In this document: positions 1 to 41,625 of the stretch, one piece after another | Position numbering within the stretch: position 1 is the first letter of the stretch | Layout of the letters: every line of letters starts with the position of its first letter | Virus record (IMG/VR): IMGVR_UViG_2529293039_000011 | DNA from: a virus | Taxonomy: Duplodnaviria; Heunggongvirae; Uroviricota; Caudoviricetes | Length of the DNA stretch: 41,625 bases | Reading direction: 5' to 3' (one strand) | Made by a program: the position numbers and the translations under genes | Notes under the pieces: model-generated | Told to the model about the DNA's origin: nothing | Seen by the model: the letters and a program-made list of their open reading frames with translations, nothing else | The model's database searches: none

Positions 1-1074
1 TCATTTGTCGATTTCAATTTTGTCCCATTCCCGTCCACGGCTGTCCCTATACCGCGCCGCCATTGAATCTGATTTATGCCCGAGAAGACGTTGAGCAAAC
101 TTATCGCCAATCTGGTTCCGGTATAGCCTCGCTGACAGGCTACGCAGTTCATGGAATGTTGGCGGGTTTCCATCAAATGAGAGGCCAGATGCATTTCTCG
201 CCTTTGTAAAATACTTTGATACTGTTTTCGGGGAAAGCGGATCGTGATGCTTTGATGCGATTATAGTTTCACTGCTGCTGGCCTCCCTGCATTTCTGTAG
301 TGTATCAGCCAATGAGATATTGAGCGCGTCAATCGTTAGCGTTAGCGGAATGGCGAGTTTAGCCCCTGTTTTACTCTGTTTAATGTGAAGATGGTTGTCG
401 TTTATGTCTGACCATTTCATTCTGCACAAATCGCCGACTCTCTGCCCTGTAACGACGGCCAAATCCATCGCCAGCCTTAGCCAGATAGGGAGAGGTTCGG
501 CTGCATGGTAAATCTCGACATACTCATTAGCTGTCAGCCTTGAGCGCCTTACTTCTGACTTTGCTGTACGGGTTGCTGTTACCGGATTCGTTGCCACATG
601 CCCCTCGGCTATTGCTTCACGAAAAACGTCAACAAGGGTTGACCTGATTAATTTTGCGGAAGCTGCTTTACCTTCTGCTACGTAGGTGTTTAGCATTGCT
701 GCCACTTCTTTCGTTGATATGTCAGTGAGCGGTTTGTCCGGCAATTTTCTTCGGATTGCCCTGATTTTGCTGGCGTAGTCGAGTAGAGTTTTCGGCCTGA
801 TCCCCCTTTCGGTGAGGATTGTTTCATATCGGTCAAGCCACACATGAAGAGTGATTGCGTCACCGCCTTTAATTCTGTCTATCAGTGATTTGCGTCCGCT
901 GTCTGAGAGTAACTCAATATTGGCCTGTATTGCTTCAGTGATTGCTATCCTCCTGTCTCGGCCTAATCCAAACTCTTTACCCGTCCTTGGGTCCCTGTAG
1001 CAGTAATATCCATTGTTTCTTATATAAAGGTTAGGGGGTAAATCCCGGCGCTCATGACTTCGCCTTCTTCCCAT
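1..1074 (-). CDS. int: Lambda-type tyrosine integrase (357 aa); its stop codon is the first three bases of the window
   Basis: Full-length ORF; protein MGRRRSHERRDLPPNLYIRNNGYYCYRDP... matches my recollection of lambda Int along its length, ending ...RGREWDKIEIDK. Confidence 0.95.
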   Translation of the reverse strand: MGRRRSHERRDLPPNLYIRNNGYYCYRDPRTGKEFGLGRDRRIAITEAIQANIELLSDSGRKSLIDRIKGGDAITLHVWLDRYETILTERGIRPKTLLDYASKIRAIRRKLPDKPLTDISTKEVAAMLNTYVAEGKAASAKLIRSTLVDVFREAIAEGHVATNPVTATRTAKSEVRRSRLTANEYVEIYHAAEPLPIWLRLAMDLAVVTGQRVGDLCRMKWSDINDNHLHIKQSKTGAKLAIPLTLTIDALNISLADTLQKCREASSSETIIASKHHDPLSPKTVSKYFTKARNASGLSFDGNPPTFHELRSLSARLYRNQIGDKFAQRLLGHKSDSMAARYRDSRGREWDKIEIDK

Positions 1075-1270
1075 TTCTGATCCTCTTCAAAAGGCTACCT
1101 GTTACTGGTCGATTTAAGTCAACCTTTACCGCTGATTCGTGGAACAGATACTCTCTTCCATCCTTAACCGGAGGAGGGAATATCCTGCACTCGCGTACCC
1201 ATCGACGAACTGTTTCAAGGCTTCTTGGGCGTCGCTGGCGTGCGTTCCACTCCTGAAGTGTCAAGTACAT
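1052..1270 (-). CDS. xis: Excisionase (72 aa), 3' end overlaps int start
   Basis: Protein MYLTLQEWNARQRRPRSLETVRRWVRECRIFPPPVKDGREYLFHESAVKVDLNRP... is essentially lambda Xis; int/xis overlap as in lambda. Confidence 0.93.
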   Translation of the reverse strand: MYLTLQEWNARQRRPRSLETVRRWVRECRIFPPPVKDGREYLFHESAVKVDLNRPVTGSLLKRIRNGKKAKS

Positions 1271-1292
1271 CGCAAAGTCTCCGCAATTACAC

Positions 1293-1320
1293 GCAAGAAA
1301 AAACCGCCATCAGGCGGCTT
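1293..1320 (-). terminator. Candidate intrinsic terminator downstream of the small ORF 1310..1477
   Basis: Minus-strand reading gives GCCGCC-TGAT-GGCGG hairpin followed by TTTTTTCTT. Confidence 0.35.
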
Positions 1321-1477
1321 GGTGTTCTTTCAGTTCTTCAATTCGAATATTGGTTACGTCTGCATGTGCTATCTGTGCCCATATCATCCAGTGGTCATAG
1401 CAGTCGTTGATGTTCTCTGCTTCGATAACTCTGTTGAATGGCTCTCCATTCCATTCACCTGTGACTCGGAAGTGCAT
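1310..1477 (-). CDS. Small hypothetical protein (55 aa), not in the ORF track (below size cutoff)
   Basis: ATG preceded by GGAG Shine-Dalgarno (GGAGATGATAAATG); translates to MHFRVTGEWNGEPFNRVIEAENINDCYDHWMIWAQIAHADVTNIRIEELKEHQAA; fills the xis-ea8.5 gap on the same strand. Confidence 0.45.
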   Translation of the reverse strand: MHFRVTGEWNGEPFNRVIEAENINDCYDHWMIWAQIAHADVTNIRIEELKEHQAA

Positions 1478-1565
1478 TTATCATCTCCATAAAACAAAAC
1501 TCGCCGTAGCGAGTTCAGATAAAATAAATCCCCGCGAGTGCGAGGATTGTTATGTAATATTGGGT

Positions 1566-1847
1566 TTAATCATCTATATGTTTTGTACAGAGAGGGCAAG
1601 TATCGTTTCCACCGTACTCGTGATAATAATTTTGCACGGTATCAGTCATTTCTCGCACATTGCAGAATGGGGATTTGTCTTCATTAGACTTATAAACCTT
1701 CATGGAATATTTGTATGCCGACTCTATATCTATACCTTCATCTACATAAACACCTTCGTGATGTCTGCATGGAGACAAGACACCGGATCTGCACAACATT
1801 GATAACGCCCAATCTTTTTGCTCAGACTCTAACTCATTGATACTCAT
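1566..1847 (-). CDS. Ea8.5-like early protein (93 aa)
   Basis: Protein MSINELESEQKDWALSMLCRSGVLSPCRHHEGVYVDEGID... matches my recollection of lambda Ea8.5; Cys/His-rich. Confidence 0.8.
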   Translation of the reverse strand: MSINELESEQKDWALSMLCRSGVLSPCRHHEGVYVDEGIDIESAYKYSMKVYKSNEDKSPFCNVREMTDTVQNYYHEYGGNDTCPLCTKHIDD

Positions 1848-2714
1848 TTATAAACTCCTTGCAATGTATGTCGTTTCAGCTAAACGGTATCAGCAATGTT
1901 TATGTAAAGAAACAGTAAGATAATACTCAACCCGATGTTTGAGTACGGCCATCATCTGACACTACAGACTCTGGCATCGCTGTGAAGACGACGCGAAATT
2001 CAGCATTTTCACAAGCGTTATCTTTTACAAACCCGTATTCCTGCTCATATCACTCTCCTTTGATGCGAATGCCAGCGGCGCGGATAGATTTCCATTGTTC
2101 CCATATGCGGTTGAAGTCTGTTCCTGATAAGGTCGCGTTACGGTATCCAGTTTCGGTGCGCAATCCTTCAAGCGTCGATTTGGAAATACAAATTGAATGC
2201 ATTACCCATGATTCGAACAAATCACGCTCCCGGGCTTCGCAACTTTGCTTACTCATCTCTTCGATACGTTCAGCCATCGCAGCACACTCTTCAAAGTTAC
2301 TTAATGCTTTTCGCTCCCATTCGGCGCATTGTTTTCCAAGCTCTGCAATCAGCTTGTCTTTGCCTTCCAGCTCAACTCGCAGCTTCCCTACCGTTAGCGC
2401 AATATCCTCGTTCTCCTGATCACGGCTTTTGATGTATTGCTGGTTTCTTTCCCGTTCATCCAGCAGCGCCAGCACGGTAGCTGGACTGGCTGCGGCGATG
2501 AATTCAGCATTGGCCTGCTGTTCCATTTGGAAATCTTCATCGAAACCGCTTTCAGGATGCGCTCCTTCAATTCTGCAAATGGGAATATATCCAGCAGCCT
2601 CGCGATGAATTAGCGCATCATCACAATCAAATCGGCTCTCTCCATATTCGAGCGACCATACACCACACGTTGCTTTTTCTGCCTTGGCACGCAGTGCCTC
2701 ATAGTCAATCTTGC

Positions 2715-5233
<2,519 letters not shown>

Positions 5234-5255
<22 letters not shown>

Positions 5256-5416
5256 ATCGCATTCAGATATTTGTTTTGATTCACTGACGGAGAAGAATTT
5301 CTCTTAAGCAATTCCTCTCTCGATGGCATTGGCTTTACGCGTTGGCGAATAATCATTTCTGCCGGAAGAATGCCGGGATTGTATGCAAGTCCTCTCATGG
5401 TAAATTCCTCAGTCAT
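5234..5416 (-). CDS. Possible small protein (60 aa), start overlapping the stop of the upstream gene
   Basis: ATG inside AATGACTGA overlap with preceding stop; fills the gap between 5409..5705 and 5255; no clear Shine-Dalgarno. Confidence 0.25.
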
Positions 5417-5705
5417 TACTGATAGCGCCATAGCGTGAGCGGTAATTACGCAGGCGCGGGTCGATATATTCAGGGAAGTGGGTATATGTGGCTTTGCGGA
5501 ATGGTCGGATTGATGTCTGGTAAATTCGCTCGCGTTCTTCTTTCTCTGCAAGCCATATACAGTGGCGAAATTCCTTTTCCTCTTTCGTTTCCTGCGGTAG
5601 AGACATTATTCGATCGTAGTTTTTTCTGAATTTATCCAGCACCTCCGATACGGAATTGCCGGAACAGCGGCGCGGGTCATCCGCACCATACAGAGGCGCT
5701 GGCAT
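5409..5705 (-). CDS. Hypothetical early protein (98 aa)
   Basis: Clean ORF directly downstream of ssb on the same strand, charged composition; no family recognised. Confidence 0.5.
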
Positions 5706-5718
5706 GATTTTCTCCTGA

Positions 5719-6225
5719 TTAAATTGCGTGAATAGCGTGACGAGGGAAGGGGAGAGTTACTGGTGCAAAGGGTATATCGTCGTCAAAATCCATCGGAGGT
5801 TCGTTGTGTTGTGCTGGTGATGATTGCTGCTGTGGCTTCTGTGATTGCCTGCTGGCTGCTTGTTGTTTGCTGTCGCCAATGCCGCCAAGCATTTGCATCA
5901 CGCCATTAATTCCGACATGAACCTCGGTTGTGTAACGGTCTTGCCCTGACTGGTCTTTCCACTTTCTGGTTCTCAGCATTCCCTCGAAATAAATCTGATC
6001 ACCTTTTTTCACATACTGCCCCACGACCTCAGCCAGTTTCCCGGATACAGCAACACGATGCCATTCAGTCAATTCCTTTTGCTCGCCAGTATTTTTATCT
6101 CGCCATTGTTCTGACGTGGCTATTGTCAGGTTAGCGAACGCTGTTCCTGATGGTGAGTATCGAACTTCCGGGTCTTGTCCTACCCGACCAAGGATAATCA
6201 CCTTATTTACGCCTCTGCTTGCCAT
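5719..6225 (-). CDS. ssb: Single-stranded DNA-binding protein (168 aa) with unusual 15-aa extension after the DDDIPF tip
   Basis: OB-fold N-terminus [44 protein letters not shown]..., Gln/Pro-rich linker and [11 protein letters not shown] motif; ORF continues [15 protein letters not shown]. Confidence 0.9.
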
Positions 6226-6933
6226 TTATGCTGCCTGTTTTAGTTCGTTAACTCTGATGTTCATTACCTGAACACATTTAGCCTGCGCCTCCTCGTTGCC
6301 AGCCATTAATTGCCAGTCACGCTGATAACGCTCGATGAGTTTTTTCTTGTCAGTTTCTGTCGCTGCATAATCGCTGAAGTCTTTCAGGATTTGTTCGCAG
6401 TCAACCGATGGAGATTTCTGGTTGGTATTTTCTGGTGATGGTTTGTTATCTGATGCTGGGATTGCCCATCCCGGCAGTGATGGAGGTAGCCAGTAAAATC
6501 CTGTTCCATCCTTCAGTTTTGCCCTGTGCCACCCCTGCTTTTTATCGAGAGATGTTTGTGCGAAACCTTCCTCAAGGTTATACAGATACCGACCGATTCC
6601 CCACTGAACGGCAGCGCGCTTCATTGCACCGGAACGACCGCCTTTGACAGCTTCTACCTGCGTGTTTTCAGCAGCATCCCATTTGGTTACCCATTCGGAA
6701 TCAATCCTGATTGATATGCCGCATTCAACGCCGCCGTTGTTGGGAATATCGCGGTATTCATTGCGCCATCCTGCTTTGCCGCAAACATCGTCCAGACGTT
6801 TCATGATTGCCCGGTTCGTGACATAAGCCAGCACCATAGCCCACACCTTGCCATCGCGTGTTTTACCGCTTTGCTGTATTCGCCATTCGATATCTTCAGG
6901 GCTGAATGGCTCATCGAATTTGTTCAAATCCAT
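6226..6933 (-). CDS. Rad52/Rad22-family single-strand annealing protein (235 aa)
   Basis: Conserved blocks KVWAMVLAYVTNRAIMKRLDDVCGKAGW and MKRAAVQWGIGRYLY typical of phage Rad52-like annealases; occupies the exo/bet slot. Confidence 0.75.
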   Translation of the reverse strand: MDLNKFDEPFSPEDIEWRIQQSGKTRDGKVWAMVLAYVTNRAIMKRLDDVCGKAGWRNEYRDIPNNGGVECGISIRIDSEWVTKWDAAENTQVEAVKGGRSGAMKRAAVQWGIGRYLYNLEEGFAQTSLDKKQGWHRAKLKDGTGFYWLPPSLPGWAIPASDNKPSPENTNQKSPSVDCEQILKDFSDYAATETDKKKLIERYQRDWQLMAGNEEAQAKCVQVMNIRVNELKQAA

Positions 6934-7032
6934 AATTCACCTCAGAATGGACACGGCCCAAGGAAATAACGCTGATTTAATACTTCGACTCGGGACAAAT
7001 TAAGGCATACCCGCATTCCTTCGCGGTCGCCA

Positions 7033-7191
7033 TTATGGCGATACCAGAGAGCTTTCTGCGTGTACATGCGTCTCTGTAACTTGCTCTCCTTTACTGTGGT
7101 TGCAAGTGACATGAATATCTCCTTCGTTACCGATTAATTCTTTCATCTGACGAATGAATTCTTCGTCTGAGCAGTTATCTGTAAAACTCAT
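7033..7191 (-). CDS. Small hypothetical protein (52 aa) in the gam position, coupled to kil
   Basis: ATG overlaps kil stop (ATGA); translates MSFTDNCSDEEFIRQMKELIGNEGDIHVTCNHSKGEQVTETHVHAESSLVSP; an alternative overlapping 56-aa frame 6943..7112 with a GGAG site also exists. Confidence 0.35.
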   Translation of the reverse strand: MSFTDNCSDEEFIRQMKELIGNEGDIHVTCNHSKGEQVTETHVHAESSLVSP

Positions 7192-7339
7192 TTCCTGCGA
7201 TACCACGGAAGGTTGATAGCTGATTTCATCGCTTTATTTGCTTCAAGCCACATTTTGGAATCACCAATAAATCTGGCTATTACTGCTTTGTTCTGTGCAG
7301 CACGAAGCATCTGGTGATTGATGGCTATTTCATTGCGCA
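7188..7339 (-). CDS. kil: Kil-like host-killing protein (50 aa)
   Basis: Translates MRNEIAINHQMLRAAQNKAVIARFIGDSKMWLEANKAMKSAINLPWYRRK; the IARFIGDSKMWLEA block resembles lambda Kil IATFIGDEKMFREA; below track size cutoff. Confidence 0.55.
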
Positions 7340-7459
7340 TAACGCCTCCAGTTGTTTCTTTGCTGCTCTGATTAATTGTTTAACTCGGCGTGATAATTCA
7401 GATTCGTGCGGGTAGAAAGCGGACATGACGCCGCTACCCGCGAGCTGAAAGTGCATCAT
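7325..7459 (-). CDS. cIII: cIII-like protein (about 45 aa); the track ORF 7325..7534 extends further upstream
   Basis: Start chosen at ATGATG preceded by AAGGAG; MMHFQLAGSGVMSAFYPHESELSRRVKQLIRAAKK resembles lambda cIII in its AG..GV...ESxL..R pattern. Confidence 0.55.
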   Translation of the reverse strand: MMHFQLAGSGVMSAFYPHESELSRRVKQLIRAAKKQLEALCAMK

Positions 7460-7534
7460 GGGTAACTCCTTATATTTGATTGCATAACGAAAACGCCTCG
7501 AGTGAAGCGTTATTGGTATGCGGTAAAGCCGCAC

Positions 7535-7903
7535 TCAGGCGGCCTTGATAGTCATATCATCTGAATCAAATATTCCTGATGTATCGATATCGGTAATTCT
7601 TATTCCTTCACTACCATCCATTGGAGGCCATCCTTCCTGACCATTTCCATCATCCCAGTCGAACTCACAAACAACACCATATGCATTTAAGTCTTTCGAA
7701 ATTGCTATAAGCAGAGCATGTTGCGCCAGCATGATTAATACAGCATTTAATACAGAGCCGTGTTTATTGAGTCGGTATTCAGAGTCTGACCAGAAATTAT
7801 TAATCTGGTGAAGTTTTTCCTCTGTCATTACGTCATGGTCGATTTCAATTTCTATTGATGCTTTCCAGTCGTAATCAATGATGTATTTTTTGATGTTTGA
7901 CAT
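7535..7903 (-). CDS. Ea10-like early protein (122 aa)
   Basis: Protein MSNIKKYIIDYDWKASIEIEIDHDVMTEEKLHQINNFWSDSEYRLNKHGSVLNAVL... matches my recollection of lambda Ea10. Confidence 0.85.
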   Translation of the reverse strand: MSNIKKYIIDYDWKASIEIEIDHDVMTEEKLHQINNFWSDSEYRLNKHGSVLNAVLIMLAQHALLIAISKDLNAYGVVCEFDWDDGNGQEGWPPMDGSEGIRITDIDTSGIFDSDDMTIKAA

Positions 7904-7921
7904 CTATTCATATCCTCATAG

Positions 7922-7950
7922 ATAAAAAATCGCCCTCACATTAGAGGGCA
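7922..7950 (-). terminator. Candidate intrinsic terminator downstream of the 156-aa gene in the pL operon
   Basis: Minus-strand hairpin GCCCTC-TAATGT-GAGGGC followed by GATTTTTTATC. Confidence 0.4.
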
Positions 7951-8053
7951 AAGAAGATTTCCAATAATCAGAACAAGTCGGCTCCTGTTTAGTTACGAGC
8001 GACATTGCTCCGTGTATTCACTCGTTGGAATGAATACACAGTGCTTATTCGTA

Positions 8054-8524
8054 CTAATAAAACACCCAATTTTCTGTTTCTTGGTTGTGTCCAAAGTTAT
8101 ATTCAATATCTGGTGTTGATGTATCAATATTCTTCATCCCATCAACAAGAGTTGATACAACAGCCAAATCTTGTTTGATTCTCATCAAATGGTATTTCTT
8201 TCGGCGCAATAAACTTTCAATGGCAAGTTTCTTCGTCGGGAATGCAAAAGATCTTTCTGCATTTTTTGCTACTTTCTTAATTGCATATCTATTTCTCCTT
8301 TGTTTCCATTCCTGTAACCACTGATTTGGTGCTGGTTTAAAATTAACAATCCAATGCGCAGGAACCAACCATGCATAATGCTCTGTCTGATGAAAAGCTA
8401 TATATTGAAGTGCGAATATTTTGATCCCATCTTCTTCAACTGTCGCCTGGAATCTCCAGAAAACAGGCATTCCATCATGTTCAGTTTCTGATTCAGGAAA
8501 AGGTACGCTCCATGATTTTGTCAT
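8054..8524 (-). CDS. Hypothetical protein (156 aa) in the ral/sieB slot between N and ea10
   Basis: Clean ORF with GAGGTG site upstream of the ATG; soluble, basic, Trp-rich; no family recognised. Confidence 0.6.
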   Translation of the reverse strand: MTKSWSVPFPESETEHDGMPVFWRFQATVEEDGIKIFALQYIAFHQTEHYAWLVPAHWIVNFKPAPNQWLQEWKQRRNRYAIKKVAKNAERSFAFPTKKLAIESLLRRKKYHLMRIKQDLAVVSTLVDGMKNIDTSTPDIEYNFGHNQETENWVFY

Positions 8525-8582
8525 ATCTCACCTCAAATAAGTGGTTTGCTGCCTAATTTCATTTTCTGGCGACCAACACAAG

Positions 8583-8855
8583 TCATCTTGCTGTCAGTTG
8601 TTTGGATTTCCGGTAGCCTGCCGCGTAAAGAGCTACGTTCGGAAGACAAGTTGAGCCTTCATATTTTCTGGTCAACGTTGTCAGTGTTATTACTTCTGCT
8701 CTCATTGCTGGTTTGCGCTTGCATTGCAAGACCACTCGAGAGGGGGTTGGTCTGTGTAGCTTGTCGGAGCTAATCGCCTCCTGACTTTGCAGGTTTGCGC
8801 GACGAGCTCTACGACGAGAAGCTGAGGTGCCTTTAAATTCTGTTTTTCTGGACAT
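8583..8855 (-). CDS. N: N-like transcription antitermination protein (about 90 aa); the track ORF extends upstream to 8939
   Basis: Start chosen at ATG preceded by GGGAGG; N-terminal arginine-rich motif MSRKTEFKGTSASRRRARRANLQ typical of N proteins; position downstream of nutL and pL. Confidence 0.65.
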   Translation of the reverse strand: MSRKTEFKGTSASRRRARRANLQSQEAISSDKLHRPTPSRVVLQCKRKPAMRAEVITLTTLTRKYEGSTCLPNVALYAAGYRKSKQLTAR

Positions 8856-8953
8856 AGATTCCTCCCGAATAAACTTTGGTGATGCAATCTCGAAGCTCCT
8901 CCTGAGACGGTTGCTTCGGCATTGCATCCCACAGCTCATGTGGTTGGGTGATC

Positions 8954-9000
8954 TGGCTTTTCAGCCACGTAGTCGAGAGTTCGACGTTGTTTAAAGAGCC
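8954..9000 (-). promoter_or_regulatory. nutL: boxA-like GGCTCTTTAAACAACG and boxB hairpin TGGC-TGAAAA-GCCA on the leftward transcript
   Basis: Near-duplicate of nutR at 11211..11256, with a compensatory base-pair swap in the boxB stem. Confidence 0.5.
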
Positions 9001-9029
9001 TGCCAGTCTGTTCCGTTTGGCTTCCAGCG

Positions 9030-9200
9030 TCCTGCTGACGGTTAAATAGTACGATATGTACTTTATTGGGTTAATACTATTTGTTCTAAAATAGGGTGAT
9101 TTTTTATAACACTTTGTATTTAATAGTGTTGTTTTTTAGCGTGGGTGTATCGCCTCGGCGATGTAAGGAGAGATCAGAATTGCGTGGTTTAGTGAGTTGT
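9030..9200 (-). promoter_or_regulatory. OL/pL region; palindrome AGTACGATATGTACT at 9048..9062 as candidate cI operator
   Basis: Palindrome shares the TACATAT/GTAC core with the OR candidate near 10948; lies between the immunity terminator and nutL; AT-rich. Confidence 0.35.
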
Positions 9201-9202
9201 AT

Positions 9203-10135
9203 CTATTTATTTTTCAATAAATACATTTGGTTATGTGTCTTTAGGTGGGGGCGTGAGGCAAAGAAAACCCGGCGCTGAGGCCGGGGTATGCATTTATGGT
9301 TTTTTTGGTCGTGCTTTGCTAGGGCTTTATGAGTTTTCTTAATGCTGCTTCTAACTTTCTGAATTTTTTCTTGGGAAAGTTTTATGTTTTCAGGGGCTGT
9401 TCCAGTGTTAGAAATCATTACATTGCGAACAGATCTCCCTACGGTCTCAGCAGCATTCTCTAGTTGAGACTGTCCCTTCAGGTTCTGGTTTCTGATTCTT
9501 GCTTCTGTCTGTGTAATTCTGAATATATTGGCCGCGAGCTCTTCGCTTCCCATGAAGTCAAGCATCGTTCCATCTTTTTTAGTTAGGCCTTTTCGAGCTT
9601 TCAACTGTGAGAGATTCATATTGTACATCCCACGGTAGCCCGCATTTTGAAATAGACCATAGTCGACTACTCCGTGTTTATGGGCTACATGACTGAGAGT
9701 TTTCTCTCTAGATGTAATCTCGCCACGCAAATAAACTCGATTAACTGCGTCATGGTTATGATATGTAGTGTGTATTTCTGCTGCGAGCCCAGCAAAATAA
9801 GCTTGTGCATTTGCAACTTTTTGATTGCTGATGTCACCATTCATTACAATCAGATAACAAGCGAAACGAGTTAATTTAAAGTCATTTTTCGCATTTTCTG
9901 AAGGCATCTGGATGAAGTTATCGTATACAGGGATATCGAGGCTCACACATACAGATGTAGCTTTGTTAATGGCTTTCAATATCTGATCCATGCCATTATA
10001 TCCAAGCATCATCGCTAAATCAGATGCAAACCAATAGGTAACACCGTTTTCTCTAGCGAAATCATCAAATGTTAACTGTGATGTGTCATCGAAAACAGTA
10101 ATTTGCCTACTCATATCACACCCGAACTTACTCAT
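9203..10135 (-). CDS. Hypothetical protein (310 aa) in the rexAB position, with a weak Bro-N/KilA-N-like N-terminal signature
   Basis: ATG preceded by AAGGGA; motif VTYWFASDLAMMLGY resembles the Bro-N W-F-x-A-x-D-x-x-x-x-L-G-Y signature; immediately downstream of cI on the same strand. Confidence 0.6.
   Translation of the reverse strand: MSKFGCDMSRQITVFDDTSQLTFDDFARENGVTYWFASDLAMMLGYNGMDQILKAINKATSVCVSLDIPVYDNFIQMPSENAKNDFKLTRFACYLIVMNGDISNQKVANAQAYFAGLAAEIHTTYHNHDAVNRVYLRGEITSREKTLSHVAHKHGVVDYGLFQNAGYRGMYNMNLSQLKARKGLTKKDGTMLDFMGSEELAANIFRITQTEARIRNQNLKGQSQLENAAETVGRSVRNVMISNTGTAPENIKLSQEKIQKVRSSIKKTHKALAKHDQKNHKCIPRPQRRVFFASRPHLKTHNQMYLLKNK
9259..9285 (-). terminator. Candidate intrinsic terminator of the cI-side immunity transcript, embedded in the last codons of the 310-aa ORF
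   Basis: Minus-strand hairpin CCCGGC-CTCAGC-GCCGGG followed by TTTTCTTTG; T-run also on the plus side. Confidence 0.45.
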
Positions 10136-10215
10136 CGATTTTCCCTTATATTAATATAATGTGGATAGTTTGTCGCCAACTCGCTAAAGTTATTCATTAT
10201 GAGGTTTGCCATCCA

Positions 10216-10875
10216 TCACCCAAACGTCTCTTCAGGCCACTGACTAGCGATAACTTTCCCCACAACGGAACAACTCTCATTGCATGGGATCATTGGGTAT
10301 TGTGGATTTAGTGGCTGTAGAAACACCTGACCGCTATCCCTGATCAGTTTCTTGAAGGTAAATTCATCACCACCAAGTCTGGCTATGCAGAAATCGCCGG
10401 GCTCAACAGCTTGCTCTGGGTCAACCAGAATTAACATCCCGTCAGGAAAACTAGGTTTGGAACCTGTTGGGGCGGTCATTGAGTTACCTTCAACCTCAAG
10501 CCAGAATGCAGAGTCACTGGCTTTTTTGGTTGTGCTTACCAATCTCTCCGCATCGCCTTTGGTAAAGGTTCTGAGTTCTGGAGAGAACATCCCAGCCTGA
10601 ACATGAGAAAAAACAGGGTACTCATATTGTTTTTTAACTGGGGCCGATGAGTATTCGCCAACAGGTGAAAATGTCCCGTCGTGGTTGAATGATATGTTAT
10701 CAATACCAAGGTATTTAAACACCACACCAATATCACTAAGAGATGGATGACGAGATCCGCGCAACCAGTGTCCAATCCCACCCTGCGTCATACCTAGCTC
10801 TTCGGCTAACTTCTCTTGAGTTATGCCGAGCTCTTTCATTCTGGATCTAGCCAGTTCATACCATTTCATTTTCAT
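10216..10875 (-). CDS. cI: cI-type repressor with LexA-like S24 autocleavage domain (about 220 aa; the track ORF extends to 11037)
   Basis: N-terminal HTH ([28 protein letters not shown]), C-terminal S24 domain with GNSM serine and FKKL lysine; start at MKMKW by position; divergent from cro. Confidence 0.85.
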
Positions 10876-10985
10876 GTCCTTATTATTACGCTCTGTATTG
10901 CAACCATCCATGCACAATGTGTATTTTTGCTTGCATTCAAAAAGTACATATTGTATTTTTTCTTCATGGTTACTATGGAGGGCAT
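10876..10985. promoter_or_regulatory. OR / pRM / pR region between cI and cro
   Basis: Candidate operators GTACATATTGTAT and CACAATGTGTA; candidate pR is TTGCAT, 17-bp spacer, TATTTT, upstream of cro. Confidence 0.45.
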
Positions 10986-11201
10986 ATGAGCAACCTACGA
11001 AAATATCGAGAGTCACTGAATATCTCTCAAACAACACTTGCTAAGGCAGTTGGATGCACACAGGGAGCTATCGGACATTGGGAATCTGGTCGTCGCTTCC
11101 CAGACCTTAAAACATGCCGTGCTCTTGTTGCGTGTCTAAACAAGTTAGGCGCAAAAGTAAGTCTTGATGACGTGTTCCCGCCGGAGCACAAAGCCGCTTA
11201 A
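10986..11201 (+). CDS. cro: Cro-like HTH repressor (71 aa; track ORF starts earlier at 10917)
   Basis: Start at ATG preceded by [36 protein letters not shown] of XRE type; divergent to cI. Confidence 0.8.
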
Positions 11202-11210
11202 TAAGCGGAG

Positions 11211-11256
11211 CCGCTCTTTGTAACAACGGACATTCGTCCTACGTCGCTGAAAAGCG
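11211..11256 (+). promoter_or_regulatory. nutR: boxA CGCTCTTTGTAACAACG and boxB hairpin TCGC-TGAAAA-GCGA
   Basis: Directly after cro stop; paralogous to nutL with a compensatory stem change. Confidence 0.5.
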
Positions 11257-11342
11257 AGCCCCAAGATATCTGACCAACTAAGGCCATATGCGTTTCCACG
11301 CATACCTTTCAACTAACTATTCACTATTGGAAATCTTAAGAA

Positions 11343-11639
11343 ATGGAACAAACAAGTTACAGCAAACTATCACAGCGTGACGTTGATCGCGCAGAAACAG
11401 ATTTACTCATCAACCTGTCAACGCTTACCCAGCGTGGTCTGGCAAAGATGATTGGCTGTCATGAATCGAAGATAAGCAGAACGGACTGGCGGTTTATTGC
11501 TTCGGTCTTGTGTGCTTTCGGAATGGCATCAGACATCAGTCCAATTAGCAGGGCTTTTAAGTATGCGCTTGATGGAATCACAAAGAAAAAACGCCCGGCG
11601 GCAACCGAGCGTTCTGAACAAATCCAGATGGAGTTCTGA
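11343..11639 (+). CDS. cII: cII transcriptional activator (98 aa)
   Basis: C-terminal KKRPAATERSEQIQMEF matches my recollection of lambda cII. Confidence 0.88.
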   Translation: MEQTSYSKLSQRDVDRAETDLLINLSTLTQRGLAKMIGCHESKISRTDWRFIASVLCAFGMASDISPISRAFKYALDGITKKKRPAATERSEQIQMEF

Positions 11640-11671
11640 GGTCATTACTGGATCTATCAACAGGAGTCATT

Positions 11672-12570
11672 ATGACAAATACAGCAAAAATACTCAACTT
11701 CGGCAGAGGTAACTTTGCCGGACAGGAGCGTAATGTGGCAGATCTCGATGATGGTTACGCCAGACTATCAAATATGCTGCTTGAGGCTTATTCAGGCGCA
11801 GATCTGACCAAGCGACAGTTTAAAGTGCTGCTTGCCATTCTGCGTAAAACCTATGGGTGGAATAAACCAATGGACAGAATCACCGATTCTCAACTTAGCG
11901 AGATTACAAAGTTACCCGTCAAACGGTGCAATGAAGCCAAGTTAGAACTCGTCAGAATGAATATTATCAAGCAGCAAGGCGGCATGTTTGGACCAAATAA
12001 AAACATCTCAGAATGGTGTATCCCTCAAAACGAGGGAAAATCCCCTAAAACGAGGGATAAAACATCCCTCAAATTGGGGGATTGCTATCCCTCAAAACAG
12101 GGGGACACAAAAGACACTATTACAAAAGAAAAAGAAAAGATTATTCGTCCGAGAATTCTGGCGAATCCTCTGACCAGCCAGAAAACGATCTTTCTGTGGT
12201 TAAACCGGATGCTGCAATTCAGAGCGGCAGCAAGTGGGGAACAGCAGAAGACCTGACCGCCGCAGAGTGGATGTTTGACATGGTGAAGACCATCGCGCCA
12301 TCAGCCAGAAAACCGAATTTTGCTGGGTGGGCTAACGATATCCGCCTGATGCGTGAACGTGACGGACGTAACCACCGCGATATGTGTGTGCTTTTCCGCT
12401 GGGCCTGCCAGGACAACTTCTGGTCCGGTAACGTGCTGAGTCCGGCCAAACTCCGCGACAAGTGGACCCAGCTCGAAATCAACCGTAACAAGCAACAGGC
12501 AGGCGTGACAGCCAGCAAACCAAAACTCGACCTGACAAACACTGACTGGATTTACGGGGTGGATTTATGA
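11672..12570 (+). pseudogene. O: Replication initiator O, interrupted by a 1-nt frameshift inside the origin (track ORFs 11672..12256 and 12082..12570)
   Basis: N-terminal frame MTNTAKILNFGRGNFAGQERNVADLDDGYARL... is lambda O; C-terminal frame ...GVDL ends by overlapping the P start; the span is 899 nt, not a multiple of 3. Confidence 0.75.
12021..12106 (+). repeat. Lambda-type replication origin: four iterons of about 18 bp, followed by an AT-rich tract
   Basis: Tandem repeats TCCCTCAAAACGAGGGAA, TCCCCTAAAACGAGGGAT, ATCCCTCAAATTGGGGGA, ATCCCTCAAAACAGGGGGA. Confidence 0.8.
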
Positions 12571-13268
12571 AAAACATCGCCGCACAGATGGTTAACTTTG
12601 ACCGTGAGCAGATGCGTCGGATCGCCAACAACATGCCGGAACAGTACGACGAAAAGCCGCAGGTACAACAGGTAGCGCAGATCATCAACGGTGTGTTCAG
12701 CCAGTTACTGGCAACTTTCCCGGCGAGCCTGGCTAACCGTGACCAGAACGAACTGAACGAAATCCGCCGCCAGTGGGTTCTGGCTTTCCGGGAAAACGGG
12801 ATCACCACAATGGAACAGGTTAACGCAGGAATGCGCGTAGCCCGTCGGCAGAATCGACCATTTCTGCCATCACCCGGGCAGTTTGTTGCATGGTGCCGGG
12901 AAGAAGCATCCGTTATCGCCGGACTGCCAAACGTCAGCGAGCTGGTTGATATGGTTTACGAGTATTGCCGGAAGCGAGGCCTGTATCCGGATGCGGAGTC
13001 TTATCCGTGGAAATCAAACGCGCACTACTGGCTGGTTACCAACCTGTATCAGAACATGCGGGCCAATGCGCTTACTGATGCGGAATTACGCCGTAAGGCC
13101 GCAGATGAGCTTGTCCATATGACTGCGAGAATTAACCGTGGTGAGTCGATCCCTGAACCAGTAAAACAACTTCCTGTCATGGGCGGTAGACCTCTAAATC
13201 GTGCACAGGCTCTGGCGAAGATCGCAGAACTCAAAGCTAAGTTCGGACTGAAAGGAGCAAGTGTATGA
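12567..13268 (+). CDS. P: Replication protein P (DnaB helicase loader, 233 aa)
   Basis: Protein MKNIAAQMVNFDREQMRRIANNMPEQYDEKPQVQQ... matches my recollection of lambda P; ATGA overlap with O. Confidence 0.9.
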   Translation: MKNIAAQMVNFDREQMRRIANNMPEQYDEKPQVQQVAQIINGVFSQLLATFPASLANRDQNELNEIRRQWVLAFRENGITTMEQVNAGMRVARRQNRPFLPSPGQFVAWCREEASVIAGLPNVSELVDMVYEYCRKRGLYPDAESYPWKSNAHYWLVTNLYQNMRANALTDAELRRKAADELVHMTARINRGESIPEPVKQLPVMGGRPLNRAQALAKIAELKAKFGLKGASV

Positions 13269-13555
13269 CGGGCAAAGAGGCAATTATTCATTACCTGGGG
13301 ACGCATAATAGCTTCTGTGCGCCGGACGTTGCCGCGCTAACAGGCGCAACAGTAACCAGCATAAATCAGGCCGCGGCTAAAATGGCACGGGCAGGTCTTC
13401 TGGTTATCGAAGGTAAGGTCTGGCGAACGGTGTATTACCGGTTTGCTACCAAGGAAGAACGGGAAGGAAAGATGAGCACGAACCTAATTTTTAAGGAGTG
13501 TCGCCAGAGTGCCGCGATGAAACGGGTATTGGCGGTATATGGAGTTAAAAGATGA
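13265..13555 (+). CDS. ren: Ren protein (96 aa)
   Basis: Protein MTGKEAIIHYLGTHNSFCAPDVAALTGATV... matches my recollection of lambda Ren; overlaps P stop. Confidence 0.85.
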   Translation: MTGKEAIIHYLGTHNSFCAPDVAALTGATVTSINQAAAKMARAGLLVIEGKVWRTVYYRFATKEEREGKMSTNLIFKECRQSAAMKRVLAVYGVKR

Positions 13556-13580
13556 CCATCTACATCACTGAGCTAATAAC

Positions 13581-13613
13581 AGGCCTGCTGGTAATCGCAG
13601 GCCTTTTTATTTG
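13581..13613 (+). terminator. Intrinsic terminator after ren (tR2 position)
   Basis: Hairpin AGGCCTGC-TGGTAATC-GCAGGCCT followed by TTTTTATTT. Confidence 0.6.
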
Positions 13614-13627
13614 GGGGAGAGTAAATC

Positions 13628-13954
13628 GTGGCTGACTGGCAAATACCAATCATCATTCTTGCCGGAGCTTCGCTGGTTGCTGGCTTTATCCTGCTGAAGA
13701 AGCATAAAGACCGTGATCAAAAAGTCGAAGTTCTCTATGGGTATCCGGCGAACAGCACAACATGGCTGACTATTTACCACTACCGAAAATCAGGCCGTTG
13801 GGTATTCGAATGGGATGATCTGTTTGCTGAAAAGCGACCAAAGTCATGGGGAGACATCAGCGAATGCATGATGTTTGAAGAAAGAAAATCCGGCGCAACC
13901 CGAGAAGAGTTTAACGAAGCGTGGAGGCGATTAAGTGAGAGGGGGTATCAATGA
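13628..13954 (+). CDS. Hypothetical membrane-anchored protein (108 aa), GTG start
   Basis: GTG preceded by GGGGGAGAG; N-terminal hydrophobic segment IPIIILAGASLVAGFILL followed by a charged soluble domain. Confidence 0.55.
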   Translation: MADWQIPIIILAGASLVAGFILLKKHKDRDQKVEVLYGYPANSTTWLTIYHYRKSGRWVFEWDDLFAEKRPKSWGDISECMMFEERKSGATREEFNEAWRRLSERGYQ

Positions 13955-13976
13955 GCAGAATTAAGTCGAGGTAACA

Positions 13977-14423
13977 ATGAAGCAAATATACATGCTTCGC
14001 AACGAAGCAATCAGAAACAACGCCATAGACGCAATACTCTCACTTCCGATCGACGACAAGTCACCTCACGAAGTCCACATTAAAGAACCCAGGCGGAGCA
14101 ATCCTCAAAACCGCCTTATGTGGGCGTTATTGCAGGACGTATCACGTCAGGTGCTTTGGCATGGAAAGAGACTTGCGCCGGAGGACTGGAAAGATCTGTT
14201 CACTGCCCTGTGGCTTAAGACCAAAAAACTGGAGCAACGAAGTGCGCCTGGTATCGACGGTGGCGTTGTCATGCTTGGCGTGCGTACCAGCAAAATGCGA
14301 AAGGCCAGCATGACTGAGCTTATCGAAATCATGTTCTGGTTCGGCTCAGAGCGCAACGTGCGGTGGAGTGATGACTCCCGGCGAGAGTATGAATGGTCAC
14401 AACGAAAAGGTAGGGCTGCATGA
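13977..14423 (+). CDS. ninB: NinB (Orf family recombination protein, 148 aa)
   Basis: Conserved NinB blocks NPQNRLMWALLQDVSRQVLWHGKRL and RNVRWSDDSRREYEW, as recalled from lambda NinB. Confidence 0.85.
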   Translation: MKQIYMLRNEAIRNNAIDAILSLPIDDKSPHEVHIKEPRRSNPQNRLMWALLQDVSRQVLWHGKRLAPEDWKDLFTALWLKTKKLEQRSAPGIDGGVVMLGVRTSKMRKASMTELIEIMFWFGSERNVRWSDDSRREYEWSQRKGRAA

Positions 14424-14947
14424 CTATCAAATCAAATACGCCAGCACACGACAAGGACTGCTGGCAAACGCCGCTTTGGCTTTTTGATGCACTGGATATT
14501 GAGTTTGGATTCTGGCTGGATTCGGCAGCGAGCGACAAAAATGCTCTGTGCGCTCACTGGCTAACTGAGGCTGACGACGCGCTAAATTCTGAGTGGGTAA
14601 GCCACGGTGCAATCTGGAATAACCCACCGTACAGCAATATCAGGCCGTGGGTGGAAAAAGCCGCTGAGCAGTGTATACAACAACGACAGACGGTAGTGAT
14701 GCTTGTGCCAGAGGATATGTCAGTCGGATGGTTCAGCAAGGCTCTGGAGAGTGTCGACGAAGTTCGTATTATCACTGATGGACGGATTAATTTTGTCGAA
14801 CCATCGACAGGACTGGAGAAGAAGGGAAACAGCAAAGGTTCCATGCTGCTGATTTGGCGACCGTTCATCAGTTCTCGACGGATGTTTACTACTGTATCCA
14901 AAGCGGCATTGATGGCGATCGGGCAGGGCGTCAGGAGGGCAGCATGA
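14420..14947 (+). CDS. Phage DNA N6-adenine methyltransferase (175 aa)
   Basis: Catalytic NPPY motif (IWNNPPYS) and N-terminal DCWQTP block typical of the phage Dam-like family. Confidence 0.85.
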
Positions 14948-15126
14948 GACGACAGCGACGAAGTTTCACCGACATCATCTGCGAAAACTGCAAATACCTT
15001 CCAACGAAACGCTACAGAAATAAACGCAAGCCAATCCCAAAAGAATCTGACGTAAAAACCTTCAACTACACGGCTCACCTGTGGGATATCCGGTGGCTAA
15101 GACATTGTGCGAGGAAAACAAGGTGA
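14944..15126 (+). CDS. ninE: NinE (60 aa; track ORF 14854..15126 starts earlier)
   Basis: [52 protein letters not shown] matches my recollection of lambda NinE; start overlaps methylase stop. Confidence 0.7.
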
Positions 15127-15293
15127 TTGACCAAAATCGAAGTTACGAACAAGAAAGCGTCGAGCGAGCTTTAACGTGCGCTAACTGCGGTCAGAAGCTG
15201 CATGTGCTGGAAGTTCACGTGTGTGAGCACTGTTGCGCAGAACTTATGAGCGATCCGAATAGCTCAATGTACGAGGAAGAAGACGATGAATGA
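15123..15293 (+). CDS. ninF: NinF-like protein (about 57 aa, GTG start; track ORF begins at 15081)
   Basis: [48 protein letters not shown] matches my recollection of lambda NinF; Cys-rich. Confidence 0.6.
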
Positions 15294-16008
15294 GTTAATA
15301 AATGGCAATGCCATAAAAATGACAAGCATTGAAATCGCTGAGTTGGTTGGTAAGCGTCATGACAATGTGAAACGTACCATCGAAACGCTGGCTAAAAATG
15401 GTGTTATCCGGCTTCCTCAAATTGAGGATTGTGGAAGAATCAATGGGTTAGGCTTAAATCAAAGTTTTTGTGTGTATGTATTCGAAGGCGAACAAGGAAA
15501 GCGAGACAGTATTGTCGTTGTAGCCCAGTTGTCGCCGGAATTCACGGCTCGCCTTGTTGACCGTTGGCGAGAGCTTGAAGAAGCTGCGGTTAATATCCCA
15601 AAAACGCTACCAGAAGCGTTGCGCCTTGCTGCTGACCTTGCTGAGCAGAAAATGCAACTGGAAAACCAGCTAGCAATTGCCGCACCTAAAGTTGAGTTTG
15701 CCGATCGCGTTGGCGAGGCCAGCGGAATTTTGATTGGAAACTTTGCAAAGGTTGTTGGAATTGGTCCAAACAAACTGTTTGCGTGGATGCGCGATCACAA
15801 AATCCTTATTGCTTCAGGTTCCCGGCGCAATGTGCCAATGCAGGAATATATGGATCGCGGCTATTTCACAGTGAAAGAAACAGCGGTCAACACAAATCAC
15901 GGAATACAGATATCGTTCACCACAAAAATCACCGGGTGTGGTCAACAGTGGCTGACCAGAAAGCTGCTCGATAACGGAATGCTGAAAGTAACAGGGGAGG
16001 CTGCTTAA
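15286..16008 (+). CDS. Rha/KilAC-family phage antirepressor-like protein (240 aa)
   Basis: N-terminal Rha-like block (TSIEIAELVGKRHDNVKRTIETL) and C-terminal KilAC-like region. Confidence 0.7.
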   Translation: MNELINGNAIKMTSIEIAELVGKRHDNVKRTIETLAKNGVIRLPQIEDCGRINGLGLNQSFCVYVFEGEQGKRDSIVVVAQLSPEFTARLVDRWRELEEAAVNIPKTLPEALRLAADLAEQKMQLENQLAIAAPKVEFADRVGEASGILIGNFAKVVGIGPNKLFAWMRDHKILIASGSRRNVPMQEYMDRGYFTVKETAVNTNHGIQISFTTKITGCGQQWLTRKLLDNGMLKVTGEAA

Positions 16009-16298
16009 TGGCTAACCTACGCAAAGAAGCTCGCGGCAGAGAATGCCAGGTACGTATTTACGGCGTATGCAATGGCAACCCTGAAACTACAGTTCTGGCA
16101 CATTACCGGATGGCTGGAATTTGCGGAACGGGAATGAAGCCTGACGACCTGATCGGCGCATGGGCTTGTAGCGCGTGTCACGATGAAATCGACCGACGCA
16201 CCCATAACCTCGACAACAAAGACGCCAGACTTTACCACCTCGAAGGCGTGATCAGGACGCAGGCGATACTGCTGAAGGAGGGGAAGATTAAGCCATGA
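16008..16298 (+). CDS. ybcO: YbcO-like protein (DUF1364, 96 aa)
   Basis: Cys/His cluster (CQVR..CNGNPETTVLAHYR..CSACHDEIDRRTH) matches my recollection of DLP12 YbcO. Confidence 0.7.
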   Translation: MANLRKEARGRECQVRIYGVCNGNPETTVLAHYRMAGICGTGMKPDDLIGAWACSACHDEIDRRTHNLDNKDARLYHLEGVIRTQAILLKEGKIKP

Positions 16299-16657
16299 AC
16301 GAATATCAGTTTGTGCTTCCATACCCGCCGTCGGTGAATACCTACTGGCGAAGACGGGGAGGCCAATACTACATCAGCGATAAAGGCCAGAAATACCGAA
16401 AAGACGTTCAGCAAATCATTCGCCAACTCAAGTTAGACATTTTCACCAAATCACGACTCCGTATCAAAGTCATCGCAGACGTTCCAGACTCCCGCCGCCG
16501 CGACCTCGACAACATCCTGAAAGGTTTACTCGACTCCCTTATCCACGCCGGATTTGCGGAAGACGACGAGCAATTCGATGACATTCGCGTAATTCGTGGT
16601 GTGAAAGTACCAGGCGGAAGGCTTGGAATAAAAATCACCGAACTGGAGAACACATGA
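16295..16657 (+). CDS. rusA: RusA Holliday-junction resolvase (120 aa)
   Basis: Protein MNEYQFVLPYPPSVNTYWRRRGGQYYISDKGQKYRKDVQ... with the RusA acidic catalytic region. Confidence 0.9.
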   Translation: MNEYQFVLPYPPSVNTYWRRRGGQYYISDKGQKYRKDVQQIIRQLKLDIFTKSRLRIKVIADVPDSRRRDLDNILKGLLDSLIHAGFAEDDEQFDDIRVIRGVKVPGGRLGIKITELENT

Positions 16658-16788
16658 ACAAAGCATTCGAACGATATATGCGCCAGCGTTATGGCAATCG
16701 CTACGATCTTACCCGCGATGCTTACGGCTTCTACTGTCGTGAGGTTGTGAAACGAATGTTTGAAGTGTGGTGTCATTGCAAAGGATAG
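16654..16788 (+). CDS. Small protein (44 aa) coupled to rusA, possibly YlcG-like
   Basis: ATG overlaps rusA stop (ATGA); translates MNKAFERYMRQRYGNRYDLTRDAYGFYCREVVKRMFEVWCHCKG; below track cutoff. Confidence 0.4.
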   Translation: MNKAFERYMRQRYGNRYDLTRDAYGFYCREVVKRMFEVWCHCKG

Positions 16789-16799
16789 AGGGGAAGACG

Positions 16800-17423
16800 A
16801 TGAGACTCGAAAGCGTAGCTAAATTTCATTCGCCAAAAAGCCCGATGATGAGCGACTCACCACGGGCCACGGCTTCTGACTCTCTTTCCGGTACTGATGT
16901 GATGGCTGCTATGGGGATGGCGCAATCACAAGCCGGATTCGGAATGGCTGCATTCTGCGGTAAGCACGAACTCAGCCAGAACGACAAACAAAAGGCTATC
17001 AACTATCTGATGCAATTTGCACACAAGGTATCGGGGAAATACCGTGGCGTGGCAAAGCTTGAAGGAAATACTAAGGCAAAGGTACTGCAAGTGCTCGCAA
17101 CATTCGCTTATGCGGATTATTGCCGTAGTGCCGCGACGCCGGGCGCAAGATGCAGAGATTGCCACGGTACAGGCCGTGCGGTTGATATAGCCAAAACAGA
17201 GCAGTGGGGGATAGTTGCTGAGAAAGAGTGCGGAAGATGTAAAGGCGTCGGTTATTCAAGAATGCCAGCAAGCGCCGCATATCGCGCTGTGACGATGCTA
17301 ATCCCAAACCTTACCCAACCCACCTGGTCACGCACTGTTAAGCCGCTGTATGACGCTCTGGTTGTGCAATGCCACAAGGAAGAGTCAATCGCAGACAACA
17401 TTTTGAATGCGATCACACGTTAG
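16800..17423 (+). CDS. Q: Late-gene antiterminator Q, lambda type (207 aa; track ORF begins at 16767)
   Basis: MRLESVAKFHSPKSPMMSDSPRATASDSLSGTDVMAAMGMAQSQ... matches my recollection of lambda Q, including the zinc-binding CRDCHGTG...CGRCKG. Confidence 0.92.
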   Translation: MRLESVAKFHSPKSPMMSDSPRATASDSLSGTDVMAAMGMAQSQAGFGMAAFCGKHELSQNDKQKAINYLMQFAHKVSGKYRGVAKLEGNTKAKVLQVLATFAYADYCRSAATPGARCRDCHGTGRAVDIAKTEQWGIVAEKECGRCKGVGYSRMPASAAYRAVTMLIPNLTQPTWSRTVKPLYDALVVQCHKEESIADNILNAITR

Positions 17424-17465
17424 CGCCATGATTGCCACGGATGGCAACATATTAACGGCATAATA

Positions 17466-17500
17466 TTGACTTTTTGAATAACTTTGGGGAAACTTGACAC
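17466..17500 (+). promoter_or_regulatory. Late promoter pR' with overlapping qut region
   Basis: TTGACT, 17-bp spacer (TTTTGAATAACTTTGGG), GAAACT, in the same position and layout as I recall for lambda pR'. Confidence 0.5.
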
Positions 17501-17660
17501 CAATAATGGGCGTTTTTTACATGTCATTGATGAGTCTCAATAACCTGCCGCCGAGTAGTTTTTATGCTCTGAATTGTATTTGTGTAGTAAACATGCTGAC
17601 TGCAATGTAATAGAGTTTTTTTAGCCTGTAACCTCTTGACGGCATTGAATTGCTTTTGTT

Positions 17661-18419
17661 ATGAGTTGTAAGCCAATGTTATCATCTTGTATTGGGGTGG
17701 TTATGAAGGATGGTGCACTGCTCAGGAGTTCTTCACTTTTTATTGCCTACATGGGATGCCTTGGATGGGGGAGTGCTTATTTCTATGGATGGGGTACTTC
17801 TTTTTACTACGGCTTCCCATGGTGGATTGTAGGTGCAGGTGTTGATGATGTTGCCAGAAGTTTATTTTTTGCAGTTATCGTCATTGCTATATTTCTTATC
17901 GGTTGGGGTATTGGTGTTGTATTCTTTTTCGCAGTGAAAAGAAAACATTCTATGCAAGAGCTAAATGTATTTCGCCTTTATTTTGCTGTGGAATTATTGT
18001 TTGTGCCGGCAATTATTGAGTTTTCTATATTGAGACAGAAGATTCAGGTACCTCTTTTGCTACTGTCAGCAGCGATTGCGCTGGCGGTTACAATTTCGAT
18101 AAGATCTTATGGGCGATTTTTATCGGTATCATGCTTCTATGATAAGCCATTTATAAAAAAACATTTTTTTGAGATTGTGATGATTGCTTTTGTGGCATAT
18201 TTCTGGTTTTTTTCATTTCTGACAGGATATTACAAACCGCAGTTTAAGAAAGAATATGAAATGATTAATTATAATGATGGTTGGTATTATGTTCTTGCTC
18301 GTTATGATAATTGTCTGGTTTTGTCTACTTCTTTCAATGCAGGTAGTAAAAGGTTTGTCATTTATCAATCAGCACAAGATAAGAATCTTCAGGTTGATAT
18401 TGTAAGGACCAGAATTTAA
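17661..18419 (+). CDS. Polytopic membrane protein of unknown function (252 aa from 17661; about 238 aa if started at 17703)
   Basis: Several hydrophobic helices plus a roughly 60-aa C-terminal soluble tail; candidate promoter TTGACG, 17 bp, TTATGA upstream; GGGGTGG site before the internal ATG; visibly AT-rich. Confidence 0.6.
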   Translation: MSCKPMLSSCIGVVMKDGALLRSSSLFIAYMGCLGWGSAYFYGWGTSFYYGFPWWIVGAGVDDVARSLFFAVIVIAIFLIGWGIGVVFFFAVKRKHSMQELNVFRLYFAVELLFVPAIIEFSILRQKIQVPLLLLSAAIALAVTISIRSYGRFLSVSCFYDKPFIKKHFFEIVMIAFVAYFWFFSFLTGYYKPQFKKEYEMINYNDGWYYVLARYDNCLVLSTSFNAGSKRFVIYQSAQDKNLQVDIVRTRI

Positions 18420-18849
18420 TTGGCTGCATAAATAATATTTTAAGTTGCAAGTTGGCTATTCGTAGGAATAGAACCTTAGGCATGCTGAATGCGTTTTCTG
18501 AACATTGTTTTATAAACTGTGTCTGCTTGCTGTTGTGATCCTGCTTTTAGTGATGGTGATGATGGATTTCACCAGCAGGATAATGTTGGTACTGACTGAT
18601 GGCGCTCTGGTCTGCGGCATTGTGGTATTGCTGTGGCCGATGATGAAAAAACAGAATGAATAATCCTTGACTTTTTTGTTTACTGTTTATTAAAAAATCA
18701 ACCGCATGGTGAATCCTCCTTGGAGGGGCTAAATGATCGAGTTTTAAGGGCACGTAGCGAGTTCTGTTTGATCATTGCAGAACTTAGCGGGAGGCGCCAT
18801 GCGTACATCACTAATGTTATTTCCTTCTATCATTTTCCTTGTGAGTTCT

Positions 18850-18876
18850 GGCTGCGCATGGCGCGGCCTTTTTTTT
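18850..18876 (+). terminator. Intrinsic terminator downstream of the membrane-protein moron
   Basis: Hairpin GGCTGCGC-ATG-GCGCGGCC followed by TTTTTTTT. Confidence 0.5.
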
Positions 18877-19284
18877 ATGACCTGCCACTGGCAGATGGTC
18901 ATCCTGTGATTTGATTCCGGTTCCGGCTTTTTAACTCTGTTCCTGTACACGGGAGAAATTCTATGTCGATTAATCGTTATGATATTGGTTACAAGAAGTA
19001 CCACGTATTGTGTTGAGATAGAAAGCATGGTGCCAGAGGTAAATGCAGCAGCATAATAAAAAAGAGCCAGCGCAGAAGAGAACGGGTAAAAGAGTCTGCG
19101 CTGGCGTGGGGATATTCCCCGTGGAGAAATGATATGTAACACACATCGGGAACCTTTCTATATAAACATTATCATTATTGTCAATCATAACAGTCAGGTA
19201 TTATGACGTTTATGCATCAGGGCCATCAGGAATTAACTGGTGGCTTTTTATTGTTGTCAGCTTCCGGATAACGGGAGACGGGGT

Positions 19285-19500
19285 ATGTACCAGATGGAAA
19301 AAATAACAACAGGTGTGTCATACACCACGTCAGCGGTGGGGACGGGATACTGGCTACTGCAGTTGCTGGACAAAGTCTCCCCATCCCAGTGGGTGGCAAT
19401 AGGCGTATTGGGTAGCCTGGTGTTTGGCTTGCTGACGTATCTGACAAACCTTTATTTCAAGATTAAAGAAGATAAGCGTAAGGCTGCGAGAGGTGAATAA
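19285..19500 (+). CDS. S: Class II pinholin, phage 21 S-type (71 aa, dual-start MYQM; track ORF begins at 19240)
   Basis: [66 protein letters not shown] matches my recollection of S21/EssD-type holins; GGGAGACGGGG site upstream. Confidence 0.85.
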
Positions 19501-29353: not shown

Positions 29354-29751
29354 ACCGACATACACAAATCCGCCAGGTCGTACTGGCACGCCTTCGGGAA
29401 CAGTGTGGAGACAGCGCCACGTTTTTTGACGGGCTTCCGGCATTTGTTGATGCGCAGGAACTGCCTGCCGTGTCGGTGTGGCTGAGTGATGCTCAGTACA
29501 CCGGAAAAATGACGGATGAAGATGACTGGCAGGCTGTTCTGCATATTGCTGTCTTCATCCGGGCACAAGCACCGGATTCAGAGCTGGATATGTGGATGGA
29601 GAGCACCATTTTCCCGGCCCTGAATGATGTACCGGCACTTTCCGGACTCATCGACACCCTGATCCCACTCGGTTTTAACTATCAACGTGATAATGAGATG
29701 GCCACCTGGGCGATGGCGGAAATCACGTACCAGATCACGTACACGAATTAA
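29338..29751 (+). CDS. U: Tail terminator protein U (137 aa)
   Basis: ATFFDGLPAFVDAQELPAVSVWLSDAQYTG and PDSELDMWMES blocks match my recollection of lambda gpU. Confidence 0.85.
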   Translation: MADPMNRHTQIRQVVLARLREQCGDSATFFDGLPAFVDAQELPAVSVWLSDAQYTGKMTDEDDWQAVLHIAVFIRAQAPDSELDMWMESTIFPALNDVPALSGLIDTLIPLGFNYQRDNEMATWAMAEITYQITYTN

Positions 29752-29761
29752 GGAGGTGGTA

Positions 29762-30505
29762 ATGACCACACCAAATCCACTGGCAAAAACGAAAGGTGCG
29801 GGAACGACGTTCTGGATGTATACCGGCAACGGCGACGCATTTGCGAACCCTTTGTCGGACACTGACTGGCTGCGTCTTGCGATGGTGAAGGATCTGCAAC
29901 CTGGCGAAATGACCGCTGATGCAGAAGATGACACTTATCTCGATGATGAAGATGCAGACTGGAAAACGACAACCCAGGGGCAGAAATCCGTTGGTGATAC
30001 TTCGGCGACGCTGGCCTGGCGTCCGGGTGACAGCGGGCAGAAAAAACTGGTTCAGTTGTTCGACTCCGGTGAAGTCTGCGCGTTTCGTATCAAATATCCC
30101 AACGGCACTGTTGATGTTTTCCGTGGCTGGCTGAGCTCACTGGGTAAAACCATTGCCTCAAAAGACGTGATGACCCGCACAGTGAAAATCAGCGGTGTGG
30201 GGCGTCCGTATCTGGCAGAGGAGGGCACTGAAACTGTGGGCGTTACCGGGCTGACGGTGGCACCGGCATCTGCCAGTGTAAAAGTGGGAGCAACCACCAC
30301 GCTGACCTTTACAGTAAAACCTGACGGAGCCAGTGACAAAGCGATCAGTGTGCATTCGACAGATCCACAGACTGCCACGGTGACCCTGAACGGGCTTGTG
30401 GCCACGGTGAAAGGCGTGAAGCAGGGCAGTGTCAGCATTGTGGGCATGACTTCTGACGGCGATTTTGTGGCAGTGGCTGCGGTGGCTGTCAGCGCCGCAG
30501 GTTAA
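29762..30505 (+). CDS. V: Major tail protein V with C-terminal Ig-like domain (247 aa; track ORF begins at 29687)
   Basis: Start preceded by AAGGAGG; KGAGTTFWMYTGNGDAFANPLSD...YLDDEDADW matches my recollection of lambda gpV. Confidence 0.9.
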   Translation: MTTPNPLAKTKGAGTTFWMYTGNGDAFANPLSDTDWLRLAMVKDLQPGEMTADAEDDTYLDDEDADWKTTTQGQKSVGDTSATLAWRPGDSGQKKLVQLFDSGEVCAFRIKYPNGTVDVFRGWLSSLGKTIASKDVMTRTVKISGVGRPYLAEEGTETVGVTGLTVAPASASVKVGATTTLTFTVKPDGASDKAISVHSTDPQTATVTLNGLVATVKGVKQGSVSIVGMTSDGDFVAVAAVAVSAAG

Positions 30506-30526
30506 CAGGACGATACTCATCATTTG

Positions 30527-30550
30527 CCCCGGTTATCCGGGGCTTTTTTT
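30527..30550 (+). terminator. Intrinsic terminator/attenuator between V and G
   Basis: Hairpin CCCCGG-TTAT-CCGGGG followed by CTTTTTTT. Confidence 0.5.
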
Positions 30551-30562
30551 CAGGTGGAGAAC

Positions 30563-30952
30563 ATGATGTTTCTGAAACAGGGCACGTTTAATTATGAAAA
30601 GCAGTCCGTGGTGCTCAGTGAGCTGTCCGGGCTGCAGAGAATTGAATATCTGGCGTTTGTTCAGCAGCGAACGGCAAAGTTTGATGCCGAAGAGGGAGAA
30701 CTGCCGGAGGCTGAACGACAGATTGCTTTTCTGCGGATGGGGATGGATATCAATGCCTGGCTGGTTTCCCGCTCACAGTGGAATGCGGATCAGTCTAAGG
30801 ATGTAGAGACGCTTTGCGCATCCGTTATTACAACATGGTCGTATGATGCCCTGGGTGCGGGGGCGGAGATGGTTCTGTCGCTGAGCGGTATGGGGACCAT
30901 TGATAATGCCGGGGATGATGAGCATGAGGCGCTGACGCCGGAAAAGTCCTGA
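30563..30952 (+). CDS. G: Tail assembly chaperone G (129 aa; track ORF begins at 30524)
   Basis: Start at ATGATG after GGTGGAGAAC; MMFLKQGTFNYEKQSVVLSELSGLQRIEYL resembles lambda gpG. Confidence 0.85.
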   Translation: MMFLKQGTFNYEKQSVVLSELSGLQRIEYLAFVQQRTAKFDAEEGELPEAERQIAFLRMGMDINAWLVSRSQWNADQSKDVETLCASVITTWSYDALGAGAEMVLSLSGMGTIDNAGDDEHEALTPEKS

Positions 30953-31290
30953 CGCGGGAAATGCAGTTTGTCATGCGGCTTGCCCGGGAGTTCCGGCGGG
31001 CAGACTGGCGGCGGATGCTGTCGGAAATGTCGGCCACTGAGCTTGGTGAGTGGGGCGATTATTTCCGGATGCAGAGCTTCAGTGATGTGTGGATGGATGC
31101 GCAGTTTGCCTCGCTGAAGGCATTGATCGTGAGAATGGTGTCCGGCAGCAGTGATGCTGCGGTGGCTGATTTCAGCCTTTTACCGGAAGAGAACGGGATA
31201 CCGGAGCGAACGGACGAAGAACTGATGCATCTTGGGGAAGGTATTTCCGGAGGTGTGCGTTATGGACCAGATAGCCAACCTGGTCATTGA
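30928..31290 (+). CDS. T: T-frame segment, probably expressed as a G-T fusion by -1 ribosomal frameshift near the end of G
   Basis: The -1 frame is open from 30928 through the G stop and continues to 31290; candidate slip site CCGGAAAAG at 30938..30946. Confidence 0.55.
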   Translation, partial: GADAGKVLTREMQFVMRLAREFRRADWRRMLSEMSATELGEWGDYFRMQSFSDVWMDAQFASLKALIVRMVSGSSDAAVADFSLLPEENGIPERTDEELMHLGEGISGGVRYGPDSQPGH

Positions 31291-34200
31291 TTTGGGGATT
31301 GATGCGGCAGAGTTTAAAAATGAAATCCCCCGTATCAAAAACCTTCTGAATGGTGCAGCCAGCGATGCAGAACGGTCTTCTGCCCGTATGCAGCGTTTTA
31401 TGGAGCGTCAGACTCAGGCCGCCCGGCAGACAACGCAGGCGGCTTCTTCGGCTGCAACAGCCGCATCCGTCCATGCGCAGACGGTGGAGAAGAACGCACA
31501 GGCTCATGAACGCATGGCCCGCGAGGTGGAGAAAACCCGCCAGCGCATGGAGGCGCTGAGCCAGAAAATGCGCGAGGAACAGGCGCAGGCCATGGCTCTG
31601 GCGGAGGCTCAGGATAAAGCGGCTGCTGCGTTTTATCGTCAGATTGACAGTGTGAAACAGGCCAGTGCGGGGCTGCAGGAATTACAGCGTATTCAGCAGC
31701 AGATCCGACAGGCCAGAAACAGTGGCGGGATTGGTCAGCAGGATTATCTGGCGCTGATTTCTGAGGTTACGGCGAAAACCCGTGTTCTTACACAGGCTGA
31801 GGAAGAGGGTACCCGACAGAAAGTGGCGTTTATCCGTCAGCTTAAAGAGCAGGCAACCCGCCAGAATCTTTCATCTTCTGAGTTGCTTCGTGCTAAGGCT
31901 GCCCAGCTGGGGGTAAGCAGTGCTGCAGAAGTGTATATCCGCAAAATGGAGCAGGCAGGAAAAGCCACGCATTCGCTGGGTCTGAAAAGTGCAGCGGCCC
32001 GCCAGGAGATAGGCGTTCTGATAGGTGAACTGGCCCGCGGCAATTTAGGGGCGCTGAGGGGATCCGGGATAACGCTGGCTAACCGTGCCGGATGGATAGA
32101 CACACTGATGTCACCGAAAGGCATGATGCTGGGCGGGGTTATTGGCGGTATTGCCGCAGCTGTCTATGGTCTGGGTAAAGCCTGGTATGACGGTCAGAAG
32201 GAGGGGGAAGAATTTAACCGCCAGCTGTCGCTGACGGGGCATTATGCCGGAGTCACTGCCGGGCAGCTGTGGACGCTCAGTCGTGCTATTTCCGGGAATG
32301 GTATCACGCAACATGCTGCAGCCGGTGCGCTGGCTCAGGTGGTGGGGAGTGGTGCATTTCGTGGAAACGATATCGGTATGGTGGCGAGAGCTGCCGCACA
32401 GATGGAGCGATCGGTTGGCCAGTCGGTCAGCGATACCATAAGTCAGTTTAAGCGGCTGAAGGATGATCCTGTAAATGCCGCGAAGGCTCTGGACAATGAG
32501 CTGCATTTTCTTACTGCCACTCAGCTTGAGCAGATACGCGTCCTTGGGGAACAGGGGCGGTCCAGTGATGCGGCACGGATAGCCATGTCTGCACTGGCAG
32601 AGGAAACCGGTCGGCGTACTGCGGATATTGATAATAACCTCAATGCGCTGGGCAGTACGCTGAAGTATCTGTCTGATTTATGGAGTCGTTTCTGGGATGC
32701 GGCCATGAATATTGGTCGTGAAGACTCGCTGGATGAACAGATTTCCGCTTTACAGGAGAAAGTGTCGCGGGCGAAAAGACTCCCCTGGACGGCATCATCT
32801 TCTCAGGTTGAGTACGATCAGCAGCGTCTTAACGAGCTTCAGGAAAAAAACGCCAGAAGGATTTGCAGGATGCAAAAGAGCAGGCAGAGCGGAATTATCA
32901 GGAGCAACAGAAACGCCGTAATGCTGAAAATGCTGCACTGAACCGGATGAATGAAACGGAAGCAGCACGACATCAGCGTGAAATTGCGCGTATTAATGCC
33001 ATGCAGTACGCCGATCAGACTGTCAGGGATGCGGCGATACAACGTGAAAATGAACGTTACGAGAAAGCCCTGGCATCCGGTAAGAAAAAAACACGCGAAA
33101 CCCGTAATGATGAGGCCACCCGGTTATTGCTGCAGTACAGTCAGCAACAGGCACAGGTGGAAGGACAGATTGCTGCTGCCAGACAGTCAGCAGGCATTGC
33201 CACGGAAAGGATGACAGAAGCGCATAAACAGCTTCTGGCTCTGCAGCAGCGCATCAGCGACCTGGACGGGAAAAAACTGACGGCAGATGAAAAGAGTGTG
33301 CTGGCCCGTAAAGATGAACTGATTCAGGCACTGACGCTGCTGGATGTAAAACAGCAGGAGCTTCAGAAACAGACGGCACTCAACGAGCTGAAGAAAAAAA
33401 CAATTCAGCTGACCAGTCAACTGGCTGAAGAAGAGCGTGCTCAGCGTCAACAACATAATCTGGATATCGCCACGGTGGGTATGGGTGATCAGCAGCGGCA
33501 GCGATATCAGGTACAACTGAGTCTTCGTCAGAAATACCAGCAACAGCTGGAGCAGTTGAGGCGGGATAGTGAGCAGAAAGGGACATATAACACGGATGAC
33601 TACAGAAAGGCCGAGCAGGCGCTGACGGAGAGCCTGAACCGACAACTGAATGAGAATCGCCGTTACTGGCAACAGCTTGAAATTGCTCAGGGTAACTGGA
33701 AAAACGGAGTCCTGCGTGCACTCCAGAATGTCACTGAGAATGCGGATAACACAGCCTGGACAGTGGAACAGTTGTTCACGTCTGCGTTCAGTAGCATGAG
33801 TGACTGGCTGGCGACATTCTGTACTACAGGCAAACTCAATTTCAAATCTTTTACTTCTTCTGTGCTGTCAGATATGTCCAGAATCATGGCTCAGATAGCT
33901 TTAATGAAAGCGGTAAAAGGCATTGCTTCCGCGCTGCCTTTTGATTTTGTAGCCAATGCTGATGGCGGTGTTTATCAGTCGGCTGATTTGAGTCGCTACA
34001 GTGGCACGGTGGTTAACCGTCCGACGTTTTTTGCTTTTGCAAAAGGCGCGGGTGTGATGGGGGAAGCGGGACCTGAAGCCATTCTGCCATTGCGTCGTGG
34101 TGCTGACGGTAAGCTGGGGGGGGTGGCGGATATTGGGGGTTCAGGTATGGCGATGTTTTCCCCGCAGTACAACATCGAGATCAATAACGATGGCACGAAC

Positions 34201-34317
34201 GGGCAGATAGGTCCGGCTGCCCTGAAGGCGGTTTATGACCTCGGGAAAAAAGCGGCAGCGGACTTTATGCAACAGCAGGCCCGTGATGGTGGTCGGTTAA
34301 GTGGAGCATATCGGTAA
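31262..34317 (+). pseudogene. H: Tail tape-measure protein H, interrupted by a 1-nt frameshift at an A7 run (track ORFs 31232..32941 and 32863..34317)
   Basis: N-terminus MDQIANLVIDLGIDAAEF and C-terminus INNDGTNGQIGPAALKAVYD... parallel my recollection of lambda gpH; the span is 3056 nt, not a multiple of 3. Confidence 0.8.
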
Positions 34318-34646
34318 TGGAGACGTTTCACTGGAAAGTGCGCCCGGATATGAATGTGGTATCAGAGCCGAAAGTGGTGACAGTGAAGCTGGGCGATGGT
34401 TATGAACAGCGTCGTGCGGCGGGACTGAATAACCAGTTGTCGACTTACAGCGTGACGATACGTGTTCGTAAATGTGAACACCCATCTTTAAAAGCCTTTC
34501 TGGAACGGCACGGTGGCGTCCGCGCATTTCAGTGGACGCCACCTTATGACTGGAAACCGATTAGGGTGGTTTGTCGTAAATGGTCGGCAAGCGTGGGGGC
34601 GCTGTGGGTAACCATAACGGCAGATTTTGAACAGGTCGTGGCATAG
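34317..34646 (+). CDS. M: Minor tail protein M (109 aa)
   Basis: METFHWKVRPDMNVVSEPKVVTVKLGDGYEQRRAAGLN... matches my recollection of lambda gpM. Confidence 0.9.
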   Translation: METFHWKVRPDMNVVSEPKVVTVKLGDGYEQRRAAGLNNQLSTYSVTIRVRKCEHPSLKAFLERHGGVRAFQWTPPYDWKPIRVVCRKWSASVGALWVTITADFEQVVA

Positions 34647-34655
34647 GAGGCTCTG

Positions 34656-35354
34656 ATGCAGGATATTCCACAGGAAACACATCATGAGACGACACGCCTC
34701 ACTCAGTCAGCCCAGGTGGTGCTCTGGGAAATCGATCTGACAGAGGTCGGTGGTGAACGTTATTTTTTCTGTAATGAGCAGAACGAAAAAGGTGAGCCGG
34801 TTACCTGGCAGGGGCGGCAGTATCAGGCATACCCCATTCAGGGGACAGGATTTGAACTGAACGGCAAGGGCAGTGCTGCCCGTCCGACACTGACGGTTTC
34901 TAACCTGCACGGCATGGTCACGGGGATGGCGGAAGACCTGCAGAGTCTGGTCGGCGGAACGGTGGTCAGGCGTAAGGTTTACGCCCGTTTTCTGGATGCG
35001 GTGAACTTCGTCAACGGAAACAGCGACGCCGATCCGGAGCAGGAGGTGATCAGCCGCTGGCGCATCGAGCAGTGCAGCGAACTGAGTGCGGTCAGTGCCT
35101 CCTTTGTGTTGTCCACACCGACGGAAACGGATGGTGCTGTTTTTCCGGGGCGTATCATGCTGGCCAACACCTGCACCTGGACCTATCGCGGTGATGAGTG
35201 TGGTTATCACGGTCCGGCTGTCGCGGATGAATATGACCAGCCGACGTCCGATATCACGAAGGATAAATGCAGCAAATGCCTGAGCGGCTGTAAGTTTCGC
35301 AATAACGTCGGCAACTTTGGCGGCTTCCTTTCCATTAACAAACTTTCGCAGTAA
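34656..35354 (+). CDS. L: Minor tail protein L (232 aa)
   Basis: Full-length match to my recollection of lambda gpL, including the C-terminal Cys cluster CSKCLSGCKF. Confidence 0.9.
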   Translation: MQDIPQETHHETTRLTQSAQVVLWEIDLTEVGGERYFFCNEQNEKGEPVTWQGRQYQAYPIQGTGFELNGKGSAARPTLTVSNLHGMVTGMAEDLQSLVGGTVVRRKVYARFLDAVNFVNGNSDADPEQEVISRWRIEQCSELSAVSASFVLSTPTETDGAVFPGRIMLANTCTWTYRGDECGYHGPAVADEYDQPTSDITKDKCSKCLSGCKFRNNVGNFGGFLSINKLSQ

Positions 35355-35358
35355 TCCC

Positions 35359-36102
35359 ATGACACAGACAGAATCAGAGATTCTGGCGCACGCCCGGCGA
35401 TGTGCGCCAGCGGAGTCGTGCGGCTTCGTGGTAAGCACGCCGGAGGGGGAAAGATATTTCCCCTGCGTGAATATCTCCGGTGAGCCGGAGGCGTATTTCC
35501 GTATGTCGCCGGAAGACTGGCTGCAGGCAGAAATGCAGGGTGAGGTGGTGGCGCTGGTCCACAGCCACCCCGCTGGTCTGCCCTGGCTGAGTGAGGCCGA
35601 CCGGCGGCTGCAGGTGCAGAGTGATTTGCCGTGGTGGCTGGTCTGCCGGGGGACAATTCATAAGTTCCGCTGTGTGCCGCATCTCACCGGGCGGCGCTTT
35701 GAGCACGGGGTGACGGACTGTTACACGCTGTTCCGGGATGCTTATCATCTGGCGGGGATTGAGATGCCGGATTTTCATCGCGAGGATGACTGGTGGCGTC
35801 ACGGCCAGAATCTCTATCTGGATAATCTGGAGGCAACGGGGCTGTATCAGGTGCCGTTGTCAGCGGCGCAGCCGGGCGATGTGCTGCTGTGCTGTTTTGG
35901 TTCATCGGTGCCGAATCATGCCGCCATTTACTGCGGCGACGGCGAGCTGCTGCACCATATTCCTGAACAACTGAGTAAACGAGAGAGGTATACCGACAAA
36001 TGGCAGCGACGCACACACTCCCTCTGGCGTCACCGGGCATGGCACGCATCTGCCTTTACGGGGATTTACAACGATTTGGTCGCCGCATCGACCTTCGTGT
36101 AA
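35359..36102 (+). CDS. K: Tail assembly protein K (MPN/JAB plus NlpC/P60 domains, about 247 aa; track ORF begins at 35317)
   Basis: MTQTESEILAHARRCAPAESCGFVVSTPEGERYF... with HSHP JAMM-like motif; matches my recollection of lambda gpK. Confidence 0.9.
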   Translation: MTQTESEILAHARRCAPAESCGFVVSTPEGERYFPCVNISGEPEAYFRMSPEDWLQAEMQGEVVALVHSHPAGLPWLSEADRRLQVQSDLPWWLVCRGTIHKFRCVPHLTGRRFEHGVTDCYTLFRDAYHLAGIEMPDFHREDDWWRHGQNLYLDNLEATGLYQVPLSAAQPGDVLLCCFGSSVPNHAAIYCGDGELLHHIPEQLSKRERYTDKWQRRTHSLWRHRAWHASAFTGIYNDLVAASTFV

Positions 36103-36641
36103 AAACGGGGGCCGAAGCTATCCGTGCGCTGGCCACACAGATCCCGGCGTTTCGTCAGAAACTGAATGAGGGCTGGTATCAGGTGCGCATTGCCGGGCGT
36201 GATGCAGGCGAAACCGAATTATCTGCCCGTCTTAATGAGCCGCTGGCAAATGGTGCCGTGATCCACATTGTGCCGCGTCTGGCGGGTGCCAAAAGTGGCG
36301 GTGTTTTTCAGGCAGTGCTGGGTGCGGCGCTGATTGCTACGGCAATCTGGATGCCGGGAATCAGTATCGCTTTCAGTGACATTCTCTTTTCTATGGGGGC
36401 AGCGATGACGCTTGGTGGTGTTGCACAGATGCTGGCTCCTAAACCCCAAACCCCCCGAACGCAGACAACGGATAACGGCAAACAGAACACCTATTTCTCC
36501 TCACTGGATAACATGGTTGCCCAGGGCAATGTTCTGCCTGTTCTGTACGGTGAAATGCGCGTGGGGTCTCGTGTGGTTTCTCAGGAGATCAGCACGGCAG
36601 ATGAAGGGGACGGTGGTCAGGTTGTGGTGATTGGCCGCTGA
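36000..36641 (+). CDS. I: Tail assembly protein I (213 aa), 5' end overlapping K
   Basis: MAATHTLPLASPGMARICLYGDLQRFGRRIDLRVKTGAEAIRAL... matches my recollection of lambda gpI. Confidence 0.85.
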   Translation: MAATHTLPLASPGMARICLYGDLQRFGRRIDLRVKTGAEAIRALATQIPAFRQKLNEGWYQVRIAGRDAGETELSARLNEPLANGAVIHIVPRLAGAKSGGVFQAVLGAALIATAIWMPGISIAFSDILFSMGAAMTLGGVAQMLAPKPQTPRTQTTDNGKQNTYFSSLDNMVAQGNVLPVLYGEMRVGSRVVSQEISTADEGDGGQVVVIGR

Positions 36642-36660
36642 TGCAAAATATTTCATGTGA

Positions 36661-36687
36661 AACCGCCTCCGGGCGGTTTTGTCGTTT
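36661..36687 (+). terminator. Candidate hairpin/attenuator between I and J
   Basis: Hairpin AACCGCC-TCCG-GGCGGTT followed by TTGTCGTTT. Confidence 0.35.
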
Positions 36688-36701
36688 ATGGAGCATGACG
36701 A

Positions 36702-39700
36702 ATGGGTAAAGGCAGCAGTAAGGGGCATACCCCGCGCGAAGCGAAGGACAACCTCAAATCCACGCAGTTGCTGAGTGTGATTGATGCCATCAGCGAAGGG
36801 CCGATTGAAGGTCCGGTGGATGGATTAAAAAGCGTGCTGCTGAACAGTACGCCGGTGCTGGACAGTGAAGGTAATACCAACATCTCCGGTGTCACGGTGG
36901 TGTTCCGGGCCGGTGAGCAGGAGCAGACACCGCCGGAGGGATTTGAATCCTCCGGCTCTGAGACGGTGCTGGGTACGGAAGTGAAATACGACACGCCGAT
37001 CACCCGCACCATCACGTCGGCAAACATCGATCGTCTGCGCTTTACTTTCGGTGTGCAGGCACTGGTGGAAACCACCTCAAAGGGGGACCGGAATCCGTCG
37101 GAAGTCCGCCTGCTGGTTCAGATACAGCGTAACGGTGGCTGGGTGACGGAAAAAGACATCACCATTAAAGGCAAAACCACCTCACAGTATCTGGCATCGG
37201 TGGTGGTGGGTAACCTGCCGCCGCGCCCGTTCAATATCCGGATGCGCAGGATGACGCCGGACAGCACCACAGACCAGCTGCAGAACAAAACGCTCTGGTC
37301 GTCATACACCGAAATCATCGATGTGAAACAGTGCTACCCGAACACGGCACTGGTCGGCGTACAGGTGGATTCGGAGCAGTTCGGCAGCCAGCAGGTGAGC
37401 CGTAATTATCATCTGCGCGGGCGTATTCTGCAGGTGCCGTCGAACTATAACCCGCAGACGCGGCAATACAGCGGTATCTGGGACGGAACGTTTAAGCCAG
37501 CATACAGCAATAACATGGCCTGGTGTCTGTGGGATATGCTGACCCATCCACGCTACGGCATGGGGAAACGTCTTGGTGCGGCGGATGTGGACAAATGGGC
37601 GCTGTATGTCATCGGCCAGTACTGCGACCAGTCAGTGCCGGACGGCTTTGGCGGCACGGAGCCGCGCATCACCTGTAATGCGTACCTGACCACACAGCGC
37701 AAGGCGTGGGATGTGCTCAGTGATTTCTGCTCGGCGATGCGCTGTATGCCGGTATGGAACGGGCAGACGCTGACGTTCGTGCAGGACCGACCGTCGGATA
37801 AGGTGTGGACCTATAACCGCAGTAATGTGGTGATGCCGGATGATGGCGCGCCGTTCCGCTACAGCTTCAGCGCCCTGAAAGACCGCCATAATGCCGTTGA
37901 GGTGAACTGGATTGACCCGAACAACGGCTGGGAGACGGCGACAGAGCTTGTGGAGGATACGCAGGCCATTGCCCGTTACGGTCGTAACGTCACGAAGATG
38001 GATGCTTTTGGCTGTACCAGCCGGGGGCAGGCACACCGCGCCGGGCTGTGGCTGATTAAAACAGAACTGCTGGAAACGCAGACCGTGGACTTCAGCGTGG
38101 GCGCAGAAGGGCTTCGCCATGTGCCGGGCGATGTCATTGAAATCTGTGATGATGACTATGCCGGTATCAGCATCGGCGGGCGCGTGCTGGCGGTAAACAG
38201 CCAGACCCGGACGCTGACGCTCGACCGTGAAATCACGCTGCCATCCTCCGGTACCACGCTGATAAGCCAGGTTGACGGAAGTGGCAATCCGGTCAGCGTG
38301 GAGGTCCAGTCCGTCACCGACGGCGTGAAGGTAAAAGTGAGCCGTGTTCCTGACGGCGTTGCCGGATACAGCGTGTGGGGGCTGAAGCTGCCGACGCTGC
38401 GCCAGCGCCTGTTCCGCTGCGTGAGTATCCGTGAGAACGACGACGGCACGTATGCCATCACCGCCGTGCAGCATGTACCGGAAAAAGAAGCCATCGTGGA
38501 TAACGGGGCGCACTTTGACGGCGACCAGAGCGGCACGGTGAATGGTGTCACGCCGCCAGCGGTGCAGCACCTGACTGCCGAAGTCACCGCAGACAGCGGG
38601 GAGTATCAGGTACTGGCCCGCTGGGATACGCCGAAGGTGGTGAAGGGCGTGAGTTTCATGCTTCGCCTGACCGTGGCAGCGGATGACGGCAGTGAGCGGC
38701 TGGTCAGCACAGCCCGGACGGCGGAAACCACATACCGCTTCACACAACTGGCGCTGGGGAACTACAGGCTGACAGTCCGGGCAGTAAATGCGTGGGGGCA
38801 GCAGGGCGATCCGGCATCGGTATCGTTCCGGATTGCCGCACCGGCAGCGCCGTCGCGGATTGAGCTGACGCCGGGTTATTTTCAGATCACCGCCACGCCG
38901 CATCTTGCGGTTTATGATCCGACGGTACAGTTTGAGTTCTGGTTTTCGGAAAAGCGGATTACCGATATCAGGCAGGTTGAAACCAGCGCGCGCTATCTTG
39001 GCACGGGGATGTACTGGATAGCCGCCAGTATCAATATCAAACCGGGCCATGATTATTACTTTTATATCCGCAGTGTGAACACCGTTGGCAAATCGGCATT
39101 CGTGGAGGCTGTCGGTCAGGCGAGCGATGATGCGGAAGGTTACCTGGATTTTTTCAAAGGCCAGATAACCGAATCCCATCTCGGCAAGGAGCTGCTGGAA
39201 AAAGTCGAGCTGACGGAGGATAACGCCAGCAAACTGGAGGAGTTTTCGAAAGAGTGGCAGGACGCTAACGATAAGTGGAATGCCATGTGGGGCGTCAAAA
39301 TTGAGCAGACCAAAGACGGCAAACATTATGTCGCGGGTATTGGCCTCAGCATGGAGGACACGGAAGAAGGCAAGCTGAGCCAGTTTCTGGTTGCCGCTAA
39401 CCGTATCGCGTTTATTGACCCGGCAAACGGGAATGAAACGCCGATGTTTGTGGCGCAGGGCAATCAGATATTTATGAACGACGTGTTCCTGAAGCGCCTG
39501 ACGGCCCCGACCATTACCAGTGGTGGAAATCCACCGGCATTTTCCCTGACATCAGACGGAAAGCTGACCGCTAAAAATGCGGATATCAGTGGCAGAGTGA
39601 ATGCGAACGCCGGGACGCTCAACAATGTCACGGTAAATGAAAACTGTACGATTAAGGGCATGCTGGAGGCGACTCAGGTCAGAGGTGACTTCGTTAAAGC

Positions 39701-40115
39701 TGTATCCAAATCATTTCCGAAACAGGCTGGTACGTGGGGTAACACGGAAACACCAAACGGGACGGTTACAGTCACCATCAGCGATGATCATAACTTTGAC
39801 CGTCAAATCATTATTCCGCCCATTATCTTTAACGGAATAGCGTATAGCTATCCGGGAAGTGGTAATAACCCGGGAGGTACAAGATACACGGGTTATGGTT
39901 TTGAAGTTCGCAAAAACGGTGTATTAATCGCATCCAGAGAAACTAAAGGGGCCATTCCCGGTAGCTACAGTGCGGTTATTGATATGCCGAGTGGCAGGGG
40001 AAGCGTCACTCTGGAGTTTAAGGTTTTCCATAAAGGCAATCAGTGGGCAGGTAATATCACCGACTGTACGGTGATTGTGACCAAAAAAGCCGCTTCCGGC
40101 ATCAGTATTCGTTGA
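36702..40115 (+). CDS. J: Central tail fiber / host specificity protein J (1137 aa) with a divergent C-terminal receptor-binding region
   Basis: First roughly 980 residues match my recollection of lambda J; the last roughly 150 residues diverge. Confidence 0.92.
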
Positions 40116-40136
40116 AATTGTTATAACCCATATAAG

Positions 40137-40163
40137 GGCACCAGAAATGGTGCCTTTTTTATT
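40137..40163 (+). terminator. Intrinsic terminator after J
   Basis: Hairpin GGCACCAGAAATGGTGCC followed by TTTTTTATT. Confidence 0.55.
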
Positions 40164-40184
40164 GCAGAAAAGCGAGAGGTAATT

Positions 40185-40784
40185 ATGCGTAAAGTTTGTG
40201 CAGCCATTTTGTCCGCAGCCATCTGTCTGGCCGTATCCGGTGCGCCTGCATGGGCGTCTGAACATCAGTCCACACTGAGCGCGGGGTATCTTCATGCCCG
40301 GACGAACGCTCCCGGTAGCGATAATCTTAACGGGATTAACGTGAAATACCGTTATGAATTTACGGACACGCTGGGGCTGGTGACGTCATTCAGCTATGCA
40401 GGAGACAAGAATCGCCAGCTTACCCGTTACAGCGATACCCGCTGGCATGAAGATTCCGTGCGTAACCGCTGGTTCAGCGTGATGGCGGGGCCGTCTGTGC
40501 GCGTGAATGAATGGTTCAGCGCGTATGCGATGGCGGGTGTGGCTTACAGCCGTGTGTCGACTTTCTCCGGGGATTATCTTCGCGTAACTGACAACAAGGG
40601 GAAAACGCACGATGTGCTGACCGGAAGTGATGACGGTCGCCACAGCGACACCTCTCTGGCGTGGGGAGCTGGCGTGCAGTTTAACCCGACCGAATCCGTG
40701 GCCATTGATATTGCTTATGAAGGCTCCGGCAGTGGCGACTGGCGCACTGACGGTTTCATCGTGGGTGTCGGTTATAAATTCTGA
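40185..40784 (+). CDS. lom: Lom-like outer-membrane beta-barrel protein (Ail/Lom family, 199 aa)
   Basis: Signal peptide then beta-barrel repeats; C-terminal [23 protein letters not shown] matches my recollection of lambda Lom. Confidence 0.88.
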
Positions 40785-40811
40785 TTAGCCAGGTAACACA
40801 GTGTTATGACA

Positions 40812-40838
40812 GTCCGCCGGTTCAGGCGGGCTTTTTTG
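40812..40838 (+). terminator. Intrinsic terminator after lom
   Basis: Hairpin GTCCGCC-GGTTCA-GGCGGGC followed by TTTTTTG. Confidence 0.5.
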
Positions 40839-40842
40839 TGAG

Positions 40843-41625
40843 GTGAATATGGCAGTAAAGATTTCAGGTGTACTGAAAGACGGCACAGGAAAACCGGTAC
40901 AGAACTGCACAATCCAGCTGAAAGCAAAACGTAACAGCACCACGGTGGTGGTGAACACGCTGGCCTCAGAAAATCCGGATGAAGCCGGGCGTTACAGTAT
41001 GGACGTTGAGTATGGCCAGTACAGCGTCACCCTGCTGGTTGAAGGTTTTCCTCCTTCGCATGCCGGGACCATCACAGTGTATGAAGATTCTCAACCCGGT
41101 ACGCTGAATGATTTTCTCGGTGCCATGACGGAGGATGATGCCCGTCCGGAGGCACTGCGACGTTTTGAACTGATGGTGGAAGAGGTGGCGCGTAACGCTG
41201 AGGAGGCGAAGAAGAATGCCGGAGAGGCGGAGACGTCAGCAAGGAATGCCGGCATATCAGCCAGTCAGGCAGAAAAGAGCGCTGCACATGCTGACACTTC
41301 AGCAGGATATGCATCGGAGTCAGCCCGGCAGGCGGCAGAAAGTGCAGCCTCAGCAAAGCAGTCAGAGGAGGCGTCCTCGTCCTCGGCCTCTGAGGCCGCT
41401 CAAAAAGCCAGTGAGTCATCACAAAGTGCAGCAGAAGCTGAATTGTCAAGAAAGACGGCAGAAAGTGCAGCCGGTAATGCAGCCAGGGATGCAACGACCG
41501 CAGCAGAAAAAGCCCGGGAGTCAGCAGAAAGCGCACAGTCAGCGGAACAAAGCAGGATAGCGGCGGAAGACGCCGTAAACCGAATCCCCACCGTGGTGGG
41601 ACCTCCCGGGCCAACTGTCTCTTGA
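40843..41625 (+). CDS. stf: Side tail fiber protein Stf, N-terminal portion (260 aa in this window; native C-terminus probably missing)
   Basis: N-terminus AVKISGVLKDGTGKPVQNCTIQLKAKRNSTTVVVNT... matches my recollection of lambda Stf; Ala/Ser/Glu-rich repeats follow; ORF stops at the last base of the window after a collagen-like GPPGPT. Confidence 0.8.
   Translation: MNMAVKISGVLKDGTGKPVQNCTIQLKAKRNSTTVVVNTLASENPDEAGRYSMDVEYGQYSVTLLVEGFPPSHAGTITVYEDSQPGTLNDFLGAMTEDDARPEALRRFELMVEEVARNAEEAKKNAGEAETSARNAGISASQAEKSAAHADTSAGYASESARQAAESAASAKQSEEASSSSASEAAQKASESSQSAAEAELSRKTAESAAGNAARDATTAAEKARESAESAQSAEQSRIAAEDAVNRIPTVVGPPGPTVS

Follow-up and report, generated by a model that had tools for sequence, protein, structure and literature searches.

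Two near-identical elements lie on opposite strands of the 41,625-nt viral DNA stretch analysed here (hereafter the window), and they raise the question of whether this prophage carries a nutL/nutR pair and, if so, which kind of boxB and N protein it uses. Since N/nut antitermination is textbook knowledge, nut sites are to be expected in a lambdoid prophage. We are highly confident that the two elements are nutL and nutR. They represent a further specificity class of this well-known system, close to the nut sites of H-19B, 933W, and HK97, and their only unusual detail is a 4-nt boxB loop, the loops studied so far having five or six bases. Our literature search found no description of this nut pair or of a natural tetraloop boxB, and no experiment on the window's N/nut pair.

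Position and sequence of the nut pair

Both elements are built in the same order, with boxA (GCUCUUU...ACAAC) followed by a small spacer hairpin, UACG, and boxB (Table 1). The sequence of nutL (minus strand, 9000..8954) is GGCTCTTTAAACAAC-GTCGAACTCTCGAC-TACG-TGGCTGAAAAGCCA, and that of nutR (plus strand, 11212..11257) is CGCTCTTTGTAACAAC-GGACATTCGTCC-TACG-TCGCTGAAAAGCGA. With up to two mismatches allowed, the pattern CTACGTNGCTGAAAAGCNAG occurs at these two places only in the 41.6-kb window, and the 20-nt boxB core is found twice, versus an expectation of 0.00 (mean of 100 shuffles). An unbiased repeat search recovered the pair as inverted repeat I2 (8953-8972 / 11239-11258), adjoining the repeat formed by the OL and OR operators (I3). 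Covariance model R1 scored nutL at 60.4 bits (E 2e-14) and nutR at 55.4 bits (E 5e-13), and the next match in the window reached 9 bits. A third nut site, as described for the mEp021 group (PMC11893012), was rejected because the covariance model finds two sites only. A scan of positions 7000-14000 against Rfam (E up to 10) returned weak chance matches and no nut, boxA, or boxB family.

There is one site per early transcript, past pL and past pR/cro, and each precedes terminator-like sites. The leftward site is flanked by the OL operators (~9046-9120) and by the N gene, which starts 98 nt downstream of the nutL boxB and has a GGAGG ribosome-binding site 5 nt ahead of its ATG; the rightward site begins ~10 nt past the cro stop codon, upstream of cII. 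The OL operator marks pL just upstream of nutL, and AP005153 has annotated operators at the corresponding position. A sigma-70 consensus scan of the window called neither pL nor pR; the two promoters were placed from the operators and the annotation of the related record, their exact hexamers being putative. From N to nutL, the sequence matches that of an E. coli E2348/69 prophage at 100% identity. An earlier note on this DNA had recorded the paired elements past pL and past cro, which the sequence confirms, and had named them nutL and nutR, an assignment supported by their positions, the consensus-type boxA, the covarying boxB, and a Pfam-confirmed N following nutL.

The boxA of each site is linear, (C/U)GCUCUU(U)A-like, and located 5' of boxB. 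In nutL it fits the rrn-type consensus GCUCUUUA (consensus boxA sequences are given in PMC2724277) with one extra A ahead of ACAA. The boxA consensus of the earlier note, GCTCTTT(A/G)(A/T)AACAACG, matches nutR but is one base too long for nutL (GCTCTTTAAACAACG).

Downstream of nutL, the leader of N folds into a hairpin of -39.4 kcal/mol (z -4.46; none of 200 shuffles was as stable), which may be regulatory. At the position corresponding to the candidate leftward terminator, HK97 has an annotated one, past its gp45.

Table 1 Features of the N/nut region, with positions in the window
Feature	Position	Strand	Basis
Candidate leftward intrinsic terminator (tL1-like, first)	7930..7951	minus	8-bp stem, then TTTTTTAT; consensus scan
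N gene, 90 aa	8583..8855	minus	Pfam PF25694 N_peptide 1e-31; PHROG 271 anti-termination protein N-like
N leader, nutL boxB to N start codon	8856..8952	minus	long stable hairpin
nutL, whole (boxA, spacer hairpin, UACG linker, boxB)	8954..9000	minus	sequence and covariance model
nutL boxB, UGGCU-GAAA-AGCCA (5-bp stem, GNRA tetraloop)	8954..8967	minus	fold, RNAalifold
nutL linker UACG, single-stranded, conserved	8968..8971	minus	between spacer hairpin and boxB
nutL spacer hairpin, GUCGA-ACUC-UCGAC	8972..8985	minus	centroid fold; also within MFE fold
nutL boxA, GGCUCUUUAAACAAC	8986..9000	minus	sequence; conserved in related loci
OL operator (pairs with OR operator 10941-10961)	9044..9064	unassigned	inverted repeat I3
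cro, 71 aa, helix-turn-helix	10986..11201	plus	Pfam HTH_3 4e-12; annotated cro in phage 2851
nutR, whole	11212..11257	plus	sequence and covariance model
nutR boxA, CGCUCUUUGUAACAAC	11212..11227	plus	sequence; conserved across loci
nutR spacer hairpin, GGAC-AUUC-GUCC	11228..11239	plus	fold
nutR boxB, UCGCU-GAAA-AGCGA	11244..11257	plus	fold; same as epsilon34 annotated feature
Candidate rightward intrinsic terminator (tR2-like), past P	13581..13604	plus	8-bp stem, then TTTTATTT; consensus scan

The boxB hairpin and the structured spacer

Folded in isolation, each boxB forms five base pairs capped by GAAA (nutL, -7.1 kcal/mol, z -3.7; nutR, -6.5 kcal/mol, z -2.9), with the general form U(G/C)GCU...AGC(C/G)A and a U-A closing pair. 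The loop had been read as TGAAAA in the earlier note; because the flanking U and A pair with each other, the stem instead has 5 bp and the loop 4 nt (GAAA). The G-C to C-G swap noted at the second stem pair is real. As evidence for covariation, one swap within one genome is weak alone, but the comparison with related phages bears it out.

When 59 distinct nut sequences of related phages were parsed by hand, neither boxB nor the spacer hairpin contained a non-canonical pair in any of them, and most hairpin pairs showed compensatory changes. On 16 distinct tetraloop-class sequences, RNAalifold predicted the same boxB, with four of the five pairs showing compensatory changes and none broken. In a shuffle control of covariation, the score was 0.363 versus 0.109 and was exceeded in none of 500 shuffles. 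The closing pair itself is replaced by C-G in loci L102 and L147 and by U-G in two sequences, and since it changes to C-G in those loci, the U and A truly pair. The loops are GAAA or GCAA, both with a predicted GNRA fold. The boxB of the window equals the P22/933W boxB (CGCU-GACAA-AGCG) minus its extruded C. The anchored parse and the tetraloop-only run replaced alignments A2 (MAFFT) and A3 (model-derived), in which pentaloop sites and the 933W-type nutL spacer were mis-registered; A3 contained 13% 'unpaired' cells, and RNAalifold predicted no structure on this mixed alignment because it was out of register. The tetraloop-only run recovered boxB and not the spacer hairpin, because the spacer stems differ in length. 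We also considered a three-way covariation joining the base before boxA to the swapped boxB pair, which holds in the window and fails across loci.

The earlier note had recognized a spacer between boxA and boxB but overlooked that it is a hairpin (GUCGA/UCGAC in nutL and GGAC/GUCC in nutR). Across related loci, the nutL spacer keeps its stem while its loop varies (CUC, ACAC, AUC, AUGAA), and three other stem sequences occupy this position in other lineages. The nutR stem is invariant, with loops AUUC, AUGAA, ACGAA, or AUAC, in 933W, HK97, epsilon34, Pantoea, and Cronobacter prophages. The 59 distinct sequences fall into four spacer stem families (GUCGA/UCGAC, GGAC/GUCC, GGUGA/UCACC, and GAUUC(A/G)/UGAAUC), and the linker is UACG in 58 of them and CACG in the other. 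Both nutL and nutR are thus two-hairpin NUT sites, with a structured spacer followed by UACG. By analogy with the spacers of lambda and H-19B, the hairpin and UACG probably provide a contact for NusA.

Three other readings of these RNAs were weighed against a linear boxA followed by two hairpins. The loop as parsed in the earlier note would make boxB a 3-bp stem with a UGAAAA hexaloop, recognized like the boxB of phage 21, whose loop CUAACC has six bases (PMC12550061). We regard this as very improbable, since the U and A of UGAAAA are predicted to pair and are jointly exchanged for C-G in L102 and L147 and replaced by U-G in two sequences, the CU-GAAA-AG context is that of the lambda/P22 closing pair, and N motifs of the phage 21 type (SRYKARRAEL) branch separately within the family. 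Less credible still is the idea that the likeness of nutL and nutR results from recent duplication or gene conversion, the hairpins being incidental or acting as terminators or RNase sites. The single compensatory swap that the window alone offers, and a plus-strand scan in which 8972-8985 appeared terminator-like, would agree with it. However, both sites are kept in Escherichia, Salmonella, Cronobacter, and Pantoea prophages in which cro, cI, and the flanks differ, with mosaic joints at the site edges. Many compensatory changes are seen across related nut sequences, the boxB loop type co-varies with the N motif, and neither hairpin is followed by a U-tract on the transcribed strand; the comparative data have already largely refuted this explanation.

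The functional RNA might also be a larger fold, formed by pairing of boxA (GCUCUUU) to the boxB loop and 3' strand (GAAAAGC) around an enclosed spacer hairpin, leaving the tetraloop boxB as one of two conformers that N selects or remodels. For RNAs of 66 nt, both the MFE and the centroid predictions give this fold (nutL, -14.9 kcal/mol; nutR, -17.8 kcal/mol), which recurs in longer contexts. In the window, boxA starts with G in nutL and with C in nutR, bases that could each form a pair with the swapped position of boxB. In the MFE structure of longer nut RNA, the 3' half of boxB is taken up by boxA, so the boxB hairpin is not the thermodynamically preferred form in isolation. Neely and Friedman (2000) are said to have proposed alternative NUT RNA structures for H-19B. 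Yet the z-scores of the larger fold are only -1.6, A, U, C, or G precedes GCUCUU in different loci with no matching change in boxB, and the nutL sites of the 933W, HK97, and epsilon34 types keep both hairpins although they are without a GCUCUU boxA. Its pairing is an automatic outcome of two motifs whose conservation has other causes, and boxA must be single-stranded for NusB-NusE binding (PMC3177189). We consider the larger fold unlikely, and adopt the linear boxA with separate spacer and boxB hairpins in what follows.

Coupling of the N motif to the boxB loop

The N protein has the arginine-rich motif TSASRRRARRANLQ (motif SRRRARRANLQ) and a C-terminus, CLPNVALYAAGYRKSKQLTAR, that is common to the N proteins of P22, 21, and H-19B in an alignment. 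A PDB sequence search with N returned no match, an outcome probably due to the very short length of the solved N peptides. To the diversity of loci, a genome-contig scan for N added little (11 loci, mostly C-terminal matches), and a scan of IMG/VR proteins yielded only relatives that are 97-100% identical; the diversity came from a search of N-encoding contigs and a DNA-pattern scan. In ~190 loci, both nut sites have GAAA or GCAA whenever N has the motif RRRx(R/H)RAx(L/M/V)Q, and the loop is GACAA whenever N has RRRE(R/L)LK.. (933W, HK97), a motif longer by 7 aa, so that motif class and loop class co-vary with no exceptions in this comparative evidence. The match of specificities includes a near-isogenic switch, as loci L103 and L102 have near-identical flanks and differ by the same three edits in both boxBs, the segment coding for the motif being changed too. 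As the earlier note remarked, the loop is unlike that of lambda, fitting a non-lambda N, and the tracking of loop type with the arginine-rich motif upholds this remark. Homology and this co-variation suggest that N binds and acts in antitermination at nutL and nutR.

In the mechanism that we propose, the pL and pR transcripts would each carry, 5' to 3', a linear boxA, the short spacer hairpin, UACG, and the boxB hairpin. As in lambda, boxA would be bound by host NusB-NusE. The conserved C-terminal part of N, with NusA and NusG, would then convert RNA polymerase to a termination-resistant form, and the modified polymerase would pass downstream terminators, for which 7951..7930 (left) and 13581..13604 (right) are candidates. 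The use of Nus factors at these nut sites is presumed by analogy.

The hallmark of the class is a boxB whose U-A pair closes a true 4-nt GNRA tetraloop (GAAA; GCAA in relatives). For lambda, it has been reported that the extruded fourth base of the loop is important for the NusA-dependent complex, and a tetraloop would lack this contact. A tentative proposal, which we consider possible rather than probable, is that this N/nut class recognizes the tetraloop with no extruded base and needs the spacer hairpin and UACG as a second protein contact. If so, the geometry of the N-NusA-RNA complex, and perhaps the requirement for host factors, would not follow the paradigms of lambda and P22, and the natural switches from GAAA to GACAA with a swap of N motif would be a ready system for studying stepwise change in peptide-RNA specificity.

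The N type of the window is present in ~21% of complete E. coli genomes and also in many Stx-converting phages. AP005153 (an Stx1-converting phage) and phage 2851 both have it, and a nut site is marked in the annotation of neither. The gain is modest, namely a correct nut annotation for a common E. coli N type, along with a natural true-GNRA-tetraloop boxB documented beside the pentaloop and hexaloop models of peptide-RNA recognition, and a clean natural example of concerted change in the N motif and the two boxBs. In Stx phages, early antitermination leads to expression of Q and hence of toxin, so that knowing the N specificity class of a phage is of some practical use.

Comparison with known N/nut systems

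The nut sites of H-19B, 933W, and HK97 (127-aa N) have the same layout, in which a boxA-like sequence ending in ACAA(C/U) is followed by a spacer hairpin, UACG, and boxB, and nut sites are annotated at homologous places in 933W. The 933W/HK97-type nutR has a spacer hairpin (GGACAUUCGUCC), linker, and boxB stem (UCGCU...AGCGA) identical to those of the window, and the N proteins are homologous over their full length (~41% identical, same Pfam family). The nutR of H-19B, described experimentally as a two-hairpin RNA, has been footprinted, and its spacer and boxB were protected by N, NusA, and NusG (PMC3526286). In contrast to the GAAA of the window (4 nt), the boxB loop in these phages is GACAA (5 nt), and their N motif has a 7-aa longer segment, RRRERLKAKALANG, that is absent from the window's N. 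Their nutL sites are also without a canonical GCUCUU boxA, whereas the window has a consensus-type boxA at both sites.

The feature annotated as 'putative NutR - boxB' in epsilon34 (NC_011976) is identical to the nutR boxB of the window, as is the spacer, and the N motif encoded by epsilon34 gene 43 (GRRRERRAALQ) belongs to the same class; the authors of that genome predicted a novel boxB specificity (PMC2629481). The epsilon34 nutL boxB, CGGCU-GAAA-AGCCG, differs in its outermost pair (C-G, versus U-A in the window), and this nutL has no GCUCUU boxA and has the spacer stem GAUUCA/UGAAUC. Its N protein is 120 aa long with a 933W-like middle region, compared with 90 aa here.

With P22 (gp24 N peptide, PDB 1A4T), the window shares the boxB stem and closing pair (GCGCU...AGCGC in P22) and a GNRA fold, which is predicted for the window, and the C-terminal 25 residues of the two N proteins are almost identical. 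His7 and Arg11 of the P22 peptide contact the third base of the GACAA loop, which is extruded (PMC12550061), whereas the window's loop has no base to extrude; judging from the alignment of N proteins, Arg and Ala would occupy the corresponding positions in the window's N. P22-type nut sites in our sample (locus L089) are without the spacer hairpin and UACG context. From phage 21 the window differs in having neither the CUAACC hexaloop nor an SRYKARRAEL-type motif.

Lambda shares the arrangement in which boxA, spacer, and boxB follow one another on the pL and pR transcripts and the N gene lies past nutL. The U-A closing pair of boxB is also common to both, as are the loop G and A in a GNRA-like fold, predicted in the window. 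The lambda loop, GAAAA or GAAGA, has five bases with the fourth extruded, whereas that of the window has four bases within a U-A pair supported by covariation. The lambda spacer is short and unstructured, unlike the hairpin found here, and its boxA is CGCUCUUA rather than of the CUUU type. Finally, lambda N belongs to a different sequence family; it was not among the homologues recovered, and the N of the window matched only PF25694 in Pfam.

The nut sites and their surroundings

The gene content of positions 8500-11400 is that of a lambdoid immunity region. An earlier note, made from the sequence alone, had described paired nut elements here, and both are present: nutL between pL and N, and nutR after cro. 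They share a 20-nt core (CTACGTNGCTGAAAAGCNAG) that occurs exactly twice in the 41.6 kb with up to two mismatches allowed (shuffle expectation 0.00), and a prior-free repeat finder recovered the pair as an inverted repeat next to the OL/OR operator pair. A covariance model trained on related nut sites, the window's own two among them, gave these two 60 and 55 bits; the strongest other match in the window reaches only 9 bits, and thus no third nut site is found there by this model.

Coordinates of the nut sites, neighboring genes, and terminator-like sites
Feature	Position	Strand	Remarks
Candidate terminator, tL1-like	7951..7930	minus	after 156-aa ORF downstream of N; intrinsic-terminator-like
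N	8855..8583	minus	Pfam PF25694, PHROG 271
nutL	9000..8954	minus	GGCUCUUUAAACAAC / GUCGA-ACUC-UCGAC / UACG / UGGCU-GAAA-AGCCA
ORF with Bro-N domain, 310 aa	10135..9203	minus	PHROG 8036, function unknown
cI-type LexA-family repressor	10875..10216	minus	
cro	10986..11201	plus	
nutR	11212..11257	plus	CGCUCUUUGUAACAAC / GGAC-AUUC-GUCC / UACG / UCGCU-GAAA-AGCGA
cII	11343..11639	plus	O, P next
Candidate terminator, tR2-like	13581..13604	plus	after P; intrinsic-terminator-like
Intrinsic-terminator-like site	18850-18868	plus	strong, 7 of 8 pairs G-C, then T8; further right

The ORF beginning at 8855 (MSRKTEFKGTSASRRRARRANLQ...) matches the Pfam family "Transcriptional antitermination N peptide" (1e-31), which includes the N proteins of P22, 21, 933W, H-19B, and HK97; the C-terminal CLPNVALYAAGYRKSKQLTAR is common to all of these, while the arginine-rich motif differs. 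Stx-converting phages 1717, 2851, and YYZ-2008, the Stx1-converting phage AP005153, and others are 96-97% identical to this region in their early regions, counted over the aligned 67-68% of the query only. A prophage of E. coli E2348/69 matches the N-nutL segment at 100% identity, and of 5426 complete E. coli genomes searched, 1135 contain this segment. N genes and nut sites of the E. coli type also turn up on short contigs in non-enterobacterial assemblies, namely a MAG labelled Segatella copri (L087 and L090; in L087, N is 97% identical and both nut sites are present) and a 394-bp contig of Xanthomonas pisi (L088), most likely reflecting binning or assembly contamination rather than real host range.

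The Bro-N ORF lies between cI and pL, the place of rexAB in lambda, and is followed by a terminator-like GC-rich hairpin and T-run (9285..9268, minus strand). Since it belongs to the part of the region absent from the closest Stx phages, it looks like a moron. OL and OR are marked by operator-like inverted repeats, AAAGTACATAT(C/T)GTA (9044-9064 / 10941-10961 and 9106-9122 / 9218-9234), consistent with the operators annotated in AP005153; pL and pR were not called by a simple sigma-70 scan. A perfect palindrome, CCGCTTAATAAGCGG (11194-11208), spans the cro stop codon directly upstream of nutR boxA; loci sharing this cro allele have it too (their flank reads "...AAGCGGAGCC" or "...AAGCGGATCC"), whereas those with other cro alleles do not.

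Hairpin structure and covariation

Folded alone, each boxB forms a GAAA loop on a 5-bp stem, at -7.1 kcal/mol (z -3.7) for nutL and -6.5 kcal/mol (z -2.9) for nutR, and therefore the U and A that the earlier note had placed in a TGAAAA loop are paired. This predicts a GNRA tetraloop that has one A fewer than the lambda loop, GAAAA. The nut-site interpretation is supported with this correction and two others: both spacers hold a small hairpin that the note overlooked, and its boxA consensus, matched as a pattern, exceeds the nutL boxA by one base.

To compare related sites, we assembled 80 IMG/VR loci with nearly the same N, phages 933W, HK97, epsilon34, and phiSTEC1589, contigs encoding N homologues 42-82% identical (Cronobacter, Pantoea, and metagenomes), and 120 stretches matching the nutR spacer. 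Parsed with anchors, these yielded 59 distinct nut sequences, among which neither boxB nor the spacer hairpin contains a non-canonical pair. From the outermost pair inwards, boxB uses UA/GC/CG/AU, CG/GC, GC/AU, CG, and UA/CG/UG, and the spacer hairpin is built from four unrelated stems (GUCGA/UCGAC, GGAC/GUCC, GGUGA/UCACC, and GAUUC(A/G)/UGAAUC) with freely varying loops. RNAalifold on 16 sequences of the tetraloop class (GAAA or GCAA boxB) independently gave a 5-bp boxB with a 4-nt loop, four of the five pairs being compensatory and none broken. In a model-derived alignment, double changes occur in 7 of 9 pairs, with a covariation score of 0.363; shuffling gave 0.109, and none of 500 shuffles exceeded the observed score. 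RNAalifold predicted no structure on that alignment, and 13% of its cells are unpaired, because pentaloop (GACAA) and 933W-type nutL sequences are mis-registered in it. On these pairing data, the G-C/C-G swap between nutL and nutR that the note had pointed out is real, with many other compensatory differences beside it. It is seen again in most lineages and, judged from the sequences compared, is old and stable.

When longer nut RNA is folded, a minor alternative is predicted in which boxA pairs with the 3' half of boxB, but this pairing lacks covariation support and is impossible in the boxA-less nutL of 933W and epsilon34. 

The 97-nt N leader from nutL boxB to the N start codon (8856-8952, minus strand) holds a long, very stable predicted hairpin extending towards the ribosome-binding site, GGAGG; its folding energy of -39.4 kcal/mol (z -4.46) was matched by 0 of 200 shuffles. 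A similar dyad, made of other bases, is present in the leader of epsilon34 (GAUGCGAUG...CAUCGCAUC vs GAUGCAAU...AUUGCAUC). The window hairpin resembles the lambda N leader, which is processed by RNase III.

Coupling of the N motif and the boxB loop

In about 190 loci, without exception, the type of arginine-rich motif matches the type of boxB loop. Where N has the motif RRRx(R/H)RAx(L/M/V)Q, both nut sites have a GAAA or GCAA loop; at least 12 different N termini are of this kind, found in Escherichia, Salmonella, Cronobacter, and Pantoea. One RRREARKHLQ variant is paired with GCAA at both sites, and the RRRE(R/L)LK.. motif of 933W and HK97, longer by 7 aa, with GACAA. Loci L103 and L102 are nearly identical in flanks and in the remainder of N; the motif-coding segment differs together with both boxBs, which undergo the same three edits from L103 to L102 (nutL, GGCU-GAAA-AGCC to GGCC-GACAA-GGCC; nutR, CGCU-GAAA-AGCG to CGCC-GACAA-GGCG). 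As comparative evidence, this joint change strongly supports recognition of the boxB loop by N, with the two sites serving the same N.

In metagenome contigs L103 and L104, another N-like stretch of 41 codons, a truncated C-terminal fragment (…ACLPQVAIFAAGHRNT), lies downstream of the intact N and near it. It looks like a vestige of a mosaic exchange between N alleles whose C-terminal tails differ (…KSENITAR versus …NTRKEAVHITK). In some pentaloop-class phages (IMG/VR loci L138 and L189), the nutR boxB is UCGCU-GACAA-GGCGA, with a U-G rather than U-A closing pair. The U-A pair of lambda is reported to be necessary for tight N binding, and this variant may tolerate or exploit the wobble pair.

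Proposed mechanism and comparison with known nut systems

By analogy with lambda and H-19B, we infer a mechanism, N-boxB binding and antitermination included, in which nascent boxA would bind NusB-NusE (PMC3177189), boxB would be bound by N through its arginine-rich motif, and NusA would contact the spacer and boxB (PMC2724277, PMC8632103, PMC3526286). The complex would remain on RNA polymerase, suppressing terminators downstream, for which the tL1-like site (7951..7930) on the left and the tR2-like site (13581..13604) on the right are the candidates.

The nut sites in the window belong to a lambdoid N type that is very common, an essentially ordinary finding; what is mildly interesting is the co-switching of motif and boxB and the true tetraloop. 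No experimental work on the tetraloop N/nut class was found in the library of papers searched. The nut sites of H-19B, 933W (annotated in GenBank), and HK97 have the same layout of boxA, spacer hairpin, UACG, and boxB, and their nutR spacer and boxB stem are identical to those of the window. The window loop equals the GACAA of P22 and 933W minus its C, an extruded base that the peptide contacts in the P22 complex (PMC12550061). Whereas the structurally studied pentaloops (lambda, P22) and hexaloop (phage 21) mimic the GNRA fold (PMC12550061), the window loop is itself a predicted GNRA tetraloop. Epsilon34 has an identical, already annotated nutR boxB, and its authors, on account of the divergent N terminus, predicted "novel BoxB specificity" (PMC2629481). 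We class the window N/nut pair as a further specificity class of a known system.

Follow-up and report, generated by a model that had tools for sequence, protein, structure and literature searches.

A DinD-family gene with a predicted DdrC-like fold behind the repressor of a lambdoid prophage, a candidate for phage exclusion

The window analyzed here is a stretch of 41,625 nucleotides of DNA from a virus of the Caudoviricetes (IMG/VR record IMGVR_UViG_2529293039_000011). Its immunity region contains an ORF of 310 amino acids with an ATG start, as given in a program-made ORF list. It is preceded by the ribosome-binding site AAGGGA at 10142-10147, 6 nt 5' of the ATG. A first-pass annotation of this DNA had already proposed an ORF of this length on the cI strand with a good ribosome-binding site, and both were confirmed. 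The gene immediately upstream on the same strand encodes a cI-type repressor, the counterpart of which in enteropathogenic Escherichia coli (EPEC) E2348/69 is annotated as 'LexA family protein' in RefSeq. A Cro-type HTH gene is located divergently from cI, and the gene for the N antiterminator follows downstream. With the same-strand S24 repressor on its 5' side, a divergent cro and N downstream, the gene thus occupies the cI-to-N slot. This agrees with its earlier assignment to the slot of rexAB, since the ORF was found between cI and the terminator, OL and N.

The hairpin with T-run that had been proposed at the end of the gene was found as a 6-bp all-GC stem, after which the minus strand reads UUUUCUUU (Table 1). 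More than 1000 E. coli genomes share the flank of this terminator; in VT2-Sakai and mEp332 it bears the annotation 'terminator'. The best operator-like palindrome of the region, AGTACGATATGTACT, is similar to AGTACATATTGTA in OR (10943-10957). The terminator had been placed just before OL; the order is correct, but the wording was loose, as the palindrome lies about 200 nt past the terminator.

Table 1. Features of the immunity region, with positions in the window
Feature	Position	Strand	Basis or remark
N antiterminator, left boundary of the slot	8583..8939	-	Pfam N_peptide 7.6e-32; phrog_271
Candidate OL operator palindrome AGTACGATATGTACT	9048..9062	.	Dyad scan
ORF of the window, DinD-family protein, 310 aa, frameshift-derived tail	9203..10135	-	PDC-S13, phrog_8036 and NCBIfam DinD matches
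Intrinsic terminator, stem 9268-9285, U-tract 9258-9267	9258..9285	-	Shared phage backbone, outside the cargo
Family-form CDS, 280 codons and TAA at 9294-9296, A8 frame	9294..10135	-	E2348/69 WP_000032717.1 in matching position; alignment, translation
Homopolymer run, frameshift site, T7 on plus strand / A7 on coding strand, one base fewer than A8	9300..9306	.	Alignment with relatives
C-terminal helical DinD/DdrC-like domain, residues about 116-242	9410..9790	-	
N-terminal Bro-N domain, residues 29-110	9806..10051	-	Pfam
Spacer, 80 nt, cI stop to ATG, holds the ribosome-binding site; part of the cargo module	10136..10215	-	Alignment with phages of different cargo stops at 10215/10218
cI-type repressor, HTH_3 and Peptidase_S24, presumed co-transcribed with the cargo gene	10216..10911	-	Pfam

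The limits of the insert can be read from phages with nearly the same cI/cro region. Stx phage 1717, Stx2a 981509 and phage 2B8 align with the window up to 10215/10218 and again from 9285/9306. Between these limits, same-cI phages encode a NYN-domain protein or a hypothetical protein of 173 aa. The alignment limits and the differing cargo indicate that the 80-nt spacer and the gene form a swappable module and that the terminator belongs to the backbone. The GC content of the gene is 39.8% compared to 50.5% for the window, which fits a horizontally acquired insert. These alignments and the base composition characterize the gene as an exchangeable low-GC insert, a moron, between repressor and terminator. 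The low GC content, the alternative cargo behind the same cI, and the linkage to repressors and the listing as a PADLOC defence candidate described below support in part the earlier view that the cargo sits in a hotspot for exclusion and defence genes.

The DNA of the gene recurs, at 99.9% identity, in complete genomes of E. coli (10 of 5426), among them EPEC E2348/69. The form of the protein with 280 aa in this strain carries the RefSeq name "BRO family protein" (WP_000032717.1). The gene is real and already present in RefSeq, though poorly named.

The difference between 280 and 310 aa is caused by a single base. At 9300-9306 the window contains T7, whereas E2348/69 and strain A25 contain T8, and this 1-nt deletion in a homopolymer is the sole difference between the window and E2348/69 across 300 nt at the 3' end. 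On the coding strand, translation ends with ...D Q K K P stop for A8; for A7 it ends with ...D Q K N H K C I P R P Q R R V F F A S R P H L K T H N Q M Y L L K N K stop. The frame changes three codons ahead of the native stop and the ORF then runs through the terminator, so that the -1 frameshift replaces the final two residues by a basic tail of about 30-32 residues. In 16 of 17 close relatives (82-100% identical) the protein ends at 279-280 aa. The family stop codon is located 8 nt 5' of the terminator stem, and a stop just ahead of a terminator stem is the usual arrangement. The hairpin falls within the ORF of the window solely because of the frameshift. The earlier suggestion of a true C-terminus shorter than the ORF holds for the family form with its 280 aa; the reason, however, is a frameshift and not a miscalled stop.

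The 310-aa allele is real. Exactly this product was found on 8 contigs, each from its own assembly and one being a complete genome, and it occurs in two prophage backgrounds. A one-off sequencing error as the cause of the frameshift is ruled out by this recurrence; homopolymer miscalls common to these assemblies are possible. The frameshift at the C-terminus may impair the allele of the window. It could even mark a remnant in decay, with a non-functional allele in a defective prophage, and the replication gene O is likewise split, at about 12128, by a second -1 change in a homopolymer. On the other hand, only the last two residues of the family form are altered, and the predicted helices, which extend up to residue 277, as well as both domains are all kept in the 310-aa allele according to the AlphaFold2 model described below. 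Decay is also at odds with the conservation of an identical allele in at least 8 assemblies and two prophage backgrounds, and we regard it as quite improbable.

For classification of the protein, profile searches and BLASTP were used. The PADLOC-DB v2 model PDLC04919 for PDC-S13 matched residues 17-278 with an E-value of 5.8e-86; the other PDC-S13 models, PDLC04918 (4.7e-33) and PDLC04920 (3.7e-8), gave weaker matches. The match to phrog_8036 reached 1e-146. The NCBIfam model for DinD (NF008573 / PRK11525) matched residues 22-278 with an E-value of 3e-58 and 197.4 bits, the equivalog cutoff of NF008573 being 242 bits. DinD of E. coli K-12 (b3645) shows 33% identity to the protein over 258 aa (BLASTP, E-value 9e-44). 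By sequence comparison, the protein is thus a DinD homologue that does not reach the equivalog cutoff. K-12 DinD itself matches the PDC-S13 model at 2e-121, which identifies PDC-S13 as the DinD family. The N-terminal Bro-N-type domain recognized in the first-pass annotation was recovered with Pfam (Bro-N, residues 29-110, E-value 6e-9). The body of the protein had been regarded as unrecognized, which proved wrong, because the whole protein matches the DinD family in PADLOC, PHROG, NCBIfam and BLASTP. Over its full length it consists of the Bro-N head and the conserved DinD C-terminal domain, and the conserved family motifs FQNAGYRGMYN and LDFMG.EELAAN.FRITQTE are present.

The protein shares with K-12 DinD the two-domain architecture of a Bro-N head and a helical C-terminal domain and the match to the same PADLOC model, PDLC04919. 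In contrast to dinD of K-12, which is a chromosomal SOS locus, the gene of the window is prophage-borne, located after cI and lacks a LexA box. It belongs to a distinct clade, which it shares with prophages of Pasteurellaceae, Neisseria and Yersinia. The family as a whole is large. A word-indexed search yielded 2393 clusters at 90% identity, and an exhaustive profile search yielded 6699 clusters at 50% identity with E<=1e-3 (3300 with E<=1e-10), the weakest of the 6699 probably including some Bro-N-only matches. As far as we know, dinD has served over decades as an SOS reporter without an established cellular or in vivo role. In PADLOC the DinD/PDC-S13 family is listed as an unvalidated defence candidate. 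PDC-S13 is not named in the literature searched, and the preprint of Payne et al. contains no description of it.

The genomic context of the relatives was analyzed in a viral sample and in a wider one. The viral sample consisted of 80 contigs with relatives that are 47-100% identical and yielded 68 distinct same-strand ORFs directly next to the relatives on the 5' side. Of these, 52 encode repressors with Peptidase_S24 and HTH domains. The repressors differ greatly in sequence (mean column identity 10%), and the linkage is to the slot and to no single immunity type. In Pasteurella phage Pmp14, for example, cI is followed by a homologue with 66% identity and then by a toxin-antitoxin pair. The wider family was sampled with one genome per species, across many phyla and at 41-69% identity. 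Here the neighbours are of mixed kinds, and S24 repressors make up 2 of 131. The linkage to repressors thus belongs to one proteobacterial prophage clade and not to the whole family. When the neighbours at 80 genome loci of the wider family were scanned crudely, no clear signal for an association with defence islands was obtained.

Family members also occur on phages of Riemerella and Bacteroides. On streptococcal satellites they are located near one end of the satellite record; in related streptococcal islands, a dinD-like gene has been described immediately upstream of int. A PADLOC model for Type I specificity subunits contains a DinD-like N-terminal part, and a CDS with a dinD domain embedded in a Type I restriction-modification locus has been reported (PMC9881135).

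Regulation was analyzed by scans for LexA boxes and promoters. A LexA box (CTG-N10-CAG) was not found in 10136-10218, and the only good match of the window is located at 11646. SOS control as known for dinD is ruled out by the missing upstream box. A scan of the 80-nt spacer for a promoter of the gene's own was negative, and among the cassette variants the upstream sequence is conserved just for about 35 nt nearest the ATG, which is the region of the ribosome-binding site. As the spacer contains neither a LexA box nor a promoter-like site, transcription from the repressor promoters is the simplest reading. The cargo gene is most likely co-transcribed with cI in the lysogen, as judged from its position.

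An alternative is that the protein acts as a modulator of RecA and recombination in the service of the lysogen. In the passages that cite Uranga 2011 (PMC4849656, PMC10602874, PMC4129442), DinD is described as an inhibitor of RecA strand exchange that helps to take RecA filaments off DNA, an activity known for K-12 DinD only. Limiting strand exchange like K-12 DinD, the protein could reduce recombination between the numerous lambdoid prophages of these genomes or tune RecA-dependent induction. The homology to DinD over the full length, this reported activity on RecA, the neighbouring repressor of the RecA-cleavable S24 type and the position of dinD-like genes beside the integrase on streptococcal satellites are all in line with such a role. 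However, the protein has 33% identity to DinD and 197 bits against the equivalog cutoff of 242, and SOS control like that of dinD is absent. When the dinD-like gene was deleted from a pneumococcal island, transformation was not greatly affected (PMC10602874), and a RecA modulator would leave the strict placement after the repressor without obvious reason. We judge this function to be rather unlikely, although modulation of RecA or DNA repair is a serious alternative to exclusion.

Structure prediction and fold search were run as the first-pass annotation had suggested. The AlphaFold2 model, built from 47 homologues, reached a mean pLDDT of 91.4 and a pTM of 0.83. It shows an alpha/beta head up to about residue 100, followed by long helices. 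In a Foldseek search against the PDB, significant matches were obtained to DdrC of Deinococcus radiodurans only (E-value 2.8e-5, probability 1.0, about 230 columns), and DdrC is also the only full-length match. The model shows the two-domain fold of DdrC, with a predicted winged-helix N-terminal domain and a predicted helical C-terminal domain (DdrC structures PDB 7QVB, 7UDI and 8U0G). DdrC shows 16-23% identity to the protein. Searches of the PDB sequences with phmmer or hmmsearch, with the single sequence or a profile, revealed no direct sequence link to DdrC. Direct membership in the DdrC sequence family was rejected, since the relation is detected by profile-profile comparison alone. When the DinD clade was aligned with a 25-member DdrC alignment by hhalign, the E-value was 2.7e-3. 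A broader DinD alignment gave 8.3e-5 with 61% probability over 121 columns in the same register.

Several residues correspond between DinD and DdrC, namely R137-R120, D193-D174, G155-G138, Y159-Y144, G183-G168, E199/L200-E180/L181 and G221-G202. R137 and D193 are invariant, and their counterparts R120 and D174 form the 'holding clasp' of DdrC (PMC11347143). DdrC senses and stabilizes DNA breaks as an asymmetric dimer, binds nicks and compacts DNA. According to PMC11347143, homologues of ddrC cannot be identified beyond Deinococcus, and the C-terminal domain of DdrC does not correspond to any family. We found DdrC in Deinococcota only and obtained no Pfam match for it. A link between DdrC and DinD was not found in the literature searched, and the structural link is apparently new. 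On the predicted model, and by profile comparison too, remote homology of DinD and DdrC is likely.

With regard to this fold, a contribution to the DNA-damage tolerance of the host has to be considered. As a factor of lysogenic conversion, a DdrC-like protein could bind and stabilize nicks and double-strand breaks and help the lysogen to survive genotoxic stress. The structural and profile match to DdrC, the stabilization of breaks by DdrC (PMC11347143) and the basic C-terminal part, with a net charge of +11 for residues 116-278, would suit this function. Constitutive expression beside the repressor, however, would be unusual for a factor of the damage response. A chromosomal dinD is present in E. 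coli anyway, and the gene is rare among the complete genomes (10/5426). A role in damage tolerance appears improbable.

Fold matches in BFVD, most of them partial, were to phage proteins annotated as KilA-N, Bro-N or antirepressor. Together with the Bro-N domain itself, they would be compatible with a Bro-N-class antirepressor or transcription regulator that acts on heteroimmune prophages or phage gene expression. This contrasts with the C-terminal domain, which is of the DinD/DdrC type and not of the KilAC/ANT type, with the full-length fold matches to DdrC only, and with the presence of a KilAC antirepressor in the nin region of the same prophage. A function of this kind is highly improbable.

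Among the known systems close to this gene is BstA, described by Owen et al. (2021) for the Salmonella prophage BTP1. Abortive infection by BstA, which is encoded directly after cI, is proven (PMC8585504). It consists of a KilA-N head and an uncharacterized tail, blocks phage DNA replication and is counteracted by its cognate DNA element aba, which lies at the start codon of bstA (PMC8585504). Its gene occupies the same slot as that of the window, 3' of cI on the same strand and before N, and is likewise followed by a terminator. A 29-bp match to the terminator of the window lies about 10-35 nt 3' of the bstA stop in BTP1. With 307 aa BstA is similar in size, its KilA-N-type head may correspond to the Bro-N head of the protein, and its family is likewise tightly linked to prophage repressors. 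The protein of the window is nevertheless not a BstA. BLASTP gave no match, and the PADLOC model for BstA, PDLC02356, was not matched at E<=1, whereas BstA of BTP1 as a control scored 1.9e-124. Comparison by hhalign revealed a weak match of the N-terminal part alone (E-value 0.092, 65 columns), where Pfam assigns the head of the protein to Bro-N, and the C-terminal domains are unrelated. In a search for an aba-like element, which would span the start codon and carry terminal direct repeats, only 7-nt two-copy repeats, a size expected by chance, and an AT-only palindrome of 14 bp at 10146-10159 were detected, the latter not conserved in relatives.

RexAB of phage lambda occupies the same slot between cI and the terminator, and the repressor promoters presumably drive expression of this slot in the lysogen. 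RexAB consists of two genes including the membrane component RexB, in contrast to the single ORF of the window, and forms a membrane channel system, in contrast to a predicted soluble DNA-binding protein. No Rex model of PADLOC was matched, and the two systems are unrelated in sequence.

We put forward, as possible rather than probable and by analogy, that the gene encodes a lysogen-expressed DNA binder of the DinD/DdrC fold which excludes superinfecting phages. The gene would most likely be transcribed with cI in the lysogen, and its product would be a two-domain DNA-binding protein with a Bro-N winged-helix head and a basic C-terminal helical bundle in the DdrC fold. It may act as a dimer that recognizes nicks and breaks. 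By analogy with DdrC and DinD, it would engage nicked, broken or recombinase-coated DNA, which is formed during replication or recombination of a superinfecting phage. Once bound, the DNA of this phage could no longer be replicated or recombined, and exclusion or abortive infection would result. In favour of this reading are the family membership, the predicted fold, the slot with its linkage to repressors, the example of BstA in the same slot and the ties of the wider family to Type I restriction-modification loci. Against exclusion, the wider family gave no clear defence-island signal, the characterized homologues act in DNA-damage responses, and no anti-phage activity of any DinD-family protein was found in the literature searched. 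The first-pass annotation had stated that strong full-length homology to a characterized non-defence protein would refute a defence role. Since the homology to E. coli DinD extends along the whole protein, this objection applies in part, and we present the defence role as a hypothesis.

A broader reading, which we consider doubtful, would unite DinD and DdrC in one superfamily of sensors of DNA lesions and DNA intermediates. One of its clades, found in temperate phages of gamma- and beta-proteobacteria under repressor-operon control, would then be a single-gene, BstA-like system that stops the replication of superinfecting phages.

The gene adds a member to a known family, at a site already known as a hotspot. 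The locus, however, ties DinD to DdrC, so far described as restricted to Deinococcus, by predicted fold and profile comparison, and one DinD clade is consistently placed behind prophage repressors. From this results the hypothesis that a binder of nicks, breaks or recombination intermediates may be used for phage exclusion. Should exclusion fail, the gene would still be a clear case of an immunity region with a DNA-repair-type insert. If the superfamily reading is true, it would give dinD its first in vivo role.

In the A7 allele of the window, which has one base fewer at 9300-9306 than the A8 form of the 280-aa family members and encodes the 310-aa product, translation would cross the hairpin of the immunity-region terminator, and the stop codon lies 65 nt past the hairpin. 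One idea is that this translation could weaken termination, with repressor-operon transcripts entering OL, nutL and N, which have the same orientation. A second homopolymer difference of -1 was found at 12124-12128 of the window, where an A5 run (in ...TATTACAAAAGAAAAAGAAAA...) stands against A6 in E. coli E2348/69 and six other records. The replication gene O is broken by this run into two ORFs (11672..12256 and 12082..12570). The split O is likewise called in the assemblies GCA_000249215.2 and GCA_000249195.2; in the viral contig L010, which is near-identical to the window, O is unbroken.

About 2 kb of the window (2879-4833) is without a match in the prophage segment of E2348/69, which matches the rest at 99.8%. 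It appears that mosaic exchange has replaced this stretch of the early-left (ea/exo-side) region. The same cI and the 310-aa allele are also present within a different prophage backbone in the complete genome CP164306.1 (L175 4614-5237). There, the allele is followed downstream by a Nmad5-domain gene and then by CIII, Gam and RecT, in place of N, Kil and Rad52. Other occupants of the slot between cI and the terminator, and a toxin-antitoxin pair next to a DinD-like gene, are listed in the table.

Locations of the A7 allele region, the terminator, other slot occupants and a neighbouring gene pair
Feature	Location	Context
A7 allele region	window 9203-9306	
Immunity-region terminator	window 9258-9285	
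NYN-domain protein in cI-to-terminator slot	L006 1631-2488	phage 2B8, same repressor as window
173-aa hypothetical protein in cI-to-terminator slot	L007 1907-2428	Stx phage 1717; Stx phages with same repressor
Toxin-antitoxin pair directly after DinD-like gene	L168 3357-3958	Pasteurella phage Pmp14

Directly upstream of the ribosome-binding site of the cargo gene, there is a perfect, AT-only palindrome of 14 bp (TTATATT/AATATAA, 10146-10159), the symmetry of which is not kept in the cassette relatives. The top LexA-box-like sequence of the window, TACTGGATCTATCAACAGGA at 11646-11665, differs from the consensus by 5 mismatches. It is located between cII and the start codon of O and may be just a conserved lambdoid sequence.

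The PADLOC model PDLC03083 (Specificity_I, 717 positions), which describes Type I restriction-modification specificity subunits, matches K-12 DinD (3e-114) and the window protein (6e-40). A DinD-like part makes up the N-terminal end of this model, at positions about 6-280, which implies the existence of DinD-HsdS fusions. Among the DdrC-like proteins, P0216 (256 aa) stands alone. Its identity to DdrC of Deinococcus radiodurans is only 32%, or 22% when the proteins are aligned along their whole length, and thereby much lower than that of the remaining full-length members of the family, all at 47% or more. P0216 could represent a bridge towards other families.

Follow-up and report, generated by a model that had tools for sequence, protein, structure and literature searches.

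The replication gene O of this prophage is recorded in two pieces, which raises the question of whether the prophage has lost the ability to start its own replication or whether a base is missing from the record alone. The window, by which we mean the whole stretch of 41,625 nt that was analysed, belongs to draft contig AIFC01000014.1, whose source is a DEC2-clone strain of the DEC collection; this contig (GCA_000249215.2) is 100% identical to window positions 1672..22256. As recorded, the frameshifted O gene, encoding a lambda-type replication initiator, occupies 11672..12570 on the plus strand. A first-pass annotation had noted that its N- and C-terminal parts lie in different frames and that its start-to-stop span of 899 nt implies the loss of a single base. 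Both observations hold.

The N-terminal ORF (11672..12256, plus strand) encodes 194 residues, of which 154 are native and the last 40 are out of frame. The ORF that carries the C-terminal part (12082..12570; 162 aa) is in the −1 frame relative to it (12082 − 11672 = 410), and within this second frame the native coding sequence, residues 155–299 and the stop codon, picks up again at 12133 and continues to 12570 on the plus strand. An alignment to the 900-nt O genes of enteropathogenic Escherichia coli (EPEC) E2348/69 and phage 21 revealed a single 1-nt gap, AAAAAA having become AAAAA; the reference context is ACAAAAG-AAAAAA-GAAAAG, and the shortened run (A5) lies at 12129..12133 on the plus strand, where all intact relatives have six A residues (A6). 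Relative to the O gene of the E2348/69 prophage, this missing A is the sole difference across the gene. A continuous frame of ~299 codons is thus absent as recorded and present if one A is restored, in which case O is identical to the E2348/69 allele WP_000185505.1. Set against ~1300 A6-bearing complete E. coli genomes, A5 is one specific indel and not a chance pattern. The Pfam family PF04492 (Phage_rep_O) matches O residues 22–115 with full profile coverage (E = 1.8e-36); the C-terminal part (12133..12570) has no Pfam match of its own.

The surroundings of the indel are those of a lambda-type replication module. Four origin iterons, the O-binding sites (12020..12106, with copies at 12020, 12040, 12064 and 12087), correspond to the annotated gpO-binding sites in phage 21, and to their right lies a high-A/T origin region of 38 bp (12107..12144) that contains the indel. 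The lambda origin has four iterons and an adjoining 39-bp high-AT region (PMC6022878), and the same arrangement, four iterons within O followed by a high-A/T region, is found here. The frame switch had been assigned to the A-rich tract of the origin beyond the four iterons, and this assignment stands; the tract itself, ACAAAAGAAAAAGAAAAG, is at 12122..12139, not at about 12110..12127 as had been given. As also reported before, the end of O overlaps the start of P: the two share ATGA at 12567..12570, with ATG at 12567..12569 and TGA at 12568..12570. Gene P (12567..13268, plus strand), directly downstream of O, encodes a helicase loader of 233 aa, for which Pfam PF06992 is recorded. The order of the early-right operon in the window (cII, O, P, ren and the nin genes) is lambda-type.

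Set beside the modules of lambda and phage 21, the window O matches its counterparts at 99.7% (phage 21) and 99.9% (E2348/69 prophage) identity; its four iterons and A/T-rich tract occupy the places given for them within O in the phage 21 annotation, and the module further shares the PF04492 N-terminal domain, the O/P overlap and the ren and nin genes that follow. It differs in that O lacks one A of A6 and is split into two frames as recorded. As a separate observation on P, read set SRR067926 and contig AIFA01000032.1, which represent one DEC2-type strain, carry a 19-nt tandem duplication at the equivalent of window 12973/12974 that splits P into products of 176 aa and 70 aa.

The nearest complete relative of the prophage is the torS-adjacent prophage of E2348/69. 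Closer matches, with no substitutions relative to the window, were found in three other assemblies of the same prophage, all of which have A6. One of these, UFZD01000005.1, was found through an IS-truncated 139-aa ORF that marks this particular prophage; it is a 5.12-Mb contig with the same IS100 insertion, and it matches window 1..15235 without a substitution and with two differences, both of them 1-nt homopolymer shortfalls in the window (the A-run in O, and T8 against T7 at 9300..9306). Its O is called at 299 aa. The second, AIEW01000011.1, is a sister draft from the same accession series, in which 5,834 nt match and the A-run is the sole difference. The third, IMG/VR contig L151, matches over ~5 kb with three homopolymer-length differences, two being short in L151, inside cI, which they would break, and one being short in the window. 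The longer run is thus present in independent assemblies with nothing else different over 5.8 kb (AIEW01000011.1) and, apart from the T-run, over 15.2 kb (UFZD01000005.1). Such complete absence of substitutions over 5.8 to 15.2 kb speaks against a real deletion in the DEC2 lineage.

Among complete genomes, A5 is rare, a base rate that favours an artefact. The tract was found in 2,844 RefSeq complete E. coli genomes, of which five have the exact A5 context; the other close matches have A6, and the 899-nt O gene was not found in any complete E. coli genome. Two of the five A5 genomes were inspected; in both, PGAP labels O as 'frameshifted', and in one (ATCC 43888) the prophage is a clearly degraded remnant.

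Among draft assemblies, the distribution of A5 follows the batch. An exact look-up of the 194-aa product in the assembly collection returned seven contigs only; its carriers are the NCBI drafts AIFB, AIFC and AIFD and Logan re-assemblies of SRR067926, SRR070451 and SRR094171, all of the Logan matches having early accessions (SRR067926 to SRR094171). GenBank lists the truncated 194-aa product under E. coli DEC2C and DEC2D. Beyond this prophage, A5 is present in seven IMG/VR contigs with unrelated phage backgrounds, different O alleles and four or five iterons, three of which could be traced by exact-protein look-ups to DEC10B, DEC13C/E and EPECa14; the 44-aa out-of-frame tail, used as a protein query, returned two cluster representatives only, one of them identified as DEC13E. 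In a Logan contig of SRR070451, which comes from a further phage, the O allele is phage-21-like and again has A5, and some A5-bearing O genes hold additional frameshifts. Wherever an A5 strain could be named, its genome is an early-accession draft from the DEC collection or of EPEC. Among the IMG/VR contigs listed, A5 occurs in 7 of 21 with genome IDs in the range 2526–2537 and in 0 of 106 outside it (Fisher's exact test, p = 1.3e-6, for a range picked post hoc; the other 14 contigs listed within it have A6, and A6 contigs number at least 120, of which the 120 listed entered the test). The same site is therefore affected in unrelated templates of one batch, in seven contexts, and is unaffected elsewhere among these contigs.

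The sister drafts also differ from each other in ways that are typical of homopolymer noise. AFJB and AIFD have private A7-to-A6 changes and further 1-nt indels in the tape-measure gene, and in istA of the IS100 element, a run that is A6 in the window is A5 in AIFD. Loci L042 and L164 differ in T6/T7, A6/A7 and A5/A6 runs and in one 23-nt indel of an iteron copy, with no substitutions. Somewhat against an artefact, the AIFC contig itself shows few flaws beyond this, its homopolymer anomalies numbering only three over 41 kb, and one of the three is the T7 run in a BRO-family gene described below.

A further assembly, ALNX01000111.1 (L171), has A5 at the equivalent of window 12129 and also an extra A 50 nt further on, in a CAGAAAACG run (window 12182); with both changes O again has 299 codons, 17 residues of its linker being out of frame. 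Several more homopolymer indels are present in this assembly, including in cI. Although the two changes in O resemble a compensatory pair, they are probably two errors.

Taken together, the data favour an artefact because A6 is present in other assemblies of the same prophage, because the assemblies of the batch differ from each other in homopolymer lengths and indels only, and because A5 recurs on unrelated templates and yet stays within one batch. We consider it probable, at roughly 0.85, that the loss of the A reflects homopolymer under-calling in an early draft assembly, not biology. The restriction of A5 to a batch points to a flow-chemistry miscall in the A4-G-A6-G-A4 tract rather than to a biological hot spot. 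According to this explanation, the raw reads would miscall the tract, and an early flow-chemistry (454-type) assembly would under-call A6 as A5. The O gene in the bacterium would be intact and would encode a 299-codon lambda-type initiator across an A6 run, and the origin of the prophage would have the ordinary lambda/phage-21 layout, with four iterons and an A/T-rich region in O, and O translationally coupled to P.

The notion that a 454 platform produced the window's assembly draws on the pattern of errors, together with a single related genome announcement in which 454 Titanium sequencing and the Celera assembler are reported for one isolate (PMC3715677); the first author of that announcement also led a paper on the DEC draft genomes, a link made through a reference entry. 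The pattern resembles known 454 and Ion Torrent homopolymer errors in three respects, namely a 1-nt shortfall in a run of six or more, differences that consist of indels only, and recurrence of the same sites across the assemblies of one batch; it differs from them in that the flow-based platform of this assembly is itself inferred. The miscall would also have to be of a particular kind. A5 is reproducible, being present in at least four drafts of the DEC2 clone (AIFA, AIFB, AIFC and AIFD) and in ~10 Logan re-assemblies, whereas the DEC1-type draft AIEW has A6 between identical flanks. The artefact therefore requires a miscall that is systematic or specific to a run batch; random error would not suffice.

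This clade-like pattern, with A5 in the AIFA, AIFB, AIFC and AIFD drafts and ~10 read sets and A6 in AIEW and UFZD, is also what a genuine mutation would produce, and the strongest competing explanation, which we nevertheless regard as unlikely, is a real 1-bp slippage deletion from A6 to A5 that became fixed in the DEC2 clone and abolished O function. O would then be cut down to its iteron-binding N-terminal part with 40 aberrant residues attached, the C-terminal part needed for function would be lost, and the A/T-rich origin region would be 1 bp shorter as well. The prophage could still be repressed, excised and expressed, and it would have no theta replication of its own unless another lambdoid phage supplied O. 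Decay elsewhere in the lineage lends this some plausibility: IS100 is inserted at 2880..4832, and the E2348/69 prophage has tape-measure and J frameshifts of its own. The 'frameshifted' label that PGAP gives to the same A5 in complete genomes, including the degraded remnant in ATCC 43888, also fits. Against these points, the same indel would have to have arisen on at least seven unrelated phage backgrounds, all in a single batch of early drafts, and on none outside it among the IMG/VR contigs listed; private homopolymer indels also abound in the sister drafts, and some of these indels would break cI, which is not expected in a viable lysogen.

What such a deletion would do to the protein can be judged from classical lambda mutants. 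In lambda, O amber alleles are null whether they keep 160, 205 or even 294 N-terminal residues (PMC6022878); a real truncation after residue 154 would therefore be null too and would resemble Oam317, which keeps 160 residues (PMC6022878). The phenotype of the ambers thus counts for the reading of a real loss of function. The lambda ori mutants r95 and r96 have in-frame deletions of 12 and 15 bp in the high-AT region (PMC6022878), and these deletions, ori95 and ori96, leave an O protein that is active in trans and an origin that is defective in cis (PMC6022878). The lesion in the window is in the same high-AT origin region; in contrast to the classical ori mutations, it is a 1-bp frameshift and would destroy the protein. 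Since the O proteins of ori95 and ori96 remain active in trans, it is the frame, not the sequence, that matters in the A/T-rich region.

Much less probable again is that A5 is real and that the DEC2 prophage persists with a split O, either because the N-terminal fragment sits on the iterons as a dominant-negative blocker of the origin or because −1 slippage partially rescues the protein. Were the blocker to exist, superinfecting phages with lambda-type replication would be excluded or throttled. Slightly less credible still is a real but leaky mutation, in which low-level −1 ribosomal slippage of tRNA-Lys on the A-run (A AAA G, 12130..12134) would yield some full-length O and throttled replication. 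The −1 direction is the one needed, the P-site AAA at 12131..12133 could re-pair perfectly one base back, and the 299 codons restored by A5 plus an extra A in ALNX01000111.1 suggest that the linker could tolerate a short out-of-frame stretch. That 'compensation', however, is itself doubtful given the further homopolymer indels in that assembly; moreover, the 0 frame has no canonical X XXY YYZ heptamer, and the A5 variant is not conserved and is confined to one sequencing batch. Programmed frameshifting and transcriptional slippage were rejected on three grounds: no canonical slippery heptamer lies in frame, the A-run has just 5 nt, and the variant lacks conservation.

The first-pass annotation had set real inactivation against a homopolymer error, and the evidence favours the error; its conditional conclusion that the prophage cannot start its own replication is probably untrue of the organism. 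If A5 is an error, a functional phage is plausible, with the qualification that the tape-measure gene in the window is split too and that IS100 is inserted in the early-left region. With an under-call as the explanation, it would be wrong to count the prophage as replication-defective, and its replication module is of the ordinary lambda/phage-21 type with the E2348/69 allele. The A4-G-A6-G-A4 tract of lambda-type origins would then be a recurrent miscall site in flow-chemistry drafts, and such miscalls would create false O pseudogenes in surveys of prophage integrity. If the deletion is real, O would be null and the prophage would depend on a helper phage for replication; this would be ordinary prophage decay through slippage in an essential early gene and would matter only for predicting the inducibility of this EPEC prophage. 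The finding is ordinary under either reading. The A5 O gene is best classified as a database artefact, with a routine prophage pseudogene as the fallback, and neither is new.

Several other features of the prophage were noted. The tape-measure gene is split by a homopolymer shortfall, A7 at 32844..32850, into ORFs 31262..32941 and 32863..34317. E2348/69 and UFZD01000005.1 both have A8 there, the latter with an intact gene (1018 aa), and A7 is common to the AIFC, AFJB, AIFD and AIEY drafts; the tape-measure gene of E2348/69 has a different frameshift, lacking an A at window 33373. In a BRO-family gene (9203..10135, minus strand), the run at 9300..9306 is T7 in the window and T8 in E2348/69, UFZD and AIFD. 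T7 shifts the last codons, extending the ORF from 280 to 310 aa through an apparent terminator hairpin. It is also present in the complete genome CP164306.1 and in run SRR30896198, both recent, which weakens its interpretation as a further sequencing error; T7 may be a real polymorphism.

The IS21-family (IS100-like) element at 2880..4832, which encodes IstA (340 aa) and IstB (259 aa), interrupts an early-left gene. The insertion is absent from E2348/69 and present in the DEC1/DEC2 drafts and UFZD01000005.1, and it is a useful marker of the prophage lineage. A look-up of the integrase aimed at the chromosomal flank of AIFC returned other genomes only, the protein being too common. In UFZD01000005.1, the left half of the prophage, from int to nin, and the closest match to the right half are at 282–303 kb and 1,633–1,656 kb (L027 and L037). 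The right-half match, from capsid to J and lom, has 11 substitutions and lies 1.35 Mb from the left half in the opposite orientation, which suggests a prophage-mediated inversion in that strain or else chimeric joining of the draft contig. At 34116..34123, the window and E2348/69 have G8, and five other loci (AFJB, AIFD, AIEY and two Logan contigs) have GGGGGGTG. Finally, an 8-bp insertion relative to E2348/69 (GGCTGTCA) is present at 21570..21577, between the Rha-family and small terminase genes.

Follow-up and report, generated by a model that had tools for sequence, protein, structure and literature searches.

T1 Dam and HP1 Dam are solitary phage adenine methyltransferases whose GATC specificity has been established experimentally. 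They are encoded in different settings, T1 being a lytic phage and HP1 a P2-like phage of Haemophilus, and VT-2 is placed alongside HP1 among the phages with Dam-like proteins in PMC7556043. The VT-2 enzyme, M.EcoVT2Dam, is the product of orf32 of the Stx2 phage VT2-Sakai, and its target is given as 5'-GATC-3' in the part of PMC6602927 that cites Radlinska & Bujnicki 2001 (PMID 11720311). The same article gives GATC specificity to homologues that are 99% identical to M.EcoVT2Dam, and the lysogen methylomes described there cannot separate these homologues from host Dam. A caution on annotation comes from M.EcoPA8orf6770P of an Stx prophage, which had been annotated as a GATC DNA methyltransferase and which prefers 16S rRNA when it is bound to its partner (PMC10810198). 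The function of the phage Dam enzymes as a whole is "still not well understood" (PMC7556043).

The window analyzed here, by which we mean the whole stretch of 41,625 nucleotides, is a lambdoid prophage beside torS that is near-identical to about 1,041,555-1,083,179 of the E. coli O127:H6 E2348/69 genome (NC_011601). Between the two there are a few SNPs, single-base indels, and a difference of approximately 300 bp in J. At its left end the window carries the sensor kinase gene torS (1-1868, minus strand), which is frameshifted in the E2348/69 annotation; the prophage integrase (1963-3036) directly adjoins it. The J-type tail-tip gene (36702-40115, plus strand) is a single intact ORF of 1137 aa in the window, while in NC_011601 it is annotated as frameshifted and is about 300 bp longer; the window accordingly derives from another assembly or from a near relative. 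In the interval from the Q antiterminator to the holin, which in Stx phages contains stx, the window has three hypothetical ORFs that are possible moron cargo; a small DUF3927 ORF (18505-18663, plus strand) and a 132-aa ORF (18744-19142, minus strand) fall in this interval, and a 252-aa ORF (17661-18419, plus strand) has, judged by eye from its sequence, the look of a multi-pass membrane protein.

The gene of interest is an intact ORF of 175 aa on the plus strand, running from an ATG to a TGA within the nin region. The gene, its neighbors, and the signals around it are as follows.

13581..13604, plus strand: strong intrinsic-terminator-like hairpin AGGCCTGC...GCAGGCCT from the terminator scan, with an 8-bp stem containing 6 GC pairs, followed by the T-run TTTTATTT
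13977..14423, plus strand: ninB/orf recombination mediator, the upstream neighbor (PF05772, E 4e-48; phrog_72)
14407..14415, plus strand: Shine-Dalgarno-like AAGGTAGGG, ending 4 nt before the methyltransferase ATG
14420..14423, plus strand: ATGA overlap of the methyltransferase ATG (14420-14422) with the ninB TGA (14421-14423)
14420..14947, plus strand: coding sequence of the orphan phage N6-adenine DNA methyltransferase (ORF, PF05869, TIGR01712, WP_000153283.1), orthologue of M.EcoVT2Dam
14933-14939, plus strand: Shine-Dalgarno-like AGGAGGG, preceding the ninE start
14944..14947, plus strand: ATGA overlap of the ninE ATG (14944-14946) with the methyltransferase TGA (14945-14947)
14944..15126, plus strand: ninE, the downstream neighbor (PF05322, E 7e-41)

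Profile searches place the protein firmly. The Pfam search matches it to PF05869, "DNA N-6-adenine-methyltransferase (Dam)", with an E value of 5.3e-64 and 215 bits over profile positions 1-167 of 169 (gathering score 28.1 bits), and in NCBIfam the TIGR01712 equivalog "phage N-6-adenine-methyltransferase" is matched over its full 165 positions (1-165) with 263.6 bits, where the cutoff is 97.05 bits. A full-length match to phrog_111, "DNA methyltransferase", is obtained as well (E 4e-87). Scores of this size argue that the assignment is not due to chance, and together with the NPPY at residues 68-71 they bear out the preliminary description of the product as a phage-type N6-adenine methyltransferase with that motif. 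PF05869 is the sole family returned by the Pfam search, in which both the family of E. coli Dam and T4 Dam and the MT-A70 family are absent. By sequence, the protein is thus a member of the "phage Dam" group that comprises the T1, HP1, and VT2 enzymes.

Membership in the alpha-class family of E. coli Dam and T4 Dam (PF02086, MethyltransfD12) was considered and rejected at the profile level, and the motif order and recognition domain of those enzymes are unlike those of the window protein. The GATC specificity that the window protein would hold in common with E. coli and T4 Dam is convergence, not family membership. Identity with M.EcoPA8orf6770P was likewise rejected, since that enzyme is of the MT-A70 type with a DPPW motif, is encoded near the integrase, and needs PNB-2 (PMC10810198). 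As an orphan adenine methyltransferase of a lambdoid prophage, the window protein does resemble M.EcoGV/M.EcoPA8orf6770P, which are found in lambdoid/Stx prophages and annotated as GATC-specific; however, it has none of their DPPW motif, integrase-end location, co-transcribed winged-helix PNB-2, or 16S rRNA preference. Its motif is NPPY, it has no MT-A70 Pfam match, and its flanking genes are ninB and ninE rather than PNB-type genes.

The motifs of the protein are intact, and their positions in the window are listed below.

14456..14473, plus strand: N-terminal motif D13-C-W15-Q-T17-P18 (D-x-W-x-T-P in the family), invariant with T1 and HP1 Dam
14516..14530, plus strand: L33-D34-S-A36-A37, at the end of predicted strand beta-1 (31-36), with L33, D34, and A37 invariant with T1 and HP1 Dam
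14621..14632, plus strand: catalytic motif IV, N68-P-P-Y71, after predicted strand 64-68
14780..14839, plus strand: residues 121-140, a predicted hairpin/loop, where the interior of the model is least confident (block pLDDT 76-86)

NPPY is invariant in all 47 homologues of alignment A3 and, from the pairwise comparison, in T1 and HP1 Dam. In the same alignment D13, W15, T17, and P18 are conserved in 45-47 of the 47 homologues and D34 and A36 in 47/47; overall, D13, W15, T17, P18, L33, D34, and A37 range from 42 to 47 of 47. DxWxTP resembles motif X of the amino-methyltransferases and would have a role in cofactor binding, and LDSAA looks like a motif-I-like SAM-binding loop. An AlphaFold2 model built with 47 homologues as input (pLDDT 89.1, pTM 0.87) consists of a single compact alpha/beta methyltransferase domain with the class I SAM-dependent methyltransferase fold; the other predicted strands are at 92-97, 114-119, and 141-146, and a helix is found at the C-terminus. 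In such a fold the LDxAA loop would hold the cofactor and NPPY would grip the flipped-out adenine.

A sequence search of the PDB yields chance-level matches only (E 0.25 and 0.74), with no solved relative by sequence. The solved folds closest to the model are CAPAM/PCIF1, followed by gamma-class enzymes such as M.TaqI, and the similarity to PCIF1 is only marginally stronger than that to the DNA methyltransferases. CAPAM/PCIF1, M.TaqI, and M.BseCI are 13-17% identical to the window protein and are 380-540 residues long; they carry large separate substrate-recognition domains, whereas the 175-aa window protein has none. On the model, the candidate for a minimal DNA-recognition element is the segment at residues 121-140, in which R122, F125, T130, G131, N137, and K139 are common to T1 and HP1 Dam. 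This hairpin (about 121-140) probably reads GATC, standing in for a separate recognition domain.

Comparison with the described enzymes points to the target site. The window protein is identical to VT2-Sakai orf32 (NP_050531.1) at 173 of 175 residues, with equal length, the two differences being V126 in place of I and S152 in place of P, and the order ninB-methyltransferase-ninE is the same in both phages. The host phages differ, the window being a non-Stx lambdoid prophage beside torS in an EPEC-type genome. Both substituted positions are variable in alignment A3, and both residues occur in the family (V126 in 11 of 47 homologues, S152 in 4 of 47), which argues that the two substitutions are benign. 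The more distant relatives belong to the same family, HP1 Dam (NP_043482.1) at 37% identity (E 2e-32) and T1 Dam (YP_003925.1) at 32% identity (E 3e-26). Common to these two and the window protein are DxWxTP, LDxAA, NPPYS, DxSxxWF, and the R/F/T/G/N/K residues of the hairpin; T1 Dam is in addition extended by about 45 residues at the N-terminus and contains an insertion of 14 residues, and the genomic contexts of both relatives differ from that of the window. The near-identity to M.EcoVT2Dam, taken with the specificity cited for that enzyme in the relevant part of PMC6602927, suggests that the protein methylates the adenine of GATC to give m6A. The preliminary description had called the target site unknown, a statement contradicted by this 173/175 identity to an enzyme that is reported, in that same part of the article, to act on GATC.

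The gene is far from confined to this prophage. Its product is identical at 175/175 residues to the E2348/69 protein WP_000153283.1, which RefSeq names "phage N-6-adenine-methyltransferase". At 95-100% nucleotide identity, the gene occurs in 244 phage records, including HK140, mEp043, and many Stx1/Stx2 phages, and the phage copies are nearly always located between NinB and NinE. At the same level of identity it is intact in 1540 of 5426 complete E. coli genomes (about 28%), with up to five copies in one genome, and homologues down to about 60% identity are found across Enterobacterales. NC_011601 itself contains a second match to 14420-14947 elsewhere, presumably in another lambdoid prophage.

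As the feature list shows, ATGA overlaps are present at both ends of the gene, in keeping with the earlier claim that it lies between ninB and ninE and is translationally coupled on both sides. Lambdoid nin regions generally have such ATGA junctions (PMC8022706), and within the window the same pattern is seen at P/ren, DUF1364/rusA, and rusA/next ORF; the coupling is therefore not special to the methyltransferase. The claim that the enzyme is an orphan also stands. No restriction endonuclease is encoded beside the gene on either strand, where the neighbors are NinB, NinE, NinF, and an Ant-type antirepressor; the antisense ORFs that overlap the gene are without support, and the RefSeq annotation of the whole prophage contains neither an endonuclease partner nor a second methyltransferase. 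A Type II restriction-modification system was rejected on these grounds, with no partner nuclease ORF either adjacent or annotated.

The terminator-like hairpin at 13581-13604 separates ren from the nin genes, the position that tR2 occupies in lambda. With this tR2-like terminator upstream, expression of the nin region would depend on antitermination. A search for a dedicated internal promoter gave a single sigma-70-like match at 14745-14772, which is within chance (9 sites in the region against 12.5 +/- 3 expected). By analogy with lambda, the methyltransferase should be made only after induction or infection, as a delayed-early lytic product of the nin block of the early-right operon transcribed past the terminator, and not in the lysogen. 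Lytic-only expression fits the observation that the homologues are indistinguishable from host Dam in lysogen methylomes. For E2348/69 itself, a search of the literature turned up no methylome. In the position of ninA there is a 108-aa ORF (13628-13954, plus strand) that has no Pfam match and a full-length match to phrog_5903, and whose N-terminus looks hydrophobic.

We also counted GATC in the window. There are 129 sites at positions 1-41625 against 179 +/- 12 expected from dinucleotide shuffles, and the second-order Markov ratio of observed to expected is 0.62, which puts GATC among the more depleted 4-base palindromes. In this GATC follows the 4-base palindromes of the window in general, which are depleted too. 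GATC enrichment as the sign of a special target region was rejected, as the site is depleted instead. Tracts of about 2 kb that are free of GATC occur at 5997-8250, 18770-20911, and 37029-38808, and one of these spans the lysis cassette.

The reading that we favor, and hold with high confidence, is that the protein is a solitary SAM-dependent phage Dam that methylates GATC; it would do so in the lytic phase, most likely to supplement limiting host Dam. The enzyme would act on the same adenine as host Dam without close kinship to it. The virion DNA of P22 and lambda is under-methylated at Dam sites, where replication outruns host Dam (PMC8022706), and this makes the topping up of GATC methylation the most economical role that can be proposed. 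Two points count against a supplementary role: the host already methylates GATC, and in the prophage the site is depleted, not enriched.

A different main role would be anti-restriction, the function suggested in the preliminary description, with the enzyme guarding phage DNA against host endonucleases either on entry or in the progeny. Orphan phage methyltransferases are commonly classed in this way, as DefenseFinder does in EHEC phages (PMC12502783), GATC m6A blocks MboI-type cleavage (PMC7556043), and the terminator scan suggests that the methyltransferase would be expressed together with early lytic genes. However, GATC is the host Dam site, so that protection would extend only to GATC-cutting, methylation-sensitive enzymes, and E. 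coli hosts are Dam+, so enzymes that cut unmethylated GATC normally cannot coexist with them. The gain over host Dam would then be confined to the under-methylated fraction of sites, and full GATC methylation would sensitize the DNA to methyl-dependent enzymes of the DpnI type. The caution in PMC7556043 as to the function of phage Dam enzymes applies to this role too, and we regard anti-restriction as the main role as unlikely, even though it fares better than the other alternatives.

Considerably less probable is that the phage Dam does something that is not redundant with host Dam, for which the evidence consists of gene linkage and fold similarity and nothing more specific. Methylation of GATC in phage DNA, and possibly in host DNA, during the lytic phase could stop MutH-dependent mismatch processing of recombination intermediates, and such a switch-off of MutH could act together with the coupled neighbor NinB/Orf. 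Methylation could also reset Dam-sensitive sites that sway the lysis-lysogeny decision or the stability of the prophage. Finally, the enzyme could have a second substrate, either non-GATC or non-duplex, a possibility hinted at by CAPAM/PCIF1 being the nearest fold to the model.

The gene could also be a silent relic, intact in appearance and carried by a defective prophage, never expressed and with no present function. The tail tape-measure gene is split in the window into overlapping ORFs at 31232-32941 and 32863-34317 (both plus strand) and is frameshifted in the E2348/69 RefSeq annotation. This split suggests that the prophage may be defective in tail assembly, in which case productive cycles that express this copy of the methyltransferase may be rare or may not occur at all, and the upstream terminator implies no expression in the lysogen. 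Against this, nothing is disrupted in the reading frame, in any of the motifs, or at either coupling junction, and identical or near-identical copies are present in the functional phages HK140 and mEp043 and in Stx phages. Moreover, the argument concerns the use of the gene in one prophage and not its identity. A relic is, in our judgment, improbable.

Far more doubtful still is a specificity other or broader than GATC, arising from the two substitutions or from relaxation within the family. For some methyltransferases a small change is enough to alter the target (PMC6602927, discussion), and non-specific prophage adenine methyltransferases exist, such as M.EcoGI/GII (PMC6602927, table) and the OS31 methyltransferase (PMC7556043). 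However, the two residues of 175 that differ from M.EcoVT2Dam occupy variable positions, and each variant is found in other members of the family, while PMC6602927 assigns GATC to the M.EcoVT2Dam homologues and its lysogen methylome has no unexplained adenine motif attributable to them. The least credible alternative is an RNA methyltransferase on the precedent of M.EcoPA8orf6770P, for although PMC10810198 documents such a misannotation for another prophage adenine methyltransferase and the closest solved fold is that of an mRNA cap m6Am methyltransferase, M.EcoPA8orf6770P is a different gene, the window protein has NPPY and matches PF05869 only, and M.EcoVT2Dam is, in the part of PMC6602927 noted above, reported to methylate GATC in DNA.

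The product of 14420..14947 is an already known, already annotated, and very widespread orphan phage GATC adenine methyltransferase. As a discovery its value is low, the gene being annotated in RefSeq, covered by curated families, and 99% identical to an enzyme with a reported specificity. For the biology of the phages that carry it, the favored reading of a lytic-phase supplement to limiting host Dam would mean that fast-replicating phage DNA becomes fully methylated at GATC. DNA in that state would be shielded in two ways, against restriction that is GATC-specific and methylation-sensitive and against the MutH-type processing to which unmethylated or hemimethylated DNA is subject.

Follow-up and report, generated by a model that had tools for sequence, protein, structure and literature searches.

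A probable cargo site behind the late promoter pR' of a lambdoid prophage, with two membrane-protein genes and a convergent pair of small RNAs

What fills the interval between the antiterminator gene Q and the holin gene of this lambdoid phage genome (IMG/VR record IMGVR_UViG_2529293039_000011), does it belong to the phage core, and how is it expressed? To address this, the window, meaning the whole stretch of 41,625 nucleotides that was analysed, was compared with known phages, prophages and bacterial genomes. The island is bordered on the left by a lambda-type Q gene (16800..17423, plus strand; PF03589, E 1.4e-57) and on the right by a P21-type class II holin gene (19285..19500, plus strand; PF04971, E 1.1e-32; 'class II holin family protein' in RefSeq). 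From the Q stop at 17423 to the holin start at 19285 the gap measures 1861 bp, compared with 676 bp in lambda (Q end 44509, S start 45186). An earlier reading of the window, made from the letters alone and called the sequence-only reading below, had noted this greater length and had judged the gap AT-rich by eye. Both observations are borne out, with a computed GC content of 0.393 against a window mean of 0.504, and the gap is the lowest-GC stretch of the window at its length (1861-bp windows, sd 0.048). The codon-usage check that it had proposed likewise points to foreign composition, as the membrane-protein gene of the island has a GC content of 0.361 and a GC3 of 0.305, compared with GC3 values of 0.48-0.57 for its neighbours. 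No tRNA genes like those of Stx phages were found, and no toxin domain is present in any ORF of the gap. The genes lpxR and PasA and a full esterase gene are all absent from the window, over the whole of which Rfam gave zero matches at gathering thresholds.

The gap opens with the late promoter pR' and its Q-utilisation (qut) site (17466..17510, plus strand), with the -35 box TTGACT at 17466-17471 and the -10 box GAAACT at 17489-17494. This segment aligns with lambda pR' and is about 90-92% identical to 'promoter' and 'Qut site' annotations of HK97-like and mEp phages. Positions 16786-17498, from Q through pR', correspond to lambda 43870-44584 at 96% identity. The lambda homology ends at 17498, just after pR'/qut, and the lambda 6S RNA and the terminator tR' are therefore absent here. 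Moreover, nothing like lambda tR' folds between pR' and the membrane-protein gene, there being no hairpin with a U-run in 17497-17640 (z-scores 0.3 to 0.9).

Downstream lies a gene for a polytopic inner-membrane protein of 238 aa (17703..18419, plus strand), assigned to Pfam PF27470 'TfpB' and to the NCBI 'STM1630 family'. The sequence-only reading had placed this ORF at 17661-18419. The ORF exists, but homologues from Salmonella, Citrobacter, Yersinia and ETEC, as well as the annotation E2348C_1012, all begin at the codon equal to 17703, so that the true coding sequence is most likely 17703-18419. A sigma-70 promoter of the form TTGACG-17 bp-TTATGA had also been claimed for the gene. The sequence is present (TTGACG at 17637-17642), and it reads better as a candidate promoter at 17637..17666 (plus strand) with an 18-bp spacer and an extended -10 element, TGnTATGAG. 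A generic promoter scan returned five promoter-like sites against 6.1 expected from shuffles and did not pass the TTGACG/TATGAG site; because sites are not enriched over shuffles, the named motifs are not above chance by themselves.

Evidence on expression comes from published E2348/69 and Sakai results, transferred here by sequence identity. Window positions 17300-21574 differ from prophage PP4 of EPEC E2348/69 by one mismatch (99.9% identity); beyond 21575 the two sequences diverge, and the window therefore comes from another strain. In lysogen RNA-seq of E2348/69, baseMean values are 6 for Q, 147 for the membrane-protein gene, 2064 for a minus-strand transcript and 5 for the holin gene, and the minus-strand transcript has a log2 fold change of -2.9 in the hfq comparison. 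The signal of the membrane-protein gene is thus about 25 times that of Q or the holin gene, although its reads may be shared with a near-identical copy in prophage PP2. These levels fit expression of the gene in the uninduced prophage, whether autonomous, as had been suggested, or from a constitutive pR'.

The latter alternative holds that the protein genes lack a dedicated promoter and form the promoter-proximal part of a constitutive pR' transcript, that the terminator of the small RNA PasD1 takes the place of tR', and that the TTGACG motif is there by chance. Lambda pR' is a constitutive promoter, and since no terminator was found after pR' in this window, expression of the membrane-protein gene in the lysogen may not need a promoter of its own. 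The missing tR', the lack of any folding hairpin with U-run before the gene, the chance-level motifs and the position of the first strong intrinsic terminator 3' of pR' (18850-18876) all agree with such read-through. On the other hand, the copies of PP2 and of ETEC plasmids retain both the TTGACG and the TTATG block, and the ETEC plasmid copy has neither Q nor pR' upstream. In addition, a promoter has been mapped for Salmonella STM1630, and in D23580 two SNPs disrupt its -10 box. Rho could also end pR' transcripts within the 200-nt untranslated leader. Read-through is considered possible but unlikely, and the candidate promoter of the membrane-protein gene is supported by the conservation in PP2 and ETEC together with the published lysogen RNA-seq.

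What the membrane protein does was approached through its family. The topology and homology searches that had been proposed for it yielded five predicted transmembrane helices and homologues reaching as far as Salmonella STM1630 (P0074), which shares 46% identity over 100% of the length (E 2.3e-70) with the same start and length. All relatives found (107/107) carry PF27470. In the AlphaFold2 (AF2) model the helices are followed by a predicted C-terminal five-strand beta domain, and the predicted layout puts the N terminus on the inside and this beta domain in the periplasm; the model built from 24 close sequences was too poor (pLDDT 59), and the addition of distant homologues raised the pLDDT to 79.7. 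Neither a fold match nor a sequence match was obtained in the PDB and BFVD, and searches of Pfam and NCBIfam (copies without the PF27470 model) and PADLOC gave no match. PHROGs returned only families of unknown function, phrog_1521 for this protein. Forty columns are invariant among 24 sequences down to 45% identity, and as judged from this alignment the family is under constraint. A published target site of the PasA sRNA lies inside the gene (17835-17865). The origin of the Pfam name TfpB was not traced in the literature; it may derive from the Moraxella pilin inversion region.

The family is small, with 71 cluster representatives among 1.84 billion, and is found only in animal-associated Proteobacteria. 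A locus search with the close-homologue alignment gave six loci. Family genes neighbour sseJ in Salmonella, lpxR in Citrobacter and phage 434, and the LT genes eltAB on ETEC plasmids, and lone-gene occurrences are known from Haemophilus ducreyi, Pasteurellaceae and Neisseria. Our best guess, put forward tentatively and at somewhat less than even chances, is that the protein is a lysogenic-conversion envelope factor benefiting the bacterium in its animal host. Superinfection exclusion ranks second and is judged improbable, though worth weighing: the membrane protein, perhaps together with the small DUF3927 protein described below, would form a superinfection-exclusion or abortive-infection device by which the lysogen blocks incoming phage at the inner membrane. 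Against this, PADLOC defence models gave nothing for four ORFs at E values up to 0.1, and no significant structural match was found. Furthermore, Salmonella, Citrobacter and Haemophilus ducreyi keep a family member as a single gene on the chromosome, outside any phage context, and on ETEC plasmids the gene adjoins toxin genes.

The remainder of the island, 18420-19284, had been described as having no convincing ORF, which does not hold. It contains a gene with a TTG start (18505..18663, plus strand) for a two-helix membrane protein of 52 aa of the DUF3927 or 'TciB-like' family (PF13064, 54.2 bits against a cut-off of 25; phrog_1470, E 1.2e-17), in which two hydrophobic segments are seen. The gene is annotated in RefSeq and named TciB in phage 434, after tciB of P1, a gene scored as non-essential for which only a set of alternative functions is listed. 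The suggestion that small transcripts might come from the same interval proved well founded, as two published sRNAs sit there.

The first of these is PasD1, an Hfq-dependent trans-acting sRNA of 173 nt (18704..18876, plus strand), whose coordinates, probe, Northern blot and RIL-seq data are those of Pearl Mizrahi 2021. The published coordinates, NC_011601 1060260-1060432(+), differ from those of the window by an offset of 1041556; there are zero mismatches to E2348/69 PasD1, and the Northern probe matches 18838-18861 exactly. The RNA has a seed, UGUGAG, at 18840-18845, which is left unpaired in the computed fold, where the terminator also forms. The strong terminator claimed earlier at 18850-18876 is real (8-bp stem with seven G-C pairs, U8), yet it belongs to PasD1 and not to the protein gene. 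A candidate promoter, read from its motifs, lies at 18667..18696 (plus strand; TTGACT 18667-18672, 18 bp, TAAAAA 18691-18696); it would set a start 7-8 nt downstream, which agrees with the published 5' end at 18704. Against the Rfam family STnc100 (RF02076), PasD1 scores 37.7 bits, below the gathering threshold of 47, in a full-length alignment (E 4e-6), and PasD2 scores 41.4; a relation between PasD and STnc100 was proposed in Zhu et al. 2026. The EHEC homologue is EcOnc13, about 187 nt. Between PasD1 and PasD2, a U-G to U-A change in the terminator preserves the stem, while a 1-nt indel breaks the overlapping ORFs, which counts in favour of constraint that may act at the RNA level. Published RIL-seq chimeras indicate that the single-stranded UGUGAG of PasD1 pairs with CUCACA sites, which lie in core as well as virulence mRNAs and might thereby be regulated.

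The second sRNA is convergent with PasD1 and is the counterpart of EHEC EcOnc32. It resembles Esr41, is Hfq-bound and about 105-112 nt long, and lies at 19057..19161 on the minus strand according to Rfam, folding and published RIL-seq. It scores 32.3 bits against Rfam Esr41 (RF02676), below the gathering threshold of 102, with a true Esr41 as positive control at 108.6; the two align at 72% and share the core. The RNA folds with a z-score of -5.5 and carries the anti-Shine-Dalgarno seed CAUUUCUCCAC, followed by an 11-bp terminator stem. A motif scan suggests a minus-strand promoter, CTGACT/GATAAT, at 19197-19168. Published RIL-seq chimeras labelled 'E2348C_1013' map to 19057-19116(-), and the level of this transcript is hfq-dependent.

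Could 18700-19150 instead be protein-coding, with no sRNA genes in it? On such a view the stretch would encode a plus-strand 'putative membrane protein' of 62-64 aa, as in phage 434, and the 132-aa minus-strand E2348C_1013 of RefSeq. Both ORFs are open in the window and publicly annotated, and an ORF of 36 aa (18799-18909) combines a good GGAGG site with a start resembling a signal peptide. However, the plus-strand ORFs extend beyond the sRNA 3' end at 18876, so that the abundant 173-nt RNA would lack a stop codon, and the PasD1/PasD2 indel shifts the plus-strand frames. In PP2 the minus-strand ORF carries a frameshift and an internal stop; no family match was obtained for it, its RIL-seq reads fall only on 19057-19116, in the 3' part of the sRNA, and discrete sRNAs of about 187 and 112 nt are seen by Northern blot in EHEC. 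A coding origin is thus very unlikely. The 36-aa frame was also considered as a small lipoprotein gene and rejected, as it overruns the sRNA end and is shifted by the indel.

Among the published RIL-seq partners of the Esr41-like sRNA are the 5'UTR of entC (263 chimeras), the rpoS leader region (537) and dnaK. Its seed pairs with the Shine-Dalgarno sequence and AUG of entC at -22.4 kcal/mol, compared with -11.0 +/- 2.8 for shuffled targets, 0/500 of which pair as strongly. The RNA most likely blocks ribosome binding through its anti-Shine-Dalgarno seed, and we infer that it represses entC, an enterobactin synthesis gene. If real, the pairing with entC and the rpoS leader would connect carriage of the prophage both with iron acquisition and with the stress response. 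A more far-reaching proposal, which we regard as doubtful, is that the TfpB/STM1630 protein represents a new kind of envelope protein travelling with virulence cargo and, as a smaller new point, that the Esr41-like sRNA directly shuts enterobactin synthesis via the entC ribosome-binding site. If this were true, the protein, with a fold that has no solved relative, might act on the envelope, and virulence cargo or a host-associated lifestyle would depend on that action.

Between the sRNAs lies a relic of a nanS-p-type SASA (sialate) esterase gene (18963..19072, plus strand), recognised by comparison with PP2 and 434. The high-identity match to these two breaks off at 18987, 25 nt inside their 1851-nt esterase gene, and 18988-19072 matches the 3' end of that gene at 80.7%; the relic thus consists of the first 25 nt (18963-18987) and about the last 70 nt with 15 nt downstream. 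The terminator-like hairpin noticed before the holin gene was found again both by a terminator scan and by folding (hairpin 19219-19247; terminator 19219..19257, plus strand; -16.2 kcal/mol, z -3.2). It belongs to a conserved pre-holin module: of the 2377 genomes in which 19216-19290 finds any match, most have this sequence at about 93-95% identity 5' of a class II holin gene, and phage 434 has a terminator annotated at the same place.

The comparison of the Q-S interval across relatives speaks for an accessory, or moron, island in the pR'-to-lysis slot, as the sequence-only reading had supposed, and not for core phage DNA. The island is of foreign composition and absent from lambda, the match to HK97-type phages is limited to the pR'/qut segment, and the island is present at a coverage of at least 80% in 586 of 5426 complete E. 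coli genomes. The cassette at 17542-18987 recurs, 97.7% identical, 3' of a Q82-type antiterminator in phage 434 and in PP2 of E2348/69, and a Yersinia homologue of the membrane-protein gene lies 3' of a third Q type (PF06530); in all, the gene comes first after pR' behind three unrelated Q types. Its occurrence behind another type of Q in 434 and PP2 marks the cassette as mobile cargo and not core phage. The link that had been drawn to the toxin slot of Stx phages is also apt, as the nanS-p-type esterase typical of Stx-phage late regions comes next after the cassette in 434 and PP2, and its relic remains here. The notion that the island is decaying junk from deletions in a defective prophage, without present function, draws on the reduction of the esterase gene to about 110 nt and is barely credible beside the spread of the whole island through those 586 genomes, the at least 99% identity of the Esr41-like and pre-holin stretch in 565 records, the strong residue conservation in the protein family down to 45% identity and the abundant, Hfq-bound transcripts published for the identical E2348/69 locus.

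In summary, the locus is very probably a cargo (moron) insertion site 3' of the Q-dependent promoter pR', holding two membrane-protein genes, a convergent sRNA pair, an esterase relic and a terminator, with the following expression scheme. In the lysogen, Q and the lysis genes would be silent, and the membrane-protein mRNA and both sRNAs would be present and Hfq-bound, as published for the identical locus. After induction, by analogy with lambda, Q-modified RNA polymerase from pR' would pass the PasD1 and pre-holin terminators, and the whole island and then the lysis genes would be transcribed from pR'.

Several known systems share parts of this arrangement. Salmonella STM1630 belongs to the same protein family, but it is chromosomal beside sseJ, outside any prophage, and is served by a mapped promoter of its own. 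Macrophage RNA-seq had led to its choice for testing, and in the study of STM1630 and STM2475 replication in macrophages was not reduced by deleting STM1630; decreased intracellular replication was found only in the STM2475 deletion mutant. The toxin slot of Stx phages, with stx and then the nanS-p esterase between Q and S, is the same slot, and a relic of the same esterase is seen here, whereas the present island is without toxin genes and tRNA genes. Esr41 of EHEC, which represses cirA, chuA and bfr, shares a common build with the minus-strand sRNA, namely a 5' hairpin, a single-stranded UUUCUCCA anti-Shine-Dalgarno seed, a small GGGG/CCCC hairpin and a terminator; entC, the RIL-seq partner here, is a gene of iron metabolism, like the Esr41 targets. 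Unlike in Esr41, the terminator loop is 18 nt longer and the 5' hairpin is different, and the site is a prophage late region, whereas Esr41 lies in the island SpLE1 near iha.

The late region of phage 434 and PP2 has the order lpxR, ylcG, Q82-type Q, membrane protein, TciB, PasD2, esterase, PasA and holin, and the membrane proteins of PP2 and PP4 are the same RefSeq entry, WP_001302581. Compared with that region, the window has another Q and pR', the esterase is deleted, and the Esr41-like sRNA stands in the place of PasA. With respect to PasD1/PasD2 of EPEC E2348/69 (Pearl Mizrahi et al. 2021; Zhu, Shabalina, Storz 2026 preprint), 18704-18876 is base-for-base PasD1, and the neighbours described there, Q and the holin/lysozyme operon, are likewise present; the typical PasD context has lpxR, which this window does not contain, and the esterase 3' of PasD2 is deleted here.

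The closest counterpart is the EHEC moron site of Tree et al. 2014 (Mol Cell), in which moron coding sequences lie 3' of pR' and convergent sRNAs lie between the morons and the next phage ORF. In prophage Sp3 of Sakai, EcOnc13 and EcOnc32 form such a convergent pair; EcOnc32 is about 112 nt long and is encoded on the other strand, at a distance of about 240 nt from EcOnc13. The present island occupies the same place between Q/pR' and the lysis cassette, has a foreign and variable cargo coding sequence (GC 0.36 vs 0.50) followed by the convergent sRNAs, and its sRNA stretch is 100% identical in O157:H7 genomes; the structures and terminators of the pair were computed here, and Hfq binding and sizes are taken from the published identical sequence. 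No structural difference from the EHEC site was found, the cargo being of the TfpB family instead of stx and Q being of the lambda type. The slot, the layout and both sRNAs are thus already published for pathogenic E. coli prophages, and the locus is a textbook example of how EPEC/EHEC lambdoid prophages hold cargo of bacterial benefit in the pR' slot.

The most striking features of the interval between the antiterminator gene Q and the holin gene are two small RNAs (sRNAs), PasD1 on the plus strand and an Esr41-like sRNA on the minus strand, both of which lay beyond the view of the sequence-only reading that had described a moron island at 17500-19284. The left border is a lambda-type Q (16800-17423; PF03589, E 1.4e-57) and the right border a phage-21-type holin (19285-19500; PF04971), followed by a SAR-type lysozyme. 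The gap measures 1861 bp versus 676 bp in lambda (Q end 44509, S start 45186), in agreement with the earlier estimates of about 1.8 and 0.7 kb. Its GC content, 0.393 compared with 0.504 on average over the window (sd 0.048, windows of equal length), is the lowest for its length in the whole sequence, bearing out an AT-richness first judged by eye. This low value is driven by the membrane-protein gene (GC 0.361; GC3 0.305, versus 0.48-0.57 in Q, holin and endolysin). Homology with lambda (96%) spans Q through pR'/qut and ends at 17498, near the late transcription start, indicating that lambda 6S RNA and tR' are replaced in the window; HK97-like phages also match over the pR'/qut segment, in stretches that bear promoter and Qut-site annotations. 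Ahead of the holin, the previously noted terminator-like hairpin was recovered by terminator scan and folding at 19219-19257; the module that contains it is conserved ahead of class II holin genes in most of the 2377 genomes that matched the query at all.

Prophage PP4 of EPEC O127:H6 E2348/69 matches the gap at 99.9% identity. A single mismatch (18207) was found across 17300-21574, followed by sharp divergence from 21575, which makes the window a mosaic relative that stems from a different strain, not PP4 itself. Published E2348/69 data were transferred by coordinate (NC_011601 coordinate = window coordinate + 1041556). The stretch 17542-18987 also shares 97.7% identity with phage 434 and with PP2, another E2348/69 prophage, which carry the same cassette but behind a different, Q82-type antiterminator. 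Next in line, phage 434 and PP2 have an 1851-nt SASA (nanS-p-type) esterase gene, whereas the window keeps only remnants of it, the initial 25 nt (18963-18987) and, within 18988-19072 (80.7% identical), the 3' end. Elsewhere in the late operon, a Rha-family regulator gene (20624-21184, +), directly 3' of the Rz lysis gene and ahead of the packaging genes, is another accessory insertion.

PasD1 (18704-18876, +) exactly matches the published 173-nt sRNA of PP4 (NC_011601 1060260-1060432, +), which was validated by Northern blot and RIL-seq, with EcOnc13 noted as its EHEC homologue (Pearl Mizrahi et al. 2021). The published Northern probe matches 18838-18861, and the predicted fold leaves the published seed UGUGAG (18840-18845) unpaired. 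The strong terminator described earlier at 18850-18876 was found by the scan and belongs to this sRNA, which had been missed; the difference between PasD1 and PasD2, an sRNA of PP2, preserves pairing in its stem (U-G versus U-A). A plausible candidate promoter (TTGACT, 18 bp, TAAAAA) lies at the right distance upstream of 18704. The Rfam match to STnc100 is below threshold (37.7 versus 47 bits), a score that fits the common ancestry proposed for PasD and STnc100 (Zhu, Shabalina and Storz 2026, preprint).

The second sRNA runs on the minus strand from about 19161 to 19057. It is built like Esr41 (fold z -5.5): a hairpin at the 5' end is followed by CAUUUCUCCAC in single-stranded form, a small GGGG/CCCC hairpin and a terminator with an 11-bp stem, but membership of the Esr41 family was rejected at the Rfam threshold (32.3 versus 102 bits; true Esr41, 108.6). 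In prophage Sp3 of EHEC Sakai, EcOnc32 (minus, ~112 nt) lies ~240 nt from EcOnc13 (plus, ~187 nt) (Tree et al. 2014), which fits the spacing of the two sRNAs in the window, and genomes of O157:H7 and O111 carry the minus-strand stretch at 100% identity. In E2348/69, reads of this sRNA are booked under the "CDS" E2348C_1013 (baseMean 2064, log2 fold change -2.9 in the hfq comparison). The RNA-seq signal and RIL-seq chimeras so booked map solely to 19057-19116(-), and E2348C_1013 looks like an annotation artefact over the Esr41-like sRNA. Some 808,000 chimeric fragments involve this "CDS", far above PasD1 (~24,000).

The open reading frames over the sRNAs are probably not genes. The 132-aa minus-strand frame 18744-19142 (E2348C_1013; WP_012578864, a RefSeq "hypothetical protein") overlaps both sRNAs, is frameshifted in PP2 and has no family match. 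The plus-strand frames over PasD1 (18720-18914 and 18799-18909) extend past the sRNA 3' end, and a 1-nt PasD1/PasD2 indel puts them out of register. The latter would encode 36 aa, is preceded at a distance of 4 nt by a GGAGG site and begins with a stretch (MRTSLMLFPSIIFLVSSGC) resembling a signal peptide and lipobox. Its stop codon falls downstream of the PasD1 terminator, and translation of this frame from the sRNA is improbable.

Between the sRNAs and Q lie two protein genes. Contrary to the earlier claim that 18420-19284 holds no convincing ORF, 18505-18663 encodes a 52-aa, two-helix DUF3927 protein (54.2 bits, cut-off 25). PHROGs and the phage 434 record label it "TciB-like", a name taken over from tciB of phage P1, a gene for which only a set of alternative functions is listed. 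The membrane-protein gene called at 17661-18419 is real, while its start was placed too far upstream: the Salmonella, Citrobacter, Yersinia and ETEC homologues all begin at the codon equal to 17703, the start of E2348C_1012, giving a 238-aa protein (17703-18419, +). The 17661 start also overlaps the -10 element of the promoter proposed with it. The hexamers of that promoter are present in the sequence, but as motifs they carry no weight, the scan omitting the site and yielding 5 promoter-like sites versus 6.1 in shuffles. The protein genes may have their own promoter or may be read from pR' by read-through. The former is favoured by an ETEC plasmid copy that lacks Q upstream yet conserves the blocks TTGACG and TTATG, and by the mapped promoter of Salmonella STM1630, and the latter by a terminator search between pR' and the membrane gene, which found none.

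All 107 relatives found carry Pfam PF27470 (TfpB); RefSeq currently names the protein "STM1630 family", and our local Pfam and NCBIfam copies, older than the PF27470 model, gave no match. The family is small (71 cluster representatives among 1.84 billion in a profile search), with members from Enterobacteriaceae, Pasteurellaceae and Neisseria. Conservation is strong: in 24 sequences with identities down to 45%, 40 columns are invariant, clustered in the glycine- and aromatic-rich motif GWGSAYFYGWG.S.YYGFPWW. AlphaFold with distant homologues added (pLDDT 79.7) gave five long helices and a C-terminal five-strand beta domain. A manual count of charges gave +4 and +5 for the loops that follow helices 2 and 4, favouring an N-in topology with a periplasmic C-terminal domain. 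The model had no significant match among solved or viral structures, nor the protein among defence-system models.

Genomic contexts are the most telling evidence on this protein. Its gene directly follows a lambda-type Q in the window, a Q82-type Q in phage 434 and PP2, and a PF06530-type Q in Yersinia, and stands alone among housekeeping genes in Haemophilus ducreyi. ETEC plasmid contigs (1987-4714) carry a family member of 58% identity upstream of, and divergent from, the heat-labile toxin genes eltAB; the STb toxin gene (estB) is 3 kb off, and IS elements are present in the surroundings. Possibly the LT locus is what remains of a phage cargo slot at pR'. The chromosomal gene shares its right-hand neighbours (zinc alcohol dehydrogenase, Tar-like chemoreceptor, LysR regulator) in Salmonella (STM1630) and Citrobacter rodentium, and on its left are sseJ and a split lpxR, respectively; lpxR is also linked to it in phage 434 and PP2. 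A 3-kb contig with a 100% identical copy of the E. coli prophage gene is binned as Veillonella ("MAG: Veillonella sp."), most likely in error. STM1630 appears alongside SPI-2 genes in a fragment of a published table headed "Transcription profiling of avirulent strains". It was picked from RNA-seq results for macrophage tests, in which intracellular replication is reported to have decreased only in the mutant of STM2475, the other gene tested. The mRNA of the PP2 copy is a RIL-seq target of the neighbouring sRNA PasA, whose site is unchanged in the window (17835-17865, +), although PasA itself is not encoded there. Among candidate functions, a host-adaptation role in the envelope ranks slightly above superinfection exclusion.

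In the uninduced E2348/69 lysogen, baseMean is 6 for Q and 5 for the holin, both essentially silent, against 147 for the membrane gene, and both sRNAs are abundant. After induction, by analogy with lambda, Q-modified polymerase from pR' would read through both terminators into the lysis genes. The moron-island reading is right, and both this locus and the class it belongs to have prior descriptions in the literature: the island is a cargo slot 3' of pR', in an arrangement described by Tree et al. (2014) in terms fitting the window.

Data transferred from identical sequence show that both sRNAs are made, associate with Hfq and are recovered in chimeras with mRNAs of host and virulence genes; we infer that they regulate these targets. 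Partners of the minus-strand sRNA are the entC 5'UTR (263 chimeras), the nlpD-rpoS leader region (537) and dnaK. For entC, the single pair tested, the seed CAUAUCAUUUCUCCAC (19116-19141, -) pairs near-perfectly over the Shine-Dalgarno and AUG (E2348/69 555750-555769), with a duplex of -22.4 kcal/mol versus -11.0 +/- 2.8 in shuffled targets (0 of 500 reaching it), in agreement with the published chimeras. This pairing predicts translational repression of entC and enterobactin synthesis, suggesting prophage control of the latter, a modest lead that echoes the published role of Esr41 in iron uptake.

Follow-up and report, generated by a model that had tools for sequence, protein, structure and literature searches.

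Two tape-measure proteins of the lambda gpH type, gp13 of phage cdtI (YP_001272526) and the protein of E. coli DCE7 (WP_015987604), are 1018 aa long, and their gene stands between those for the G/T chaperones and M and L. A full-length H in a single open reading frame (ORF) is found in the viable phages cdtI, mEp460, PhiR55_1 and others, and intact single H ORFs are present in cdtI, DCE7, UFZD01 and others. Disrupted forms have also been recorded in prophages. In the torS-site prophage of EPEC E2348/69 (NC_011601.1, about 1043517..1084300), known as PP2, H is a frameshifted pseudogene. In a prophage remnant of O157:H7 ATCC 43888, the essential phage gene O has been put out of action by the loss of one base from an A run, with other lesions present. 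The heptamer A_AAA_AAC is also the −1 frameshift site of the insA-insB′ type of IS1.

The DNA analysed here (the window, 41,625 nucleotides) matches E. coli DEC2D contig AIFC01000014.1 (assembly GCA_000249215.2) with 100% identity and represents a lambdoid prophage whose integrase adjoins torS. The names DEC2B, DEC2C and DEC2D are those given in the database, while the remaining DEC names used below follow from accession order. The DEC1/DEC2 lineage is presumably of the EPEC O55:H6 type.

The prophage of E2348/69 is the closest complete relative. It occupies the same torS site and is nearly identical to the window over 5.5–35 kb, with about 24 substitutions. It differs in having A8 in H, an intact O, a T8 run, no IS21-family element and a different J region, and the comparison also reveals an 8-bp insertion in the window near position 21570. 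The window H gene carries the same domains as the gpH-type proteins of cdtI and DCE7, lies in the same gene position and has an equal length once repaired, but unlike those genes it is broken past codon 529, where a run is one nucleotide short. As in O of ATCC 43888, one base is missing from an A run in an element that carries other lesions. The split of H is an ordinary homopolymer frameshift, either a recent pseudogenising mutation in a decaying prophage or a draft-assembly miscall. With moderate confidence, we regard the seven-base run (A7) as the product of a genuine slippage mutation that has been passed on within a defective prophage.

Layout of the tape-measure locus

The 5′ part of H (31262..32941, plus strand) encodes 559 aa, made up of 529 native codons followed by 30 out-of-frame codons with the stop at 32939..32941. 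Its start, the ATG at 31262, follows the annotation of phage cdtI and E2348/69. The 3′ part (32851..34317, plus strand) continues in the −1 frame; it appears in the ORF list as 32863..34317, and gene finders predict 32947..34317 (456 aa). The frame changes at the A7 homopolymer (32844..32850, plus strand), which is A8 in intact homologs and lies in the context ...GAGCTTCAGG AAAAAAA CGCCAG..., with the codons CTT CAG GAA AAA AAC GCC. The first-pass annotation had described overlapping ORFs in different frames (31232..32941 and 32863..34317) and an H span, 31262..34317, of 3056 nt that is not divisible by three. Both statements hold, the shortfall being a single nucleotide in the A run. It had also recognised the A7 run itself, but at about 32843..32849, whereas the run lies one base further right. 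Its proposal that A8 would join the two ORFs was borne out, as H with one extra A forms a single ORF of 3057 nt and 1018 aa that gives the predicted reading ...LNELQEKKRQKDLQDAKEQ....

As encoded, H is without its C-terminal 489 residues and ends in a tail of 30 out-of-frame residues (NARRICRMQ...MLH) after native residue 529. Pfam assigns TMP_2 to the 5′ piece (E=1.4e-49), and Tape_meas_lam_C (E=2.4e-22) and TMP_4 (E=4.1e-17) to the 3′ piece, so the split is not a chance pattern of ORFs. Comparison with intact homologs, which had been suggested as a check, places the repaired H protein one amino acid from the intact cdtI and DCE7 proteins, and it is identical to the repaired H of E2348/69. 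The V954 of the cdtI and DCE7 proteins arises from position 34121, and the G/T difference at 34122 is synonymous. The exact 559-aa truncated protein is deposited in GenBank as EHU38384/EHU47496/EHU62120 from E. coli DEC2B and DEC2D, and the GenBank entries for the truncated H and O proteins bear the names E. coli DEC2B, DEC2C and DEC2D.

The surroundings are those of a lambda-type tail module, with the major tail gene V, G and T upstream of H and M, L, K, I and J downstream. The tail assembly chaperone G (30566..30952, plus strand) matches Pfam Phage_TAC_2 and is annotated as gpG in E2348/69. It is followed by the tail assembly protein T (30961..31290, plus strand), which matches Phage_tail_T, lies in the −1 frame relative to G and overlaps the start of H at its 3′ end. 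The locus therefore has the domains (TMP_2, TMP_4, Tape_meas_lam_C) and the gene order (V, G/T, H, M, L, K, I, J) of the gpH family, but its ORF is split at A7 and is continuous only after one A is added, which makes it a disrupted member of that family and, as written, a pseudogene.

In the proposed course of events, replication slippage would have contracted A8 to A7 in the H gene of the torS-adjacent lambdoid prophage of the DEC1/DEC2 lineage, and descendant strains would have inherited the shorter run. Ribosomes would leave the frame past residue 529 and stop 30 codons on. Because of this loss of frame, the N-terminal half would lack a connection to TMP_4 and the lambda-type C-terminal domain. 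If lambda gpH is a guide, normal tails would presumably not be built without a full-length ruler protein. That A7 abolishes tail assembly is suggested by lambda gpH biology, given that the lost half holds Tape_meas_lam_C and that viable relatives (cdtI, mEp460 and others) encode the protein at full length.

Other lesions in the prophage

The replication gene O (11672..12570, plus strand) is frameshifted at an A5 run (12129..12133; A6 when intact), which leaves 154 native and 40 out-of-frame residues, with Pfam Phage_rep_O on the 5′ piece. With the missing A restored, the 299-aa O product agrees at every residue with the intact O of E2348/69. The first-pass annotation had named O as a second frame error in an A run, and the difference is real, A5 in the window standing against A6 in E2348/69. 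The O site also served as a positive control for the test of the H site, as a 76-nt exact match across A5 was recovered in 5 of the 1317 matching complete-genome records. The copy in ATCC 43888 lies inside the prophage remnant and is annotated as 'frameshifted'. The A5 allele of O recurs in unrelated complete genomes, whereas A7 of H is so far confined to DEC1/DEC2-related data.

A third homopolymer contraction, in addition to those of H and O, was observed at 9300..9306 (minus strand), where a T7 run replaces the T8 of E2348/69. The run belongs to the 3′ end of a minus-strand BRO-family gene (9203..10135), and its contraction alters the C-terminus of the product (310 vs 280 aa). CP164306.1, a complete chromosome, carries the 310-aa T7 allele as well, within a prophage that occupies the torS site and has the same immunity region.

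Further, an IS21-family insertion sequence of 1953 bp (2880..4832, plus strand) encodes IstA (340 aa) and IstB (260 aa) and is flanked by ATTGA(T) repeats; it is missing from the E2348/69 prophage. DEC1D, besides carrying A7, has a copy identical to window 3748..4833 inserted in H at codon 176. The same prophage element as the split H thus contains further inactivating lesions (the O frameshift and the IS21-family insertion, with the altered BRO C-terminus), and the frameshifted O together with the IS21-family insertion indicates a defective, decaying prophage.

The H gene of E2348/69 has been lost through a separate lesion, a 1-nt deletion outside any homopolymer at the equivalent of window position 33373. 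The query gives the same span and score in each of the four E2348/69 assemblies, in keeping with the deletion seen in NC_011601.1. This deletion and the insertion in DEC1D establish relaxed selection on H in the prophage family, where H is demonstrably dispensable.

Distribution of the A7 and A8 alleles

The A7 allele may not be present in the DNA at all. It is possible, although we consider it rather unlikely, that the strains carry A8 and an intact H, that the DEC reads of 2010–12 undercall the 8-base run in a pyrosequencing-like manner and that the Logan re-assemblies repeat the error. The distribution of A7 speaks in favour of such a miscall, since A7 is confined to DEC-project or related data and was encountered in none of the complete or long-read genomes scanned. 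With a 76-nt query across the site, none of the 1817 matching records from 5426 complete E. coli genomes contained an exact A7 match. In 1810 of these 1817 records the match was at 95–99%, and spans of 77 nt indicate A8 in the complete genomes among the matches listed. In IMG/VR, A7 occurs in one contig (which matches DEC2B), while six other contigs have A8 or other forms at the site. None of the metagenome contigs had A7 as against three with A8, and a scan of the GTDB representative genomes for A7 only gave none.

The exact 559-aa fragment is encoded on eight contigs, those listed including DEC2D (AIFC01), DEC2B (AFJB01), AIFD01, NJJB01 and the Logan assemblies of SRR490664, SRR094159 and SRR094168. 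The 456-aa 3′ fragment adds DEC1D (AIEY01), SRR070670 and SRR094160 to the carriers of A7. The sources overall are DEC1D, DEC2B, DEC2D, AIFD01, NJJB01 and six Logan read-set assemblies. Since all but NJJB01 are DEC assemblies or fall in SRA run ranges of 2010–12, A7 is confounded with the source of the data. The lesion is common to related strains, although the sources may all trace to one or two projects. Two separate runs, SRR070670 and SRR490664, are each 100% identical to the window, A7 included. The truncated H clusters under an A8 representative, and cluster look-ups may therefore hide other A7 variants; all six of the 'partial' tape-measure proteins inspected in the same 90% cluster were A8 (EKKRQKD) and were cut by contig ends.

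A miscall would also fit the close relatives. The rare J allele of the window is present in four contigs only, of which two exceed 1 Mb. UFZD01000005.1 (5.1 Mb), one of these two, is the nearest long-read relative and differs by four substitutions over 10.9 kb; it shares the J allele, and its H is intact at 1018 aa, with A8. The second contig of more than 1 Mb is grouped with it as similar. Further, the tail module is present twice in the UFZD01 genome, and the other copy agrees in SNP haplotype with the A7 contig of SRR094168, yet has A8. A8 is thus found both in the relative nearest by long reads and on a SNP haplotype that elsewhere carries A7. With two near-identical copies in one related genome, short contigs may be collapsed consensus sequences. 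The occurrence of A7 on many SNP haplotypes was considered as proof of a single old mutation and was not accepted as such, being weakened by these two near-identical copies. A7/A8 fails the four-gamete test against positions 33166 and 34122.

The pattern of indels can be read in the same direction. In the near-identical part, the window differs from E2348/69 by only three one-base deletions, each an A/T-run contraction: T8 to T7 (9300..9306), A6 to A5 (12129..12133, in O) and A8 to A7 (in H). The E2348/69 prophage contains four 8-mers, eight 7-mers and forty-one 6-mers; two of the 8-mers, none of the 7-mers and one of the 6-mers are contracted in the window. In addition, H is otherwise undecayed relative to E2348/69, the missing base aside, and sporadic extra homopolymer indels occur in DEC2B, AIFD01 and DEC1D (A7 to A6 at 33394 and 33091, C6 to C5 at 36451).

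Against these points, no fewer than 10 contigs, read sets or strains repeat A7, most of them without extra errors, and other 8-mers and nearby 7-mers are called correctly in the same assemblies; the window itself retains T8 (18869..18876) and G8 (34116..34123) runs. The O and BRO runs differ by strain. AIFB01 equals the window at 100% over 9.4 kb, and AIFD01 differs from it over 12 kb by substitutions and T8 vs T7 only. The O run is A6 in AIEW01 (DEC1B by accession order, with O intact) and A5 in AIFB01 (DEC2C), DEC2D and AIFD01, which argues that the homopolymer calls are strain-specific. The DEC assemblies give no impression of random error in their homopolymers. The analogous contractions occur in modern complete genomes, where T7 of BRO is validated by CP164306.1 and A5 of O by five genomes. 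Also, A8 stands in an identical 29-nt context in an IMG/VR contig whose genome ID is adjacent and which, from the ID numbering, would belong to the same batch.

The first-pass annotation had offered homopolymer miscalls and real slippage mutations in a decaying prophage as alternatives. We retain both, and the evidence leans towards a real mutation, with A7 present in the DNA and not merely in the reads. If the mutation is real, the prophage that the DEC1/DEC2 EPEC lineage carries at torS would be unable to make tails and, with its broken O, unable to replicate as a phage. It would then carry a second independent tape-measure lesion beside that of its E2348/69 sister, illustrating relaxed selection on the structural genes of resident prophages. 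If it is an artefact, frameshifts in A/T runs of at least 8 bases in drafts of 2010–12 would need checking before pseudogenes are scored, and GenBank EHU47496 and its partner fragment would have to be merged. In either case the significance beyond annotation is little.

Possible slippage and recoding at the A7 run

A real A7 allele need not be fully inactive. The contraction creates the heptamer A_AAA_AAC (32845..32851) in the zero frame, with the codons GAA, AAA and AAC, and a −1 shift there enters the downstream H frame. Some full-length H might be restored by a −1 slip of ribosomes on this heptamer, or by slippage of RNA polymerase or during replication, although we give such a leaky or switchable allele very little credence. 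We hold it to be just as improbable that the A7/A8 run acts as a slippage-prone switch that can revert to A8, the tail module being reversibly silenced and not lost. Ribosomal slippage at the heptamer would yield K530N, and transcriptional slippage the wild type; with a leaky allele the tail module would be tuned down or switched reversibly, and not dead.

The heptamer is identical to that of the IS1 site and stands in the correct frame in the A7 allele. We take IS1 to be the IS cluster for which the motif has been established. A_AAA_AAC is listed among the −1 frameshift motifs with proof of function, for an IS cluster in which a stimulator has not been established (PMC4066793). Motifs without a stimulator reach 2- to 10-fold over a background of 0.055% in E. 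coli, or about 0.1–0.5% (PMC4066793), and low-level compensatory frameshifting has been documented for indels in homopolymers (PMC5009743). The yield expected from a leaky allele would thus be well below 1%. Unlike the IS1 site, the heptamer in the window was made by mutation, is unconserved and comes with no evidence of use. The predicted RNA fold of 32838..32940 has −19 kcal/mol, compared with a mean of −19.5 for shuffled sequences (z=0.18), which indicates no significant, and hence no stimulatory, structure downstream. The split layout is not conserved, as homologs are in frame (A8 among the matches listed). In addition, the broken O, the IS insertion and the IS within H in DEC1D provide no sign of selection to keep the tail module working, which speaks against leakiness as well.

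An evolved programmed recoding in H, comparable to the G/GT frameshift just upstream, has a negligible probability in our judgement. Its case consists of the coincidence of a slippery heptamer in the zero frame and of the nearness to the genuine G/T arrangement, and of nothing else. The two-ORF layout occurs in none of the 1817 complete-genome records; cdtI, mEp460, PhiR55_1 and others encode H as one ORF, as do DCE7 and UFZD01, and the fold lacks a stimulatory element. Programmed recoding in H was therefore rejected on the unconserved split and the missing stimulatory structure. The low standing of leakiness and the still lower standing of recoding follow from the lack of downstream structure, the unconserved split and the other lesions in the element, and an inherited slippage mutation is the reading that we prefer for A7. 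The genuine −1 arrangement of this region is that of G and T, just upstream of H.

Tape-measure gene lesions in related prophages

In the EPEC strain E2348/69 (NC_011601.1), the tape-measure gene H of the torS-site prophage carries a 1-nt deletion of its own (CAG[A]CGGC), which lies outside any homopolymer at about 35423 of locus L002, equivalent to window position 33373. All E2348/69 assemblies in the collection (4/4) match at identical span and score, and the RefSeq annotation of this H is 'frameshifted'. The J gene of the same prophage is likewise annotated 'frameshifted'. A further draft-derived copy of H, L021 (IMGVR_UViG_2529293038_000015), has A8, yet bears a different 1-nt deletion (GGGGCGGTCC to GGGGC-GTCC), equivalent to window position 32559. 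Frameshifts in H are frequent in older draft assemblies. In DEC1D, H is interrupted by a copy of the insertion sequence type found in the window, at the equivalent of window position 31787 (codon 176), and the 1086 bp fetched of this copy (L046, the DEC1D locus, 1..1086) are identical to window 3748..4833. The window's own IS21-family element (IstA/IstB; 2880..4832, 1953 bp) lies in the early region with ATTGA(T) at its flanks, where it disrupts a homolog of an E2348/69 hypothetical gene.

Duplicated tail modules and the G8 run

The long-read-type E. coli genome GCA_900448265.1 holds two copies of the window's tail module, at about 0.31 Mb (L036) and about 1.65 Mb (L037/L045) of UFZD01000005.1. 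Both have an intact H, and each shares more than 99.8% identity with the window. With duplicates of this kind, short-read contigs can end up as collapsed or mosaic consensus sequences, and gene conversion between prophages becomes possible. The G8 run at 34116..34123 of the window arises from a synonymous G/T polymorphism at 34122 (codon 954, GGG/GGT), with G shared by the window, E2348/69 and the second UFZD01 copy, and most other relatives carrying T. Position 34121 accounts for V954 in phage cdtI and E. coli strain DCE7.

Further frame changes and an 8-bp insertion

The replication gene O (11672..12570) is frameshifted by a change from A6 to A5 in the run at 12129..12133, an A-rich stretch directly 3' of iteron-like repeats. 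The 76-nt sequence of this site with A5 recurs in unrelated strains (5 of 1317 complete-genome records), and the copy in O157:H7 ATCC 43888 is annotated 'frameshifted'; the intact A6 form is found in AIEW01 (probably DEC1B) and CP164306.1. In the BRO-family gene (9203..10135, minus strand), the C-terminus of the protein is altered by T7 versus T8 at 9300..9306 (310 aa versus 280 aa). The T7 allele is shared with AIFA01, AIEW01 and ALNX01 (probably DEC2A, DEC1B and E851/71, respectively), AIFB01 and the complete chromosome CP164306.1, whereas AIFD01 and E2348/69 have the T8 version. Relative to E2348/69, the window also has 8 extra bp (GGCTGTCA) at about 21570, between a Rha-like gene and a small-terminase-like (DUF1441) gene.

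Frame arrangement of the G and T genes

The reading frame of T (30961..31290) is shifted by -1 from that of G, as in lambda, and the 3' end of G (30938..30952) reads CCG GAA AAG TCC TGA. The G_GGA_AAG heptamer of lambda is absent from the end of the window's G, which leaves (G_)GAA_AAG / A_AAG at 30940..30946 as the sole candidate for a slip site.
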